DNA of 49,847 bases, taken from an uncultured Methanosarcinales archaeon (GTDB taxonomy: Archaea > Nanobdellota > Nanobdellia > Woesearchaeales > WJKV01). This document shows positions 1 through 49,847 of the stretch, one piece after another. The DNA lies in contig CAZNVD010000006.1 of assembly GCA_964576505.1 (NCBI GenBank), positions 741 through 50,587 on the forward strand. The letters are read 5' to 3'. The position numbers and the translations under genes were made by a program. Below the pieces are notes generated by a model. The model did not search any database and was not told where the DNA came from. It was given only the letters and a program-made list of their open reading frames with translations. Numbering within the stretch: position 1 is the stretch's first letter; each line of letters starts with the position of its first letter.

Positions 1-98
1 TTGGGTTTTTCTTCATTTGGTTCAAAGTTATATAAATTCGCATACATAACAAAAAAAGAATAGACACTCCAATATTTCAAAAGAAAATTGACAAATTA

Positions 99-368
99 TT
101 GGATAATTCTGAGCTATATGAATTAGAGAAATTCATAAGCAACATTAAGAGTGGTAATATCTCAGGTAAGCCATTAACATTTGACTTTTTAAGAGAGAAG
201 AAAATTGGCGGAAAGAGAATTTATTTTCTTGTTTATGAGGAAGTAAACATAGTTTTGTTAGTTAATGCAAGTAATAAAAAGTATCAGCAAGAAACAATCG
301 ACGAAATTAAGTTATTCCTTCCAGAATTTAAGAAATATGTGTATGAAATTTATAAAAATAAAACTTAA
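99..368 (+). CDS. RelE/ParE-superfamily-like toxin candidate
   Basis: 89-aa ORF. The pattern GKPL..FLREKKIGGKRIYFLVYEE.NIVLLV resembles RelE/StbE-type small toxins. The track start is TTG and the frame stays open back to nt 36, so the true start is uncertain. Confidence 0.45.
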   Translation: MDNSELYELEKFISNIKSGNISGKPLTFDFLREKKIGGKRIYFLVYEEVNIVLLVNASNKKYQQETIDEIKLFLPEFKKYVYEIYKNKT

Positions 369-502
369 CATTCTACGAATTTTCCTGATTTCAAATCTTT
401 CAATGCTTGCTTGAATTCACCAACTACTTCCCATTCAACTTGTTCCAATATCTTTAAGCGTTTGTATTCTGCCATTGGAATAGTTATTGTATCACTTTCC
501 AT
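365..502 (-). CDS. Unannotated 45-aa ORF, antitoxin-like (Phd/RelB C-terminal-like motif)
   Basis: Hand translation gives MESDTITIPMAEYKRLKILEQVEWEVVGEFKQALKDLKSGKFVEC. ATG is at 500-502 and TAA at 365-367. A TATA-like TTTAAATAAT (minus strand) lies at 521-530, about 20-28 nt upstream. It is below the 60-aa ORF-track cutoff. Its stop overlaps the stop of the convergent 99..368 ORF within TTAA. Confidence 0.35.
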   Translation of the reverse strand: MESDTITIPMAEYKRLKILEQVEWEVVGEFKQALKDLKSGKFVEC

Positions 503-586
503 ATTATCTTCAAGACATTTATTATTTAAATAGTTTGTGATTTGTTTTCTGCATCAACGCAATCACGATTCTTTTGTCTCTCAGTT

Positions 587-2413
587 TCATTCATACTTAA
601 TCCTATAAAGCACAGCTTCCGGTTTCTCAGCAGAAGGATACGCCCACTCTGCTTCCAGATATTTATCAAGTCCTCCATTCCATGGAGTATACCCATTCAT
701 TCTACTTGGTAACACAAACAGCAAAGGCCACTTGGCACATCTTTCACATGATCGTCCGGCTGGATCTGGCACAGTCGTCGCTGCAAAATATGAAATATTA
801 TATTCTGCCATCATTCCTCTGCTTGCTTCAGTATCAATCACGAACATGGGATCATACGCATCTGTAATCTTTCCATCTTGCGAAACCATCCACTCACTCT
901 GAATCCAATAAGTATCCCAGTAAAGATATGAAACATTATACTTTTTCAATAATGCCAACCGCACCTCATCATCATTTCCATAAATCATCAATGCAGCTTC
1001 CAGCTCACGCATATTTGTATCTGTAAATGGCGAATTATGTGCTTGCCTGTTAGCAACAACTTTCCTTCCACTCACAGAATTAAGCGCAAACCCTATCTCT
1101 TTAGTCGTCAGAATCACTTCATTCAATCCTACATTGGCTTTATCCAGAAACTTATCTGCTTCAACCAGTTGCTGAGGAAGGCTCTGATGAGCTGCTGATT
1201 CCCACGCTCCAAGTTCTGCGTCTGGTGTAAACGAATTACTTGAAACCAGCGCAACCAGAAATACTCCAACAAACACATATGCGCTAAATTTGGGAATCAT
1301 TTTAATTAAACGTTCAATGTGCATAATCCCGAGCAAAAGCATACTCAACCACAGACTAATAGCAAGGTATCTTGGAAACAGATTCATATCAATTAGCCGC
1401 GCTGGAATATATGAAAACGTTGTAATCACAGATGAGCCAACCAACACCCACGAAAGTTTTCTATGTTCACTATATTTCATAGACGAAAACAGCAACAAGA
1501 TGGCTGCATAAAACCCGATTGTCCTCACAATTTTCACAGGATTCTCAAAATCAAAAAATATGCCTTTCAGTGTTGTCCAGAACACATACTTTGCTCCTTC
1601 TGGAGTCGAAGCTTCATCTGCTCCCATCAACCATAACTCAGAGCGTTCATCCAATTTTGGAAGCAACGGCCCCCACATAATAAGAGTAATGCACAAAGTT
1701 ATGACGCCTGCAACTACCAGCATCCCGAGATGAGATAGTCTCATTTGTTTCTTAAACACTCTTGCTGCATACCAGACACACATGCACGCAAACAAAAGTC
1801 CAAGCAGTGGAAACGAAAAGCTGATCGCAAGTCCATTTAGTCCTCCAACTAATCCAAGCATAATCGCTCGCTTCCAGTTAGGTTTCTCATGAAAATACGT
1901 CAGACACAGAAGAAACAAAGGAAAGAATATTGCATATTCCATCTGTGTTCCCTTGAATATTTTACGAGGCACAGTAACAAACAATATACTATAAGCAGCA
2001 CACAACCATGGATTAGATGAATATCTTCTGAAAAGGAAATAACATACCACTAGAGCCATGAAATTAAACAACACTGACCCTAACCACATTGATGAAATCG
2101 TTGACAATCCAGAAAACTCAGACAATCCTGCAATAAGCACAGGATAAATAGGATAATAATGACTTGGCTGCCCTTGAAGGTGACAACTCGCAAGAGGATT
2201 ACCTCCATTCTTGACATGCTCAACACATCCCATTGAAAAGTAATGGTCTCCTCCATAAATAGGAGAAGCAAGCCCCTCAAATCCAAGTGACCAGATGAAA
2301 TGAAACGAAAGCAATCCAAGGAATATCACAACCAAAATATGTTCAGCTTTAATCTGTTTTCCAAATTCAAAAGAATCTTCCCTCATCGCATCCTTCTTTT
2401 CAATTTCACTCAT
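587..2413 (-). CDS. Polytopic GT-C-fold membrane glycosyltransferase (PMT/ArnT/AglS-like) with C-terminal soluble domain
   Basis: 608 aa. About 12 hydrophobic helices are followed by a soluble domain of about 200 aa. An acidic/aromatic first loop (GGDHYF) is present. Its start overlaps the stop of the upstream gene by 4 nt. It sits in a glycosylation cluster. Confidence 0.5.
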   Translation of the reverse strand: MSEIEKKDAMREDSFEFGKQIKAEHILVVIFLGLLSFHFIWSLGFEGLASPIYGGDHYFSMGCVEHVKNGGNPLASCHLQGQPSHYYPIYPVLIAGLSEFSGLSTISSMWLGSVLFNFMALVVCYFLFRRYSSNPWLCAAYSILFVTVPRKIFKGTQMEYAIFFPLFLLCLTYFHEKPNWKRAIMLGLVGGLNGLAISFSFPLLGLLFACMCVWYAARVFKKQMRLSHLGMLVVAGVITLCITLIMWGPLLPKLDERSELWLMGADEASTPEGAKYVFWTTLKGIFFDFENPVKIVRTIGFYAAILLLFSSMKYSEHRKLSWVLVGSSVITTFSYIPARLIDMNLFPRYLAISLWLSMLLLGIMHIERLIKMIPKFSAYVFVGVFLVALVSSNSFTPDAELGAWESAAHQSLPQQLVEADKFLDKANVGLNEVILTTKEIGFALNSVSGRKVVANRQAHNSPFTDTNMRELEAALMIYGNDDEVRLALLKKYNVSYLYWDTYWIQSEWMVSQDGKITDAYDPMFVIDTEASRGMMAEYNISYFAATTVPDPAGRSCERCAKWPLLFVLPSRMNGYTPWNGGLDKYLEAEWAYPSAEKPEAVLYRIKYE

Positions 2414-3966
2414 GCCTTCAACCCCAGTTTCCAGATTTTCTGATTATACTTGACAAACTGAATTTCCGCTTGATGGAAATCTTCAGTTTCCTTGCTTCCC
2501 ACATAAGTAACATTAAACTGTTCACCAATAAGTTTTCGTGCCACTCCTTGTGAATCATACCCAAGACTTGATTCAGTAAGATAGATTGATCTTCCTTCTT
2601 TTAATTTTTCATGCATTTCAACAATCCATTTCATAATCTCCATTTCGCTCCCAATAGGAGGACTGCTTGTTTCCCGCTTACCATAATATTTAATGAAAGG
2701 CGCATCATCTTTACTCAAGATAATGTCATCCTCTTGAGTAATTTCTTTAATATACAAAGCAAATTCCTTTCCCCCGCTATGCTCATGCCTGTAATCTAGA
2801 ATCGGATACACCAGCATAAACATGGACAACACAAAATACAAAACAGCCGCAGTCCCTATCCACCTATTTGCAGAGTACAGCATCCATCCGCCATACCCAA
2901 CACACAAAAACAAAGCCACAATTACCGCATCAAGATGTCGAGGCCTGTATCCACTGGTGTTTGCGAAATAAAAGAACAACACCGACCACAATACAATAAA
3001 CAGCGGCAGAAACACATTCTTCTTTGCAGCAGAAACATAAACAATTACAATAAATCCAATCAACCCGAATACCAGCATTCCAACCCCAGTCATCGTCAGC
3101 ACATCCTCAACTGCCATCCCCAAAGTAGGACTGTTAAATCCAAGCCATGACACAATTCCTGTTCCTTCCTCAAACAAAGTCCTGAAAATAACATCATACA
3201 ATGAAACCTTCAGCATAACTAACATCACAAGAATCATTGGAACTATTGCAGCAATCAGATTCTTGATACCAAACGAAACTTTCTTGAATTTGATATGCAA
3301 CGGTACAATTGAAATCTGTGGCATAATATAAAGCAGATAAAAGAACGGCATATACACAATCATATTTTCCCTAACACTTGTACTGAGCGCAGTAACAATA
3401 GTCCCAAGGGCAATAAATTTCCATGAATCCTTCCGAAGTCCCACAAGCAGCAGCCAAAACCCAAGAAACAGAACAAATAATCCTGTTCCATGCTCTTTCC
3501 CAACAGTATTTGTACTCAAATACGCCGGACTCACTGAAAACAACATTGACGTAAATACAGCCACTGGCGTATTCTTGGTCAATTCCTGAATAAACAAAAA
3601 TAATGCCGCCACACTCAATGCATGAAACAATACTCCTGCGAACAGCAACGGCCACTCCGCTTCATAACCAAGTATCCAGAATGGTAAATACACAAGACCA
3701 TGCAAAATCACAGACCCGTATCTCTGATTAATCTGCCCGTGCAATTCTCCCGTTTCAAACGTCTTCTCAACAGCCTGTGCAAGAATTATAGAATCATAAT
3801 GAAATAATCCATCATTCATGAATCTGATTCCCAGGGCAAGCGAACTAATAAACAGAATTAAGCTTATTGTTAAAACAATGTTTCCTCTAATTGCAATTTT
3901 TTCTTTAATCTTATTTATTGCAGAGTCCCACACTCTATTGCAGTGATGATTAAACCCCTCGCTCAT
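2410..3966 (-). CDS. Polytopic GT-C-fold membrane glycosyltransferase (ArnT/PMT_2-like)
   Basis: 518 aa. It has multiple TM helices and a short C-terminal soluble domain. It is translationally coupled (ATGA overlap) to 587..2413. Confidence 0.5.
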   Translation of the reverse strand: MSEGFNHHCNRVWDSAINKIKEKIAIRGNIVLTISLILFISSLALGIRFMNDGLFHYDSIILAQAVEKTFETGELHGQINQRYGSVILHGLVYLPFWILGYEAEWPLLFAGVLFHALSVAALFLFIQELTKNTPVAVFTSMLFSVSPAYLSTNTVGKEHGTGLFVLFLGFWLLLVGLRKDSWKFIALGTIVTALSTSVRENMIVYMPFFYLLYIMPQISIVPLHIKFKKVSFGIKNLIAAIVPMILVMLVMLKVSLYDVIFRTLFEEGTGIVSWLGFNSPTLGMAVEDVLTMTGVGMLVFGLIGFIVIVYVSAAKKNVFLPLFIVLWSVLFFYFANTSGYRPRHLDAVIVALFLCVGYGGWMLYSANRWIGTAAVLYFVLSMFMLVYPILDYRHEHSGGKEFALYIKEITQEDDIILSKDDAPFIKYYGKRETSSPPIGSEMEIMKWIVEMHEKLKEGRSIYLTESSLGYDSQGVARKLIGEQFNVTYVGSKETEDFHQAEIQFVKYNQKIWKLGLKA

Positions 3967-4024
3967 GTATGTGCCAGCAATCTAATCTATTATATAAATA
4001 TTAGTCGTGCACAGATGAGTGATA

Positions 4025-4118
4025 TATAGTGGAGGGCCATATTATTAATACAAGATTCCTCCACTATATTCGAAGAGCTTTACAAATAAGTATTAAAATT
4101 TAAAGCTCTTCGTTATAT
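4025..4118. repeat. Double-hairpin element, copy 1 (left direct repeat flanking the vapBC cassette)
   Basis: Hairpin 1 pairs TATAGTGGAGG (4025-4035) with CCTCCACTATA (4058-4068), an 11-bp perfect stem. Hairpin 2 pairs CGAAGAGCTTTA (4071-4082) with TAAAGCTCTTCG (4101-4112), a 12-bp perfect stem. It is about 80% identical to 5228-5327. Confidence 0.8.
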
Positions 4119-4121
4119 TTC

Positions 4122-4490
4122 TTATTTCTTTAGAAATTCAACATTATTCAGATCTTTGAATTGTTCATCTCCTGTAAGAAATTTAATGTTATTGCGGAAT
4201 GCATATGTGTATCCAATACAATCAGCATAAGATAACTTTCTTTTGTTGTGCTTTGCCCTAAATTCAGTCGCCTCGATAATAGTGAGAGGATCCACTTCTC
4301 TGCAACAACCACTTAGAGTATTGCAGATTTCTTCAGCTTTTTTTCTTCCAAATTCTTTGAAAACTGAATAAGTAACTTCTGCGAGATTGAAAACAGTTAT
4401 GATGATCTCTTGCTGCTGGTAGTTTGCATAAGCTGGATTTCCTTTGCTGATTTCAATGATTGCATAACTATCGAAAAAGTATCTGCTCAC
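4122..4490 (-). CDS. vapC: PIN-domain ribonuclease toxin VapC
   Basis: 122 aa. It has an N-terminal YFFDS acidic motif, SYADC and TGD motifs. Its start overlaps the stop of the upstream antitoxin gene by 4 nt. Confidence 0.8.
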   Translation of the reverse strand: MSRYFFDSYAIIEISKGNPAYANYQQQEIIITVFNLAEVTYSVFKEFGRKKAEEICNTLSGCCREVDPLTIIEATEFRAKHNKRKLSYADCIGYTYAFRNNIKFLTGDEQFKDLNNVEFLKK

Positions 4491-4702
4491 TCCCAGCCCT
4501 CACGCATTTCATCCTTAATTTTCTGTGTTGGTGTCTTCCATCCGGAAATTGACCCAAATAGATCAAGTACAAGACGTTTTTTTTTAATTTCTACCACAAT
4601 CTTGTCATGTTCTGAGATATGTTCCTTCATTACAATTTCTTTAGGAATAATTATCCCTAGTGAGCTGCCCCACTTTTTTGTTACACATTCAATCTCAGTC
4701 AT
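4487..4702 (-). CDS. vapB: AbrB/SpoVT/MazE-type antitoxin VapB
   Basis: 71 aa. KKWGSSLGIIIPKEIV is a swapped-hairpin AbrB-like motif. It lies immediately upstream of vapC and overlaps it. Confidence 0.75.
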   Translation of the reverse strand: MTEIECVTKKWGSSLGIIIPKEIVMKEHISEHDKIVVEIKKKRLVLDLFGSISGWKTPTQKIKDEMREGWE

Positions 4703-4720
4703 ATCGAGTATTTACCTCAG

Positions 4721-4740
4721 TTAGTTATATTTAGTTATAT
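4721..4740 (-). promoter_or_regulatory. vapBC promoter/operator: perfect 10-nt tandem repeat TTAGTTATAT x2 containing TATA-like sequence
   Basis: ttagttatat occurs at 4721-4730 and again at 4731-4740, 19-38 nt upstream of the vapB ATG (4702). The one-helical-turn spacing fits antitoxin autoregulation. Confidence 0.4.
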
Positions 4741-4840
4741 TTGTAATTTAAAAGCCTTTCTAATTGCCAGATAAACCTTTAAAAAATAGGGATTTACGAG
4801 TTTCTAAAATGTGTTTTTTACAAACAGTGAGGATCGAAAC

Positions 4841-5182
4841 ATGGAAAACAATATGTATCAGAAAATGAAGAGAGACACCATCTATGCTGCCACCGCAGTA
4901 ATTCTTGGCATGGGCAGTTGTGGAATTTACACTCAATACTCAAAAAATCAAATGAAATCATCTACTCCTGCAACATTGTCTGCAGCCCCATATCCAGGCT
5001 TAAATTTAGATTCAATGCTCCGTCCATACATAAATATGTTTGGTTCCGAAGCTGTAAATTTAGCTGAATTGATTGGGTTGTTAACTAAACCAGTTGCTCC
5101 TGCATTTGCTCCTGGTGCATTTGAAGTAGATACTAGCTACAATGTTGTTGGCGAAATCAGAGCGGGATTTGATAATAAATAA
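4841..5182 (+). CDS. Hypothetical small membrane-anchored or secreted protein
   Basis: The ORF-track start is GTG at 4811. The in-frame ATG at 4841 is preceded by GTGAGG. One hydrophobic segment ends in LGMGSCG, which is weakly lipobox-like. I recognised no family. Confidence 0.4.
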   Translation: MENNMYQKMKRDTIYAATAVILGMGSCGIYTQYSKNQMKSSTPATLSAAPYPGLNLDSMLRPYINMFGSEAVNLAELIGLLTKPVAPAFAPGAFEVDTSYNVVGEIRAGFDNK

Positions 5183-5227
5183 TTTTTTTCTTTCATATTT
5201 TCTTGCAACCAACTGTTTCTAAGAATC

Positions 5228-5327
5228 TATAGTGGAGGAACAATAATTAAACTAAAAATATTTGCTCCACTATATCCGAAGAGCTTTACAAATTATTATT
5301 ATTAAAACTTAAAGCTCTTCGTTATAC
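5228..5327. repeat. Double-hairpin element, copy 2 (right direct repeat; overlaps the 3-prime end of the GT2 gene)
   Basis: Hairpin 1 pairs 5228-5237 with 5265-5274. Hairpin 2 pairs CGAAGAGCTTTA (5277-5288) with TAAAGCTCTTCG (5310-5321). The right arm of hairpin 2 encodes the last codons (KYNEEL stop) of 5309..6058. Confidence 0.8.
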
Positions 5328-6058
5328 TTGTATCGTCCACAAATATCATTCCATCGGATTCGAATTATGTCTTTAAACATCACAATACTATCCCGAACTG
5401 GCCTGACTTTACTTCTTTCATTATTTATCCACACAACAGGCACTTCAATAATCCGTTTTCCAGCTTTCTTTGCAAGATAAAGCAACTCAACATCAAAACT
5501 ATAACGTTCAATAGTTTGCATCTCAAACTGTTTTCTGCAACCATTTAACAACTTAAATCCGCATTGAGTATCTTTAATATTTAGCCCTGTAAATATTCGC
5601 ACCAGCAGATTAAACACCCTTCCCATGATCCGACGATGCAAAGGTTGTTTTTTCTTAATCGAGCTTTCAGCCATAGCTCTCGACCCTATAATCACATCAT
5701 ATGCAGTCAAAAGCTCAAGAAAATGATCAAGCTCATTAATAGGTGTACTCAAATCCGCATCAGTAAACAGTACAAGATCATATTTCGCGAGCAATGCACC
5801 TTCCCGCACACTATACCCTTTCCCTCTATTAGGCCGCGGTTTATTGATCCGCACACGTTTATCTTTTTTGCAGATCTGCTCAGTAAATTCACGAGTCCTG
5901 TCTGCGCTTGAATCTTCTACAACAATAATTTCCCAGTCATCAATAATCGAATTCTGCTCAAGATACTTAATAACAGTTCTAATTGTATTTTGAATAACAG
6001 TTTCTTCTTTAAAAGCTGGAATAACGACTGATAGCTGTATTGTTTGTTCTTCTTTCAT
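5309..6058 (-). CDS. GT2 family dolichyl-phosphate hexose synthase (Dol-P-Glc/Man synthase, ALG5/DPM1/AglD-like)
   Basis: 249 aa. Motifs are LSVVIPAFKEE, IIVVEDSSADRT, NRGKGYSVREG and FTDADLSTP, the last being the DxD region. Confidence 0.75.
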   Translation of the reverse strand: MKEEQTIQLSVVIPAFKEETVIQNTIRTVIKYLEQNSIIDDWEIIVVEDSSADRTREFTEQICKKDKRVRINKPRPNRGKGYSVREGALLAKYDLVLFTDADLSTPINELDHFLELLTAYDVIIGSRAMAESSIKKKQPLHRRIMGRVFNLLVRIFTGLNIKDTQCGFKLLNGCRKQFEMQTIERYSFDVELLYLAKKAGKRIIEVPVVWINNERSKVRPVRDSIVMFKDIIRIRWNDICGRYKYNEEL

Positions 6059-6158
6059 CGCTAAAGGAAAATATCAGGTGTTTATTAAAATGATTGGAAC
6101 AAGTCAAACCTTCTGCCCTATCGTTAAACATATTAATTAGATTCATTCACCAACCGCG

Positions 6159-7889
6159 ATGACTGAAAAAAAAGGGGATGATCATCATAAGAACGCCGAG
6201 GTTGTCGAACAAAAAGAAGATTCTATCACTTTTGATTTCTCATTCTTAACCAAATGTAAACCAGAATTATTGTTTCTGTTATTTTTCCTATTTATTTTCA
6301 CCCTCTCAATCTCAAGACTTTCAACAGGTATTGTTGACAACGAAACTCCTGCCTTCTTTTTTGCAAGAGACGCATTCTGGTCATCCCAGATGGCAATCAC
6401 CTTGGACGAAAGAGGCACATTTGACCAGCGTTCTTACTATGAAATGGATGGGAACACCGATGCAAGCTATCACCGTCCACCGCTATTCGGAATCCTCTCA
6501 GTAACCATAGCAAATTTCGCAGGCATCTCTACTCTCAACGCTGCCTATCATCTCAGTCTTATTGTGAGTTTGCTCCTGATGCTCCTCATATTCCTAATTC
6601 TCCGGACCATCAACCCAACCATTGCCGTACTTGCAATGCCTTTAACCCTCTATATAGTTCAGGTCCCATTCTATACCTACCTCACTTGGGGCCACTGGTT
6701 CACCGCCCTCAACATGGTATTCTCAATTGCAGCAGCCTGGGCTTTTATTGAATTAGACAAGAAAAACACGTGGCTTCTTCTTTCAATATTTATCTCAGCA
6801 GGTCTCCTCACCCACGTTCGTGAAACCATATACTTCCTTGTATTTCCGGTTGCATGGTTCATCTTTTCGATTCTTAGCAGTAATTTTCCTCGAAAAGAAT
6901 TCTTGCAATTCACAAAAGCTACAGTAATTTCATTGGTAATTTCAGCCGCCTTCCTTCCGTACACAATATTTCAGCTAACTCAGAAATCAAATGATCCTCT
7001 GTTTAATCTCTCTCTTTCAGTCAACCCCGACACTCCCTTGTGGTCAAATTTCGGTTTCATGAAATACATCCTTATTGTCGCAATAATTGCAGGACTTCTC
7101 ACTTTCTTCACAACAAAGAATCAGTCTTTAAGAAAAGCTATCCTTTTTTCCCTCACCTTCTTTGCTCTTACATTTATTGGTTACCTTGTTCCTTTATTCA
7201 AAAAAGCAGTTTCCCAGACTAGATACTTTTGGCCTCTGGTACTCGCCATAGTCTTCGGTATTCTCCTTTACACAATTCTCACAAATCTCTCATCAATACT
7301 AAAAATCTCAAAGTCAAAACACCTCGGGCTTGGAATCTTTGTCTCACTTATTATCACCCTCATTTTATTCAATACAGTTGTTCCATCTGAAATTCCACAA
7401 TATGGCTACATTATTCCTGAAATCTGGGATGGCTTGAAATGGATTGAAACAAACACAGGTCAGCATGAAACAGTTCTCTATTTATTTGGCGACACCATGT
7501 CAGGTGATTCATTATTCTGGATGGCAAAGCGTCCTTTCGCATGGGTTGCCCAGGACTTCTTGCTCGGTCAGGTTGGAAAAAATGAGCTTTCACCAACATT
7601 CAAATTCGGCGGTTCCGAAGCATACCGTTATGAAATAAAAACAGGCCCTCTCACCTATGATTACAAACTCAATCCTCCGGGCAACAAAACAATCTGCGAT
7701 TACAACTACGTTTACTCAGCACGAGGTTCTCAATACGACCAAGTCACAAAATACCTCGGAAAGACTCTGAATTTCTTCATAACTAATAGTTCATTCACCC
7801 CGGTTTACCAGAATCCATATATAATCATTTTACAAAACAAAAATCCAGGAGGTCCATGTTTTACTACAATTAAAAATGTCGTCAATTGA
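6159..7889 (+). CDS. Polytopic membrane protein, probable GT-C-like glycosyltransferase
   Basis: 576 aa. More than 10 TM helices are followed by a soluble C-terminal domain. The N-terminal cytoplasmic DSITFDFSF motif resembles the AglB N-terminus. It is divergent from the GT2 gene. Confidence 0.4.
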   Translation: MTEKKGDDHHKNAEVVEQKEDSITFDFSFLTKCKPELLFLLFFLFIFTLSISRLSTGIVDNETPAFFFARDAFWSSQMAITLDERGTFDQRSYYEMDGNTDASYHRPPLFGILSVTIANFAGISTLNAAYHLSLIVSLLLMLLIFLILRTINPTIAVLAMPLTLYIVQVPFYTYLTWGHWFTALNMVFSIAAAWAFIELDKKNTWLLLSIFISAGLLTHVRETIYFLVFPVAWFIFSILSSNFPRKEFLQFTKATVISLVISAAFLPYTIFQLTQKSNDPLFNLSLSVNPDTPLWSNFGFMKYILIVAIIAGLLTFFTTKNQSLRKAILFSLTFFALTFIGYLVPLFKKAVSQTRYFWPLVLAIVFGILLYTILTNLSSILKISKSKHLGLGIFVSLIITLILFNTVVPSEIPQYGYIIPEIWDGLKWIETNTGQHETVLYLFGDTMSGDSLFWMAKRPFAWVAQDFLLGQVGKNELSPTFKFGGSEAYRYEIKTGPLTYDYKLNPPGNKTICDYNYVYSARGSQYDQVTKYLGKTLNFFITNSSFTPVYQNPYIIILQNKNPGGPCFTTIKNVVN

Positions 7890-8358
7890 TAACACAGAAA
7901 ATCCCAAAAGGATTTTCTGGGTCCCCGGAAATTGGAATAACAAATTAGAGCCGCCTACAGGTAGTAGTCTTCGAACTGTGGTTGGTGGTTCTCCAATTTC
8001 CGATGTAAAAAAGGAAGCTTTGTATGCCGCATTCGCAGCAGTTACCACATTTGCAATATTATTCATTCTGTATTTCACTAATCCTCTCCTTACCACAATC
8101 CGTCTTACTCTCTCCTATCTTTACTTTTTTACTTTGCCTGGTGTACTTATACTCACATTATTCTTTGATCTTGATGCATTCACGCGATACATAATTGGAA
8201 CCATTTTGGGAATGGCAGTCTACGGCATCCTCACCTATTACATCCTGGTGATATTCCCTGTCAACATTCACGACTTCTATTTTTATGTCCCACTACTGCT
8301 TGTATTCTTGATTCTCGGAATCAAACGCATCTCAGTTTCATTTGAAACAAAAGACTAG
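7876..8358 (+). CDS. Small 4-TM membrane protein (hypothetical)
   Basis: 160 aa. It overlaps the upstream gene by 14 nt. It has four hydrophobic helices. Confidence 0.4.
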   Translation: MSSIDNTENPKRIFWVPGNWNNKLEPPTGSSLRTVVGGSPISDVKKEALYAAFAAVTTFAILFILYFTNPLLTTIRLTLSYLYFFTLPGVLILTLFFDLDAFTRYIIGTILGMAVYGILTYYILVIFPVNIHDFYFYVPLLLVFLILGIKRISVSFETKD

Positions 8359-8409
8359 ATTTCTCTTACATAAACCTTTAAAACCCAAAACTCACGCTCT
8401 ATCCTATTT

Positions 8410-9597
8410 ATGGCCCTCTCAATATTGTATCTCTCAGAATACTACCCTCCCTACATAATGGGCGGCGCAGAACTAAGTCTCCAGTCTCTGATTGAATCAA
8501 TAGTTTCACATAAATCAATTACTTGCACAATCTTAACTCCAAATTATGATTCCTTTTCAACAGTAGTAGAGCAAAAAACCCCAAATCTGAAAATAATCCG
8601 CTACCGATCTTTCCGTTACTTTTTGTACAAGAAACGCAGTCAATTATCTCAACCATTGCATCAGAAAAAACCAGGCCTCTTTTACAAGCTGCTTTCTATT
8701 TTCACAAAAATCGCATCCTCAGAAATGGCTCACCAATTAAGAAAACTCTGCAAAACCCAGCACTTCAACATCATCCACGCAAACAACTATGAAAGCATTG
8801 AAGCACTCAATTTGATTGCTAGTAGATGTAATTCAATAACCATCGGCCACATCCGTGATATGCGATTCTTCTCAATTGATCGCTCACAACCTGGTAAAAA
8901 GAATCTTTATCCTAACATTCATCATTTCATTGCCATCAGCAACTATCTGAAACAAATGTATCTAAATGCAACTGATAGAAACAATGTAACCACAATTTAC
9001 AATCAGATTGATCTTCCTGATGTTGCAAAGAAGTCAAAAGCCGCTTTGAGAAAAGACCTCAATCTACCCGCAAAAAACATAATCCTTTACCTTGGCTCAC
9101 TAGTTCCAGAAAAAGGCGCTCATCTAATTCCAGAAATAGCAAAGCAATGTCCTGACTGTTTTTTCGCAGTCATAGGTTCAGGAAGTCTCCACTCAGAATT
9201 TGAAAACCTCAATCTTCCCAACATGAAATTATTCGGCCAGCTTCCACCAAAAGAGGCTCAAAAATTCCTCGCTGCAAGTGATATCACAATTGTCCCGTCA
9301 CAAGTAGAAGAAGGATTCGGCAGAACAGTCGCAGAATCCCAATTATCAGGCTCAGTAGTAATTGCATCAAAAATAGGCGCCATTCCCGAACTGATCTCAA
9401 ATGGAAAAACAGGCTTCCTCATAGACAAAGATGATCTTTCATCATTTGTCTCTCACATTAAACATCTTATCTCCAATCCAAAAAGAGCAGCAGCCATCGC
9501 CAAACAAGCAAAAAAATCAGCCCTTCCTTTATGTAACACTTCTGAAAATGTGATAAATTTATATAGAGATTTGGTGGAGAATAATGAACATGAGTAA
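8410..9597 (+). CDS. GT4 family glycosyltransferase
   Basis: 395 aa. The C-terminal E-x7-E region is EEGFGRTVAESQLSGSVVIASKIGAIPELISNGKTGFL. Confidence 0.8.
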   Translation: MALSILYLSEYYPPYIMGGAELSLQSLIESIVSHKSITCTILTPNYDSFSTVVEQKTPNLKIIRYRSFRYFLYKKRSQLSQPLHQKKPGLFYKLLSIFTKIASSEMAHQLRKLCKTQHFNIIHANNYESIEALNLIASRCNSITIGHIRDMRFFSIDRSQPGKKNLYPNIHHFIAISNYLKQMYLNATDRNNVTTIYNQIDLPDVAKKSKAALRKDLNLPAKNIILYLGSLVPEKGAHLIPEIAKQCPDCFFAVIGSGSLHSEFENLNLPNMKLFGQLPPKEAQKFLAASDITIVPSQVEEGFGRTVAESQLSGSVVIASKIGAIPELISNGKTGFLIDKDDLSSFVSHIKHLISNPKRAAAIAKQAKKSALPLCNTSENVINLYRDLVENNEHE

Positions 9598-10438
9598 AGC
9601 ACAACCAGCAAACTTGAAACAGAAAGTAAGAAAGCACTGGAACGAAAATCCAATGGATTATGACACAGTCCACGCTCCACTGGGATCAAAAGAATATTAC
9701 AATCAGATAAATCAGCAATTCTACGAAGTCTGCTACTTTGGCCAGGACAAAGGTCAGCCAATATTTTCAAAGATAATTAATTACAGCAAACTAAAAGGAA
9801 AAAAAGTATTGGAAATTGGATGCGGCTCAGGAACAATCGCTCGCCAACTCGCAGCATCAGGAGCAATCTTTACTGCAGTCGACCTTACTCCGCAAGCAAT
9901 TGCAAATACTAAAAAGCAACTAGAATTCGCCCACCTTAAAGCAGATGTAAGAGAAGCTGACGCCGAAAACCTTCCCTTCAAAGACGAGACATTCGATTTC
10001 GTCTGGTCATGGGGCGTTATCCATCATACTCCTGACACTCCAAAGGCAGCCAGTGAAATTTACCGTGTCCTTAAAAAAGGAGGCCAGGCCAGTATTATGA
10101 TCTACCATAAGAATTCTCTTTTCTATTATGGTGCTGTCATGTTTTTCAGAGGAATTATTCAGGGCAGACTATTCAAAATGTCAGCTCAGAAACTTCTGAA
10201 TCTCTACACAGACCATGGCCACAAAGGCGGAACTCCATTAGCAAAATGCTACACTAAACGCCAGGCAAGAAAAATGTTTAACAAATTTTCAGACATCCGT
10301 TTCTCTGTTTACGGTTTGAAAAATGAAGTCTATGTCATTCCATTTTTGAGACCATTGTGCTACAAACTCCCTAATTTTATTCCCAACAGCATTCTCAGAT
10401 TCTTTGGTTGGTATCTAATGATCAGAGCAAAGAAATAA
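9584..10438 (+). CDS. Class I SAM-dependent methyltransferase
   Basis: 284 aa. Motif I is VLEIGCGSGTIARQLA. There is an acidic residue at the end of strand 2 (VDLT) and a FDFVWSWGVIHH motif. Confidence 0.75.
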   Translation: MNMSKAQPANLKQKVRKHWNENPMDYDTVHAPLGSKEYYNQINQQFYEVCYFGQDKGQPIFSKIINYSKLKGKKVLEIGCGSGTIARQLAASGAIFTAVDLTPQAIANTKKQLEFAHLKADVREADAENLPFKDETFDFVWSWGVIHHTPDTPKAASEIYRVLKKGGQASIMIYHKNSLFYYGAVMFFRGIIQGRLFKMSAQKLLNLYTDHGHKGGTPLAKCYTKRQARKMFNKFSDIRFSVYGLKNEVYVIPFLRPLCYKLPNFIPNSILRFFGWYLMIRAKK

Positions 10439-12247
10439 TTACTGGCTCATCCACCTTTCAAACCATAAATTAAACATTATGATTGTTAAGAACAGCTGGG
10501 AATAATCTTTTTTGCCTTTTTGATGCTCTTCCCAGTATTTCAACAATTTTGATGTATCATAATATTCATAATCCTTAAAATTAAACATAATATCATGTGC
10601 AAACTGTTTAAGTTCATTTCTGAAATAATCTGCAAACGGCACACAGAAACTTTGCTTCCGTCTATAAACAATATCTTTTGGTAGGAACTGTTCAGCCGCT
10701 TTCTTCAAAATATACTTTGTTCTTCCCCTGCGATATTTATATTTCGTTGCAAGATGGTTCGCCCAATCAACAAATTCATGATCTAGAAACGGCACTCTTC
10801 CTTCAAGGCTTGTCCCAAGGCATGCCATATCTTCTTTATGCAGTAAATCATTAGGAAGATATTCGTGTTGATCAAAACTATAAGCGTCCAATACAGTTCC
10901 GCTTTCAAAGTACTGTTCAAACTGATTAAACAAACCCGTGTTTATCTCAAAGAATTTTTGTCCATCTGCAGAAAAGAGCTGAGCATACGCTTCATACAAG
11001 CTTGATGCACTCAAAACATTCTTTGCCCTACCAGCCCGATCACTAACAATCTGAAACGCTCGGCTCGCAGCCACTGCTGACTTTTGCAAAACCGAAGGCA
11101 TCTTCCTCATTTTTGCAACAATTGAATAATGCCTATGTCTTGGATATCCCTGAAACAACTCATCTCCACCAGTTCCCGACAAACAAACAGTAACATGTTT
11201 CCGTGCAACTTGTGCAACAAGATAGGTTGGCAGTGTACTCTGATCTGCAAACGGTTCATCAAAGAAATTGACGAGCTCAAGTAGATGCTTCTTCACATCC
11301 TCTGCAGTAAATTGAACATTGTAGTGGTCTGTCTTCAGCAGCTCAGCAACCTTTTTACTATGAGCTGACTCATCAAATCCAGCCCGATCAAATGAAACCG
11401 AAAACGTCTTAAGATTCTTTGCGTGCTTCCTCATCAGCGCGGTAATTAGCGAACTATCTATTCCGCCAGAAAGAAACGCTCCCACTGGAACATCAGCAAT
11501 CATCCGTCTTTTCACAGATAAATCAAGTCTCTCAATAAGTTCCTTGACAAGATCTTTCTCCTTTCCTTTAATAGATTCTGAAAAGGACAACTCCCAATAC
11601 TTCTCAACCTTCAATTCATTTGTTTCAAGATCATACGTCATATGACATCCAGGTGCAAGCTTCTTAACACCTTTGATTATTGTCTCTTCAAGCGGAGTAT
11701 ACCCAAACATAAGATAATGCTGCATTGCATTATGATCAATCTCTTTTTTCACAAGTCCTGACTCAAGAAATACTTTCAACTCTGATGCAAACATGAATTT
11801 TCCAAAGTGTGAATAATACAGCAAAGGTCTTATCCCCAGTCTATCTCTCGCCATAAACAATTTTTTGTTTTTCTTGTCATAAATGCAGAACGAAAACTGG
11901 CCATTGAAATGTTTCACACAATCAGTTCCATACTCCTCATAAGCATGAACAATTACTTCTGTATCAGTATCTGTGTAAAACTCATGACCTCTTTTCTCTA
12001 GCTCGTCTTTTATCTCTTTAAAATTATAAATTTCTCCATTAAAAACAACAAATACACTTTTGTCTTCATTAGTCATCGGTTGCCTTCCGTTCTCAGAAAG
12101 ATCAATAATTGACAATCTTCTATGTCCGAGACTTACAGAATCATCAGAATAATAACCGTCTTGATCAGGCCCTCTATGCTCCAGCAGATGTGCTAATTTT
12201 TTTACCAGCGCTGCGCTCTTCCAGTTGAATCCAATAATGCCACACAT
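10439..12247 (-). CDS. asnB: Asparagine synthase (glutamine-hydrolysing)-family amidotransferase
   Basis: 602 aa. It has the N-terminal MCGIIG Ntn nucleophile and the SGGIDSS PP-loop. The context suggests sugar amidation rather than Asn synthesis. Confidence 0.8.
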   Translation of the reverse strand: MCGIIGFNWKSAALVKKLAHLLEHRGPDQDGYYSDDSVSLGHRRLSIIDLSENGRQPMTNEDKSVFVVFNGEIYNFKEIKDELEKRGHEFYTDTDTEVIVHAYEEYGTDCVKHFNGQFSFCIYDKKNKKLFMARDRLGIRPLLYYSHFGKFMFASELKVFLESGLVKKEIDHNAMQHYLMFGYTPLEETIIKGVKKLAPGCHMTYDLETNELKVEKYWELSFSESIKGKEKDLVKELIERLDLSVKRRMIADVPVGAFLSGGIDSSLITALMRKHAKNLKTFSVSFDRAGFDESAHSKKVAELLKTDHYNVQFTAEDVKKHLLELVNFFDEPFADQSTLPTYLVAQVARKHVTVCLSGTGGDELFQGYPRHRHYSIVAKMRKMPSVLQKSAVAASRAFQIVSDRAGRAKNVLSASSLYEAYAQLFSADGQKFFEINTGLFNQFEQYFESGTVLDAYSFDQHEYLPNDLLHKEDMACLGTSLEGRVPFLDHEFVDWANHLATKYKYRRGRTKYILKKAAEQFLPKDIVYRRKQSFCVPFADYFRNELKQFAHDIMFNFKDYEYYDTSKLLKYWEEHQKGKKDYSQLFLTIIMFNLWFERWMSQ

Positions 12248-12280
12248 AAGATTTCTCCACTAGAATTTTGCTGCTGAAAG

Positions 12281-12288
12281 TTTATAAA
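12281..12288 (+). promoter_or_regulatory. TATA box (TTTATAAA) for the GT4 gene starting at 12313
   Basis: It lies 25-32 nt upstream of the ATG at 12313, which implies a leaderless transcript. Confidence 0.4.
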
Positions 12289-12312
12289 CATTGTGCAATA
12301 CCATTCGTCAAT

Positions 12313-13377
12313 ATGACTCTTAAACCTCAAAATTCTGCAAAGAAGAGCGTGTACTTCTACTCAAATATTCTATTTATCGACTATGAGGAAGAAGGACTTG
12401 AAAAAATAAAAAGAAAAATTTATGACGCTTGTTCCAAAGAACTAACTATGTCGTCAGACAAAAACTCAGATCTTTACATTATTCACACTGCAGGTTTTAG
12501 TGAGTTTGCAAAAAAATGGTTATTTGGTCCAAGAAAAGCAAAAGCCATTGTTTCACTTCATTCAGATCCAAATCCTCCATTTTTTGATATACTGTGGAGT
12601 AACATTCAATACTTCAGGTATTTTTACAGTTCATCTATGGACATTTTTCCATTCTATAACCGAATATTTTTCACAGTCGTGAATCAAGCTGTTAGTCTGG
12701 TTCCATTGTGGATGAAGAGATTTTTTCTCAACAAAACAGAAATTCTGACAGTTCCAAGCAAAACATTGTTGACTAAATTTCCAAAGGCAATAGTAATCCA
12801 TGACGGTATTGACACAAACCGTTTCAAACCACTACCATCAAAACGATCCACCATTGCAGTTGGCTACGTAGGTCATCCTACTCCAAACAAAGGTCTTATC
12901 GAAGTTCTCAAGGCATTCTCAAAAATCAAAGATGCAAACTTAACGAAAGTTGCCGCTCTCAGTTATTTGAATAAAAAAATGATCTCAACAGTCCATAAAT
13001 TCGATACATCCACGGAAGTATTAGGAAGACAAAAAGATATTGTAAAGTTATATAATGATATTGACATTGTGGTGCTTCCATACCGTCACACTTCTGGTGG
13101 TGTCGCCACACCGCTTGTTCTTCTTGAAGCCATGTCTTGTGGATGCACAGTTATCACCTCAGATCTGCCTTCAATAAGAGAAATTGGTGGAGACACAGTA
13201 CTCTACTGCAAACCATACGATATAGATTCTATTGTTTCAATGATTCATCACGCAACCAAGCATCCTGAGTTGCGAAAGAAACTGGGACAAGCCGCAAGAA
13301 AAAGAGTTGTTGAACTGTACAATGAAGAGAAAATGCTTAAATCCTACATGGATCTTTACCGAGGTGAACTAAATTGA
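12313..13377 (+). CDS. GT4 family glycosyltransferase
   Basis: The track ORF begins at TTG 12268, only 20 nt from the divergent asnB start. ATG 12313 with an upstream TATA is more plausible. The C-terminal motif is SGGVATPLVLLEAMSCGCTVITSDLPSIREI. Confidence 0.7.
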   Translation: MTLKPQNSAKKSVYFYSNILFIDYEEEGLEKIKRKIYDACSKELTMSSDKNSDLYIIHTAGFSEFAKKWLFGPRKAKAIVSLHSDPNPPFFDILWSNIQYFRYFYSSSMDIFPFYNRIFFTVVNQAVSLVPLWMKRFFLNKTEILTVPSKTLLTKFPKAIVIHDGIDTNRFKPLPSKRSTIAVGYVGHPTPNKGLIEVLKAFSKIKDANLTKVAALSYLNKKMISTVHKFDTSTEVLGRQKDIVKLYNDIDIVVLPYRHTSGGVATPLVLLEAMSCGCTVITSDLPSIREIGGDTVLYCKPYDIDSIVSMIHHATKHPELRKKLGQAARKRVVELYNEEKMLKSYMDLYRGELN

Positions 13378-14057
13378 AATTTACTACAAGCTGGGATGAC
13401 GGCCATGCATTAGACATCCGCCTCTGTAACCTTTTGAATAAATACAAAATCAAAGCCACCTTTTACATTCCAATCTCTGCTATCAACACCTCCCTCACAC
13501 TTTCCCAGCTAAAAGCAATTTCAAAGCATCATGAAATTGGTGCTCACACAATCACTCACCGAAATCTCCCTGATTTGACTCAAGAAGAACAATGGACTGA
13601 GATCTCTGACTCAAAAAAGATCCTTGAAAAAAAGCTCAATATAAAAATTCAAAGTTTCTGCTATCCTCGGGGTAAATTCAATAAAACAACAGTAAAGCTG
13701 GTCTCAGACGCAGGCTTCACCTACGGAAGAACAACTGAAAGATTTTGTTTCTCACTTCCAAAGAATCCATTAGTTTCAGGCACCACTATGCAAACCTTGT
13801 TATTCAAAGCCGACCTCCCTCGATTCATTCGACTGATGAACTTTACTCCATCATCTTTACGTGGTCTCTATGACTGGAATTTCGCTGCAAAATCATTACT
13901 AAACTACGCGCAAAAGCACGATGGCATCTTCCATCTCTGGGGTCATTCCTGGGAAATCGACAAATTCCGGCAATGGAATGCATTAGAACGTTTCTTCAAA
14001 CTTGTTTCAAAAGAATCAAATTGCAACTCAGTAACTAATAGGAATCTTCTTTCCTAA
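13374..14057 (+). CDS. Polysaccharide deacetylase (NodB homology domain, CE4)
   Basis: 227 aa. Motifs are TSWDDGH and HTITH. It overlaps the upstream GT4 gene by 4 nt. Confidence 0.7.
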   Translation: MKFTTSWDDGHALDIRLCNLLNKYKIKATFYIPISAINTSLTLSQLKAISKHHEIGAHTITHRNLPDLTQEEQWTEISDSKKILEKKLNIKIQSFCYPRGKFNKTTVKLVSDAGFTYGRTTERFCFSLPKNPLVSGTTMQTLLFKADLPRFIRLMNFTPSSLRGLYDWNFAAKSLLNYAQKHDGIFHLWGHSWEIDKFRQWNALERFFKLVSKESNCNSVTNRNLLS

Positions 14058-14060
14058 CCC

Positions 14061-14783
14061 CTATCTTTTCTTGACAATCACAAATAGTTGGGTTCTCCAG
14101 CTAATTGGAAGAGGAAAATGAGCTTCAAGATATGCTGCAATATTTTTGAGTACTGGAATCTGATATAGTGTCCGTGGATACGAAAACAATCCAGTTATTT
14201 GATAATTATATTTTTTGAAATATCCCCTGATCTCTCGCATTGTGTACAGCTTTGTTCTTTTCTTGAACGGATTAAGAAGTAACGCAAGCATTGTCCATGG
14301 CGATCCTCTATTTGGGAAATCGCAAACAACCATTCCACCTTTCTTTGTCACACGGTGCATTTCACGGAAGGCTTGCTTGAAATCAGGCATATGCATTAAT
14401 ACATGAACACTATACACCCCATCAAAAGTTTCATCATCATGAGGAATCGCTTCTATATCTCCCATCATTGTTGGTATGTGATATTGCCATCTTTTGCATT
14501 TCCGCCGAAGCTCATACAACATTTTCTCAGAAGCATCAAACCCAGTACAATCAAATCCCGCCTTATGCATTGGAATCAACAACCTTCCAGTCCCGCACCC
14601 GGCTTCAAGTATGTGATGAACTTTCGCCTTCTTGAATATTGACTTCAGCAATTGGATTTGAAGCAAATCAACCCTTTTCCCTTCAAATGTAACAGAACGC
14701 TGTTCATCATAGGTTTGAGCGTCCTTCTCATAATAGGAAAGAAACTGTTCTTTATTCTTGAATGCCTTTCTATATCCAGCCAT
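14061..14783 (-). CDS. Class I SAM-dependent methyltransferase
   Basis: 240 aa. Motif I is ILEAGCGTGRLL. FDGVYSVHVLMH is also present. Confidence 0.75.
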   Translation of the reverse strand: MAGYRKAFKNKEQFLSYYEKDAQTYDEQRSVTFEGKRVDLLQIQLLKSIFKKAKVHHILEAGCGTGRLLIPMHKAGFDCTGFDASEKMLYELRRKCKRWQYHIPTMMGDIEAIPHDDETFDGVYSVHVLMHMPDFKQAFREMHRVTKKGGMVVCDFPNRGSPWTMLALLLNPFKKRTKLYTMREIRGYFKKYNYQITGLFSYPRTLYQIPVLKNIAAYLEAHFPLPISWRTQLFVIVKKR

Positions 14784-14867
14784 GATCTATCTGCTCAAAA
14801 CTCCTTTTTAAAGCTTTATGGTATGAGCCTTCATTATATTTAAAAAGGACTATTTTAAAGAAACTCC

Positions 14868-15869
14868 ATGGAAAAAATTGTTGCAGTCCGTTTCGGCATG
14901 GAAAAAGCCCACGATGTAAATGAAGCCTGGTTTGCAGCCATCGGCATCCAGAAATCTTATCCTTTCAACATTTTCACCTCAAGAAAGCTTCTTTCATTCC
15001 TCGGCCCTGTAAACCAATTATTTGGTGTAATCAACAACCTATTTTTGCCAAAAGCAGATCTCTACCTTTTAACCAGCCTGGGCTGTACCATTTCAGTTGT
15101 CTTCAAAAAGAAACTTTTCAACAGAAAAATAATCTCAATCACCTCTGACACATTCTTCAGAGATCTGGACTCTGCAAACTGGTTGAAAAAGAAATATATG
15201 CTCTGGCTTGTAAAACATATTGATGCAATCATTGCAACTTCTGAAATGATGAAAGAACTCGCCTGCAAATACACATCCGTTCCAGTTCAGGTTGTTTACC
15301 CATATTGCGATACAACTAAGTTCCTCAAAATCAAACCTGATTACACTTCAAAAAATCTATGCTCTATCGGCATTGGCACAAACACAAAAGGAACTGACTT
15401 GCTTCTTGAAACATTTGCAACCGTGCAACAAACGATTCCCGAATCAAAGCTATTTGTTCCTGGAGACACCGCCATGTATCCCAAAATTAGCGAAGCAGAT
15501 GGTGTAATTGCTCCCGGTATTACAGACATAGTTCCTTACCTGACAAAGTCATCTCTCTACTTAAACACCTCCCGCCACGAATCATTCGGCGTAAACATTC
15601 TCGAGGCAATGTCTTCAGCCCTCCCAGTCATAGTAACAGATCACTGCGGAGCAGCTGAAATTGTAAGAAAAGTTGACAAGTCATTAGTCGTGTCTGTAAA
15701 CAGTAAAGTAATAGCAGAAAAGGCTATCTCACTTCTTAACCAGCCCAAAAAACTGGCTCTGTTAGGAGAACAGTGCAGAAAAGAGGCAAAAAAATATACC
15801 AAAGAAAAAAGCTGTAATGAATTCAAAAAGGCATTTACTGAATTAACTGCTCACTTGCTGAATTCTTGA
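14868..15869 (+). CDS. GT4 family glycosyltransferase
   Basis: 333 aa. The motif is ESFGVNILEAMSSALPVIVTDHCGAAEIV. A TATA-like ATTATATTTAAAA lies at 14834-14846. Confidence 0.7.
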   Translation: MEKIVAVRFGMEKAHDVNEAWFAAIGIQKSYPFNIFTSRKLLSFLGPVNQLFGVINNLFLPKADLYLLTSLGCTISVVFKKKLFNRKIISITSDTFFRDLDSANWLKKKYMLWLVKHIDAIIATSEMMKELACKYTSVPVQVVYPYCDTTKFLKIKPDYTSKNLCSIGIGTNTKGTDLLLETFATVQQTIPESKLFVPGDTAMYPKISEADGVIAPGITDIVPYLTKSSLYLNTSRHESFGVNILEAMSSALPVIVTDHCGAAEIVRKVDKSLVVSVNSKVIAEKAISLLNQPKKLALLGEQCRKEAKKYTKEKSCNEFKKAFTELTAHLLNS

Positions 15870-15916
15870 ATGCATTTTAATAAACTTTAAATAGTGACTA
15901 AAACCGTGAAATAGAG

Positions 15917-17719
15917 ATGGAAAGAGAAATAGATGAAGGCCGCCTGGTAATATTTGCCCCACATCCAGATGATGAATGGATTGGCTGCGGATGCTCAATT
16001 CTGAAATGCCGTGATCACAAAGTTCCAGTAAAAGTTATTCTAGTCACCTCTCGTTTGGAATGGAGAGTAAAGCGTGCAAAAGAGCTTGCTCAAAAATATG
16101 ATTACGAACTAGTCCTTCTCAATCAGGAGGAATTTAACATCAATGGCCAGCTATTGAGAGAAGCATGTATCAAGGAAATAAAACCTGACGACGTAGTATT
16201 CATCCCTCCATGTGATAACCATCCAGATCACCGTTTCATTCACAGAATTGTTTCAACAACTATCCAAAACAAACATTTGTACGAATACGCAATTTACAAT
16301 AACGCATCAAACCTATTCACAAAGCTCAAAAATAAATTCCATGCAATAAAAACAGGCGCAACCATTCCAAGTTTCACCCATGGCACCGGAAAAACCCTGA
16401 AATACAAAAGTGAAACAAAAATAAAAAACATCCAGTCATACAAAGAATACCCTCGTGAAATTGATGTATTCAGAAAAATCCCGCTTACAAAGCGCCGCTC
16501 AAAACGCAAATACAACATCGCATTTCTCACTAAAGATTATCCTGTTGGAACAGTTGATGCCGGATTCACAAGTATCATGAGTCTGGCTAAACAACTCAAA
16601 GAACAAGGTCATTTCGTTGCACTAATCAGCAACAAAGGCTATGCATCCTGGTATGAAAAGGCAGCCGATAAATCATATGAAGAATTTCAGGGCATTCCAA
16701 TCTACCGCCCATACGGTTTGAAATGGTTCAATGTTGAAAAGTGGCATATCAACCCGGCCACTCTCTTCAATCGTTTGATCGCTCCAGCTCTGGGAGTAAG
16801 ATATGTCCAGAAAAAGCTTGGAATCAAATTCCACATAATCCATCATTCAAGTGCAGCTCCGTATATGTTCGCAGCCGCAATCTTGGCAGGATTCTTTGCT
16901 CCAACTGCAAGATTGTTCCAGACTATTCGCGCAGAAACAGTATATGGTCTTTGGGGTTACAAGTTATCAAAGCTATTGAACTGGGCAGATGCAGTTTTTG
17001 TTCCCCTCAAATCTTTAGCCGACACAATAGTGGCCGACGGCTGCGATCAAAAACGAATTCGCATCATGCATTCAGCAATTTCTCTGAAGCAGATGCAAAA
17101 ACTTCATCAGGAGCCTTCAGTTCTCAGAAGACAGTATGAAGTTGGACCTGATGACAAAGTAGTTCTCTACTACGGAAAGAGCGGTCATTACAAAGGAGTC
17201 GACATTTTGCTTCAATCAATTAAATTCATTCCAAAGACTGAAAAAATTAAGTTCTTATTTTTCCATCCAGTCATTTGGCTCCCTGAATTCGTAAAACTTG
17301 CAGAAGAATCAAAAAACAAAGATAAAATCCGCATGAGCGTTGGAAAAATCTCGGTTCCAGACCACTTGAATATGGCTGATGTCCTCGTACTTCCTTATCG
17401 AAGTCTGAAAGGCACCGAAGCTAATCCACTTTGCCTTCTAGAAGGTATGGCCTCAGCCACTCCAATCATCACAACAGAAATTCCAGAACTAAAGGAATTA
17501 GTGGAAAAAGACAAAGACGTAGTCATGGTCCAGCCTGAAAATCCAGAAGCCCTGGCAAAAGAAATCCTCAAACTTCTCAAAGACAGAAAAAGAGGTCAGC
17601 TTTTGGCAGACAACGCATACTCCACAGTCAAAAAGTTTGACATATCATATATTTCGGATCGCCACATGGATGTCTATGACTCAAGCATGTGTAAATATAG
17701 GAGAGGACTATATTCTTAA
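15917..17719 (+). CDS. Fusion protein: N-terminal PIG-L/LmbE-family N-acetylglucosaminyl deacetylase plus C-terminal GT4 glycosyltransferase
   Basis: 600 aa. The N-terminus has VIFAPHPDDEWIGCG and NHPDH, the PIG-L zinc-site motifs. The C-terminus has a GT4 E-x7-E region (EANPLCLLEGMASATPIITTEIPELKELV). Confidence 0.75.
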   Translation: MEREIDEGRLVIFAPHPDDEWIGCGCSILKCRDHKVPVKVILVTSRLEWRVKRAKELAQKYDYELVLLNQEEFNINGQLLREACIKEIKPDDVVFIPPCDNHPDHRFIHRIVSTTIQNKHLYEYAIYNNASNLFTKLKNKFHAIKTGATIPSFTHGTGKTLKYKSETKIKNIQSYKEYPREIDVFRKIPLTKRRSKRKYNIAFLTKDYPVGTVDAGFTSIMSLAKQLKEQGHFVALISNKGYASWYEKAADKSYEEFQGIPIYRPYGLKWFNVEKWHINPATLFNRLIAPALGVRYVQKKLGIKFHIIHHSSAAPYMFAAAILAGFFAPTARLFQTIRAETVYGLWGYKLSKLLNWADAVFVPLKSLADTIVADGCDQKRIRIMHSAISLKQMQKLHQEPSVLRRQYEVGPDDKVVLYYGKSGHYKGVDILLQSIKFIPKTEKIKFLFFHPVIWLPEFVKLAEESKNKDKIRMSVGKISVPDHLNMADVLVLPYRSLKGTEANPLCLLEGMASATPIITTEIPELKELVEKDKDVVMVQPENPEALAKEILKLLKDRKRGQLLADNAYSTVKKFDISYISDRHMDVYDSSMCKYRRGLYS

Positions 17720-17790
17720 CATGGAAGTCCTCTGCTATATTCGGGGAATGTAACAAATTATAATTAAAAACTCACATTCCCCGTTATAAC
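17701..17790. repeat. Double-hairpin element, copy 3 (diverged, with compensatory stem changes)
   Basis: Hairpin 1 pairs AGAGGACT (17702-17709) with AGTCCTCT (17726-17733). Hairpin 2 pairs CGGGGAATGT (17742-17751) with ACATTCCCCG (17774-17783). Loop and flank motifs (CTATATTCG, ACAAATTA, ATTAAAA, CGTTATA) are shared with copies 1 and 2. It sits in a convergent intergenic region. Confidence 0.7.
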
Positions 17791-17822
17791 TTGGATTCTT
17801 TAGTTTCTTGAAACAAATGCAA

Positions 17823-18422
17823 CTATTGTTTCTTCAGATGTGTAACAATGCTCTCCATAATCTCAGAAATCGATTTGCTTGCATCAATCTGCAGCGGTCT
17901 AATAATTGGGTTCGCTTTATTGAACACAATTTCAGACTCACGATATACTGTTTCATCATGCACATCTTCTTTTCTGCGCAGTTGCGCTTGTTTCTTTGGC
18001 AGTGAAACAAAAATATATTTGGCATTTCCTGTGGGCATACCTCGAATCAGTGATCTGAGTCTATCAGGATGCGACACAAGAAACTCTCGTAAGTGAGGGG
18101 CCTGAGTCAGAATCTGCACAAACCCATGATCTGAAACAAACAATCCTGTTTTTGCATACTTCTTCCAGAAATAAAGCGAAAGATAAAAGTCATGAATACA
18201 TCCAAGCGCTTGTCTCCAGATTCCTCTCTTGGAAATTCGAATCCCCATCCACATAATTTTCATTGCAAATCCTGGAGACATCAAAATATTCCCTAAAACT
18301 TGCAGGTTGTAGCTCTTATTATCAATCGCCTGCAATCTATTTATTCCTTTAAGCTTTCTACTAAGCAATGCAGCTTGTGTACTCTTCCCAGCTCCTGGCA
18401 ATCCATATAATTCAATGTACAT
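17823..18422 (-). CDS. P-loop NTPase/kinase (dNMP-kinase-like fold), function unknown
   Basis: 199 aa. An N-terminal Walker A (YGLPGAGKST) is present. Size and layout resemble small nucleotide or sugar kinases. Confidence 0.5.
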   Translation of the reverse strand: MYIELYGLPGAGKSTQAALLSRKLKGINRLQAIDNKSYNLQVLGNILMSPGFAMKIMWMGIRISKRGIWRQALGCIHDFYLSLYFWKKYAKTGLFVSDHGFVQILTQAPHLREFLVSHPDRLRSLIRGMPTGNAKYIFVSLPKKQAQLRRKEDVHDETVYRESEIVFNKANPIIRPLQIDASKSISEIMESIVTHLKKQ

Positions 18423-18445
18423 TTCATCATTTTACCTAAGATAGC

Positions 18446-18453
18446 TTTATAAA
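18446..18453 (+). promoter_or_regulatory. TATA box (TTTATAAA) for the methyltransferase gene
   Basis: It lies 17-24 nt upstream of the in-frame ATG at 18470. It argues against the GTG 18458 track start. Confidence 0.35.
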
Positions 18454-18457
18454 CGTT

Positions 18458-19237
18458 GTGAAACTCAGTATGGAGAGATATATGGCACCAAAACAAAAAC
18501 TCTCAGCTGAAATGGTTGCAGAGAATTACAATAAATCCGTTCCATCAGATTACGCAGGCAACTACGAATTCTACAGATGGTTCAATGAACGCTGGTCCTG
18601 GGAAGACTATAGAATGTCCTTCCTCTCACTGAATTTGCATTTATCAAAATTAAATCCGAAAAACACCCTTGAAATCGGCCCTGGCCCTGGCACCTGGACT
18701 AAACTTTTGTTAAACAAAAATCCAGACATGAAAATCACTCTTGTTGATGTTTCAGAAGCAATGCTTGAACAATGCAAACAAAACCTTTTCACTCGTCCCA
18801 ACTTGAAATTCGTGCTCGGCGACTTCACAACAATCCCTATAAAAGGCACCTTTGATTTCTTCTTTTCATCAAGAACTATCGAATATTTGCCAGACAAAGA
18901 AACCGCTGTAACAAGAATCTACACCCTTTTAGATACAAACGCATCTGGAATCATTGTAACCAAGAATCCAGGTTCCTTAGGTCGCATTCTCTCTCTATTA
19001 ATAGGCCGCAAACCATCCGCAATGCATTCAGGCCAGATCTCTGCAAAAGATTTTTCTGAATTGCTTACAAAAGTTGGTTTCAAAAACATTGAAGTCTACC
19101 CGAGTATTATGGCATTCCCTCCAGTAAAGCGCATTCATTTCATGACCAGAATCCTCTGGAAAATGTTCTACAAGAAGCCATTAAACTGGTTCTCAAGTCT
19201 ATTGAGTGAAAGTTATATCATAACATTCAATAAGTAA
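18458..19237 (+). CDS. Class I SAM-dependent methyltransferase
   Basis: 259 aa in the track; the probable true start is ATG 18470. Motif I is TLEIGPGPGTWT. The stop abuts the stop of the convergent downstream gene. Confidence 0.7.
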   Translation: MKLSMERYMAPKQKLSAEMVAENYNKSVPSDYAGNYEFYRWFNERWSWEDYRMSFLSLNLHLSKLNPKNTLEIGPGPGTWTKLLLNKNPDMKITLVDVSEAMLEQCKQNLFTRPNLKFVLGDFTTIPIKGTFDFFFSSRTIEYLPDKETAVTRIYTLLDTNASGIIVTKNPGSLGRILSLLIGRKPSAMHSGQISAKDFSELLTKVGFKNIEVYPSIMAFPPVKRIHFMTRILWKMFYKKPLNWFSSLLSESYIITFNK

Positions 19238-20509
19238 TTATTTTAATTTATTTATCACAATCTCCATAACTTTATTCAATGTTTTCTCTGGAGTATCTGA
19301 TAATACTTTTGTTGCATGAGTCTTTGCAACAATCGTTTCAAACAGTTTCTCCTGCCTTTTCAAATCTTCTAGATCATGATCTGGCTTCCTTTTATGTAGA
19401 ACTTCCGGTTTATTATACAAATACACTGTTTCACTCGCCTTCGGCATCACAAGAAACAATAGATTCTTTAGAAACTGGGGAACATGCTTCATTAACAATA
19501 TATCAGACGCATATCTATCAGTAATCACAATATGCATTCTCATCCGTTTTGGAAATATTTTGAACCAGTATCTCACCCATAAATCAAGTGCAAACACAGG
19601 AGCAGCCATAGTTCTAAGAACCTTTGTCCACCTGCTCTCCCCATTATTCTCGGCCCGATCCACCTTTGTCTTCACCCTTCTTCCAATCGCTTGAATCGGC
19701 AATACATTCCCTTTTCCCCGACCAGTATATAGCACAGTGCATTTCACCAGACTTTTCTTAAAAATCTCTTCAATGTTTTGTGTAACTGTCGTCTTCCCTG
19801 CTCCATCCATTCCAATAATTGATACAAGCGGACAAGGCGCAAACACCTTGGTCAATCCCCATGCACAACTTCCATATGTAATCCACATGTAACGATGAAA
19901 CGATCGCAACTGAAAGTATCTTTTGATTCGATTAATGTGTGGTGTAAGATCACTTCGAGAACTCACTACTTTCGCCCATCTCTCTCCTAATGCAAATGTT
20001 AATCTTTTCTCCACCTCTTGAGGCCTGCATTTCTTAACTAATTTCTTTATCCGATCTATATATTTCTCAGTAAAAGTTCCTTTATTCAAAATGCAATGAA
20101 GCAACAACAAACAATAATAATCACAATCATCAGGTACAAAATAATTCTTTATTTTTTTTCGTCTGCTAAAAAGCTGATTTCCAGGAAAATATGCCAGGTG
20201 AGGCCCATGTACATCATCAATATGAAAATGGATCGAAATCATCCGTTGACATTCAGGAACATACTTAACATACGCGCGATGTGGCGAAAATGGACTAATC
20301 ACGAGGCGAATAAATCCTGTTTTCAAGAGTACTTGCTGTGCAGTATCAACATGTTCCTTCCGCACTAAAACATCTAAATCTCCTCCTTCATAGAATTGTT
20401 TCTCTGCAAGGAATTCATAATTTCGCACTATGCACCACAAAACTTGATTTTCGTTCCAGGAATCAAATACCTTATTAAACGTTTCAAAATACTCAGTCGT
20501 TTTCATCAT
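19238..20509 (-). CDS. Fusion: N-terminal minimal nucleotidyltransferase-fold domain plus C-terminal P-loop (thymidylate-kinase-like) domain
   Basis: 423 aa. GGDLDVLV is an NTase-type motif near the N-terminus. A Walker A (IIGMDGAGKTT) sits at about residue 235, followed by a DR.. motif (ITDRY). Confidence 0.5.
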   Translation of the reverse strand: MMKTTEYFETFNKVFDSWNENQVLWCIVRNYEFLAEKQFYEGGDLDVLVRKEHVDTAQQVLLKTGFIRLVISPFSPHRAYVKYVPECQRMISIHFHIDDVHGPHLAYFPGNQLFSRRKKIKNYFVPDDCDYYCLLLLHCILNKGTFTEKYIDRIKKLVKKCRPQEVEKRLTFALGERWAKVVSSRSDLTPHINRIKRYFQLRSFHRYMWITYGSCAWGLTKVFAPCPLVSIIGMDGAGKTTVTQNIEEIFKKSLVKCTVLYTGRGKGNVLPIQAIGRRVKTKVDRAENNGESRWTKVLRTMAAPVFALDLWVRYWFKIFPKRMRMHIVITDRYASDILLMKHVPQFLKNLLFLVMPKASETVYLYNKPEVLHKRKPDHDLEDLKRQEKLFETIVAKTHATKVLSDTPEKTLNKVMEIVINKLK

Positions 20510-21990
20510 CGTTTCACCAATACTGCCCAGTATTGTTTAACCTCATCAACATTAATGACTTTAAACATCTTGAGTACGCAGCAATACACAATCACTCCCC
20601 CGGCAACGCACACAACCAACTCCAAATACGTTTGCAGGCTTATACTTTTCCTCAGCAAATCAATAACAAAAACAAAAATTACTCCACCAACAGCAACCTT
20701 TCCCCAATCAATCCATGGAATCTTTACCTCTACTAATTTTACCAGGTAATAACACGACATCAAAAGCGCCAAGCCATATGACGCAGTAGTTGTAATAGCC
20801 GCCCCTACAATCCCATAAGTAGGAATTAACAATAAATTACCAACTAGATTAAGCCCTGCCGCCACCCCAATAATTATTGTAACAATCTGCGGTTTTCCCA
20901 ACGCTGCAATCACATCTTGATTTATCTTACTCACTGAAAAAGCAATCACCCCTATAAGCAGAATTTTGAAAGCTGAAACCCCACTTACATATTCAGCCCC
21001 GAAAAAAATGCTGATGAAAAGATTTCCATACACAAACACTGCAAGAATCGCGGGCACCAGCACAATAAAAGCATACGTATGAAGCACCCTCACGCACTGA
21101 TTTATTCGTTTCACATCCCCTTTCCCTTTCAGTTCAGATATCAAAGGAAACAAAACAATCGATATAGCTTGGCTTGCAAACAAGAAAAGCAAAGCAGAAG
21201 GAAGCACCACATTATATACTCCCACTTCTTCAAGTGTTCTGTAATAAGTAAGCATCAATGTATCCAGTTGGCTGATTATTCTGCTTCCAATACTTGTAAA
21301 CAACGACGCACTTCCATAAAAAAATAGTTGCTTTGAAACCGCCTTGAAATTATTCATCTTGTGTGAAAACAAAGAAAAGCTTGACAGCATAGGATAAATT
21401 AGCATCACACTAACAGCCAGCCAGCCTGCGATGTGCGCATATATTGGAACATAAACAGATGCACTTGACTTGAACATAATCACAACAACTCCACAAACCA
21501 CCAGCAACCTTACTACCTCGCTGCCTGAAAACCAAACAACTCTCTGGAATCCTTGGGCAGCGCTCCTCAGAAACACCCCAAAAAAGCTGATTAGAATGTA
21601 TACAGCAAATAAATTCACCAGCATTAATGCCTGACTATCTCTGAAAAAATGAACACTCAAATATTCAGAACTGAAATAAAGCGCAACCGCAAATAGTACT
21701 GAAACAATGAGTTGCAAAAGAAACACTGAAACAATCGCAGCTTTAATTTCTCTGTATTTTTTTCCTGCCTTGAATTCAGCAATATACTTTACAAGTGCCT
21801 GATTCAGTCCAAGATCCCTGAAAAACAGAAGAAAGCTGATAAATCCAAATACAGAATAAAACAGTCCATATTCAGCAACAGAAAGCTGCCGTGCCAGAAT
21901 TATGCGAAGAACATATCCAAGTCCACTGGTAGCAATGATTGACCCCATTGCAAACAGCCCGCCGCGAACCGCTTTTTGTCCGTAATTCAT
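20506..21990 (-). CDS. MOP-superfamily oligosaccharide/polysaccharide flippase (Wzx/RfbX-like)
   Basis: 494 aa. It has about 12-14 TM helices. It lies between the glycan-assembly genes and aglB. Confidence 0.7.
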   Translation of the reverse strand: MNYGQKAVRGGLFAMGSIIATSGLGYVLRIILARQLSVAEYGLFYSVFGFISFLLFFRDLGLNQALVKYIAEFKAGKKYREIKAAIVSVFLLQLIVSVLFAVALYFSSEYLSVHFFRDSQALMLVNLFAVYILISFFGVFLRSAAQGFQRVVWFSGSEVVRLLVVCGVVVIMFKSSASVYVPIYAHIAGWLAVSVMLIYPMLSSFSLFSHKMNNFKAVSKQLFFYGSASLFTSIGSRIISQLDTLMLTYYRTLEEVGVYNVVLPSALLFLFASQAISIVLFPLISELKGKGDVKRINQCVRVLHTYAFIVLVPAILAVFVYGNLFISIFFGAEYVSGVSAFKILLIGVIAFSVSKINQDVIAALGKPQIVTIIIGVAAGLNLVGNLLLIPTYGIVGAAITTTASYGLALLMSCYYLVKLVEVKIPWIDWGKVAVGGVIFVFVIDLLRKSISLQTYLELVVCVAGGVIVYCCVLKMFKVINVDEVKQYWAVLVKR

Positions 21991-22039
21991 AATTCAGAAA
22001 ATCCTTCCTTTATTTAATAACCTTACCGAAGTGTAATCC

Positions 22040-25000
22040 TTAAGCAGTCCTTAACTGCACACTATCAACCACAATTATATGATAACCAAACTGCGTTTTT
22101 ACTGGCTCTGAAATCTGACCTGGTGCCAGCTTGTTGAAAACAGCATCTTCAAACTCTTTAACCATTACTCCTCTGGGGAACCACCCAAGATCTCCACCAC
22201 TTGCTTTACTTCCTGGACCTTCATAATACTTCTTTGCAAACTCAAAAAACCGAAAATCCAAATAAGCTTCTTTCATAAGTTCAGCTCTTATCTCTGTAAC
22301 TTTCTTTAGCGCCTCAGTTTCCCCAATAATTTGGCTGCTTACCAGAATATGTCTCGCATGAGCAAATAATTGCGGTTTAGCAGGCTCAAGCTGAGGCTTC
22401 TCCATTTGCTCAAATACATTAGTAATACTCGCCCCGCTCCAATCGACTTTAAAGACCTTTACATCTTCACCAGTAATGCTTTGCTTTGACGCAAACTGAT
22501 CAAAGTACTTCAACGTGTGTCCTTCAAGGAAGAACATTCGTGTAAACATACTTCTGCTTAACTCAGATGGTGTAAGCATAATTCTAAGTCCGGCTTTATC
22601 TTTCTGGGGTGCCAGCAAAATTTCATAATTTATGTCTGGCTGTTCAAATCTTATTGTGCTGATATTCTGCTTATTCACAACATTAAGTGCCGCAAAAGTA
22701 ACAGGTTGAACTGAAGTTCCTTGAACTCCTCTAATTAGACCATGAGTTGACGAAGCATTTGTAAGATCAATAACTATTTCCTGGAGCACAGTATCTTGAC
22801 TGATCTGCATATTCATTACACATCGTACCTTTACTCCTTCAGGCGCCTGACAATTTAACCAGCCGGTAAGATATGAAGGCCATCCGGAAATCCAGTTGTC
22901 TGGATTCGTTGTTTGAATCTCAACATAAGTTTGACTAGCATCCTGAGGTGAAAGATTGAACTTCTCCTGCAACACTTCAATTCCCTGAGTACGCTCAAGA
23001 TCATGAACATCTTTGTACATTGCAGCCTTATTGAAGTCCCAGCTTCCAAAGTGTGCCCACACTCCTGATTTACCAACCATATCCTCAGAGGCAATAAAGA
23101 AATTCTCAGGAGGTGTACAATGAGTGTACTGCAAAATATCTCCTGCTGCAATCGCATCAATGCCTTCTTGTTTCAACACCAGTTCAGCATTCCGTTTATC
23201 TCCTTGAACAACTCTGTAAAGAACTTTAACACTTTTCACATCATCTTTAACATATTTGTCAATTTCATCATACGCCTTTGTGCTTCCACATGCAAGCATC
23301 CTTAAAATTCCAACTGCTTCCTGCTCATTTTCAGTCATCAACACTTTTCCCATCCAGTGCGCGATAGGTAAATTTTGAGTTGCCCCGTCAAATGTTACTG
23401 GTCTATCAGCCATCGCCTTAAACCAGTGTCCGAAATCCCACCAGCTGCTGATAATTGCATTAGGCTGTGAATCATCCTTAATTGCAGTAAGAGCATCATT
23501 CCATGCATCATTAAAGCTGGGAATCTGACCATACGCAAGTGCATTAGCATCAATAACTGGAGGAACTACAAGGAACATCATAAATGCAAGTACAGCTAGT
23601 TGGCATGACCATTTGTAAATTCCAAGTTGCTGATGCAACCAGGGAACCAATTTTTGATAAACAATTCCCAAACAAGCAGCAAACGCCACCACATATACTG
23701 GTGCAAGCAATAATACAAATCTAACTCCTGATTGCGACGCATAAATAGTAGCCGCAAACCAGAAGTATATCAACATTCCATATTTAATGTCCACATGAGT
23801 GTATCTCATGTAAATACTCAGCACTACCATAGCCACAACAGGAACCGAAAGCAGACAAACAAACATGATTACAGAATTTGGAATACTGCTCAGTAATACA
23901 TAGAACCAAATTACACTTGCTCCCAAAAGGATTGCTGTAAATTTATCAATTTTCTCTCTTGTCATTGCAAGAACTAATCCCATTAAAGCGATCAGGAACA
24001 TGATCTTTCCGCCGAGTTGCGAAATTACTGCTGAAACAGATGCTGAATTAAGTTCTGCAACTGTTGTGTATACATTTGGCCAGATACTGAATGTTGCAAC
24101 ATTTTTGAAATGGAATATGAAATTAAATGGTCCCATTAATCCGCTCTTGAAACTCGCCCATGAATTGAAAATTAGCACCGACACAGCAGTCACACCAAGA
24201 TATACTCCTCCTGAAATGAGGCTCCGTTTTATTGTACCTGCTGCAAGCACATTTTTCTCTCTTATGTGGAAAATAATGTAATACCCAATGTAACATGCAA
24301 GAGTTCCTACAATAATCCATAGTATGTACCAGTAACCTGGCCATGCCCACGCATATAATCCGGTAAGAATACCTGCAAGACTCATTAACGCAATTTTCTT
24401 CCTTAACTCTTTAGATTCAAACCCTTCAATAAATAACCATAAAATATAGAGCGGGAAAAATACCTGGTAAATATCAGTATCTGGAATTCCTGCAGGTGTC
24501 CTGCTTAAAATTGTGCCATTGATACCAGCCAGAAGAGCAGCAACAAATCCGCCTAACAATCCGCTGATTCGTTTTGCAAGGAAGAAAGCAGGAATTACTG
24601 CAAGCGCTCCAAACAAAACTGGAATGTAAAAGAATGTAGTCATTAGCTCAACGCCAGGATTAAAGAACGAAATAAAGCGATGCCAGAATGCCGAAAACCT
24701 TACATGGAAATTCAGATCAACCGGTCTTCCAAGTGGTGCAAGTGAATGTGTATCATAAGGAGTTCCATTTCTTAATTCATCTCCTGGATGTCCATGATCA
24801 AGATAATTTTTTATAAATCTATAATAATGATATTCATCAAGCCCAAGGAGATATGTTTGTCCATTCTCATCCTGGAATTTTGTTTTATACTGTTGTGAAT
24901 ATTGTTTCTCAACTTCACTATACTTATCCACATTAGCGGCATACTCATCTGCTGCCTTTACTGATGCTTGTCTTTCAGCCGCGTCAGGTGGAAGAAAAGG

Positions 25001-25363
25001 CGCCTCTTTCCTTATCTCATCCATGTACTTATTCTTTAAGTTCACCATCAGTGTTTCATGCGCCCACTGATCAGTTATTGGAAGATAAGTAGAATAAACT
25101 CGGAAATAAATTGCAAAAAACATTGGAATCAATATGAGTAGAATTTGAAGTAATACTAATCCTCTTTTCCCTGAAAAGAAATTTTTAACATGAGCAAAAG
25201 AAAACGCTATCTCTTCAAGATCATCAGACTTACTTTCTGATCCTGATACCTGCTTTAATTCACTCTCGCTTTTTTTCTTACCAAACCATCCTTTTATCTT
25301 TGAGAAATCAAATGTCAGATCATCTTGCTCTGTCGATTTCTGAGGTATATCTTTCCGCTCCAT
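22040..25363 (-). CDS. aglB: Archaeal oligosaccharyltransferase AglB (STT3 family) with C-terminal PpiC/parvulin-type peptidyl-prolyl isomerase domain
   Basis: 1107 aa. It has 13 or more TM helices. EL1 carries LDEYHYYRF, followed by the IPDTD acidic motif, TVAE (a TIXE-type EL5 motif) and WWDFG at residues 641-645 (nt 23429-23443). The last 108 aa are ARHILV...GGDLGWFPRGVMVKEFEDAVF...TQFGYHIIVV, clear parvulin signatures comparable to E. coli PpiC. Confidence 0.85.
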   Translation of the reverse strand: MERKDIPQKSTEQDDLTFDFSKIKGWFGKKKSESELKQVSGSESKSDDLEEIAFSFAHVKNFFSGKRGLVLLQILLILIPMFFAIYFRVYSTYLPITDQWAHETLMVNLKNKYMDEIRKEAPFLPPDAAERQASVKAADEYAANVDKYSEVEKQYSQQYKTKFQDENGQTYLLGLDEYHYYRFIKNYLDHGHPGDELRNGTPYDTHSLAPLGRPVDLNFHVRFSAFWHRFISFFNPGVELMTTFFYIPVLFGALAVIPAFFLAKRISGLLGGFVAALLAGINGTILSRTPAGIPDTDIYQVFFPLYILWLFIEGFESKELRKKIALMSLAGILTGLYAWAWPGYWYILWIIVGTLACYIGYYIIFHIREKNVLAAGTIKRSLISGGVYLGVTAVSVLIFNSWASFKSGLMGPFNFIFHFKNVATFSIWPNVYTTVAELNSASVSAVISQLGGKIMFLIALMGLVLAMTREKIDKFTAILLGASVIWFYVLLSSIPNSVIMFVCLLSVPVVAMVVLSIYMRYTHVDIKYGMLIYFWFAATIYASQSGVRFVLLLAPVYVVAFAACLGIVYQKLVPWLHQQLGIYKWSCQLAVLAFMMFLVVPPVIDANALAYGQIPSFNDAWNDALTAIKDDSQPNAIISSWWDFGHWFKAMADRPVTFDGATQNLPIAHWMGKVLMTENEQEAVGILRMLACGSTKAYDEIDKYVKDDVKSVKVLYRVVQGDKRNAELVLKQEGIDAIAAGDILQYTHCTPPENFFIASEDMVGKSGVWAHFGSWDFNKAAMYKDVHDLERTQGIEVLQEKFNLSPQDASQTYVEIQTTNPDNWISGWPSYLTGWLNCQAPEGVKVRCVMNMQISQDTVLQEIVIDLTNASSTHGLIRGVQGTSVQPVTFAALNVVNKQNISTIRFEQPDINYEILLAPQKDKAGLRIMLTPSELSRSMFTRMFFLEGHTLKYFDQFASKQSITGEDVKVFKVDWSGASITNVFEQMEKPQLEPAKPQLFAHARHILVSSQIIGETEALKKVTEIRAELMKEAYLDFRFFEFAKKYYEGPGSKASGGDLGWFPRGVMVKEFEDAVFNKLAPGQISEPVKTQFGYHIIVVDSVQLRTA

Positions 25364-25425
25364 CTACCTTCCTCGTCATCTCCCTGAGTTATATAAATGT
25401 TTTGATACCTTCCATTTATATAATT

Positions 25426-25719
25426 TTAATAGCTAGAATGATGACTATGGTGCCCTCTTACTTTAGTTCCGTCATAAGTAGCCCATACATTATTACAGTG
25501 AGAAACCCCTCCGCACATAACTGGCCCCCCACAAGAAGTTCCGCTTTCTACAAAACAGCTTGGATTTGCAGCTTCAACAGTTTCTGCTTGAAGAAACGAA
25601 GCAAGTGCAGCCCCGCCTAAGAAAGCACCCATTGTAATAAGAGATTGCTTCGCAATTTTCCCTTCTTCGCTCATTATATAAGAGGCAACAGTCTCTTTTA
25701 TTTTAGGGAACTTTTTCAT
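25426..25719 (-). CDS. Small secreted or membrane-anchored Cys-rich peptide with His-rich C-terminus
   Basis: 97 aa. A charged N-region is followed by a hydrophobic segment LITMGAFLGGAALASFL and a VEA-A signal-peptidase-like site. The predicted mature region of about 47 aa has 4 Cys and ends in RGHHSHHSSY. Confidence 0.45.
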   Translation of the reverse strand: MKKFPKIKETVASYIMSEEGKIAKQSLITMGAFLGGAALASFLQAETVEAANPSCFVESGTSCGGPVMCGGVSHCNNVWATYDGTKVRGHHSHHSSY

Positions 25720-25857
25720 GTATCCAGATATGTTGTATTGATTCTTAAATGTTACTTTTGATTCAAGAATTAGTAAAAGACATAATTAATGCATAATCAA
25801 TATTTTAAACTCGGAACTTAGACGGTCTTTTTCTAAATCTATTGAATCTCGATTCTC

Positions 25858-27732
25858 TTATTTCTTCTTTTTGCCCAGGATTTTCTTAAGCAAAGCTTCC
25901 TGCCCTTTCCAGTCTAAACTATGTTTCAGCACTTCTTCAATTCTACTCACGGGAATAATTGTAATTTTCTTGCGCTGACTATCTTCAAGCACAATGTCCT
26001 GCATATTGCTTTCAGGAACAATCACATGCTTCAGCCCTGATGCAATTGCCGCTTCAATTTTACTGGAAACCCCACCAATTGGCAGCACATCTCCCAACAC
26101 CGATAAACTGCCAGTCATGGCCAGATCTTGTTTCACTGGAATTCCTTTAAGACTTGAAATGATTGCAGTAGCCACCGCAATGCTTGCAGAATCTCCTTCA
26201 ACCCCTTCATATGTTTGCAGGAATTGTACATAGATATCAACAGTCTCCTTAATATCATCCCCAAAGTACTTTTTGACAATTGCACTTACATTAGTTACTG
26301 CTTCCTTTGCAATCTCTCCAAGTTTACCAGTAGCAATAACTTCTCCCTTTTTTCCGCCTGGAGTAACTTCAGCCTCAATCGGCAACACAATTCCTGAATT
26401 CTCTCCAATAACTGCTAATCCATTTACCCTACCGATCATTGTCCCAGTCGTCAGAATAATGTTGTAATCTTTCTTTCGTTCTGTATAACGTGTTGCAATT
26501 TGTTGTTCCAGAGTTTGTCCTGCTTCTACTCCTGCAAATACATCATCAGCATCAACAATATTTTTTCCCTTTTCCTTGGAAATATCACCAGCAGCTCTCA
26601 CAATTCCCCCAAGCTCTCTAAGCCGCAAAGTCAAATGACCTTTTCGATTCGCACGTTTCCTGGCTTCTTTAATAATAATTTCAACGGCAGCCTTTGTGAA
26701 ATGAGGAATCTTCTTATCTTTCCGTACTTCCTGTGCCACAAACGCAGCCAGTAAATCTCTGTTTTCAGCAGTATCTGGCATAGAATTATTCATATAAATT
26801 TCATATCCATATCCACGAATTCTGCTGCGAAGCGCCGGATGCATATGTTCCACAGTATCAACATTTCCAGCTGCAATTAAAATGAAATCACAAGGAGCGG
26901 GCTCAGTTCGCACCATTGCACCTGCACTCCGTTCTGATTGCCCTGTAATTGAAAACTTCCTTTCTTGCAACGCGCTCAAAAGTTCTTGTTGAGTCTTAAT
27001 ATCAAGTGTTGCAACTTCATCAATGAACAAAACTCCTTTATTCGTCTTATGAATCAATCCTGCAATAATCCTTTCATGTGCCGGAGTTCCCAGTCCTCCT
27101 GACTGAAACGGATCGTGCAACACATCCCCAAGCAAAGCTCCGGCATGGCTGCCAGTTGCATCATAAAAAGGCGCTTGATGTTTATCTGCATTATCAACAA
27201 TAATTTTTGGTTCAAGCACTCTTACATTCCCTCTCCGAGACATATTCATGAAAAGTACAAACGTCGCAATGAAAATCATACTTCCAATGAAGAATGCCGC
27301 AAACATAATTTCACTTTGATACTTTTGCAATACATACCATGGGCTGACAATAGCAACTATTGCCATGAAAATCATAAAAATATTCCTTGGCTGCAGTACC
27401 GACTGACTTGCCATTCTGGATTCCGCCACAAGCTTCTTTCCTTCTCCTGCAGGCACTTCGCGAATCAGCGGACAATTCTCATCATCAGGATTCGGAAAAC
27501 ACACAATATCAGTTAATTTCTCCTTCGGAAGCAATTCCGCAAGTCCTACTCCAAGCATACTCTTTCCAGTCCCGGGATCGCCGATAAGGAGAAGATGTCG
27601 TCTTTGAGTCGCTGCCTTTTTAACAATTTTAACAGCTTTCTCTTGACCTATGACTTGTTCAATAATTTTTTTAGGAATCTGTAATTCTTCAGTTGTCTTA
27701 TAAGATATTGGCTTATATTCTTGTTTGGCCAT
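25858..27732 (-). CDS. lonB: Archaeal membrane-bound Lon protease (LonB)
   Basis: 624 aa. Walker A is GDPGTGKS. A two-TM insertion sits within the AAA+ module. The C-terminal Lon proteolytic domain carries the GDSAS catalytic Ser. Confidence 0.9.
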
Positions 27733-27809
27733 ATTATTTCAAATTATTCTTGTTGTTAAAAGTGTTTCTGTTGCAACAATTGATACTAAGCAACCAAGAA
27801 ACATGCTTC

Positions 27810-28253
27810 TCACAATCTATCCAATTCAATAATTCGCCGCACATATCGTTCCGCATCTGCTGCAGGAGTTGTAAACCACGTTTTCACAATACCTTCCACT
27901 TGTTCTTCACTCATGATTTGTCCGGCAAGACACAAAACATTTACATGATCATCTTTCCTGCTTAAATATGCAGCTTCAACATTCCAGCAAAGTGCGGCAC
28001 GAATCCCTCTAAATCTATTTGCAGCAATACACACCCCGATTCCCGACCCGCAAACAAGAATTCCTACTCTATGTTTCACATCTTTTAGTACTTCTTTGCA
28101 TACCCTCTCTGTGATAGCAGGATAATCATCTTCATTGTTAGCAGAAAAACTTCCCAAATCCAGATATTCAAGATCCTGTCCTTTCAGAAGTGATATCACA
28201 AACTTCTTCATTGCAACACCAGCATGATCAGCCCCGATAATCACCGTAACCAT
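27810..28253 (-). CDS. rpiB: Ribose-5-phosphate isomerase B
   Basis: 147 aa. Motifs are IGADHAG and CGSGIGVCIAANR, typical of RpiB/LacAB. Confidence 0.85.
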   Translation of the reverse strand: MVTVIIGADHAGVAMKKFVISLLKGQDLEYLDLGSFSANNEDDYPAITERVCKEVLKDVKHRVGILVCGSGIGVCIAANRFRGIRAALCWNVEAAYLSRKDDHVNVLCLAGQIMSEEQVEGIVKTWFTTPAADAERYVRRIIELDRL

Positions 28254-28392
28254 ATAAAAAGAAAAAGCAATGTGCCTATAAAAATGTTTGTCGTTTTACT
28301 CTTTCTGAATCAATAGATTCTTAGTTTCTGGAATCTTTGAATCAACACCCTTGAGTGAGACGATCACGCTAAGCAAGGTTTTATCCTGCTAC

Positions 28393-29280
28393 CTAACTGA
28401 ACAACCAGCCAAAAAAGGAAAATAAAACCGCTCCTGCCCCAGCAGAAGCGGCTTTTTGTTGGTGGATTTCCACGATAGGTGTGAGATATGTGTTTTTTGT
28501 ATGGCTTGGCGAATTCTCGCCCGACCTTGTGCATTGTATATCTACAAACACAAAGTCAGACCGCGTTGTCTTACCCAAGGTAAGATCTGCCGCGAATGGA
28601 AGCACAGATGCCACACCATCTGGAAGCGTTATATCAAATGCGTAAGATTGTTGTTGGTGAGGCAGCAAATGAACTTCAGTCTGACCATATTGATTTTTTT
28701 GTTGTCTGAGGTTCAACATTCCATGCGCTTCTTCCTCTCCGTTATTATTAACGGTAACTCTCATTGGAATCATGCACTCAACTTTCTGAGGCGCTAAAAT
28801 TTCTTCAACTATCACTTCATCAAGCACATCTACTTGAATTGTCCCAAAGATAGGCAAAAAGAATGGCAGCCCATCTGCAGTAGTTGTTCTGATCTCAGCC
28901 ACATATTGATAAGTTCCTGCAGCTGCAGTATCAGGTACATGGATCATATCACTAACTATAATTTGTTGCCCGGCAATAATTGAAATGTCTGAATGACTTT
29001 TCACAATATCTTCGCCTGATTGAATATGACGAATAATGAACTTCACTGATGCTTTCGAAAAATCAAGGTGCGATTCAACAGGAAATTCATTTCTGATTCC
29101 AAGATCAAATTCAAGTGTATCACCAGGTTGAACTGAAACAAACCTTGACTCCTCTCCATTAACATAGAAAATAAAATCATCTGGAGACAGACTCGCATTT
29201 GCCACTGCCAATTGCATTAGTATTACTATTACTATAAGTGCACCAAAACATACTCTCATTTTCATCGCTGTAGACCTCAC
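28393..29280 (-). CDS. Secreted beta-rich protein with C-terminal hydrophobic anchor (hypothetical)
   Basis: 295 aa. A signal peptide ends in VANA-S. Two beta-sandwich-like segments follow. The C-terminus is hydrophobic (AGAGAVLFSFFGWLFS). Confidence 0.45.
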   Translation of the reverse strand: MRSTAMKMRVCFGALIVIVILMQLAVANASLSPDDFIFYVNGEESRFVSVQPGDTLEFDLGIRNEFPVESHLDFSKASVKFIIRHIQSGEDIVKSHSDISIIAGQQIIVSDMIHVPDTAAAGTYQYVAEIRTTTADGLPFFLPIFGTIQVDVLDEVIVEEILAPQKVECMIPMRVTVNNNGEEEAHGMLNLRQQKNQYGQTEVHLLPHQQQSYAFDITLPDGVASVLPFAADLTLGKTTRSDFVFVDIQCTRSGENSPSHTKNTYLTPIVEIHQQKAASAGAGAVLFSFFGWLFS

Positions 29281-29417
29281 TGTGTCGTAATATCTATAAC
29301 AGCTATGTGGCCAACCTTATATTTAATCCTATGTCACAATCACTAAGGAACGATTATAGCTGATGTGAAACAGAAGTTGCCTTTGAAACAAACGGTGCAA
29401 TCGTTTCAGAATATTAT

Positions 29418-30860
29418 TTAATATGCTTTTCCAAAGTAAGTAAGCGAATGCGCTTCCTTTCCGCAATGAATGCATTTAGCCCCCTTTGAAACATCGCTGG
29501 CATCAAGAGGTATGCATCTTGAAGTTGCTCCTCCTGTTTTTTCCTTGATATCATCTTCGCATTTATCTATTCCGCAGAATGGTACTAAACTCAGTTTTCT
29601 TTCTTGTATTAGATCAACAAAATCTTCCCATTTAGTTGCTCGCTCGATATTATTCTTAAGGAATGTTTTTGCTTTATTTAGCATTTCATCCTGCATTTGT
29701 TCAAGAATTTCAGGGATCTTCTTTTCAATATCTGCTACTTTGACAAACGCTTTGTCCCCTGTATCTCTCCGTACAACTACAACATGCTTCTTTTCAAGAT
29801 CCCTAGGTCCTATTTCAAGGCGCAACGGAATTCCTTTAAGTTCCCATTCATTATATTTCCATCCTGGCGTATATTGTTCTCTGCCATCAACAAAGCTGCC
29901 AGGTATAAGCTTGCAAATCTCATGGGCTTGTTTAATTACAGCTTCCTTTGTTCCTTCAAACATGATTGGAATAATAACTGCTTTCTGCGGCGCAATTCGT
30001 GGCGGCAACACTAATCCTTTATTGTCTGAATGCATCATAACCAAAGCACCAATCATCCGGGTGCTGATTCCCCACGAACTTTGATGAGGATAATGCTTTT
30101 CACCATCTTTTCCTAAGAATTGTACCCCGAATACCTTTGCAAATCCTTGTCCAATCTCATGCGATGTTCCCATCTGCAAGGCTTTTCCATCTGGCATGAG
30201 CGCTTCAATAGTAAATGTCTGCACAGCGCCAGCGAATGTTTCCTTCTTTGTTTTCTTCCCTTTAATTACAGGTACTGCTAACAAATCTTCAGCAACTCTT
30301 CTATATTCTTCAAGAAACTCAAGCACTTCTTTGATGTTCTCTTCCTGTGTTTCATACAGGCAGTGTCCTTCCTGCCATAAAAATTCCCGTGAACGTAAAA
30401 ATAACTTTGTCGCCTTTGTATCCCACCGTACTACTGAGCACCATTGATTTGTCTTCATTGGCAGATCATTATGGCTTCTCACCCATCTTGAAAATGCATC
30501 AGTTATTACTGCTTCAGATGTTGGTCTGATAGCAAGCCGTTCTGGAAGTTGGCTTCCGCCAGCTTCAGTTACCCAAGCAACCTCTGGAGAAAATCCTTGT
30601 GCGTGTTCAGCTTCCATACTGAAAAATTTTTCAGGAATAAACATAGGAAAATACACATTCTGCACTTTTTTGCTTTTAATAATAGGATCAAAGAAGCCTT
30701 GAATTCCTTCCCACAATGCATAACCCCTTGGTCTTAGAATCATACATCCCTTAACTGCGCTGAATTCAGCCAGTTCTGCCTTCAAAACAACCTGTTCATA
30801 CCATTCAGAGAAATCTTCTTCTTTAGTAACTGTAATCCCTTGAGTATCGGCCTGTTTCAT
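29418..30860 (-). CDS. proS: Prolyl-tRNA synthetase, archaeal/eukaryotic type
   Basis: 480 aa. It has class II motifs and a C-terminal Zn-binding domain ending CIHCGKEAHSLTYFGKAY. A TATA-like sequence lies at 30884-30893. Confidence 0.9.
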   Translation of the reverse strand: MKQADTQGITVTKEEDFSEWYEQVVLKAELAEFSAVKGCMILRPRGYALWEGIQGFFDPIIKSKKVQNVYFPMFIPEKFFSMEAEHAQGFSPEVAWVTEAGGSQLPERLAIRPTSEAVITDAFSRWVRSHNDLPMKTNQWCSVVRWDTKATKLFLRSREFLWQEGHCLYETQEENIKEVLEFLEEYRRVAEDLLAVPVIKGKKTKKETFAGAVQTFTIEALMPDGKALQMGTSHEIGQGFAKVFGVQFLGKDGEKHYPHQSSWGISTRMIGALVMMHSDNKGLVLPPRIAPQKAVIIPIMFEGTKEAVIKQAHEICKLIPGSFVDGREQYTPGWKYNEWELKGIPLRLEIGPRDLEKKHVVVVRRDTGDKAFVKVADIEKKIPEILEQMQDEMLNKAKTFLKNNIERATKWEDFVDLIQERKLSLVPFCGIDKCEDDIKEKTGGATSRCIPLDASDVSKGAKCIHCGKEAHSLTYFGKAY

Positions 30861-31006
30861 TCAGTTTTCAATCAGTTCGTGACTTTATATAGTTTACTCT
30901 GAAGATTCTGGATTTCAAAGAAGCAATCGATTCTTTGAATCTAGGCAACCAATGCCTATAAACTCAGTTAAAGCCTGTTTGCTGCTTTATTTGTATGAGC
31001 AAAACA

Positions 31007-31014
31007 TTTATATA
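31007..31014 (+). promoter_or_regulatory. TATA box (TTTATATA) of rps15
   Basis: It lies 24-31 nt upstream of the ATG at 31038 and is preceded by an A-rich BRE-like GCAAAAC. This implies a leaderless mRNA. Confidence 0.45.
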
Positions 31015-31037
31015 TTGGACCGTGGTCGACAGCCCAT

Positions 31038-31490
31038 ATGGCAAGAATGCATTCAGGTGCAAAAGGAAAAGCAGGTTCTCAGAAACCGCTAAAATCAGAT
31101 TTAAGCTGGGTTCGTTACAAGGGTAAAGAAATTGAAACTCTTGTTCAGAAACTAGCTAAGAAAGGTCTTCCACCAAGTCAAATTGGTATGCGTCTTAGAG
31201 ACGAATACGGTATTCCTGATGTTCAGGAACTGACAGGAAAGAAAGTAGCTCAGATCACCACAAAGAAAGGTGAAACACAAAAATTGCCTGAAGATTTGAA
31301 CGCACTTATCAGAACATTCATCATAGTTCAAAAGCATTATCAGAAGAATAGAAAAGACACTGGTGCAAAACGCGGTGAACAATTAGCATTCTCAAAAATC
31401 AAGCGCCTTGGTAAATACTACCGCCGGGTTGGCAGACTTCCAGTTACTTGGCAGTTCAATCCTAAAGACGCTGAAATGATGTTACAGTAA
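31038..31490 (+). CDS. rps15: 30S ribosomal protein S15 (uS15, S13e type)
   Basis: 150 aa. The N-terminus is MARMHSGAKGKAGS, and the conserved IGMRLRDEYGIP and RLGKYYRR regions are present. Confidence 0.9.
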   Translation: MARMHSGAKGKAGSQKPLKSDLSWVRYKGKEIETLVQKLAKKGLPPSQIGMRLRDEYGIPDVQELTGKKVAQITTKKGETQKLPEDLNALIRTFIIVQKHYQKNRKDTGAKRGEQLAFSKIKRLGKYYRRVGRLPVTWQFNPKDAEMMLQ

Positions 31491-31506
31491 GTTTCTTTTT
31501 TTTCTC
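31470..31506 (+). repeat. Direct repeat A (last 7 codons of rps15 plus T-tract)
   Basis: GCTGAAATGATGTTACAGTAAGTTTCTTTTTTTTCT recurs at 31613-31648 with one substitution (TAA to TAG), one indel region and one fewer T. Confidence 0.75.
31491..31505 (+). terminator. Oligo-T archaeal terminator after rps15
   Basis: The sequence gtttcttttttttct follows the stop codon directly. Confidence 0.5.
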
Positions 31507-31612
31507 TAATTTTTCATTTTGTTTTTTATGCGCCGCTGCCCTGTAATAAGCTTACGGCGCAGGTTTGGGATGAAGCCCTTTCTTAAGAATACACTTAATC
31601 TAAAGGGATTCA

Positions 31613-31648
31613 GCTGACATAGATGTTACAGTAGGTTTCTTTTTTTCT
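31613..31648 (+). repeat. Direct repeat B (decayed copy of the rps15 3-prime end plus T-tract)
   Basis: The sequence is GCTGACATAGATGTTACAGTAGGTTTCTTTTTTTCT. Together with repeat A it brackets an insert of about 106 nt that is richer in GC. Confidence 0.75.
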
Positions 31649-31720
31649 TACACAATTTTTTTCTAAATATTTTGATACCCATATCTAAGAATCAAAGCAA
31701 CTCAGTAACAATAGAATCCA

Positions 31721-32140
31721 TCAATTATCAATCGTATTTCGTGCACGTTCAACAAAATCAGCAAACTCATGTCCCCGATCAGTAAGCTTCAGAAGTTTTA
31801 ATCTTCCCTGACGCTCAAACTCAATCAATCTATTATCTTCCATTTTTTGAAGAATGAAGTTGACATGCGAATAAGTACAGTCAATATCCTTAGCAAGTGA
31901 TGATGCATACAAAGATTGTCCTGCATTTTTCAGTTGAAGTAAAATCAGTGCAGGTTTTTCCCTGAAGAAAATTCCAAAGATGTCATCGCCAGCAGCGTTC
32001 AACCTCTTCCGTCGTGAAAGTGCACCACCTACTTTTTCAAATTCAATTGTTCGCTCCATACCCCTCATTTTCCGAGAGAGTGAATAAATATTTAAAATTA
32101 TCGTTGCGATTGGGGAGGACTCTAATTTCGAATTCGTCAT
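31721..32140 (-). CDS. Winged-helix transcriptional regulator (ArsR/MarR-like)
   Basis: 139 aa. The HTH region is SSLAKDIDCTYSHVNFILQKMEDNRLIEFERQGRLKLLKLTDRG. Confidence 0.5.
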   Translation of the reverse strand: MTNSKLESSPIATIILNIYSLSRKMRGMERTIEFEKVGGALSRRKRLNAAGDDIFGIFFREKPALILLQLKNAGQSLYASSLAKDIDCTYSHVNFILQKMEDNRLIEFERQGRLKLLKLTDRGHEFADFVERARNTIDN

Positions 32141-32195
32141 TTTTTTGCCATATTAGCAAATTTATTTAAGCATCTTCAGTTTGATTACAGCTACA

Positions 32196-32498
32196 ATGAA
32201 AAAAGTGAAAGCCGACACAGAAAACATAGTAAATGCCTACGTTAATCAGCTGGTATCACTGGGATTACAATATCCAATTCGACCACAATCCAGACACTTG
32301 ATTTCCGAAGCTAAGCGCTTTTCCCAAAGATTCCGCACACCGCTTCCTTCAAAGATCAAATCTTGCTTTTGCAGAAACTGTGGTACACCCAAACATCCTC
32401 TAAACGGCTCAACTCGGGTAAGAACCACACATATGACGTACACCTGCTACTGCTGTCAACATATCATGCGAATTCAATCAAAAGCTAATTGCAAATAA
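32196..32498 (+). CDS. rnp4: RNase P protein component 4 (Rpp21/Rpr2 family)
   Basis: The track start is TTG 32181. ATG 32196 has TTTATTTA at 32161-32168. The Rpr2-like layout is a helical N-terminus followed by a Zn ribbon (CFCRNCGT....TYTCYCCQHIMR). Confidence 0.6.
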   Translation: MKKVKADTENIVNAYVNQLVSLGLQYPIRPQSRHLISEAKRFSQRFRTPLPSKIKSCFCRNCGTPKHPLNGSTRVRTTHMTYTCYCCQHIMRIQSKANCK

Positions 32499-32579
32499 CT
32501 AACAACAAAAAACCAGAGACTAAAAGTATATACTTCTTATACAATACCATTATATCTTTAATTTTCCAATATAGCCTTT

Positions 32580-33080
32580 ATGACAAACAAAACACCTGTT
32601 TCTGATGCCTTGAGTTACCTCCGCCTGAACTCCCGTGTCCCTCTCACAAAATTATCTCGCCAAACTCAAATTCCTATTAATGATCTCTATCAATTTCTGC
32701 ACACTTGGAATCCAGTAGTAAAGCGTTCCACTATCCTGCTTAATTTTCCGGCCATTGGACTTCCTACTACTGTTTTATTCAATTTATCTGCCCATCCTCA
32801 TCAATGGTCTGCCGTTTCCCAGATGCTTGTTCAAAGCGGCTGCGTCAATAACTTGTTTCGAGTAATTGGAGATCATGATTTCGTTGGAGAGGCAGCATTT
32901 GAATCCCCTAAGGCAGCAGAAAAATTCTTCTCAGCATTAAAAGAAGACTTCAGAAATGTATCTTTTGAATATCACTTGGTTACAGATGAGATTTGTCGCG
33001 AGCAGATTTTTACTAGTCCTTATCAAGGTTCATACTGTTCTTCTTTTGATTTATCAAGAACGATTTTTTTCAGTTCTTGA
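32580..33080 (+). CDS. Lrp/AsnC-like transcriptional regulator (diverged)
   Basis: 166 aa. An N-terminal HTH (LNSRVPLTKLSRQTQIP) is followed by a RAM-like domain (TILLNFPAIGLPTTVLFNL...FRVIGDHDFVGEAAF). Confidence 0.45.
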   Translation: MTNKTPVSDALSYLRLNSRVPLTKLSRQTQIPINDLYQFLHTWNPVVKRSTILLNFPAIGLPTTVLFNLSAHPHQWSAVSQMLVQSGCVNNLFRVIGDHDFVGEAAFESPKAAEKFFSALKEDFRNVSFEYHLVTDEICREQIFTSPYQGSYCSSFDLSRTIFFSS

Positions 33081-33214
33081 GCCTGCTCTTCTATAGCCTG
33101 CAAAAAAGAAAGATCACTAAAGCAGTCCATGCCGCAGGTAATGCAATACGCCTGGCTGGTTCCTTTTACCATATAGCTCGCCGGCTCTCCACAAATTACA
33201 CACACCTTTTTCAT
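33023..33214 (-). CDS. Small zinc-ribbon protein (hypothetical)
   Basis: The track ORF extends to 33292. The internal start gives MKKVCVICGE...CITCG, with two CxxC pairs and an acidic helical tail. The 3-prime end overlaps the convergent 32580..33080 ORF by 58 nt. Confidence 0.4.
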   Translation of the reverse strand: MKKVCVICGEPASYMVKGTSQAYCITCGMDCFSDLSFLQAIEEQAQELKKIVLDKSKEEQYEP

Positions 33215-33280
33215 TACCCTGGTCAATAAACTGTGCTTTAAAAACTTGCTGTTTATAGATATCCAATCTCTTATCAAACA

Positions 33281-33288
33281 TTTATAAA
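33281..33288 (+). promoter_or_regulatory. TATA box (TTTATAAA) for the nnr gene
   Basis: It lies 22-29 nt upstream of the ATG at 33310. Confidence 0.4.
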
Positions 33289-33309
33289 TCACAATTCATT
33301 CTTTATTTT

Positions 33310-34131
33310 ATGAAATTTTCCTGGAAAAAAAGACTGGCAACATCTCATAAGGGTCAGAATGGAAAAATATTAGTAATTGGCGGTTCTGAGCAATACGTTG
33401 GCTCGCCTGCTCTTGCTGCTATGGCTGCAATGCGTGCTGGTGCAGACTGGGTAACCATTGCCGCTCCTGAAAAAGTTGCATATGCAATCAACTCATATTC
33501 ACCTGATTTCATCACCCATAAACTGAAAGGCTCTCATCTTTCCAAGGCTCACATTTCTGATCTTGTCAGGTTAAGCAAATCTCATGACGTAACATTGATA
33601 GGAAACGGTCTCACTCGCACATCATCTATTCTTTCAGTCATAAAGACGCTTGTTTCAAAAATAAAAACTCCTGTTGTTGCTGACGCAGATGCACTGCACG
33701 CACTGAACATAAAGCAATGTAACAACACTATCTTTACACCTCATGCAAAAGAGGCTGAAATTTTGATAAAGAACAGTAAATTCCCAAAAATTTCGGAACT
33801 AATAAAATTTCCATCAAAGGCGAAGCATTTAGGAACCAATGTTATCCTCCTTAAAGGCCCAACTGACTATATCATTTCACGATTAGGCACCTCAAAAAGT
33901 CAGACAGGTAATCCAGGCATGACTCACGCTGGATGCGGCGATGTTCTGGCGGGAGTTGTTTCATGTTTTGTAAGTCAGCATTATGATCTAGCCACCGCTG
34001 CTCACATGGCAGCCAATGTCAATGGCTTCGCAGGCGACATTTTAGAAGCTGACTGTGGTTATGGTTTTACTGCATGGGACCTCGCACACACAATCTCTCG
34101 TGCAATGATAGAAATAAATGCCTGGAAATAG
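33310..34131 (+). CDS. nnrD: ADP-dependent NAD(P)H-hydrate dehydratase (YjeF C-terminal/carbohydrate kinase family)
   Basis: 273 aa. Motifs are HKGQNGKILVIGGS..YVGSPALAAMAAMRAGAD and GCGDVLAG. Confidence 0.8.
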   Translation: MKFSWKKRLATSHKGQNGKILVIGGSEQYVGSPALAAMAAMRAGADWVTIAAPEKVAYAINSYSPDFITHKLKGSHLSKAHISDLVRLSKSHDVTLIGNGLTRTSSILSVIKTLVSKIKTPVVADADALHALNIKQCNNTIFTPHAKEAEILIKNSKFPKISELIKFPSKAKHLGTNVILLKGPTDYIISRLGTSKSQTGNPGMTHAGCGDVLAGVVSCFVSQHYDLATAAHMAANVNGFAGDILEADCGYGFTAWDLAHTISRAMIEINAWK

Positions 34132-34211
34132 TCTACATCCACTTACCTGTACTTACATTGAGTCTTTCAGTATGGAAACTCTTTAATAATAACAATAATT
34201 CACAGAACATT

Positions 34212-36041
34212 ATGAGATCTGGCCCAACACCAGCCCAACTTTCTGAAATAGCCAAAAAACTTCGCATTCATTCTTTAGTTTCTACATCAAAAGCAGGATC
34301 AGGTCATCCAACTACTTGTTTATCAGTTGCGGAAATAATGGCTTGCCTTTTCTTTGGAGAAATGCATTACGATGTAAAAAATCCAAACAATCCAGGCAAT
34401 GATGAATTAATACTTTCAAAAGGTCATGCAGCTCCAATTTTGTGGGCATGCTATGCAGAAGCTGGCATCATTCCTGTGGAATCACTTAATACATTGCGTG
34501 ACATCCACAGTCGGCTTGAAGGTCATCCTACAGCAAGGATGCCTTGGATTAAAGTTTCAACAGGTTCTCTTGGTCAGGGACTTTCAGCAGGTGTTGGAAT
34601 GGCATTGTCTCAGAGGCTGTTAGATTCCCCTGCCCAAACATATGTTGTTTTGGGTGACGGTGAACTCGCAGAGGGCATGATTTGGGAAGCTGCCAATATG
34701 GCCCACGATCAAAAACTTGCAAACATCTGTGCAATTGTCGATTGCAATCGCCTAGGTCAATCAGGACCCACTATGCATCAGCACAATACTGAAAGATATA
34801 AACAAAAATTCGAAGCCTTTGGCTGGTATGCTCTCGTCATTGACGGTCACGACACTGCAGCAATCATTGACGCTCTCGAAGAGTGCCGCATGCAGGATGT
34901 TCCCTGTGCTATCATCGCTCGCACATTCAAAGGAAAAGGAGTTTCATTTTTGGAAAATAAAGATGGCTGGCACGGAAAAACATTATCAGCTCGCGAACTT
35001 GAGTCTGCACTCAAAGAACTGGGTCCGATGCCTGATATTAGTTCAAGCTCATTCATAAAGCAAGCATACAAAGTACAACTAAAAAAGGCACCAAAACCAC
35101 CTGCCATTCCTTTGAAACGATATTCTGATGGACTCCCAGTTGCAACCCGTGCAGCATATGGCCATGCACTTCTTGAGGCTGGAAGAGTTGACGACAGAAT
35201 TGTTGCAATAGATGGTGACGTTCAGAATTCAACTGGAGCTGAAGACTTCTTCAACACATTCAAGAAACGATCATTTCAATCATTTATTGCTGAACAAAAC
35301 ATGGCTGGTATTTCTCTCGGGCTGGCAGCCAAAGGTTACATTCCATTTGCTGCAACATTCGCTGCATTTTGGACTAGAGCCCACGACGTCTTCCGCATGG
35401 CCCAATATTCAGGCTCAAATGCAAAATTTGTTGGCTCTCATGTCGGAGTAAGCATAGGCGAAGACGGTCCATCACAGATGGGTTTGGAAGACATTGCAAT
35501 GTTCCGTTCCATCCCGAGCTGCATTGTTCTCTATCCGTGTGACGGTGTTTCAACCCAACGTTGCGTTCATGAAATGATCAATCATAAAGGTCTCTGCTAT
35601 CTCCGCACCACCCGCCCTAAAACACCATTAATTTATGAAGACGATGAAACCTTTCCAATCGGCGGTTCAAAAGTATTAAAGCAATCCAAAAAAGATTCTG
35701 CAACAATCATTGCAGCAGGCATCACTGTTCACAACAGCCTTGCAGCATATGAATCGCTTGAAAAGGAAGGTATTTTTGTGCGAATCATTGACGCATACTC
35801 TGTTCAACCTTTGGACTCAAAAACAATACTTAAGGCTGCAAAGGAAACAAAAAACATTATCGTTGTCGAAGATCATTACCCTGCTGGTGGATTAGGTGAA
35901 GCAGTTTCATCATTAGGTATCCCAATTACACATTTATGCATTAAAGATTTACCTCGCTCAGGCAAATCAGAAGAATTAATGGAAATGTATGGCATCAGTG
36001 CTAATCAGATTGTTAAGAAAGTGAAAGAACTTCTGAAGTAA
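34212..36041 (+). CDS. tkt: Transketolase (full-length, N- and C-terminal halves in one polypeptide)
   Basis: Conserved sequence begins at MRSGPTPAQLSEIAKKLRIHS..GSGHPTTCLS, with ATG at 34212. The GDGELAEG ThDP motif is present. The 46 codons upstream in the track overlap nnrD and look non-coding. Confidence 0.85.
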   Translation: MRSGPTPAQLSEIAKKLRIHSLVSTSKAGSGHPTTCLSVAEIMACLFFGEMHYDVKNPNNPGNDELILSKGHAAPILWACYAEAGIIPVESLNTLRDIHSRLEGHPTARMPWIKVSTGSLGQGLSAGVGMALSQRLLDSPAQTYVVLGDGELAEGMIWEAANMAHDQKLANICAIVDCNRLGQSGPTMHQHNTERYKQKFEAFGWYALVIDGHDTAAIIDALEECRMQDVPCAIIARTFKGKGVSFLENKDGWHGKTLSARELESALKELGPMPDISSSSFIKQAYKVQLKKAPKPPAIPLKRYSDGLPVATRAAYGHALLEAGRVDDRIVAIDGDVQNSTGAEDFFNTFKKRSFQSFIAEQNMAGISLGLAAKGYIPFAATFAAFWTRAHDVFRMAQYSGSNAKFVGSHVGVSIGEDGPSQMGLEDIAMFRSIPSCIVLYPCDGVSTQRCVHEMINHKGLCYLRTTRPKTPLIYEDDETFPIGGSKVLKQSKKDSATIIAAGITVHNSLAAYESLEKEGIFVRIIDAYSVQPLDSKTILKAAKETKNIIVVEDHYPAGGLGEAVSSLGIPITHLCIKDLPRSGKSEELMEMYGISANQIVKKVKELLK

Positions 36042-36122
36042 CTTTTGATTCCAGATTCTGAGCAACTTAAATTCAAGTTTCCGCCATTAGACATATAAAT
36101 TCACAATCCTCCTTCCACTTCA

Positions 36123-37265
36123 ATGCTTAACATATATGTTCAGTCTAATATTGGAAGTCAGTTAGACAAAACATTAGCCTTTGTCCCCGAGATATTCAAG
36201 TCTACAAATATAGCATTCTTTTTTTTAGTGTGTTTTTCGTTCTTGCTTCTATACTCAATGCTTTTGGTGGTCTTATCAAGATTCACAATGCTTCAAGACA
36301 GTGAAGGAAAAGTAGGCAAATCAGCCACCGTAGTCGCCTTTTCATTATCTGGACTTTCCATTTTAGCAATATTTGCATTCAAACCAAACATTTCAATATT
36401 CTTAGAAGAAACCTTTTCAGGTATCAGAAGTTACATGATTTTTATTCTTGCGATTGGTTGTTTCCTGTCTGTGTACGAATCAGTCCTTCATGCCACCCAG
36501 AAGCGTCATCTAGGTTTCGGTTTTGCATTTTTATCTACTTCATTTCTGCTTTTCACCATCTGGAGTTCAACAAGCAATGTCTGGTTATTTGTTATTGCTA
36601 TAATCTCTTTAATTTTCAGTGGCTTTGTTCTGATATTTAAGAAGTCAGAATCTATGGTTGATCATTTCTCTATGGATCATCCATTTGCATCGTCTTCTGA
36701 CGCAGAGAGAGAAAGAATTATAAGTGAGAATTCTCATCTATTAAAGAGTATGAAAAAGCTTGATGACGCCTTGCGCGAACTTGGAAGAGAATTTGGAAGG
36801 ACTGAAGTACCAACAGCATTCATAAACCGGCTTTCAGATGACAAATTGCGTGAAGCAATTCATACCGTCATTCAATTAACAAATGATTTTCTTGCTGATC
36901 TTGTTACAGTAGAGCGAAGCAACAGAGAAGCCATGGAATTTGTGGGAACTCTTCCTCAACATCCAACTAAGGAACAAGTAGACCAATATCTGCAGACCAG
37001 TCGCGCACATGCCACGAAATATTATTCTGCTGCGGCGTACAGAATTGCGAATGATCAAAAAGAAACAAAATATGCAGAATTGAAAAAAGCGTGGGAAACT
37101 GTTGAGCAGCAACACGCAAGGCTGAGTAGGACAACTGACCTCTCTGCATTTGAACACAATTTCATTATTCCATGGCGCCAAAACATGAAAATGGTAGAAG
37201 CCTATGTTAAAGATAAAGATATTGAAGAAATTGATGAATATTTGAAAAAAATATTAAAATCGTGA
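36123..37265 (+). CDS. Membrane protein (about 5 TM) with C-terminal cytoplasmic alpha-helical domain (hypothetical)
   Basis: 380 aa. The N-terminal half is hydrophobic and the C-terminal half is charged and helical. A TATA-like ATATAAAT lies at 36093-36100. Confidence 0.4.
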   Translation: MLNIYVQSNIGSQLDKTLAFVPEIFKSTNIAFFFLVCFSFLLLYSMLLVVLSRFTMLQDSEGKVGKSATVVAFSLSGLSILAIFAFKPNISIFLEETFSGIRSYMIFILAIGCFLSVYESVLHATQKRHLGFGFAFLSTSFLLFTIWSSTSNVWLFVIAIISLIFSGFVLIFKKSESMVDHFSMDHPFASSSDAERERIISENSHLLKSMKKLDDALRELGREFGRTEVPTAFINRLSDDKLREAIHTVIQLTNDFLADLVTVERSNREAMEFVGTLPQHPTKEQVDQYLQTSRAHATKYYSAAAYRIANDQKETKYAELKKAWETVEQQHARLSRTTDLSAFEHNFIIPWRQNMKMVEAYVKDKDIEEIDEYLKKILKS

Positions 37266-37301
37266 ATTAAACTCTTATTTAATATTCATTATTAATTTGT
37301 C

Positions 37302-38018
37302 TTACTTGTTGTATTCTCTTTTGCACAGATTCCAATTATTTTTAGTATAATCATTCAAACTGTCCCAGATCTCAAGTTTCCGAATTAATTTATCCACATC
37401 TACATCAAATATCTCGTAATATACTGACAGTTCCACAAACACAGTAAAAACACGAATGAAATACGCCTTTAACCACTGTGTATGCAAGAGCACACGCTTT
37501 AGGTGTTGGCTCGTTGTTCCGCTTATTGATGGAACGGGTTGTCTTGTCCGTAAATTGTTCAACTCAGCATTTATTGTTTCAAGTTGAGTAATAATATCTT
37601 GTAAATCTTTAATTTCAGCATTATGTTCTGTGAGCAGTTTCTCTCGTTCTTCTTCAATTGCCTTTTGTACTGCAGCAAGCTTGCTTTTCCCAAATCCAGA
37701 AACTCCTGCTTGTCGTTGCTGAATTGCTTCCTTTCTGAGTTGATCCCCGTGTAAAATAATTCTGATAAATTTGAAATGTTTATGGATCTGTTCAGTAACT
37801 GCGTTTAATTGTCTCGCAAATACATTCAACTCTCCAAGCACTACTTTGGTTTCCTCGCTTGCTTCTTTAGCCTGTTCTCCCGCAGCAGGTAAATCTCCTC
37901 TCAAAGTGTCAAGATGTCCAACAAGTGTTGTGGGATCGAGTTGATGTTTAGGTCCATAGCGCGCAAGCTCTATCTCTCTAACAAAACTCAATAATTCTGT
38001 TCTACTTGTCTTAATCAT
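37302..38018 (-). CDS. Coiled-coil protein (hypothetical)
   Basis: 238 aa with heptad-like charged helices. Its start lies 2 nt downstream of the stop of 38021..38635. Confidence 0.4.
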   Translation of the reverse strand: MIKTSRTELLSFVREIELARYGPKHQLDPTTLVGHLDTLRGDLPAAGEQAKEASEETKVVLGELNVFARQLNAVTEQIHKHFKFIRIILHGDQLRKEAIQQRQAGVSGFGKSKLAAVQKAIEEEREKLLTEHNAEIKDLQDIITQLETINAELNNLRTRQPVPSISGTTSQHLKRVLLHTQWLKAYFIRVFTVFVELSVYYEIFDVDVDKLIRKLEIWDSLNDYTKNNWNLCKREYNK

Positions 38019-38020
38019 AC

Positions 38021-38635
38021 TTATTTACCGCCTAATTCATTTTGAACTGCTGAAATAATGCCTTGTAATAACTTAATAAATTTATCAAAGTTTTTTCCTT
38101 TTTCTTCCTGGATTGTTTCAATAACTTGTGCTGTTTTTTCTATGACAATTTCCGAATTCATATCACTAAGAACTGCAATCATATTTTCAGCAATTGAAGC
38201 TTTCATTTTGTTGATATCTTCATGAGTAGCTTTCTCAAGATCAGCATATACTAGCTGCTGATTCTTTGTAAGTTCTCGGAGAATTTGAGCTTTCATCCTA
38301 TTTTGTTCCCCTGCGCTAAGTTTAGTAAAGTCACTATGTTTTTCAAGTTCTTGGATTTTCTCATCAATCAACTCCATAAGAACATATTCTCTTTTGTAAA
38401 CATAATTTCCATACGCTTGTAAATTTTTATTGAGATTCTCAATAGTTTGTTTTGTATGCTCAACTTTATTAATCGCATCATTTACAGATTCAGCAATAAC
38501 ATAAGTAGTCTGCCGCACTGCAACAACCTGTCCTTCAAGCTCCTCAAGAACTTTGTATTCATTTCCTAATTCTTTAGAAATTTTATCTACTCCTTTTCTA
38601 AATTTATTAACGTACTCTTCAACAGGATCTGCCAT
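38021..38635 (-). CDS. Coiled-coil protein (hypothetical)
   Basis: The track start is TTG 38656. ATG 38635 gives MADPVEEYVNKF... at 204 aa. The sequence is all alpha-helical and charged. Confidence 0.4.
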   Translation of the reverse strand: MADPVEEYVNKFRKGVDKISKELGNEYKVLEELEGQVVAVRQTTYVIAESVNDAINKVEHTKQTIENLNKNLQAYGNYVYKREYVLMELIDEKIQELEKHSDFTKLSAGEQNRMKAQILRELTKNQQLVYADLEKATHEDINKMKASIAENMIAVLSDMNSEIVIEKTAQVIETIQEEKGKNFDKFIKLLQGIISAVQNELGGK

Positions 38636-38723
38636 AATACCCCATCCAAGAACCAAATTCTATTTTTAAGCATTCTCTAACTCAAGAAGATAGCAACTTA
38701 AGAATCAATTTGCAACCCAGAAT

Positions 38724-39842
38724 CTAGAATCCTTGCTTCTCTACGTACGATGCAACAGTCTTTTCCGCTTTCTTCCGTGCTTTATGATGTTTTTCTAAGA
38801 ACTCACTTACCTTCTCAGCAGCAATCTTCTTTAACTCTCCACTGAGCAATTTCCCTGCCTTATACGATAGATAAATCTCTTTCAATGCTTCATCATCTTC
38901 CTCAAGTCCGTAACGCAACATCTGGAAGCTCACATCAATCTCAGGATTTCCACCTTTCTTTCGATGTTCTTCAAGTGTCGCCTGTCCACCAGAGAATGCA
39001 TACTTCATAATTTTCTTGCTCGCTTCATCAGGGCTGTCAGTCAGTGCAATATAGGACATCGGATCAGAAGAACTCATTTTCCCGCCCTTAAGTCCGGGCA
39101 TAAACAGATGATACGTACTACTGAGCTGACAAAAATCATGCACTTTGTACCGTCCACAAATATCCCGCGCTAACCGTATGTGCGGATCTTGATCACTTCC
39201 CACGGGAACAATAACAGGCATCCGTCCTTCAAATTCTGGAAGCTGCGGATGAAACATATCAGCAGCCTGTAAAAGAGACGAGGCCATTTTTCCTGGATCA
39301 ATCTCTCCATACACTGCTTTAAATTCATTAAATGTTGCATGCCGCGCAAGCGTCGAAGCGAGACTGTAATATGCACTCGCCTTCTTACCATCAAGTGACC
39401 GTTTTGACTGGAAATAGAAATCACACTTTTTCAAATCTAACCCGAGAGCAACATAATTCATTAAATATTCTTCAATTGCAATCTTCCGCAATTCCTCCAT
39501 ATTAGGAATCCTGGAATTGTACCCTTCAACATCTGCGACTGTAATATATACGTTAGCCCCAAGCTCCTGATAAAAGATGCATTGGTCCGCCACCATCTTA
39601 TGCCCGAAATGGAATTTACCAGAAGGCATAAGCCCAGTCATCATAGCAAAAGGCTTTTTCTGCTGTACGCATCCAAGAATCCTTTCAATATCTCTATGCG
39701 CAAAAATAATCCCTCTTCTAAATAGAGTCTGCCCTAAAAATTTCTTAGGCAGCTCTGGAAGCTCCTGTAATCCAAATTCCTTAATGAGCTTTTTATAATC
39801 AATAGAACCCTTCACTTCCCATGGCGTAACCTTAGCATCCAT
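38724..39842 (-). CDS. trpS: Tryptophanyl-tRNA synthetase, archaeal/eukaryotic type
   Basis: Conserved sequence starts at MDAKVTPWEVKG.IDYKKLIKEFG, with ATG at 39840-39842. It has the HIGH-type GKFHFGH motif and KMSSS. A TATA (TATATAAA on the minus strand) lies at 39865-39872. The 76 extra N-terminal codons in the track look spurious. Confidence 0.85.
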   Translation of the reverse strand: MDAKVTPWEVKGSIDYKKLIKEFGLQELPELPKKFLGQTLFRRGIIFAHRDIERILGCVQQKKPFAMMTGLMPSGKFHFGHKMVADQCIFYQELGANVYITVADVEGYNSRIPNMEELRKIAIEEYLMNYVALGLDLKKCDFYFQSKRSLDGKKASAYYSLASTLARHATFNEFKAVYGEIDPGKMASSLLQAADMFHPQLPEFEGRMPVIVPVGSDQDPHIRLARDICGRYKVHDFCQLSSTYHLFMPGLKGGKMSSSDPMSYIALTDSPDEASKKIMKYAFSGGQATLEEHRKKGGNPEIDVSFQMLRYGLEEDDEALKEIYLSYKAGKLLSGELKKIAAEKVSEFLEKHHKARKKAEKTVASYVEKQGF

Positions 39843-39916
39843 ACCCTCAGAAGCTTCTTTTGAATTTATATAGTTAATGCTAATAAACGATTCATTAGAC
39901 TCAGTCCAATTTCCGA

Positions 39917-40402
39917 GTGCATAAGCACTTAAATTCCAAAAGCACAGATTATGTTGTGGCTTCAGAAAATGTGCATTTCGATATAAACTATTATTTTGAT
40001 ACTTGTATCTGGCGTGACCATAATGAGAATCGTACTGGAAAAGGTGGAAGACCACTAGGTGAAATTGCAAGCAGGCTCATTATGAAGTTTATCACAGAAA
40101 GGATACCTATTTTATACTCTGAATTCATAACTCGCGAACTGAAAATAGATTATTCTGATGACGAAATAAATGATATGTTCAACATTCTTCATATAACTGG
40201 TAACTTGATTAAAGTGCCGATAAGCAAGCAAATTGTGGAAGAAGCAAGTAAGTTACATAAGGCACGAGGAATATCATTGGGCGATTGTTTGCATGCCCTC
40301 TTAGCTCGCAGCAACAATGATCTTAATGTTACTCAGAATATAAACGATTTCGAAAAGATAGCAGATATTGTTATTTCTAAGAAACCCGAACACTTGCTTT
40401 AA
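39917..40402 (+). CDS. PIN-domain protein (VapC-like toxin candidate)
   Basis: The four acidic PIN positions are plausible: YYFDTC, SEFITRE, LGDCLHA and NDFEKI. The track start is GTG 39917. In-frame GTG 39971 (VHFDINYYFDT) fits typical PIN N-termini better. Confidence 0.6.
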   Translation: MHKHLNSKSTDYVVASENVHFDINYYFDTCIWRDHNENRTGKGGRPLGEIASRLIMKFITERIPILYSEFITRELKIDYSDDEINDMFNILHITGNLIKVPISKQIVEEASKLHKARGISLGDCLHALLARSNNDLNVTQNINDFEKIADIVISKKPEHLL

Positions 40403-40662
40403 ACATCTACATCAAGTTCTTTGGCGATTTGACGTGCAACTTCTTCTCGTGTTTTCCTATTTTCTTCATAAGTAGTTTTTTTGCTTGCCTTCCCTCGAAG
40501 CTTGAGAAATTGTTGAATAAGCTCATCCCTATCTAAATCTGCGAGTTTATCCCTTACTGCCTCTCGAATAAATTCAGTCCTTGAATTAAAATTATTTGTA
40601 GAAATACTTTCATCTATTTTTTTCAAAATATCTTCCTGAAACTTAACACTGACAACTTCCAC
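40399..40662 (-). CDS. Ribbon-helix-helix (CopG/NikR-N-like) DNA-binding protein, antitoxin candidate
   Basis: 87 aa with a GTG start. The N-terminal beta-strand plus two helices are VSVKFQEDILKKIDESI....NSRTEFIREAVRDKL. It is convergent with the PIN gene, and the two stops overlap in TTAA. Confidence 0.65.
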   Translation of the reverse strand: MEVVSVKFQEDILKKIDESISTNNFNSRTEFIREAVRDKLADLDRDELIQQFLKLRGKASKKTTYEENRKTREEVARQIAKELDVDV

Positions 40663-40672
40663 AGTAATACAA

Positions 40673-40692
40673 TGTAGTACTTTGTAGTATTT
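40673..40692 (-). promoter_or_regulatory. RHH-gene promoter/operator: 10-nt tandem repeat TGTAGTA(c/t)TT x2 next to TATA (ATATTTAAATA)
   Basis: tgtagtactt occurs at 40673-40682 and tgtagtattt at 40683-40692. Both lie between the TATA-like tatttaaata (about 40688-40698) and the GTG start at 40662. Confidence 0.4.
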
Positions 40693-40842
40693 AAATATTT
40701 CTCTCTTTAAGACAAGGAAACTCTCGAATCAAAGCAATATTGATTCCGGCTTTAACTCCATTTCTTTTCCTGAATCAGACAAATAATTTATAAATAAGTA
40801 AAATCAAGAAGTTAATAATTACAGGTATGGAGGATACAAACA

Positions 40843-41391
40843 ATGACTACAAAAGGATATAATGTTGGTTACGAGTCTGGAGCAGACGGACGCGGACTTA
40901 TCGGTAAAATGGGTGGAATCGGAATGTTATTTGGCTCAGCTTCATTATTTGCAGATGAGAGTGGCCAAAAATTGCAAGACGCATCGCCACAAGCAATAAC
41001 ATGCGAATCTGAGTTGGAAAGATACGTAAAGCTGGTGGACAAAAATACTATTGAGATTGGATTAGACTACTTTTGTAGGATGCAAGACACATTAACATAT
41101 ACAAAAAAAGATGGTCGCCTTTGGAGTCTGGTTCGAAACGAAACTATTGACAACATATTTGGATTTGATTCTGGTTTGGAGAACCGTGGTCTTTGGACAA
41201 TAAATGCTGAGATACATAATGAAAATTGGCATTATGCTTTTAATGGATCTTCGCACGTAATTGCAAGCAAATCGGGTAGTCCGATTACAGTCTGCCTTGG
41301 AGAATTTTTGGTTGGTGATACCAATGATCTTTTGGAATTCCTCAACACATACAAAGATTGCATCCGCACTGGTGATAGCCAAGCAGAATAA
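40843..41391 (+). CDS. Hypothetical protein
   Basis: 182 aa. GGAGG lies 8 nt upstream of the ATG. I recognised no family. It is convergent with the giant-protein operon. Confidence 0.35.
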   Translation: MTTKGYNVGYESGADGRGLIGKMGGIGMLFGSASLFADESGQKLQDASPQAITCESELERYVKLVDKNTIEIGLDYFCRMQDTLTYTKKDGRLWSLVRNETIDNIFGFDSGLENRGLWTINAEIHNENWHYAFNGSSHVIASKSGSPITVCLGEFLVGDTNDLLEFLNTYKDCIRTGDSQAE

Positions 41392-41420
41392 TTTTCTATT
41401 TTTTCTTTCTCTTTTCTTTC
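41392..41420 (+). terminator. T-rich archaeal terminator region
   Basis: The sequence ttttctattttttctttctcttttctttc follows the stop at 41389-41391 directly. Confidence 0.4.
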
Positions 41421-41459
41421 GCAACCCTCGTTTCTTTTGAAACTCAGAAACACTTGATT

Positions 41460-44303
41460 CTACCTGCACACAAAATCACTATCACAAGATAATCCAGAAG
41501 CATCACAATCCATATAACTTCCTTTATTGCAGGCTTGATCTCCGCCACAGAAATTATCCCCTACCCCATCATCCCCGCAACACGCACTCCGTGGAATAAA
41601 GAATGTACTCCATTTCACAACCTTGTAACCACACGCAGTACAGCTGTCTTCATCATCATCAGGATCAATCCAACTTCCCGAGGAACAATAACCAGCTGCA
41701 CTACAAGCCCCACTACTATAGCAAGCTCCATCATATACACATCCACTACTAGAATCACAACACGCAGAACTTCCATCATCTCCAACTTTCACAGTTTCTC
41801 CCGCTTGATTCCCGCAACAAGATCTATCTCCTTTCCCACTAAACCAGCTGAATCCGCATGAATTACTTTGACAGGCAGATTGAGACGAATCCAATGAAAC
41901 AATGCTTCCTTCGCAACTCGCGCTCCCCGAATCAGTGTACTTGTAAGTCACACATCCTGAACTCGCACACGTAGCACAATCAATGCTTGATGTCTCATAA
42001 TTACCAGGATTGCTTCCGCTCAATACATAATAATCATACGAGCTGCACGCAACACAATTCACAGTTCCCGAACATCCTCCTGACGAACATCCGCTTTGAC
42101 ATATTCCTGATGTTGTAGACTTCCATGTTGCATCACACACTCCACTTCCAGAAGTAAATTTCTTTTCAAAGCTCTCTCCACCAGCATACATTGTGCAGCT
42201 TGGAGTTCCCATTAACAATGCAGAAGGTCCATTACACTGCTCCACTCCTGCATTATCCGCACATGAAACCTTTTCAAGTACAACATCAAATTCACCATCA
42301 CACATATTTCCTCTTTTCCCTGAACAAGTCCTTGCTACAGAAACCTTCACCAGATCGTTTCTCTCTGCTCCCGTCATTCCTGAAATGAATGATTTCACTT
42401 TCCCAATCTCTGCTGAAGTCACACCTGAAACATAATCTCCCAAACTATCGACAGGGACCAATGGTAAAATATAAACAGTCTGCTCATAACATGGTGTTCC
42501 AGCAGGTGCAACCTTCCATGCAGTATTCAGGTCAGCCGGATCTCCAATACAACATGCATGATCTCCTAAATATGAATCAGTTGTAGTATTACTATATTTA
42601 TCATAAGGACTTGAAACAGCAGCATATGGATAAGGCGGAGAATTAGAGCGATGCGGTACGCATTCATGTATCTCAACATCAAAATTCTCCGTATCTGACG
42701 TTACACTTGATGCAGTTACAGACATTTTATGCATTCCCTTTGTGGACAATCTTCCTGATGGAAGCAAATTGATATCTATCTTCCTATAATCAAGTACATT
42801 AAACGGATGATAGAAACTGCTTGCAAATTCCTCTGTCCCTGAAAAAAACACTACCCCTGCTTCACTCCAGCTATACACAACATTCCCTGGATTAAACACA
42901 TCAACAGTTTGTCCGCTCAGATAATAAGGATCTTCCACTGACCCGTGCCCGAGAGCAATATCCTCATAAATGCTTCTTCCTCCACCTTCAACCTGAATCT
43001 CATCATCAACTAACACTTTAACAGTCTGCCAATCCTCTTGAGTCCCATCACTTATTCTTATCATAAGTTCATGTGGCCCTATATCTCGCCCTTCCACAAA
43101 CACAGAAGCATCCTTTCCGCTCGATTTAAACAAACTTCCCCCTTCCCATGTTTTATCATAAGCAATACCTGTTTTTTCTCTTGTCGCAGTACTCTCATCA
43201 AATATCTCATCATAATCCTGCTTCCATCCTGAGTATGAATATGTTACCGGATCTTCATTAACATCAAATCCATTAGGATTTATTGTCAATGTATTATTTA
43301 CATAAACAACATAATCATACAATGAACTCGAAATCTCCCCCGTAACATAGCTCAACATAGGTGGGAAATCATCCCTCATGAAATAAATCTGCCATGGCTT
43401 TCCATCAATAGTTGACACATTATCACTCACCATTATGAGATCTTTTCCATGCATTACATTTCTGACAATATCAACCTGCATTCCATCTCTATAATGCGGC
43501 AACCGCCTGAAATTATCTTTTACATTGAAATCATAATAAGATGCATCCCACAATAATAGATCATAAAGGAAGCTATACACAGGTTGCAATCGAATCGGCA
43601 ACTCTACCGCAAACCTTTGAGAATAAGTATCAGCACCTCTATATGATGAAAACACAATAGGATATTCAAGATTAACCAGTAGTCTATTGAGTGAAGCCTC
43701 AATCTCCACTGCAATATCACCTTGTTCAGAAGTCGCTTCAAACATTCCAGAAGCATTCATCAATGTTTCAAGATCAACGCATTCATCCACCCGTGCAGCT
43801 ATAGCTTCTTCCAATTGTTTTACAATTGATTCATTTCCTCTATCAAAAGGTTTCAGAAATGACTTCCCGCTCACTTTTCCAATTGGAGAACTAGGATCAT
43901 ACGAATACTTACATCCTGCATCTGAACACGGATATCTTGGCGGAGGCATGTAATCAGGATTGGGTGTCAAAAGAAAAGGAATCGTTGAATTCAGTTTACT
44001 ATAATAAATAGGCACAGGATCAGAACAATCATTCGCTCCACACGAAAGAATCGCCCCATCTTGTCCAGAATAAATATGCATTCCTTGCTTTCCCATTTGT
44101 AACAAAGCATCCTTCACAGATTTATCCCGGCAGCTTTCCACATATTGTTGCAATTGAACACTCTGAATCAGCGCAAGTCTTCCCTGTTCTCCACCTTCTG
44201 TAGTCTGAGACAGCATCTGGCTGAGAAGAATAAGAATAATTCCCATTATTAAGATTACAATTCCAAGAATCATAAACAAACTTACTTGAGATTTAGACTT
44301 CAT
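41460..44303 (-). CDS. Giant extracellular Cys-rich protein with class III (type IV pilin-like) or signal-anchor N-terminus
   Basis: 947 aa. The N-terminus is MKSKS-QVSLFMILGIVILIMGIILILL. The middle has beta-rich Ig/PKD-like segments. The C-terminal region of about 330 aa is packed with Cys (GCSSGGCSG, CVACSS, CATCASSGC, SACCDSSSGC, SACCGDDGVGD). Many N-x-S/T sequons are present. A 1-nt gap separates it from the upstream gene. Confidence 0.6.
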   Translation of the reverse strand: MKSKSQVSLFMILGIVILIMGIILILLSQMLSQTTEGGEQGRLALIQSVQLQQYVESCRDKSVKDALLQMGKQGMHIYSGQDGAILSCGANDCSDPVPIYYSKLNSTIPFLLTPNPDYMPPPRYPCSDAGCKYSYDPSSPIGKVSGKSFLKPFDRGNESIVKQLEEAIAARVDECVDLETLMNASGMFEATSEQGDIAVEIEASLNRLLVNLEYPIVFSSYRGADTYSQRFAVELPIRLQPVYSFLYDLLLWDASYYDFNVKDNFRRLPHYRDGMQVDIVRNVMHGKDLIMVSDNVSTIDGKPWQIYFMRDDFPPMLSYVTGEISSSLYDYVVYVNNTLTINPNGFDVNEDPVTYSYSGWKQDYDEIFDESTATREKTGIAYDKTWEGGSLFKSSGKDASVFVEGRDIGPHELMIRISDGTQEDWQTVKVLVDDEIQVEGGGRSIYEDIALGHGSVEDPYYLSGQTVDVFNPGNVVYSWSEAGVVFFSGTEEFASSFYHPFNVLDYRKIDINLLPSGRLSTKGMHKMSVTASSVTSDTENFDVEIHECVPHRSNSPPYPYAAVSSPYDKYSNTTTDSYLGDHACCIGDPADLNTAWKVAPAGTPCYEQTVYILPLVPVDSLGDYVSGVTSAEIGKVKSFISGMTGAERNDLVKVSVARTCSGKRGNMCDGEFDVVLEKVSCADNAGVEQCNGPSALLMGTPSCTMYAGGESFEKKFTSGSGVCDATWKSTTSGICQSGCSSGGCSGTVNCVACSSYDYYVLSGSNPGNYETSSIDCATCASSGCVTYKYTDSGSASCEGSIVSLDSSQSACQSNSCGFSWFSGKGDRSCCGNQAGETVKVGDDGSSACCDSSSGCVYDGACYSSGACSAAGYCSSGSWIDPDDDEDSCTACGYKVVKWSTFFIPRSACCGDDGVGDNFCGGDQACNKGSYMDCDASGLSCDSDFVCR

Positions 44304-44304
44304 T

Positions 44305-47300
44305 TTATTTTGGCCTCAGTTCTCGCGTAATCGCTCTAAAGAATTCAGGCTTTGGCACAGGAATAAGCGAAGTTGAATCAGCAACTGCAAATACAGTTGC
44401 CTTATCTCCTGACGCTTCACAAATAATAGTATCCTTTGCATGCCCATCGCGACTCTTATCATACGCATTAACTGAAGCACAAACATCTCCACTGAACCCG
44501 CTGAACTGCACTGTGAAATATGAATGAATATCTCCCGACTCAGAAGTCTTCGCTTCTTTCACACTTACAATAGACTTGCTTCCAAACTTAGCAACATAAA
44601 TATCATCAAACACCCTGGCACGGCCAAGAGGGGTTGGCGGAATTTCATGGAATCCAGTTGTCGTCGCTCCAAAGAATGATTTTACTTTCTCAATAATATA
44701 GTCATAAAGGCTTCCTGCGCTTCCAGCTGAAAGTACATCAGTTCCTGAAGGTGCATAAATAAATGATTCAGTTTTATTGTTCCAATAGAAACCCGAACCA
44801 CAATACTTGAAATCAAATTCATCCACGCTTCCTAAACATCCTGAAACATCAAGGTCATAATCAAATGATTCCTTCACAGCAGTCTTTAATGAAATCTGAC
44901 TGGCTTCAGGTATCGACACATCACTGCCCAGCGCATTATAACTTGATCCAATTACAATTTCTCCATCTTTGTTTAGAATGCACAGATTGTTAAACACAGA
45001 TTTGTCAATTCTATTTGTAAACACAGGTGTTATTCCTCCCAGGAATCCTTCAATGTAAGCTTTTTTGTCTTTACCTTCATTCACAAGCACATCATGATAA
45101 GGTCCGCAAGTCAATGTGTAACCATCCTCAAACGATCCCATTAACTTCTGTGCAATAATGTGAGTCCGCGAACTCCATGTTCCTTTATTACAATACAATC
45201 CTTGCACTGAGTTAGATTTGAAATTGCTCTTCTTTACAACACCAGCAATATTTGTTGATCGTGAATACCAAGCACTAGGTTTACACGCACTCGGCACTTG
45301 TGTAGCTGTCTGTCCTACCGCAATACTAGGATCAAGTAAACAACTTTCAGCATCTGGACAGAATCCATACTCACTATCTAACCAGTCCCACTGTAGCTCA
45401 CTCTCAGTCCATTCACCAGCAATGCATCGTGATCCACTTACAACATCTCCTGGTTTAGGTTTACCATCAAGAGTCACTCCAGAAGGCAAACTTCCGCTGC
45501 CAGATACTTCATCTTCCTGCGTCCCTTTACAAGCAGTCCCAGTCCAGCAATCTCCCACACGGCAACATCCAGCAGTTATTCCATCTGGATCAGCAACTTT
45601 ACTGCTTCTTTCAAATGCATAAACAGTTCCTGTAGATACACTATAACTATCATCACTCCATCCATCAGGTCCGCAATAATAACTTCCTTCACCTTCAGCT
45701 CCCCTCACATCACAATCAGAAACCGTTTCAACTATTTTCTTTCCTGTTCCATCTCCTTTATCATCCGTCTCTTCAACATCAAGCACCCACGAATATCCGC
45801 CAACTGCATTACATCCTAACAACTTTCCGCTCACAGCATCACCGAGAACTCTGAATGAAGTTTCATTACTTGTACTGCTTGTAACTTTAATACGATCTGC
45901 TTGCCCAGAGAGCGGAAGTTTCCGTGACGCAAAACAGCTTCCTTTAGTATCAAGATAGAATTCAGATTTATATCCAAACTCAGAATTTACTTCACTATAA
46001 TCATCCCCACAGCATCGGGTTCCAGTCCAGTACATAAGATCTTGCTGACTATCGCATGCTTTTCCACCTGACGCTTCATCATTATCAAGATCAAGTAACC
46101 ATTGCCCTGCACTAAACTCAGTCTGACGACCGCAGAACAATGCACCCTTTGGTTCAGCAAGGAAAAACTGATGTAAATTGATCCGCCCCACATCATCTTC
46201 TGCACTCATCGTGAATTCCGTAATATTCCCAGAAGGCAAGTAAGGTTTAGGAATAATTACATGGTACCATATCCCGCTAAGCACCTCTCTGCTTCCAGTA
46301 TAGAATGAAGACAACGGCTCACTAAAAGTAGTTTTTCCCTTAATAGTAAGAGTAATCAAATCACTTTTCCCAGCATTCTCAAAGAAGATATTGAAATGCA
46401 ACGCATCATATGGTGTCCAGTCAAGAACCTCGGGCTTTTCATCCAGCTTGAGATCAAGATCAGTAAACAGGAATGTGCACAAATCATAAGCACATACATC
46501 TCCTACTTTATTGAACTCATGTAAATCTTCACTAAACGGACTTGGAATGATTTTCCCCCACACAAACCCTGTACTTTCATCATCATCATTCAATTCTTCT
46601 CCACTGCCTGCTGTAAACTTATTGTTTTTAGCAACACCCGCATGACACTCCGCAATCTCTTCTTTAGATGAAGTATAACATACAAAGTCACTATCTTTCA
46701 CATCTTTACAATCAAAAATACTTTCTCCATCACAAGGCTCACCTTCTGAAGAAAATGTATTCCCTTTAGTATACCTCTCACTTAACGAAGAATCATCATC
46801 ACACACAAACCACGATCCTCCATCTCCTCCAAGCACATCATAAACATCTTTAGTATCGCTAATCTCAGTAAACAATGGGAAATCTTTGTAATCTAAAATT
46901 TCAGGATCAAATAAATCAGGCACAGTCTTAACTTCATACACTCCACCAGCACGTACGTGGTCAGCAGGTCTCCATTCCATACGAGTCGTTCCTTCTGCAT
47001 CACACACAAACTGAAGCCCAGTATCATCACTAAATATCAGCCCTTCATCCCCATAATCATCACCACAACAGGCAAGGCTTCCAAAAGTAGAATCCGTAGC
47101 TTCAAGATTTCCTCCCCATGCCCGCTTGGAAGTAAGCGAACTCCCTCCAAATAAAGGATCATACTGACTCCATCTTCCCACCGGACATCCGCGACCAGCT
47201 CCTGAATACTTTATTCCTCCATTACAAAAAATCTCAGAATTATCTGGATTATCAGCTGCATCGCTTCCAGTATCTCCAGGCATATCATCACCGCAACACA

Positions 47301-47676
47301 TCATTCCAGTAGTCATATTATCATCAAACACTGTTGATCTTCCAATATCAGAACTCGCACCATATTTAGCGCAATGATCTTCCACAGAATCAAAATCAAG
47401 AGTATACGCTACACAATACCCGTCTCCAGAAGATGGAATCCCGCTACACCATCCAGATCCACCGTCTGCGCTTGCAAGAACCTTTAAAGGGCCTTCACAT
47501 GAATAGACTGGATCAGCACTTACACTATCTCCTCCTGTTACTGTCTTTGTGAATGGCCTTTCATCACTTTTTCCTTCACCTGTACACATGAGAGTAAGAG
47601 TCAAAGCAGAACTAATTTGAACTATGAGAATTAACATAAATACTCCCGCACCCAACACCCACCATCTTTTACCCAT
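44305..47676 (-). CDS. Giant secreted Cys-rich protein with repeated CCGDD modules
   Basis: 1123 aa. The Sec-type signal is MGKRWWVLGAGVFMLILIVQISSA-LT. Recurring motifs are MMCCGDDMPGD, LACCGDDYGDE and TRCCGDDYSEV. I recognised no enzymatic motif. Confidence 0.6.
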   Translation of the reverse strand: MGKRWWVLGAGVFMLILIVQISSALTLTLMCTGEGKSDERPFTKTVTGGDSVSADPVYSCEGPLKVLASADGGSGWCSGIPSSGDGYCVAYTLDFDSVEDHCAKYGASSDIGRSTVFDDNMTTGMMCCGDDMPGDTGSDAADNPDNSEIFCNGGIKYSGAGRGCPVGRWSQYDPLFGGSSLTSKRAWGGNLEATDSTFGSLACCGDDYGDEGLIFSDDTGLQFVCDAEGTTRMEWRPADHVRAGGVYEVKTVPDLFDPEILDYKDFPLFTEISDTKDVYDVLGGDGGSWFVCDDDSSLSERYTKGNTFSSEGEPCDGESIFDCKDVKDSDFVCYTSSKEEIAECHAGVAKNNKFTAGSGEELNDDDESTGFVWGKIIPSPFSEDLHEFNKVGDVCAYDLCTFLFTDLDLKLDEKPEVLDWTPYDALHFNIFFENAGKSDLITLTIKGKTTFSEPLSSFYTGSREVLSGIWYHVIIPKPYLPSGNITEFTMSAEDDVGRINLHQFFLAEPKGALFCGRQTEFSAGQWLLDLDNDEASGGKACDSQQDLMYWTGTRCCGDDYSEVNSEFGYKSEFYLDTKGSCFASRKLPLSGQADRIKVTSSTSNETSFRVLGDAVSGKLLGCNAVGGYSWVLDVEETDDKGDGTGKKIVETVSDCDVRGAEGEGSYYCGPDGWSDDSYSVSTGTVYAFERSSKVADPDGITAGCCRVGDCWTGTACKGTQEDEVSGSGSLPSGVTLDGKPKPGDVVSGSRCIAGEWTESELQWDWLDSEYGFCPDAESCLLDPSIAVGQTATQVPSACKPSAWYSRSTNIAGVVKKSNFKSNSVQGLYCNKGTWSSRTHIIAQKLMGSFEDGYTLTCGPYHDVLVNEGKDKKAYIEGFLGGITPVFTNRIDKSVFNNLCILNKDGEIVIGSSYNALGSDVSIPEASQISLKTAVKESFDYDLDVSGCLGSVDEFDFKYCGSGFYWNNKTESFIYAPSGTDVLSAGSAGSLYDYIIEKVKSFFGATTTGFHEIPPTPLGRARVFDDIYVAKFGSKSIVSVKEAKTSESGDIHSYFTVQFSGFSGDVCASVNAYDKSRDGHAKDTIICEASGDKATVFAVADSTSLIPVPKPEFFRAITRELRPK

Positions 47677-47707
47677 CTTTTTTTTACTTCTCTTTTTTTT
47701 CTAACTC

Positions 47708-49847
47708 TTAAATCTTAAATTGCGGATTCGTTCCACTACTAGTTTGCTCTTTGTCTGCATCCTGATTCTCTCCTTCAACTGCAGACGCATCTACCTTTGT
47801 ACTATTTTGATAATCATCAAGTGCTGCAAACGCCCCGTCACAGATTTTATCCCTATCATAATCAAAGTCAAACAATCCACTGAAACCATCCATCGCATTG
47901 CCGAATATATGATTAAAAGAATAAATCAGCATAGCAAGATCAGCTGCTCCGCATGCAATACTCCACGGTCCCATTGGACTTGCAGGGAACACTGTATTCT
48001 TTTGATTAGCCAAAATGCATACATCTACATTTTTTCCAACTTGGAATGGTGCACACGCCTTATCTTTTGCCGCCAAAATAAGTCTTGCAGGTAGTTCACG
48101 TACGAAAGCAATTATCTGTGTCATTATTGTCTTAAACAAAAGATATCCTGGAATTAAATGGAACAAAGCTCCACCCCAGAATACACATGTCCTTACTTGG
48201 TGTTCAATATCACATTCTGAAGTCGAAAATCCATAACGTGCATTATCTGAAATACATCTCGCATGAATACATTGAAGATCTCTATATTTGAGCGCATTAT
48301 GAACAACACCTGGAATACATAAACAACCAACTGCAACTGCCCACGAATCAAATGGATTCATATGTACAGCTACATTTACATTTGCAAGATTGTCAAGATT
48401 AAGTGTATCATTTTTGCTAATTCTTTCCTGGAACGCTTCCTTTGACTCTCCTTCAATTGGTGGAACAGAACTTAATCCGATTCCAGATGCAATTTTATCA
48501 TTAAACTCATCAACTATTCCTGTTAATCCAAATCCTTGATTACATTGCGCACACGTTGCAAATGCGCAAACTCGCCTCGCAATTCCTCCAATAGATGCAA
48601 ATCCTGAAGCAGGCGCAGCAGCTTCATTCCGTGCAACTCCGCCGGCAAGAGCTTCGATTCCCGCCTTATCCCAGCTATAAATAAAGTCAGTATCACTTGG
48701 CCACAACACATCCTTAATCTCCTTCACCCAACACTCAAGCGATAGGAATCCTTGCCAGATCCCATTTCCTCCAGAGGTTCCAAGAAGCGACGCAATTACA
48801 TAAACAAGTGGCTTTACTGTTTCAATAATACCATAAACTCGCTGAACAATTTGCATAATATTGCAAATCTTTCTGATGTAAAACAAAATCTGGTCTAATG
48901 TTTCAGCAAGTGAAACCCATCCTTGATCTACACTATCCTTAATATCTTCTAATTTATCGAGCACAGCCTGATCAATCTCTCCCACTGCAACATTATACAA
49001 CTCAAGATTTACCTTAAATTTCTCAATTTCAGGTTTCTTGTATGCAACTCCTCCTGACCGCACCAGCATACTCAATTCACAATCAAATGAAACCTTATCA
49101 AGAAGTGCAGAAGTACTATCTAGAAGCAAAGTAATCACCATGTGCGGATTCAATGTATCCTTTGCAAGCAAATATGGATTATTTCCTTCGCCTTCGTATA
49201 GGAATTCAGTTCCCCCTTCACAATGTAACAGTTTCTCAGAAATCAATGTTCCTGAAGGAACTCGAATAGTTAAAGGCACATAAACTTTAAGTGGAATTGA
49301 TGACGCAACTCTTCGATCAACTCGAGGAGGCTTACTACTTCCAACTGAAACCGAAACCACATTGGGACTAAGTTCAGCCTCAGTCCTGAACACCTGTATA
49401 TTCTTCGAAAAAGTTCCCGAATTTCCTGCAAGATCTTTCAATATGAATGTGACAGGTTCAAGAAGAACTTCATTTCTCACTGAAACTTCAAATGTACAAA
49501 CATTTTTCTTTGTTCCATTTACTGCTTTACAAGTTCCTTCAACAATCCCTTGATCTGAAATCCTGTGCACATCAACAATTGCACTTGAAATATCTTGATC
49601 TTCAACAAAATTAACATCAAACACTAATGGCCTTTCAGCAGAGGGAGCTGGATCATTTTGTTCCACTGATGTTATTTTAGGACCAACTGTATCAATAAAA
49701 ATAAGTTTACTTTCAACTCTGCTATGTCCGAATACATCTGACGCACTCACTTTGATTTCAGCAAACCTGTTTCCAGGAGAAACAACAATATTCTGCCATG
49801 AACACACATTCTCAATACATTTAGTAGGCCGCACAGATTGTCCGGCT
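47708..49847 (-). CDS. Large membrane-associated Cys-rich protein (N-terminus beyond window edge)
   Basis: The frame is open to the window end; the track start at 49834 is only the first GTG. The N-terminal part is beta-rich and Ig-like (IFIDTVGPKITSV...VFDVNF). The C-terminal part has several hydrophobic helices interspersed with conserved-looking Cys pairs (CAFATCAQC, VGCLCIPG, CIHARC). A 31-nt gap separates it from the next gene. Confidence 0.55.
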   Translation of the reverse strand, partial: AGQSVRPTKCIENVCSWQNIVVSPGNRFAEIKVSASDVFGHSRVESKLIFIDTVGPKITSVEQNDPAPSAERPLVFDVNFVEDQDISSAIVDVHRISDQGIVEGTCKAVNGTKKNVCTFEVSVRNEVLLEPVTFILKDLAGNSGTFSKNIQVFRTEAELSPNVVSVSVGSSKPPRVDRRVASSIPLKVYVPLTIRVPSGTLISEKLLHCEGGTEFLYEGEGNNPYLLAKDTLNPHMVITLLLDSTSALLDKVSFDCELSMLVRSGGVAYKKPEIEKFKVNLELYNVAVGEIDQAVLDKLEDIKDSVDQGWVSLAETLDQILFYIRKICNIMQIVQRVYGIIETVKPLVYVIASLLGTSGGNGIWQGFLSLECWVKEIKDVLWPSDTDFIYSWDKAGIEALAGGVARNEAAAPASGFASIGGIARRVCAFATCAQCNQGFGLTGIVDEFNDKIASGIGLSSVPPIEGESKEAFQERISKNDTLNLDNLANVNVAVHMNPFDSWAVAVGCLCIPGVVHNALKYRDLQCIHARCISDNARYGFSTSECDIEHQVRTCVFWGGALFHLIPGYLLFKTIMTQIIAFVRELPARLILAAKDKACAPFQVGKNVDVCILANQKNTVFPASPMGPWSIACGAADLAMLIYSFNHIFGNAMDGFSGLFDFDYDRDKICDGAFAALDDYQNSTKVDASAVEGENQDADKEQTSSGTNPQFKI

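Follow-up and report, generated by a model that had tools for sequence, protein, structure and literature searches.

A PrsA-type parvulin domain fused to the AglB oligosaccharyltransferase of Woesearchaeota-type DPANN archaea

The fusion gene and its oligosaccharyltransferase core

The window, by which we denote the entire 49,847-nucleotide stretch of archaeal DNA that was analyzed, carries a gene in which an AglB-type oligosaccharyltransferase (OST) continues into a parvulin domain. An ORF scan returned an uninterrupted 1107-residue frame, the sole stop of which is terminal, and the window sequence contains no N. The gene stands at one end of a glycan-synthesis cluster, with a flippase gene a short way downstream; this context is consistent with glycan transfer by AglB and is taken here as supportive.

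5309–20509, strand unspecified: glycan-biosynthesis cluster adjoining aglB; by Pfam, one GT2, several GT1/GT4, methyltransferases, two deacetylases and an AsnB-like amidotransferase
20506–21990, reverse strand: Wzx/MATE-like lipid-linked glycan flippase (Pfam Polysacc_synt, E 6e-27), 50 bp downstream of aglB on the same strand
22040–25363, reverse strand: complete AglB-parvulin fusion gene, 1107 residues plus stop (Pfam STT3 and Rotamase domains)

The OST part of the protein is divided into a cytoplasmic extension, a transmembrane domain and a globular domain, with the hallmark motifs distributed over the latter two.

25169–25363, reverse strand: N-terminal cytoplasmic extension, residues 1–65; disordered, Lys-rich, pLDDT 42–65
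23528–25168, reverse strand: GT-C transmembrane domain, residues 66–612, with external loops EL1 and EL5 (hydrophobic segments up to residue 612; Foldseek)
24815–24841, reverse strand: EL1 motif LDEYHYYRF, residues 175–183, with the presumed catalytic D176 (motif position; at least 90% conserved in 120 homologues)
24473–24487, reverse strand: IPDTD motif, residues 293–297, with D295 and D297 (HMMER alignment to PglB 3rce; invariant in 120 homologues)
24053–24064, reverse strand: TVAE, residues 434–437 (E437 invariant in 120 homologues)
22439–23527, reverse strand: AglB C-terminal globular domain, residues 613–975, extracytoplasmic (no hydrophobic segment past residue 612; pLDDT mostly >90)
23429–23443, reverse strand: WWDFG motif, residues 641–645, aligned to PglB WWDYG 457–461 (W641, W642, D643 and G645 invariant in 120 homologues)
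23057–23083, reverse strand: DK-type motif DMVGKSGVW with D761 and K765 (D761, M762, K765 and W769 invariant in 120 homologues)

The STT3 profile PF02516 matches residues 159–600 with 154.3 bits against a cut-off of 24.5 (E 9e-45). The AF2 model of the fusion protein has a mean pLDDT of 91.5 and a pTM of 0.85, and Foldseek matched the body of the model to PglB 6gxc (E 8e-20, TM 0.69), AfAglB 7e9s and human STT3A. The four motifs by which a first-pass annotation had recognized AglB (LDEYHYYRF, IPDTD, TVAE and, at nt 23429–23443, WWDFG) were all found. The HMMER alignment to PglB 3rce pairs D295 and D297 with PglB D154 and D156, R548 is conserved in the 120 homologues and aligns to PglB R375, and the conserved core residues as a set align to PglB R147, D154, D156, R375 and WWDYG. 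We take TVAE to be the TIXE/SVSE-type EL5 motif, and D176 is presumably the EL1 catalytic Asp, an equivalence drawn from the motif and from established knowledge; DMVGKSGVW probably represents the DK motif. The profile score, the GT-C fold with its globular domain, the catalytic acidic residues, the pyrophosphate-binding Arg, and the WWDxG and DK-type motifs all accord with membership among the STT3/AglB/PglB proteins. Jointly with the tethered-foldase explanation developed below, we judge it probable that the gene encodes a functional AglB, for which glycan transfer from a lipid carrier to the Asn of N-x-S/T is predicted.

The N-terminal extension bears two copies of a motif, (I/L)xFxF(S/A)x(I/V)K, and its length ranges from 0 to 223 residues among homologues. 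With 74.6 bits against a cut-off of 450, the protein falls outside the archaeosortase-A-associated AglB subfamily TIGR04154; by sequence it is assigned to another lineage, that of its Woesearchaeota/Nanoarchaeota matches. The window protein shares with AfAglB-L (3WAJ/7E9S), C. lari PglB (3RCE/6GXC) and STT3 the GT-C fold, the multiple transmembrane helices followed by an extracytoplasmic C-terminal domain, and the EL1 Asp, DxD, TIXE-type Glu, conserved Arg, WWDxG and DK-type motif. Many orthologues end in the region of residue 975; here, a linker and a parvulin follow the globular domain, whereas the solved or characterized AglB, PglB and STT3 proteins carry no folding-catalyst domain.

Linker, parvulin domain and topology

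22373–22438, reverse strand: flexible linker, residues 976–997, SGASITNVFEQMEKPQLEPAKPQL, about 22 residues with low pLDDT
22055–22372, reverse strand: parvulin (PpiC/PrsA-type) domain, residues 998–1103, with H1005, G1049, L1059, M1067, F1071 and H1095 (Pfam, PrsA 6xd8 match, Foldseek)

The linker is modeled by AF2 with the lowest pLDDT of the extracytoplasmic part (66–70; below 50 at residues 990–992), and neither its length nor its sequence is conserved among fusions. The domain that it carries exceeds the thresholds of both Pfam parvulin profiles, Rotamase_3 (PF13616; E 2.5e-21, 76.8 bits against a cut-off of 22.5) and Rotamase (PF00639; E 2.7e-18, 67.2 bits against 21.7), and possesses the parvulin fold. 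A PDB sequence search identified PrsA 6xd8 (E 1e-17), which Foldseek superimposed with a TM of 0.87 and an rmsd of 2.3 Å at 46% identity, and Foldseek also matched Par14 3ui4 (TM 0.80); these profile and PrsA match scores are far beyond chance. The segment 22043–22366, residues 1000–1107 of the fusion protein, had been likened to E. coli PpiC. That match is real (NCBIfam PRK15441, E 8e-8), but it is weaker than the match to PrsA, and PrsA, SurA and Cbf2-type parvulins come closest.

Both active-site histidines (H1005 and H1095, corresponding to Pin1 H59 and H157) and the proline pocket (L1059, M1067 and F1071, corresponding to Pin1 L122, M130 and F134) are kept; the Pin1 reference sequence used for this mapping agrees with the PDB matches. 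The window parvulin has neither Asp nor Cys at the canonical catalytic position. Gly1049 stands at the position of Pin1 C113 in ungapped alignments to PrsA 6xd8 and to a Nanoarchaeia PrsA-like protein, as well as in an alignment to Pin1, while alignment to Par14 leaves this loop ambiguous. The Asp of GGDLGWF was considered as a catalytic residue and rejected, since the Pin1 and PrsA alignments put the catalytic position 8–9 residues upstream, at the Gly. Across the 63 fusions described below, the catalytic column reads Asp in 25, Gly in 23 and Cys in 15, whereas bacterial parvulins retrieved by the same scan nearly all have Asp; His1005 is kept in 63/63, and the proline pocket is conserved. 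Because Gly1049 replaces the catalytic Asp/Cys, even with both histidines and the proline pocket intact, peptidyl-prolyl isomerase (PPIase) activity of the window parvulin cannot be assumed, and a chaperone or holdase role would be the safer claim.

Hydrophobic segments end at residue 612, beyond which the maximum KD19 is 0.77. The N-terminus, in which a K/R-rich stretch precedes TM1 (11 K/R in 60 residues), was taken as cytoplasmic. Since no hydrophobic segment follows the last transmembrane helix, the parvulin is predicted to lie on the extracytoplasmic side, together with the catalytic WWDFG domain. N-x-S/T sequons are threefold enriched in the fused parvulins (44 observed, 14.7 expected), and the cytoplasmic N-extension has fewer of them than expected (34 against 52), the sequences being related and the counts hence not independent. 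A cytoplasmic C-terminus was rejected on the hydrophobicity profile, the Foldseek matches and the sequon distribution. This topology bears out the initial placement of the parvulin outside the cell, on the catalytic domain's side of the membrane. The analogy in location to PrsA likewise stands: PrsA itself and a membrane-anchored Nanoarchaeia PrsA-like protein, both extracytoplasmic foldases, are the nearest relatives of the domain.

PrsA (6XD8, 4WO7, 2JZV) is the best match in sequence and structure, shares the extracytoplasmic location and, like the window parvulin, is membrane-tethered beside the secretion machinery. However, PrsA is a lipoprotein in its own right, whose N-terminal and C-terminal chaperone regions build a dimeric crevice, while the window protein has the parvulin domain only and the OST as its anchor. 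The catalytic Asp of PrsA (B. subtilis D154, S. aureus D194; PMC2678132) is a Gly in the window parvulin, and the PrsA equivalog NCBIfam NF002846 is matched with 71.8 bits against a cut-off of 361, at profile positions 135–221 of 287 only. The domain is thus not a PrsA, though it may work in a PrsA-like manner.

Recurrence and modularity among relatives

The junction between core and parvulin is shared by 63 distinct proteins, 38 of them at least 850 residues long, and the carriers, where named, are all Woesearchaeota/Nanoarchaeota. Among the 120 closest homologues, 23 carry the fusion and about 80% are devoid of any folding domain; as most relatives lack one, the folding domain appears dispensable for OST function. 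Conservation of the parvulin equals that of the enzyme core, with mean pairwise identities of 46% for the parvulin, 42% for the transmembrane part and 46% for the globular part. The loci of a protein with the fusion (P0004) and one without it (P0009) are syntenic, the domain being their sole difference; a Rosetta-stone test, which could draw on this one syntenic locus, found no separate PPIase gene beside aglB in non-fusion relatives. A neighbor-joining tree of the core is star-like at its deep nodes and fits either one ancient fusion with losses or several gains. A contig search with the last 286 residues returned mostly bacterial parvulins and few fusions (L001–L003).

Other modules also occur at this site. 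An FKBP-type isomerase takes the parvulin's position in three relatives (P0017, P0018 and P0070), non-catalytic acidic tails do so in others, and in two (P0042 and P0116) a VKOR-type CxxC thioredoxin module is inserted between core and parvulin. This insert was not recognized as thioredoxin-like by a Pfam scan but was by a PDB sequence search, which matched it with 3KP8 (E 5e-10), a periplasmic Trx domain associated with VKOR. The FKBP swap and the addition of a VKOR-type thioredoxin suggest that attachment of folding catalysts to the transferase has been selected for.

The closest archaeal relatives of the parvulin domain, at 53% identity, are PrsA/SurA-like proteins of Nanoarchaeia/Woesearchaeota, the same phylum-level lineage (L028 7407–8414 and L058 4317–5390). 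An N-terminal transmembrane anchor implies that they too are extracytoplasmic; unlike the window parvulin, they are stand-alone proteins of 335–357 residues with a helical chaperone region and a retained catalytic Asp (SIDPGS). Judged on sequence, proteins of this type are likely the source or a sibling of the fused parvulin.

A literature search combining STT3, AglB or OST with parvulin or prolyl isomerase, archaea and DPANN found no description of the fusion, in keeping with the first-pass remark that no account of the architecture was known; it is nevertheless common in public data, with at least 63 distinct sequences, the database entries being auto-labeled ‘peptidylprolyl isomerase’ or ‘STT3 domain-containing protein’. 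The fusion is a recurrent architecture, apparently undescribed rather than unseen.

A proposed tethered folding factor and its alternatives

We favor a model in which AglB bears a linker-tethered PrsA-type parvulin outside the cell that serves as a foldase or holdase for newly translocated proteins. The parvulin would hang from the outer membrane face by its ~22-residue linker, within reach of the acceptor-peptide site, and would most likely act on freshly translocated, unfolded surface proteins. By binding proline-containing segments of these clients, it may prevent sequons from becoming inaccessible before glycosylation, or accelerate folding afterwards. The fusion would then be a single-chain version both of the separate bacterial lipoprotein PrsA and of the accessory folding subunits of the eukaryotic OST. 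The architecture, conservation and topology of the fusion are results of the analysis, whereas action on OST clients is what we infer; isomerization by the window copy is, given Gly1049, uncertain. The Cys-rich giant proteins encoded at 41–50 kb, which had been put forward as clients, possess signal anchors, but their sequon counts equal expectation; the proposal found no support, and these proteins were rejected as preferred clients.

Alternatively, though we regard this as unlikely, the parvulin could be a substrate-recruitment or selectivity module that binds proline motifs of particular clients (S-layer or pilin-like proteins, for example) and presents their sequons to the active site, catalysis being lost or irrelevant. 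Gly1049 next to an intact hydrophobic proline pocket and both histidines would fit such a role, as would a fusion subclade in which Glu replaces the second His. A precedent is human FKBP11, a lumenal protein of PPIase fold located beside STT3A at the ribosome-Sec61-OST-A translocon (PDB 9N9J; PMC12804085); it is a separate, ribosome-recruited membrane protein with its catalytic site buried by CCDC134, and has been proposed to be an adaptor, not an isomerase (PMC12804085). However, 40 of the 63 fusions retain the canonical Asp or Cys, suggesting that a large part of the family has kept catalysis, and the exchange for FKBP and the added CxxC thioredoxin module are better explained by general folding catalysis than by motif recognition.

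Less probable still is a role in cis, with the domain folding or stabilizing AglB's own extracytoplasmic domain or forming an inert structural cap or spacer. Lineage-specific add-on units are known in AglB C-terminal domains (bioRxiv 10.1101/2020.08.18.256065; PMC3703281), and the acidic tails of other relatives would be in line with a spacer. Against this speak a flexible linker of low pLDDT, closest orthologues that fold in the absence of a parvulin, and strong conservation of the substrate pocket; nor would a spacer role readily account for three different folding-catalyst families at a single site.

An artefactual origin of the fusion, whether through misassembly, an overlooked stop or frameshift, or the merging of two neighboring genes, is scarcely credible even for a metagenome-type contig: the identical junction occurs in 63 distinct proteins with parvulin identities of 25–74% from NCBI, JGI, ENA and Logan assemblies, one fusion orthologue is present in two separate NCBI assemblies, base composition is even (GC/GC3 0.395/0.29 in the parvulin part and 0.389/0.32 in the core), and the junction has no long homopolymer. 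Misassembly and frameshift were rejected on this comparison, and the original reading of AglB and parvulin in one frame without a stop was confirmed by the single ORF, the Pfam matches to both parts and the recurrence of the junction in many independent assemblies.

The tethered foldase or holdase that we favor has counterparts in eukaryotes. Yeast Ost3/Ost6 and mammalian MagT1/TUSC3 place a folding-type catalyst beside the OST catalytic subunit and modulate site occupancy on unfolded substrate (PMC4137057). They are non-covalent thioredoxin-fold subunits for disulfides, whereas the window parvulin is covalent and proline-type; a Pfam scan found no thioredoxin module in the window protein. Only the sister proteins P0042 and P0116 have, as in Ost3/Ost6, a CxxC thioredoxin-like module beside the OST, VKOR-type by homology. 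The conceptual analogy to Ost3/Ost6 drawn at the outset gains direct support from these sisters; for the window gene it is an analogy only. FKBP, separate from STT3A in the human translocon, is covalently fused to AglB in P0017, P0018 and P0070. More tentatively, the Woesearchaeota-type DPANN AglB could be a modular platform to which extracytoplasmic folding catalysts are covalently attached, whether parvulin, FKBP, or VKOR-type thioredoxin together with parvulin; where the secretion channel opens to the outside, one polypeptide would then couple N-glycosylation to prolyl isomerization or chaperoning and to disulfide chemistry.

OSTs act only on unfolded sequons, so that glycosylation and folding compete for one chain; eukaryotes handle this competition through the Ost3/6 and MagT1/TUSC3 subunits and the translocon partner FKBP11. 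We know of no comparable folding partners described for archaeal or bacterial single-subunit OSTs, and a natural family of AglB-folding-catalyst fusions would show that the same coupling has been selected in prokaryotes. If true, the modular AglB platform would be an independently evolved prokaryotic counterpart of the eukaryotic OST with Ost3/6 and FKBP11, and a minimal system for the competition of glycosylation and folding on an unfolded chain. The fusions would offer a genetically simple, single-chain model for the effects of a tethered foldase on site occupancy, and their parts could serve engineered bacterial glycoprotein production, where folding-glycosylation competition limits yield. 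For the genome-reduced DPANN archaea, of whose extracytoplasmic proteostasis very little is, to our knowledge, known, the fusion points to the presence of such machinery.

The AglB-parvulin gene and its glycan locus

The AglB-parvulin protein is encoded by a single unbroken ORF whose only stop is terminal; the junction between core and tail is without long homopolymer, and the window contains no N. The first-pass annotation had read this 1107-aa frame through into a C-terminal parvulin, and the reading holds: nucleotides 22043-22366 code for aa 1000-1107, and Pfam matches parvulin models there. The STT3/AglB motifs that it listed are likewise in place, with LDEYHYYRF at aa 175, IPDTD at 293, TVAE at 434 and WWDFG at 641-645 (nt 23429-23443).

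Features of the AglB-parvulin gene and its surroundings (each Pfam match lies well over the curated cut-off)
22040..25363, minus strand: AglB-parvulin, 1107 aa
aa 159-600: STT3 (PF02516), E 9.4e-45
aa 998-1100: Rotamase_3 parvulin model, E 2.5e-21
aa 998-1100: Rotamase parvulin model, E 2.7e-18
25169-25363, minus strand: N-terminal cytoplasmic extension of AglB, two motif copies (aa 14-31 and 50-67)
25426-25719, minus strand: 97-aa ORF directly upstream of aglB
15917-17719, plus strand: PIG-L-type GlcNAc de-N-acetylase domain fused to a GT4/GT1 glycosyltransferase, 600 aa, inside the aglB-adjacent glycan cluster

In an alignment of 120 homologues, R288, D295, D297, E437, R548, W641, W642, D643, G645, D761 and K765 are invariant, and D176 is conserved in at least 90%. 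HMMER alignment with C. lari PglB equates R288 with R147, D295/D297 with D154/D156 and R548 with R375, and pairs WWDFG with WWDYG 457-461. An AlphaFold2 model built on the 120-homologue alignment was confident (mean pLDDT 91.5, pTM 0.85), and Foldseek matched it to PglB (6gxc; E 8e-20, target TM 0.69), A. fulgidus AglB (7e9s, 3wak), yeast and human STT3, and PDB 9n9j, the human translocon structure with FKBP11 and OST-A. The core falls outside the archaeosortase-associated AglB subfamily TIGR04154 (74.6 bits vs a cut-off of 450). The aglB gene closes a ~15-kb cluster of one GT2 and several GT1/GT4 glycosyltransferases, methyltransferases, two deacetylases and an AsnB-like amidotransferase, and a Wzx/MATE-type flippase gene follows on the same strand, 50 bp downstream of the aglB end. 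The core looks like a working AglB within an N-glycosylation locus.

The 97-aa ORF, for which Pfam gave no match, encodes a hydrophobic segment in its middle, a CGGPVMCGGVSHC-like stretch that contains four Cys, and a C-terminus rich in His (HHSHHSSY). The motif copies of the AglB N-terminal extension read DDLTFDFSKIKGWFGKKK and EEIAFSFAHVKNFFSGKR, and one to three copies occur in roughly half of the homologues; strings that look similar by eye, EDSITFDFSFL and EDSFEFGKQIK, open the membrane-protein ORFs at 6159-7889 (plus strand) and 587-2413 (minus strand). GC skew is uniformly and strongly negative throughout the window (per 2 kb, -0.05 to -0.34; cumulative -4.8), although genes sit on both strands, and no tRNA or Rfam match was found across the 50 kb.

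Recurrence of the fusion and variation of AglB tails

Among the 120 database homologues that match best (35-49% identity), 23 carry a parvulin at the extreme C-terminus; their named sources are only Woesearchaeota, Nanoarchaeota or unclassified 'archaeon'. A profile covering the final ~100 residues of the core together with the parvulin was run exhaustively on 1.84 billion cluster representatives, counting proteins in which the core segment is followed by the parvulin. This yielded 63 distinct fusions, 38 of them with 850 aa or more and the remainder short-contig fragments, from NCBI, JGI, ENA and Logan assemblies; contigs from two separate NCBI assemblies carry the orthologue P0004. GC and GC3 are equal between the two parts of the window gene. 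Assessed comparatively, the fusion is for practical purposes free of the frameshift or misassembly that the first-pass annotation had wished to exclude, as it recurs across independent assemblies. Among the 23 aligned fusions, mean pairwise identity is 46% for the parvulin, versus 42% for the transmembrane part and 46% for the globular part; conservation equal to that of the enzyme indicates purifying selection on the parvulin.

All 120 proteins share a conserved core of 840-990 aa, which starts at TM1 and runs through the globular domain; what follows is variable.

Tail types after the core among the 120 homologues
Nothing
Acidic tail, 20-92 aa
Parvulin (23)
FKBP (3)
Extra CxxC module before the parvulin (2)

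Three homologues (P0017, P0018, P0070) carry an FKBP domain (PF00254, E 1.4e-19) directly after the core, at the position of the window parvulin; these tails bear several N-x-S/T sequons, and the proteins neighbour the parvulin fusion P0011 in the core tree. P0042 and P0116, with cluster member P0121, are OST-thioredoxin-parvulin triple fusions, in which a ~85-aa CxxC module separates core and parvulin. This module and the periplasmic thioredoxin-like domain of Synechococcus VKOR (3kp8, E 4.8e-10) are homologous, with CxxC and a YPTW motif aligned. A 583-aa GILT/DsbA-like thiol oxidoreductase is encoded divergently next to the P0042 fusion. Non-fusion relatives mostly end in low-complexity versions of the acidic tails (~50 of the 120), which hold 155 sequons against 45.6 expected and, in many cases, a recurrent NDSQDINTxNNS motif; these may be self-glycosylated OST tails.

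The loci of P0004 and of P0009, which lacks the fusion, share the gene order HTH, YjbQ, AAA_18, FAD reductase, a ~190-aa gene, aglB and a ~590-aa gene, and are therefore orthologous, with the domain as their sole difference; no PPIase gene lies near aglB at the P0009 locus. A neighbour-joining tree of the core splits the parvulin fusions into at least six groups with star-like deep nodes, so that it fits both a single old fusion that was lost many times and a domain that was gained repeatedly.

Location and active site of the parvulin

The last hydrophobic segment ends at aa 612, and beyond aa 625 the maximum 19-residue Kyte-Doolittle mean is 0.77; residues 613-1107 are therefore all placed on the membrane side of the WWDFG globular domain. 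To our knowledge, the WWDxG domain is periplasmic or extracellular in all solved PglB, AglB and STT3, on which the window model superposes. Sequons are in threefold excess in fused parvulins (44 observed vs 14.7 expected from composition) and depleted in the cytoplasmic N-terminal extensions (34 vs 52), both counts coming from related, non-independent sequences. The thioredoxin module of P0042/P0116 is of periplasmic type. Hydrophobicity, superposition, sequon excess and thioredoxin insert agree with the earlier placement of the parvulin outside the cell.

The linker at aa ~976-997 has the lowest pLDDT of the extracytoplasmic part (66-70, below 50 at aa 990-992), is kept among fusions neither in length nor in sequence, and in the model looks like a flexible tether. 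The tail had been likened to E. coli PpiC; PpiC is matched, but more weakly than the extracytoplasmic foldases PrsA (6xd8, the best solved-structure match, E 1e-17), Cbf2/PEB4 and SurA. Among archaeal relatives, the closest parvulin (53% identity) belongs to a stand-alone protein of Nanoarchaeia, L028 7407-8414, which is anchored in the membrane at its N-terminus and has a helical region like that of PrsA/SurA; a similar protein lies at L058 4317-5390. Both proteins, from Nanoarchaeia and Woesearchaeota MAGs, combine anchor and helical region with a parvulin that keeps the catalytic Asp, which implies that DPANN archaea have a bacterial-style extracytoplasmic foldase. The gene next to L028 7407-8414 resembles, by eye, an HtpX-type membrane protease.

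The window parvulin retains both active-site histidines, H1005 and H1095, and the proline pocket L1059, M1067 and F1071 (Pin1 L122, M130, F134). At the Pin1 C113 position, the PrsA proteins of B. subtilis (D154) and S. aureus (D194) have Asp (PMC2678132), as do nearly all bacterial parvulins from a genome scan. The window residue there is Gly1049, aligned without gaps to PrsA 6xd8 and the Nanoarchaeia PrsA-like protein and also in the Pin1 alignment; the Par14 alignment is ambiguous in this loop. Across the 63 fusions the column holds Asp (25), Gly (23) or Cys (15); His1005 is invariant, and Glu replaces the second His in seven, confined within the 23 aligned fusions to a Cys-rich subclade. 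In one subclade of the core (P0022, P0041, P0042, P0059, P0090, P0116), the parvulin has the motif YSECSDxTxxCxLGWF, with a Pin1-like Cys at the catalytic position and another in place of the second Gly of GGDLG, between which a disulfide is possible; four members read GYEIV, with Glu for the second His.

Much of the family looks catalytically competent, and the window parvulin belongs to a large subset in which catalysis may be weakened or changed and binding kept. Substitutions of Pin1 C113 lower activity without abolishing binding, and PrsA foldase function in vivo does not require its PPIase activity. Because of these precedents and Gly1049, we describe the window parvulin as a putative foldase or holdase, not as an established isomerase. 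That it recruits substrates with no catalysis at all seems to us unlikely.

Proposed coupling of glycosylation and folding

AglB would glycosylate unfolded segments of proteins emerging at the external face of the membrane, and the parvulin, tethered next to the acceptor site by ~22 residues, would bind stretches of those chains that contain proline, either delaying collapse so that sequons stay accessible or speeding folding after glycan transfer. Parvulin and FKBP share the AglB C-terminal position, and a thioredoxin-like module sits between core and parvulin. The strongest argument that glycosylation-folding coupling may be under selection is that three unrelated folding-catalyst families take this one position. 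Beside this, a parvulin that acts in cis as stabiliser or spacer is a still poorer candidate than the recruitment module, and an artefact is scarcely credible, frameshift or chimera being practically excluded by the comparative evidence (63 fusions, several assembly sources, equal GC/GC3).

Three Cys-rich giants had been proposed as clients of the enzyme:
41460-49834, minus strand: three consecutive large ORFs of 947, 1123 and at least 708 aa, with 44, 42 and 21 Cys
They are probably surface proteins; two of three have N-terminal signal anchors, and none has a Pfam match. Their sequons are at expectation (6/5.9, 4/5.2 and 3/4.2, observed/expected) and no specific tie was found, which leaves the proposal unsupported.

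The tail would work like PrsA without being one, since it matches just the parvulin part of the PrsA equivalog profile (71.8 vs 361 bits). By analogy, the nearest concept would be the eukaryotic OST with accessory folding subunits: Ost3/Ost6 and MagT1/TUSC3 have a thioredoxin fold and act on cysteines near sequons (PMC4137057), and FKBP11, of PPIase fold, is lumenal and near OST-A at the human translocon, with a buried catalytic site and a proposed adaptor role (PMC12804085). Those are separate proteins, whereas the single-subunit archaeal OST of the window carries its partner covalently.

The first-pass annotation knew of no description of this architecture. In the searchable literature, subscription-only works aside, we found no paper on STT3 together with a parvulin, and nothing relevant on AglB with prolyl isomerase, on OST/archaea/peptidyl-prolyl fusion or on AglB with DPANN; isomerases, chaperones and fusions are absent from a 2024 review of archaeal N-glycosylation. 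Novelty does not extend to the sequences, many copies of which stand in public databases, where automatic annotation calls them, for example, 'peptidylprolyl isomerase' (MCK4669678.1) or 'STT3 domain-containing protein'. The AglB-parvulin fusion is real and recurrent, apparently undescribed, and open to experiment.

Follow-up and report, generated by a model that had tools for sequence, protein, structure and literature searches.

A conserved gene pair for cysteine-rich surface proteins next to type IV pilin-like genes in Woesearchaeota and Nanoarchaeota: a candidate pilin-anchored adhesin complex

The window, i.e., the whole stretch of 49,847 nucleotides that was analysed, ends with three co-directional open reading frames on the minus strand, here called genes A, B and C. 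They lie where the initial annotation had placed them, and all features given below are on the same strand (-). Gene A (47708..49847) is 5'-truncated at the window end; its reading frame has no in-frame stop up to that point, so that protein A has at least 712 aa. Gene B (44305..47676) codes for 1123 aa; its family, found in Woesearchaeota/Nanoarchaeota, is large and unannotated. Gene C (41460..44303) codes for a modular protein of 947 aa whose N-terminus is of the class III (type IV pilin-like) kind. The packing is as tight as was claimed: 31 nt separate A from B, and 1 nt separates B from C. On its sense strand the A-B spacer (47677..47707) is rich in A and lacks an oligo-T tract, which fits read-through.

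The three proteins had been described as extremely cysteine-rich. The enrichment is real, with 2.95% Cys in A, 3.74% in B and 4.65% in C against a mean of 1.19% (maximum 2.14%) in the 25 other open reading frames of the window, but at 2.5-4 fold the word "extremely" overstates it. All the CC motifs quoted were found, at residues 127, 203, 555 and 704 of B and residues 584, 829, 848 and 908 of C. The exact sequence CCGDD occurs three times in B and once in C, where the composition of the proteins would lead one to expect 0.0016 and 0.0013 occurrences, and when the window is translated in all six frames, CCG[DN][DQE] turns up in B and C only. What the two proteins share is a short motif of about 5-10 residues and not, as had been proposed, a homologous module: an HMM of the B module gave no match in C, and the alignment of the two families by hhalign gave 6.8% probability. 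A special load of N-glycosylation sequons, which had been taken to suggest that the proteins are clients of the AglB-parvulin machinery, was not found. A, B and C have 3, 4 and 6 sequons, shuffled sequences have on average 4.2, 5.2 and 6.0, and with numbers at chance level and 16 kb between the two loci the proposed specific link is not supported.

Searches of Pfam and NCBIfam (E<=1) and of PHROGs (E<=0.1) assigned none of the three proteins to a family, and comparison with PDB sequences gave no meaningful sequence or profile match; no characterised family there, adhesins, S-layer proteins and toxins included, accounts for them, in line with the initial annotation, which could place none of them by eye. 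Its views that all three products are extracytoplasmic and that the source organism is of DPANN type are both supported.

Protein B starts with the hydrophobic N-terminus of a Sec-type signal peptide (residues 1-24, MGKRWWVLGAGVFMLILIVQISSA, 47605..47676; AlphaFold2 (AF2) helix at 2-23), in agreement with the earlier assignment. An exhaustive HMMER search found 596 cluster representatives of its family at E<=1e-3 and 431 at E<=1e-10, and the relatives that carry a name (L004 among them) are hypothetical proteins of Woesearchaeota or Nanoarchaeota. Members are 800-2300 aa long and have in common a C-terminal region of about 590 aa, in the window's B residues 536-1123 (44308..46071), in which about 20 Cys form a near-invariant framework. 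The signature of this core consists of a WTGxxCCGDD module, the cluster CCx4CWxGxxC and about 15 further near-invariant Cys. The first is a family-wide four-Cys mini-module holding the third CCGDD of B (residues 536-586, 45919..46071). Its pattern in the alignment and HMM is C-x(8-13)-W-[TS]-G-x2-CCGDD-x(n)-E-[FY]-[FY]-x-D-x4-C-[WFY], and C541, C555 and C556 are invariant in 35-37 sequences. No other Cys cluster in the family is as well conserved as the second, CC-x4-CW-x-G-x2-C at residues 704-716 (45529..45567), where C704, C705, C710 and C716 are kept in at least 90% of 111 sequences. Two more CCGDD motifs lie further upstream in B: one at residues 127-131 (47284..47298), kept in close homologs and situated in a low-confidence AF2 region, the other at residues 203-207 (47056..47070), where CCGDDYGDE is identical in the homolog P0002. 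The window's B is the top match of its own family search and has all the invariant columns. The expectation that the CC cysteines are conserved is borne out across 35-111 family members, and B defines a new, unnamed Woesearchaeota/Nanoarchaeota family. In some of its members there are additional domains of types characteristic of adhesins, namely LamG, PA14, CBM_4_9, PKD or MopE.

The AF2 model of B (pLDDT 78.9, pTM 0.61) contains a beta-sandwich at residues ~370-515 (46132..46569) with strands at 399-507 and a pLDDT of about 90. The boundaries of this domain were taken from the strand pattern, Foldseek giving no query coordinates. Foldseek matched it locally to CBM28, CBM22, CBM16, CBM61 and the receptor-binding domains of iota-toxin Ib and CDTb; the probabilities are 0.9-1.0, but TM(target) is 0.35-0.47 and the rmsd 5.5-12 Å. 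There is no Pfam CBM match in B itself. Somewhere along its chain one member of the family matches CBM_4_9, and another a Tenm3 galactose-binding-like model. From the model we take B to have one CBM-like (galactose-binding-like) jelly roll. The core at residues 536-1123 is predicted with a pLDDT mostly of 85-95, and outside the jelly roll no structural match to B was found in PDB or BFVD, the TM-score for the whole chain being at most 0.09-0.10.

Protein A is very rare. A single homolog was found, and none in the other collections searched; A is lineage-specific. This homolog (P0004) is full-length, with 1171 aa and a signal peptide, and shows 47% identity at 96% coverage; it carries about 460 N-terminal residues more than the window's A, which is the part covered by the AF2 model. 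The Ig-like N-terminal domains that had been proposed are seen by AF2 and Foldseek alike at residues 1-150 (49397..49846), as tandem beta-sandwiches matching tandem Ig/adhesin-extender repeats (6xi3, LAG3, GhpA), with a pLDDT of about 55-80 in this part of A only. The C-terminal region (residues 290-712, 47711..48979) has many invariant columns including 14 Cys (alignment A2) and is moderately hydrophobic; AF2 predicts helices, but with a pLDDT below 50. A multi-transmembrane C-terminus is at variance with the hydrophobicity data: on the Hessa scale the best 19-mer scores +3.9 kcal/mol, compared with -6.9 for the N-terminal helix of C and -0.5 for the signal peptide of B, and on the Kyte-Doolittle (KD) scale there is one marginal segment only. 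With no credible transmembrane helix, and with A missing beside B in 9 of 10 related loci in which the upstream flank of B could be read, the proposed role of A as a membrane base is not supported; the adjacency of A to B is kept in L003. Fusexins of the FsxA/HAP2 type gave no PDB sequence match to A or B and are not among the Foldseek matches listed, a comparison that for A has to be read with its C-terminal 560 residues modelled at a pLDDT below 50.

The rarity of A and its helical, marginally hydrophobic, Cys-rich tail, as in membrane-active proteins, together with weak Foldseek matches of B to receptor-binding domains of binary toxins and to CBM domains of phage fibres, could suggest that the genes derive from a virus or mobile element and code for receptor-binding proteins, fusogens or toxins. 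However, no relatives turned up in IMG/VR, among the INPHARED phages or the PLSDB plasmids, PHROGs gave no match, the structural matches are limited to one generic jelly-roll domain, and GC content and GC skew continue without a break into the rest of the contig. The recurrence of the B-C and A-B orders in independent JGI, ENA, Logan and NCBI assemblies speaks against such an origin and against an artefact of assembly or gene calling. Both explanations are largely refuted, and we give them next to no weight.

Of all the N-termini in the window, that of protein C, MKSKSQVSLFMILGIVILIMGIILILL, alone is class III-like. Residues 1-27 (44223..44303) read MKSKS/QVSLFMILGIVILIMGIILILL, where the slash marks a putative prepilin-peptidase site before Gln6 which is followed by the H-domain; the latter (residues 9-27, LFMILGIVILIMGIILILL, KD 3.38) is uninterrupted, has the Hessa value quoted above and is kept in homologs. 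Seven C homologs start with M[KR]xK[GA]Q[VIM]T. By the FlaFind criteria a short charged n-region should end in [KRDE][GA] right at the site. The residue at -1 in C is Ser (K-S/Q) and not the Gly or Ala of these seven (K-[GA]/Q); K-S/Q is also found in two small pilin-like genes of L012. Gln at +1 is invariant in the seven-sequence alignment A8, and so is the residue at +5, which is Phe (F10) and not Glu. The Pfam pilin and class III models (Class_IIIsignal, Pilin_N and the like, e.g. PF04021 or PF07790) gave no match at E<=5 in a search covering the N-terminus of C, one C homolog and eight neighbouring pilin-like proteins. The pilin-like N-terminus suggested by the initial annotation finds support in its conservation in eight C homologs and, in related loci, in small pilin-like genes nearby and an A24 peptidase gene next door.

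Behind the helix follow a conserved N-domain and an Ig/PKD-like domain (residues 28-435, 42999..44222; NED...GW...DG.Y.D.Q), present even in short homologs of 351-427 aa, and a clade-specific Cys-rich extension (residues 545-947, 41463..42671). The extension contains CCIGD (42540-42554), CCGNQ (41805-41819), CCD and CCGDD (41568-41582), and the Cys-dense C-terminal end noted earlier is evident, since 35 of the 44 Cys are in the last ~400 aa. CC[IL]G and CCG[DN]D are kept in the C homologs of L001 and L006, and the one of L013 also has a C-terminal CCGDD. Altogether the C homologs range from 351 to 1079 aa.

The gene order was compared in the ten independent loci with readable sequence downstream of B (the window, L001 and L006-L013). 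In all ten a class III-like gene follows at most two genes after B. The proteins start with M-K-x-K-[GAS]/Q-[VIML]-[TS] and a hydrophobic helix, C being one of them, and in eight loci they are C homologs detectable by BLAST. The order B-C is conserved, as had been expected, but A-B-C is not the conserved unit; elsewhere B and C are accompanied by a giant protein and small pilin-like genes. In L001, L011, L012 and L013 two to three extra small pilin-like genes come after the B-C pair, and a Cys-rich CarboxypepD_reg protein of 2000-3250 aa is also encoded downstream. In L001, L010 and L013 a Peptidase_A24 gene stands upstream of B in divergent orientation, and in some related loci the adjoining A24 peptidase is unusually long (340-360 aa). 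In L001 and L013 the A24 gene is the first of a His-Xaa-Ser (HxsB/HxsD) operon and may serve that system instead. The 49.8-kb window contains no prepilin peptidase (tblastn, Pfam), no PilB/ArlI-type ATPase and no TadC/PilC, and in the related loci no T4P ATPase or platform gene was found up to 10 kb to either side of B. In most loci the B-C pair, which is widespread in the group, stands after MCM-TBP-ThiI-RNase P p30.

Since the B-C pair is conserved across the group beside pilus-type genes, we think that A, B and C are probably part of an undescribed cell-surface attachment structure. There is in our judgement an even chance that B and C form the core of a conserved Woesearchaeota/Nanoarchaeota surface cluster built around type IV pilin-like proteins, that is, a pilin-anchored adhesin complex. 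This is the most likely reading, and its main rival is an S-layer-like envelope pair. Against the pilin reading stand the missing Pfam pilin match of C, its Ser at -1 and Phe at +5, and the absence of T4P motor genes nearby; the fixed spot by RNase P p30, ThiI, TBP and MCM and the ubiquity of the pair would equally suit a structural envelope component.

The rival model postulates a two-component S-layer or cell envelope in which B is a Sec-secreted outer "canopy" and C an N-terminally anchored stalk whose helix is an uncleaved or merely trimmed signal-anchor, the giant Cys-rich proteins being further envelope components. Such a pair would account for the fixed core-genome position in most loci and wide occurrence of B-C, for a large B that has no anchor of its own and always adjoins an N-terminally anchored partner, for the fast length divergence (800-2300 aa) typical of envelope proteins, and for the lack of T4P motor genes nearby. 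Cys-containing S-layer-like proteins occur inside archaeal T4P loci (Makarova et al., PMC4858521), and a model for an anammox S-layer glycoprotein matches the giant neighbour faintly at domain level, with 36 bits where the cut-off is 1400. On the other hand, the N-termini carry a conserved cleavage-type motif, [KR]-[GAS]-Q, and not a generic anchor, this motif recurs in several co-occurring small pilin-like genes, an A24 peptidase co-occurs as well, and no S-layer structure is among the Foldseek PDB matches listed for B. Archaeal S-layer proteins are usually heavily glycosylated, and sequons are not enriched here. We regard this model as somewhat unlikely.

Archaea also use class III signals on surface proteins that are not pilins, such as the PibD-processed bindosome subunits (PMC4371748). 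Class III proteins tethered in the manner of the Sulfolobus sugar-binding proteins and a CBM-bearing B might likewise capture polysaccharides or other nutrients for uptake and not a host cell, which would make use of the CBM-like jelly roll in B and of the CBM_4_9, LamG and PA14 accessory domains of its relatives. This we consider very unlikely: none of the loci encodes an ABC transporter, a solute-binding-protein fold or a glycoside hydrolase beside B-C, and the proteins, which are Cys-knotted, exceed binding proteins 5-10 fold in size.

The favoured pilin-anchored complex could work as follows. C would be made with the class III signal MKSKS/QVS... and a hydrophobic helix of ~21 residues, and an A24-family prepilin peptidase encoded elsewhere in the genome would cut it before Gln6. 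The helix would then either anchor C in the membrane or assemble with the small pilin-like subunits into a short pilus-like fibre, and as a "modular pilin" C would expose its globular N-domain, its Ig/PKD-like domain and its distal Cys-rich module on the outside of the cell. B would be exported by Sec, and as it has no anchor of its own it is most likely held on the cell by binding to C or the fibre. It would be the ligand-binding part, with the CBM-like jelly roll and a ~590-aa core stabilised by disulfides or metal. A may be a third secreted component, co-transcribed upstream of B, with an Ig-repeat stalk and a helical Cys-containing head. The complex would probably serve to adhere to some surface, and the most plausible one is a host cell's glycan-rich envelope; host attachment, one hypothesis of the initial annotation, is a plausible idea.

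One may go further and imagine a DPANN-specific organelle, a short pilin-anchored "grappling" complex, cross-linked by disulfides, thioethers or metal, which would recognize the host cell and hold on to it. It would be built from B, the modular Gln+1 pilin-like C, the giant Cys-rich protein and the small pilin-like proteins, in some lineages also with the A24 peptidase, radical-SAM/SPASM (His-Xaa-Ser) maturases or A; the ~590-aa core of B would be a new fold, and the tail of A would be membrane-active at the host contact or at a cytoplasmic bridge. We find this extended version unlikely.

How DPANN such as Woesearchaeota recognize and hold their hosts is largely unknown, and for one clade of nanoarchaeal T4P ATPases the pilins were not identified by Makarova et al. 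(2016) (PMC4858521). The locus offers a concrete set of candidates: a B family of ~600 clusters whose fold is predicted with confidence and lacks a match, invariably paired with Epd-like (Gln+1) pilin-type proteins at a fixed genomic address, by which it can readily be located in any MAG. Should the pilin link be true, the "modular pilin" principle extends to archaea, with Cys-rich cargo modules of up to ~1080 aa; if the S-layer model is true, missing envelope proteins of the group have been identified, so that either outcome is useful. The locus would also provide antigens, as well as targets for work on enrichment cultures by cryo-ET, proteomics and host-range studies.

Several known systems resemble parts of the locus. 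In Sulfolobales a secreted S-layer protein, SlaA, has a partner, SlaB, anchored by a C-terminal transmembrane helix. B and C are likewise two adjacent co-directional genes, for an anchorless secreted protein and a membrane-anchored one, at a stable chromosomal position. However, the helix of C is N-terminal and of pilin type, the pilin-like neighbours have no equivalent, and SlaA/SlaB show no sequence similarity to B or C and are not among the structural matches listed. The likeness to CBM16/22/28/61, iota-toxin Ib and CDTb concerns one ~140-aa domain, about 13% of B, which superposes locally at 8-17% sequence identity.

Archaeal T4P loci contain genes for large non-pilin adhesins, which have been inferred to sit at the pilus tip (Makarova et al., PMC4858521). 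B resembles these (DUF2341 in methanococcal T4P loci) and PilY1 of Pseudomonas in being large, Sec-secreted, non-pilin, placed beside pilin-like genes and provided with a ligand-binding-type domain, but no DUF2341, PilY1 beta-propeller or vWA domain was detected in it and its ~590-aa Cys-framework core has no counterpart.

The FlaFind-predicted sites of the Epd type IV-like pilins processed by the prepilin peptidase EppA in Methanococcus maripaludis are KG/QV, KG/QI and RA/QI, and Gln at +1 in EppA substrates is said to be accompanied by Glu at +5 (PMC4371748). The C group is like EpdA-E in its short basic n-region, [KR]-[GA], Gln at +1 and hydrophobic helix, in the clustering of several such genes and, in some C-type loci, in the long A24 peptidase next door. 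C itself differs in its 947 aa (pilins are roughly 70-150 aa), Ser at -1, Phe at +5, lack of a Pfam pilin match and lack of a nearby assembly ATPase or platform gene.

Modular pilins are established in bacteria, where PilB of S. sanguinis is a pilin module with a grafted vWA adhesion module (PMC8179133). PilB is bacterial and unrelated in sequence, the modules of C are Ig/PKD-like and Cys-rich, and incorporation of C into a pilus is putative. Like PilB, C pairs a predicted class III signal and a pilin-type helix with large extra modules, which would be exposed on the fibre, and its conserved N-domain with a variable, clade-specific Cys-rich extension fits the modular-pilin design.

The end of the window, from 41460 to 49847, is taken up by three co-directional ORFs on the minus strand, here called A, B and C. 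The initial annotation was largely accurate in what it observed. The ORFs lie where it had placed them and every CC motif that it quoted was found. What has to be corrected in its interpretation is the role given to A, the idea of a shared module and the link to glycosylation. No in-frame stop is found between A (47708-49846, at least 712 aa) and the window end, and gene A is therefore 5'-truncated. B (44305-47676) is an ORF of 1123 aa and C (41460-44303) one of 947 aa. The spacer between A and B is 31 nt, A-rich on the sense strand and without a T-tract, and that between B and C is 1 nt; both GC content and GC skew are even along the cluster. A scan for sigma-70 promoters and intrinsic terminators gave results at chance level; such models are not applicable to archaea. 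The Cys content is 2.95% for A, 3.74% for B and 4.65% for C, against a mean of 1.19% and a maximum of 2.14% for the 25 other ORFs of the window.

Outside this unit the window has a clearly archaeal gene content, with an STT3/AglB-parvulin fusion, LonB, class II ProRS, transketolase, ribosomal protein S15 and a long glycosyltransferase cluster. An ORF of 182 aa (40843-41391, plus strand) is convergent with gene C, whose 3' end it faces; like 36123-37265 (+), 37302-38656 (-), 587-2413 (-) and 6159-7889 (+) it is a sizeable ORF without a Pfam family. A PIN-domain ORF (39917-40402, plus strand) is convergent with an RHH/CopG ORF (40399-40662, minus strand) and their 3' ends overlap by 4 nt, an orientation unusual in toxin-antitoxin pairs. 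An over-extended TTG start brings a neighbouring 448-aa ORF (38724-40070), which looked like a candidate aminoacyl-tRNA synthetase, into overlap with the PIN ORF as well.

No characterised adhesin, S-layer or toxin family explains the three proteins. Pfam, NCBIfam and PHROGs gave zero matches for A, B and C, for P0002 (a database homolog of B), for P0004 (a full-length database homolog of A) and for the C homolog of locus L001; the conserved parts of 35 members of the B family had no match in the same three collections, and searches of PDB sequences with single sequences and profiles of A, B and C gave nothing meaningful. In the literature searched no description of the CCGDD motif or of the B family was found.

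B is a member of a large DPANN family that has no annotation. A k-mer-prefiltered protein search returned 2 matches, with P0002 (33% identity) as the only relative of B, and badly under-reported the family: exhaustive HMMER with a profile of B and P0002 found 596 cluster representatives at E<=1e-3, of which 431 reach E<=1e-10 and 31 reach E<=1e-30. A scan of genome contigs gave one relative and scans of metagenome contigs with the B and A alignments none. Members that a source names are entered as "hypothetical protein" in MAGs of Candidatus Woesearchaeota or Nanoarchaeota; one carries the label Bdellovibrio, and we take it to be mis-binned. The part common to the family corresponds to residues ~540-1123 of B, in which alignments of 35-37 members show invariant cysteines at C541, C555, C556, C655, C668, C705, C710, C716, C751, C773, C779, C798, C829, C857, C899, C947 and C959. 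A CC-x4-CW-x-G-x2-C cluster (residues 704-716) is kept in at least 90% of 111 members, and some members carry accessory LamG, PA14, CBM_4_9, PKD or MopE domains.

An AF2 model of B from a 61-sequence alignment has a mean pLDDT of 78.9 and a pTM of 0.61; residues ~185-1123 are mostly at pLDDT 85-95, and residues 25-180, which include the first CCGDD, are below 50. Foldseek against PDB, with the whole chain as query, a form that can miss per-domain similarities, gave only local matches of ~140-200 columns, with a whole-chain TM of at most 0.09. All are to carbohydrate- or galactose-binding-like beta-jelly rolls, namely CBM28, CBM22, CBM16, CBM61, a gingipain adhesin domain and the receptor-binding domains of iota-toxin Ib and CDTb. 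Judged from the strand pattern, the jelly roll would lie at about residues 370-515. BFVD added nothing beyond the same generic jelly-roll domain, and the ~590-aa Cys-framework core of B is thus without a match in these two libraries.

The initial annotation considered CCGDD modules to be shared by B and C. The exact motif, a pair of vicinal Cys with Gly and acidic residues after it, is found three times in B and once in C; the total expected from composition is ~0.003. A six-frame translation of the whole window has no CCG[DN][DQE] outside B and C, and across all fetched loci CCG[DN][DEQN] is confined to B-family and C-family proteins and one giant protein. In 160 B-family proteins the tripeptide after CC is GDD 174 times, the next commonest tripeptide being found 10 times. 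The third CCGDD of B lies in a 4-Cys mini-module found throughout the family, C-x(8-13)-W-[TS]-G-x2-CCGDD...E-[FY]-[FY]-x-D...C-[WFY]. An HMM of this module scores B-family proteins only, with just 6-9 bits for the other two CCGDD sites of B and no score for C or its homologs, and hhalign gives a probability of 6.8% for the C family against the B family and of 0.2% for A against B. A domain common to B and C was therefore rejected, and CCGDD is a short recurrent element; we infer that it serves as a knot in the structure or as a turn that binds a cation. Judged by these comparisons, A, B and C are not related to one another.

A was originally described as having a multi-TM C-terminus and as serving as a membrane base. 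Kyte-Doolittle and Hessa scans found no credible TM helix in its C-terminal region, the best 19-mer of A being at +3.9 kcal/mol on the Hessa scale versus -6.9 for the helix of C, and the proposal was rejected as stated. AF2 of A, with a 2-sequence alignment, has an overall pLDDT of 38 and no usable model for the last 560 residues; for the final ~420 aa a helical structure is predicted at low confidence. Residues 1-150 form tandem Ig-like sandwiches which in Foldseek resemble adhesin extender repeats, a result informative for the Ig part alone. The single detectable homolog of A is P0004 (47% identity, 1171 aa), which has a signal peptide and reaches ~460 residues further N-terminally than the fragment in the window; the 5' part of A beyond the window end would be ~1.4 kb. 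It is encoded in L003 (GCA_964595605.1), followed after ~33 nt by a B homolog. The gene upstream of it (L003 1-468, plus strand) ends 10 nt inside the start of the A homolog, which indicates that the operon probably extends upstream of A, past the window; its product, with the C-terminus ...GVYEITGQYISNEGF..., has no detectable relative.

The loci L001 to L013 are contigs of relatives, most of them fetched through a B homolog; L003 was reached through the A homolog and L002 is a duplicate of L001. Ten further independent loci with a B homolog, from JGI, ENA, Logan and NCBI assemblies, were compared, and the identity to the B of the window goes from about 33% down to about 21%. An HMM search found no A in any B locus other than the window and L003, and IMG/VR, JGI metagenome contigs, phages and plasmids are likewise without it. 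A is thus a lineage-specific addition, and the conserved unit is B and C, not the three-gene order that had been envisaged.

In these relatives the Cys framework of B is near-invariant and the order from B to C is kept. Directly or within two genes after B a gene with a class III-type (type IV pilin-like) N-terminus is found in 10/10 loci with readable downstream sequence (the window, L001, L006, L007, L008, L009, L010, L011, L012 and L013). The N-termini are MRKAQVTMFIILGII, MRKAQVTLFIILGII, MKKAQVTEFIIIGIV, MKRGQVTFFIIIGII, MKHKGQMTFFMIVAI, MKQKGQITFFIIIGL, RRKGQLTVFMIAGIL and MLRRAQISVFIIIGIL. Eight of these genes encode BLAST-detectable C homologs (E 1e-118 to 2e-6), which have the first ~430 residues of C in common; since the Cys-rich tail is variable or missing their lengths range from 351 to 1079 aa. 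Usually there follows a Cys-rich protein of 2000-3250 aa with CarboxypepD_reg repeats and then two or three small proteins whose N-termini are of the same class III kind (MKAQVQATVVIYVLAVVIAG, KKAQITGQVFIYILALIIF, MKKKSQIAGQIFIWILAIF, MKKSQISIQFHWIFILVAG, MKRKGQVKMFESIAVLIIFF). The giant genes are at L001 15870-22355, L006 17596-23528, L007 11256-20125, L009 17647-23922, L011 15729-22283 and L012 15336-21293; their secreted products contain 3.4-5.8% Cys, most have CarboxypepD_reg repeats, and a GCC motif often stands directly after the signal peptide. The window has no such giant protein.

The usual address of the B-C cluster is after MCM-TBP-(NifS-NifU)-ThiI-(Lit)-RNase P p30, and this is a core-genome address, not an island. 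Two of the Woesearchaeal contigs have intein-interrupted MCM helicase genes (Intein_splicing, LAGLIDADG_3; L006 2786-6172 and L008 2594-6265, both minus strand). A viral, mobile or artefactual origin of the cluster is hardly credible, as viral or plasmid relatives are absent and the synteny is reproduced across independent assemblies; IMG/VR scans with A and B and a tblastn of P0004 against phages and plasmids gave one Ig-domain match of 13% coverage, and a viral or mobile origin was rejected.

In three loci (L001, L013 and, partially, L010) a Peptidase_A24 gene of 340-360 aa lies in the interval from RNase P p30 to the B homolog, just upstream of B and divergent from it; the proteins of L001 and L010 are 41.5% identical. 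The gene heads a complete His-Xaa-Ser system (L001 4930-9922, L013 6409-9916, L010 2-370, all minus strand), transcribed divergently from the B homolog and consisting of HxsB radical SAM, HxsD, an HxsD-like protein, an HxsA3-like repeat protein and a second rSAM/SPASM enzyme. With 456 bits for HxsB (cut-off 370) and 61 for HxsD (cut-off 50) the operon of L001 and L013 is a bona fide His-Xaa-Ser system, and the A24 peptidase is therefore linked to C by neighbourhood only. In L011, rSAM/SPASM and U32-peptidase genes lie upstream of B.

C of the window starts with MKSKSQVSLFMILGIVILIMGIILILL, the only class III-like N-terminus among the ORFs of the window, and B has a Sec-type N-terminus; both had been seen in the initial annotation. 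The former can be compared with the Epd pilins of Methanococcus maripaludis, for which FlaFind predicts the sites RA|QI, KG|QV, KG|QV, KG|QL and KG|QI, the bar marking processing (PMC4371748). The substrates of their peptidase EppA share a Gln at +1, which EppA requires, and a Glu at +5 is also named for them (PMC4371748). The C family has exactly the same form, K[GA]|Q[VIM][TS] with a hydrophobic stretch of ~20 residues behind it, but it lacks the +5 Glu and has Phe in this position. C of the window has Ser at -1 (KS|Q); this recurs in two small pilin-like genes of L012, so Ser at -1 appears to be tolerated in this lineage. Among the pilin and class III models of Pfam none matches C or the genes near it. 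This result, the missing +5 Glu, the lack of PilB/PilC-type genes near B and the neighbourhood-only link of the A24 peptidase all speak against the class III reading of C.

It was also suggested that the three proteins are clients of the AglB-parvulin machinery. The numbers of N-x-S/T sequons in A, B and C (3/4/6) are at the level expected from shuffling (4.2/5.2/6.0) and lend the idea no specific support. The fusion itself (22040-25363, minus strand, 1107 aa) joins AglB/STT3 (residues 159-600) to a C-terminal PpiC-type parvulin PPIase domain (998-1100). A glycan-biosynthesis cluster of ~20 kb (2410-21990) contains four GT4, one GT2, a PMT_2-like gene, a polysaccharide deacetylase, a PIG-L deacetylase-GT4 fusion, three SAM methyltransferases, an asparagine synthase and a Wzx/MATE-type flippase.

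We propose that a conserved surface cluster of DPANN archaea, built up around type IV pilin-like proteins, has B and C as its core, a reading to which we give about an even chance. C would be a modular pilin-like protein, anchored or polymerised via its class III N-terminus and displaying Ig/PKD-like and Cys-rich modules. B, with its CBM-like domain and its novel core of framework Cys, would be the Sec-secreted, anchor-less partner of C and the ligand-binding component; A would be a lineage-specific accessory with an Ig stalk. The main rival is that B and C constitute a two-component S-layer-like envelope pair; the core-genome position and the ubiquity of the pair speak for it, as does the lack of motor genes nearby (no PilB/PilC-type genes are found within 10 kb of B in any locus), and we regard it as rather unlikely. 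That the cluster is a bindosome-like capture system seems to us quite improbable.

The pilin-like reading has precedents in modular pilins such as PilB of S. sanguinis (PMC8179133) and in archaeal T4P loci which encode large adhesins (PMC4858521). Pilin-type surface systems with large adhesins are thus already known. What is new here is the B family, ~600 clusters without a family model and with a core without a structural match, its pairing in every readable locus with Gln+1 pilin-like proteins bearing very large Cys-rich cargo, and the fixed genomic address of the B-C cluster across Woesearchaeota and Nanoarchaeota.
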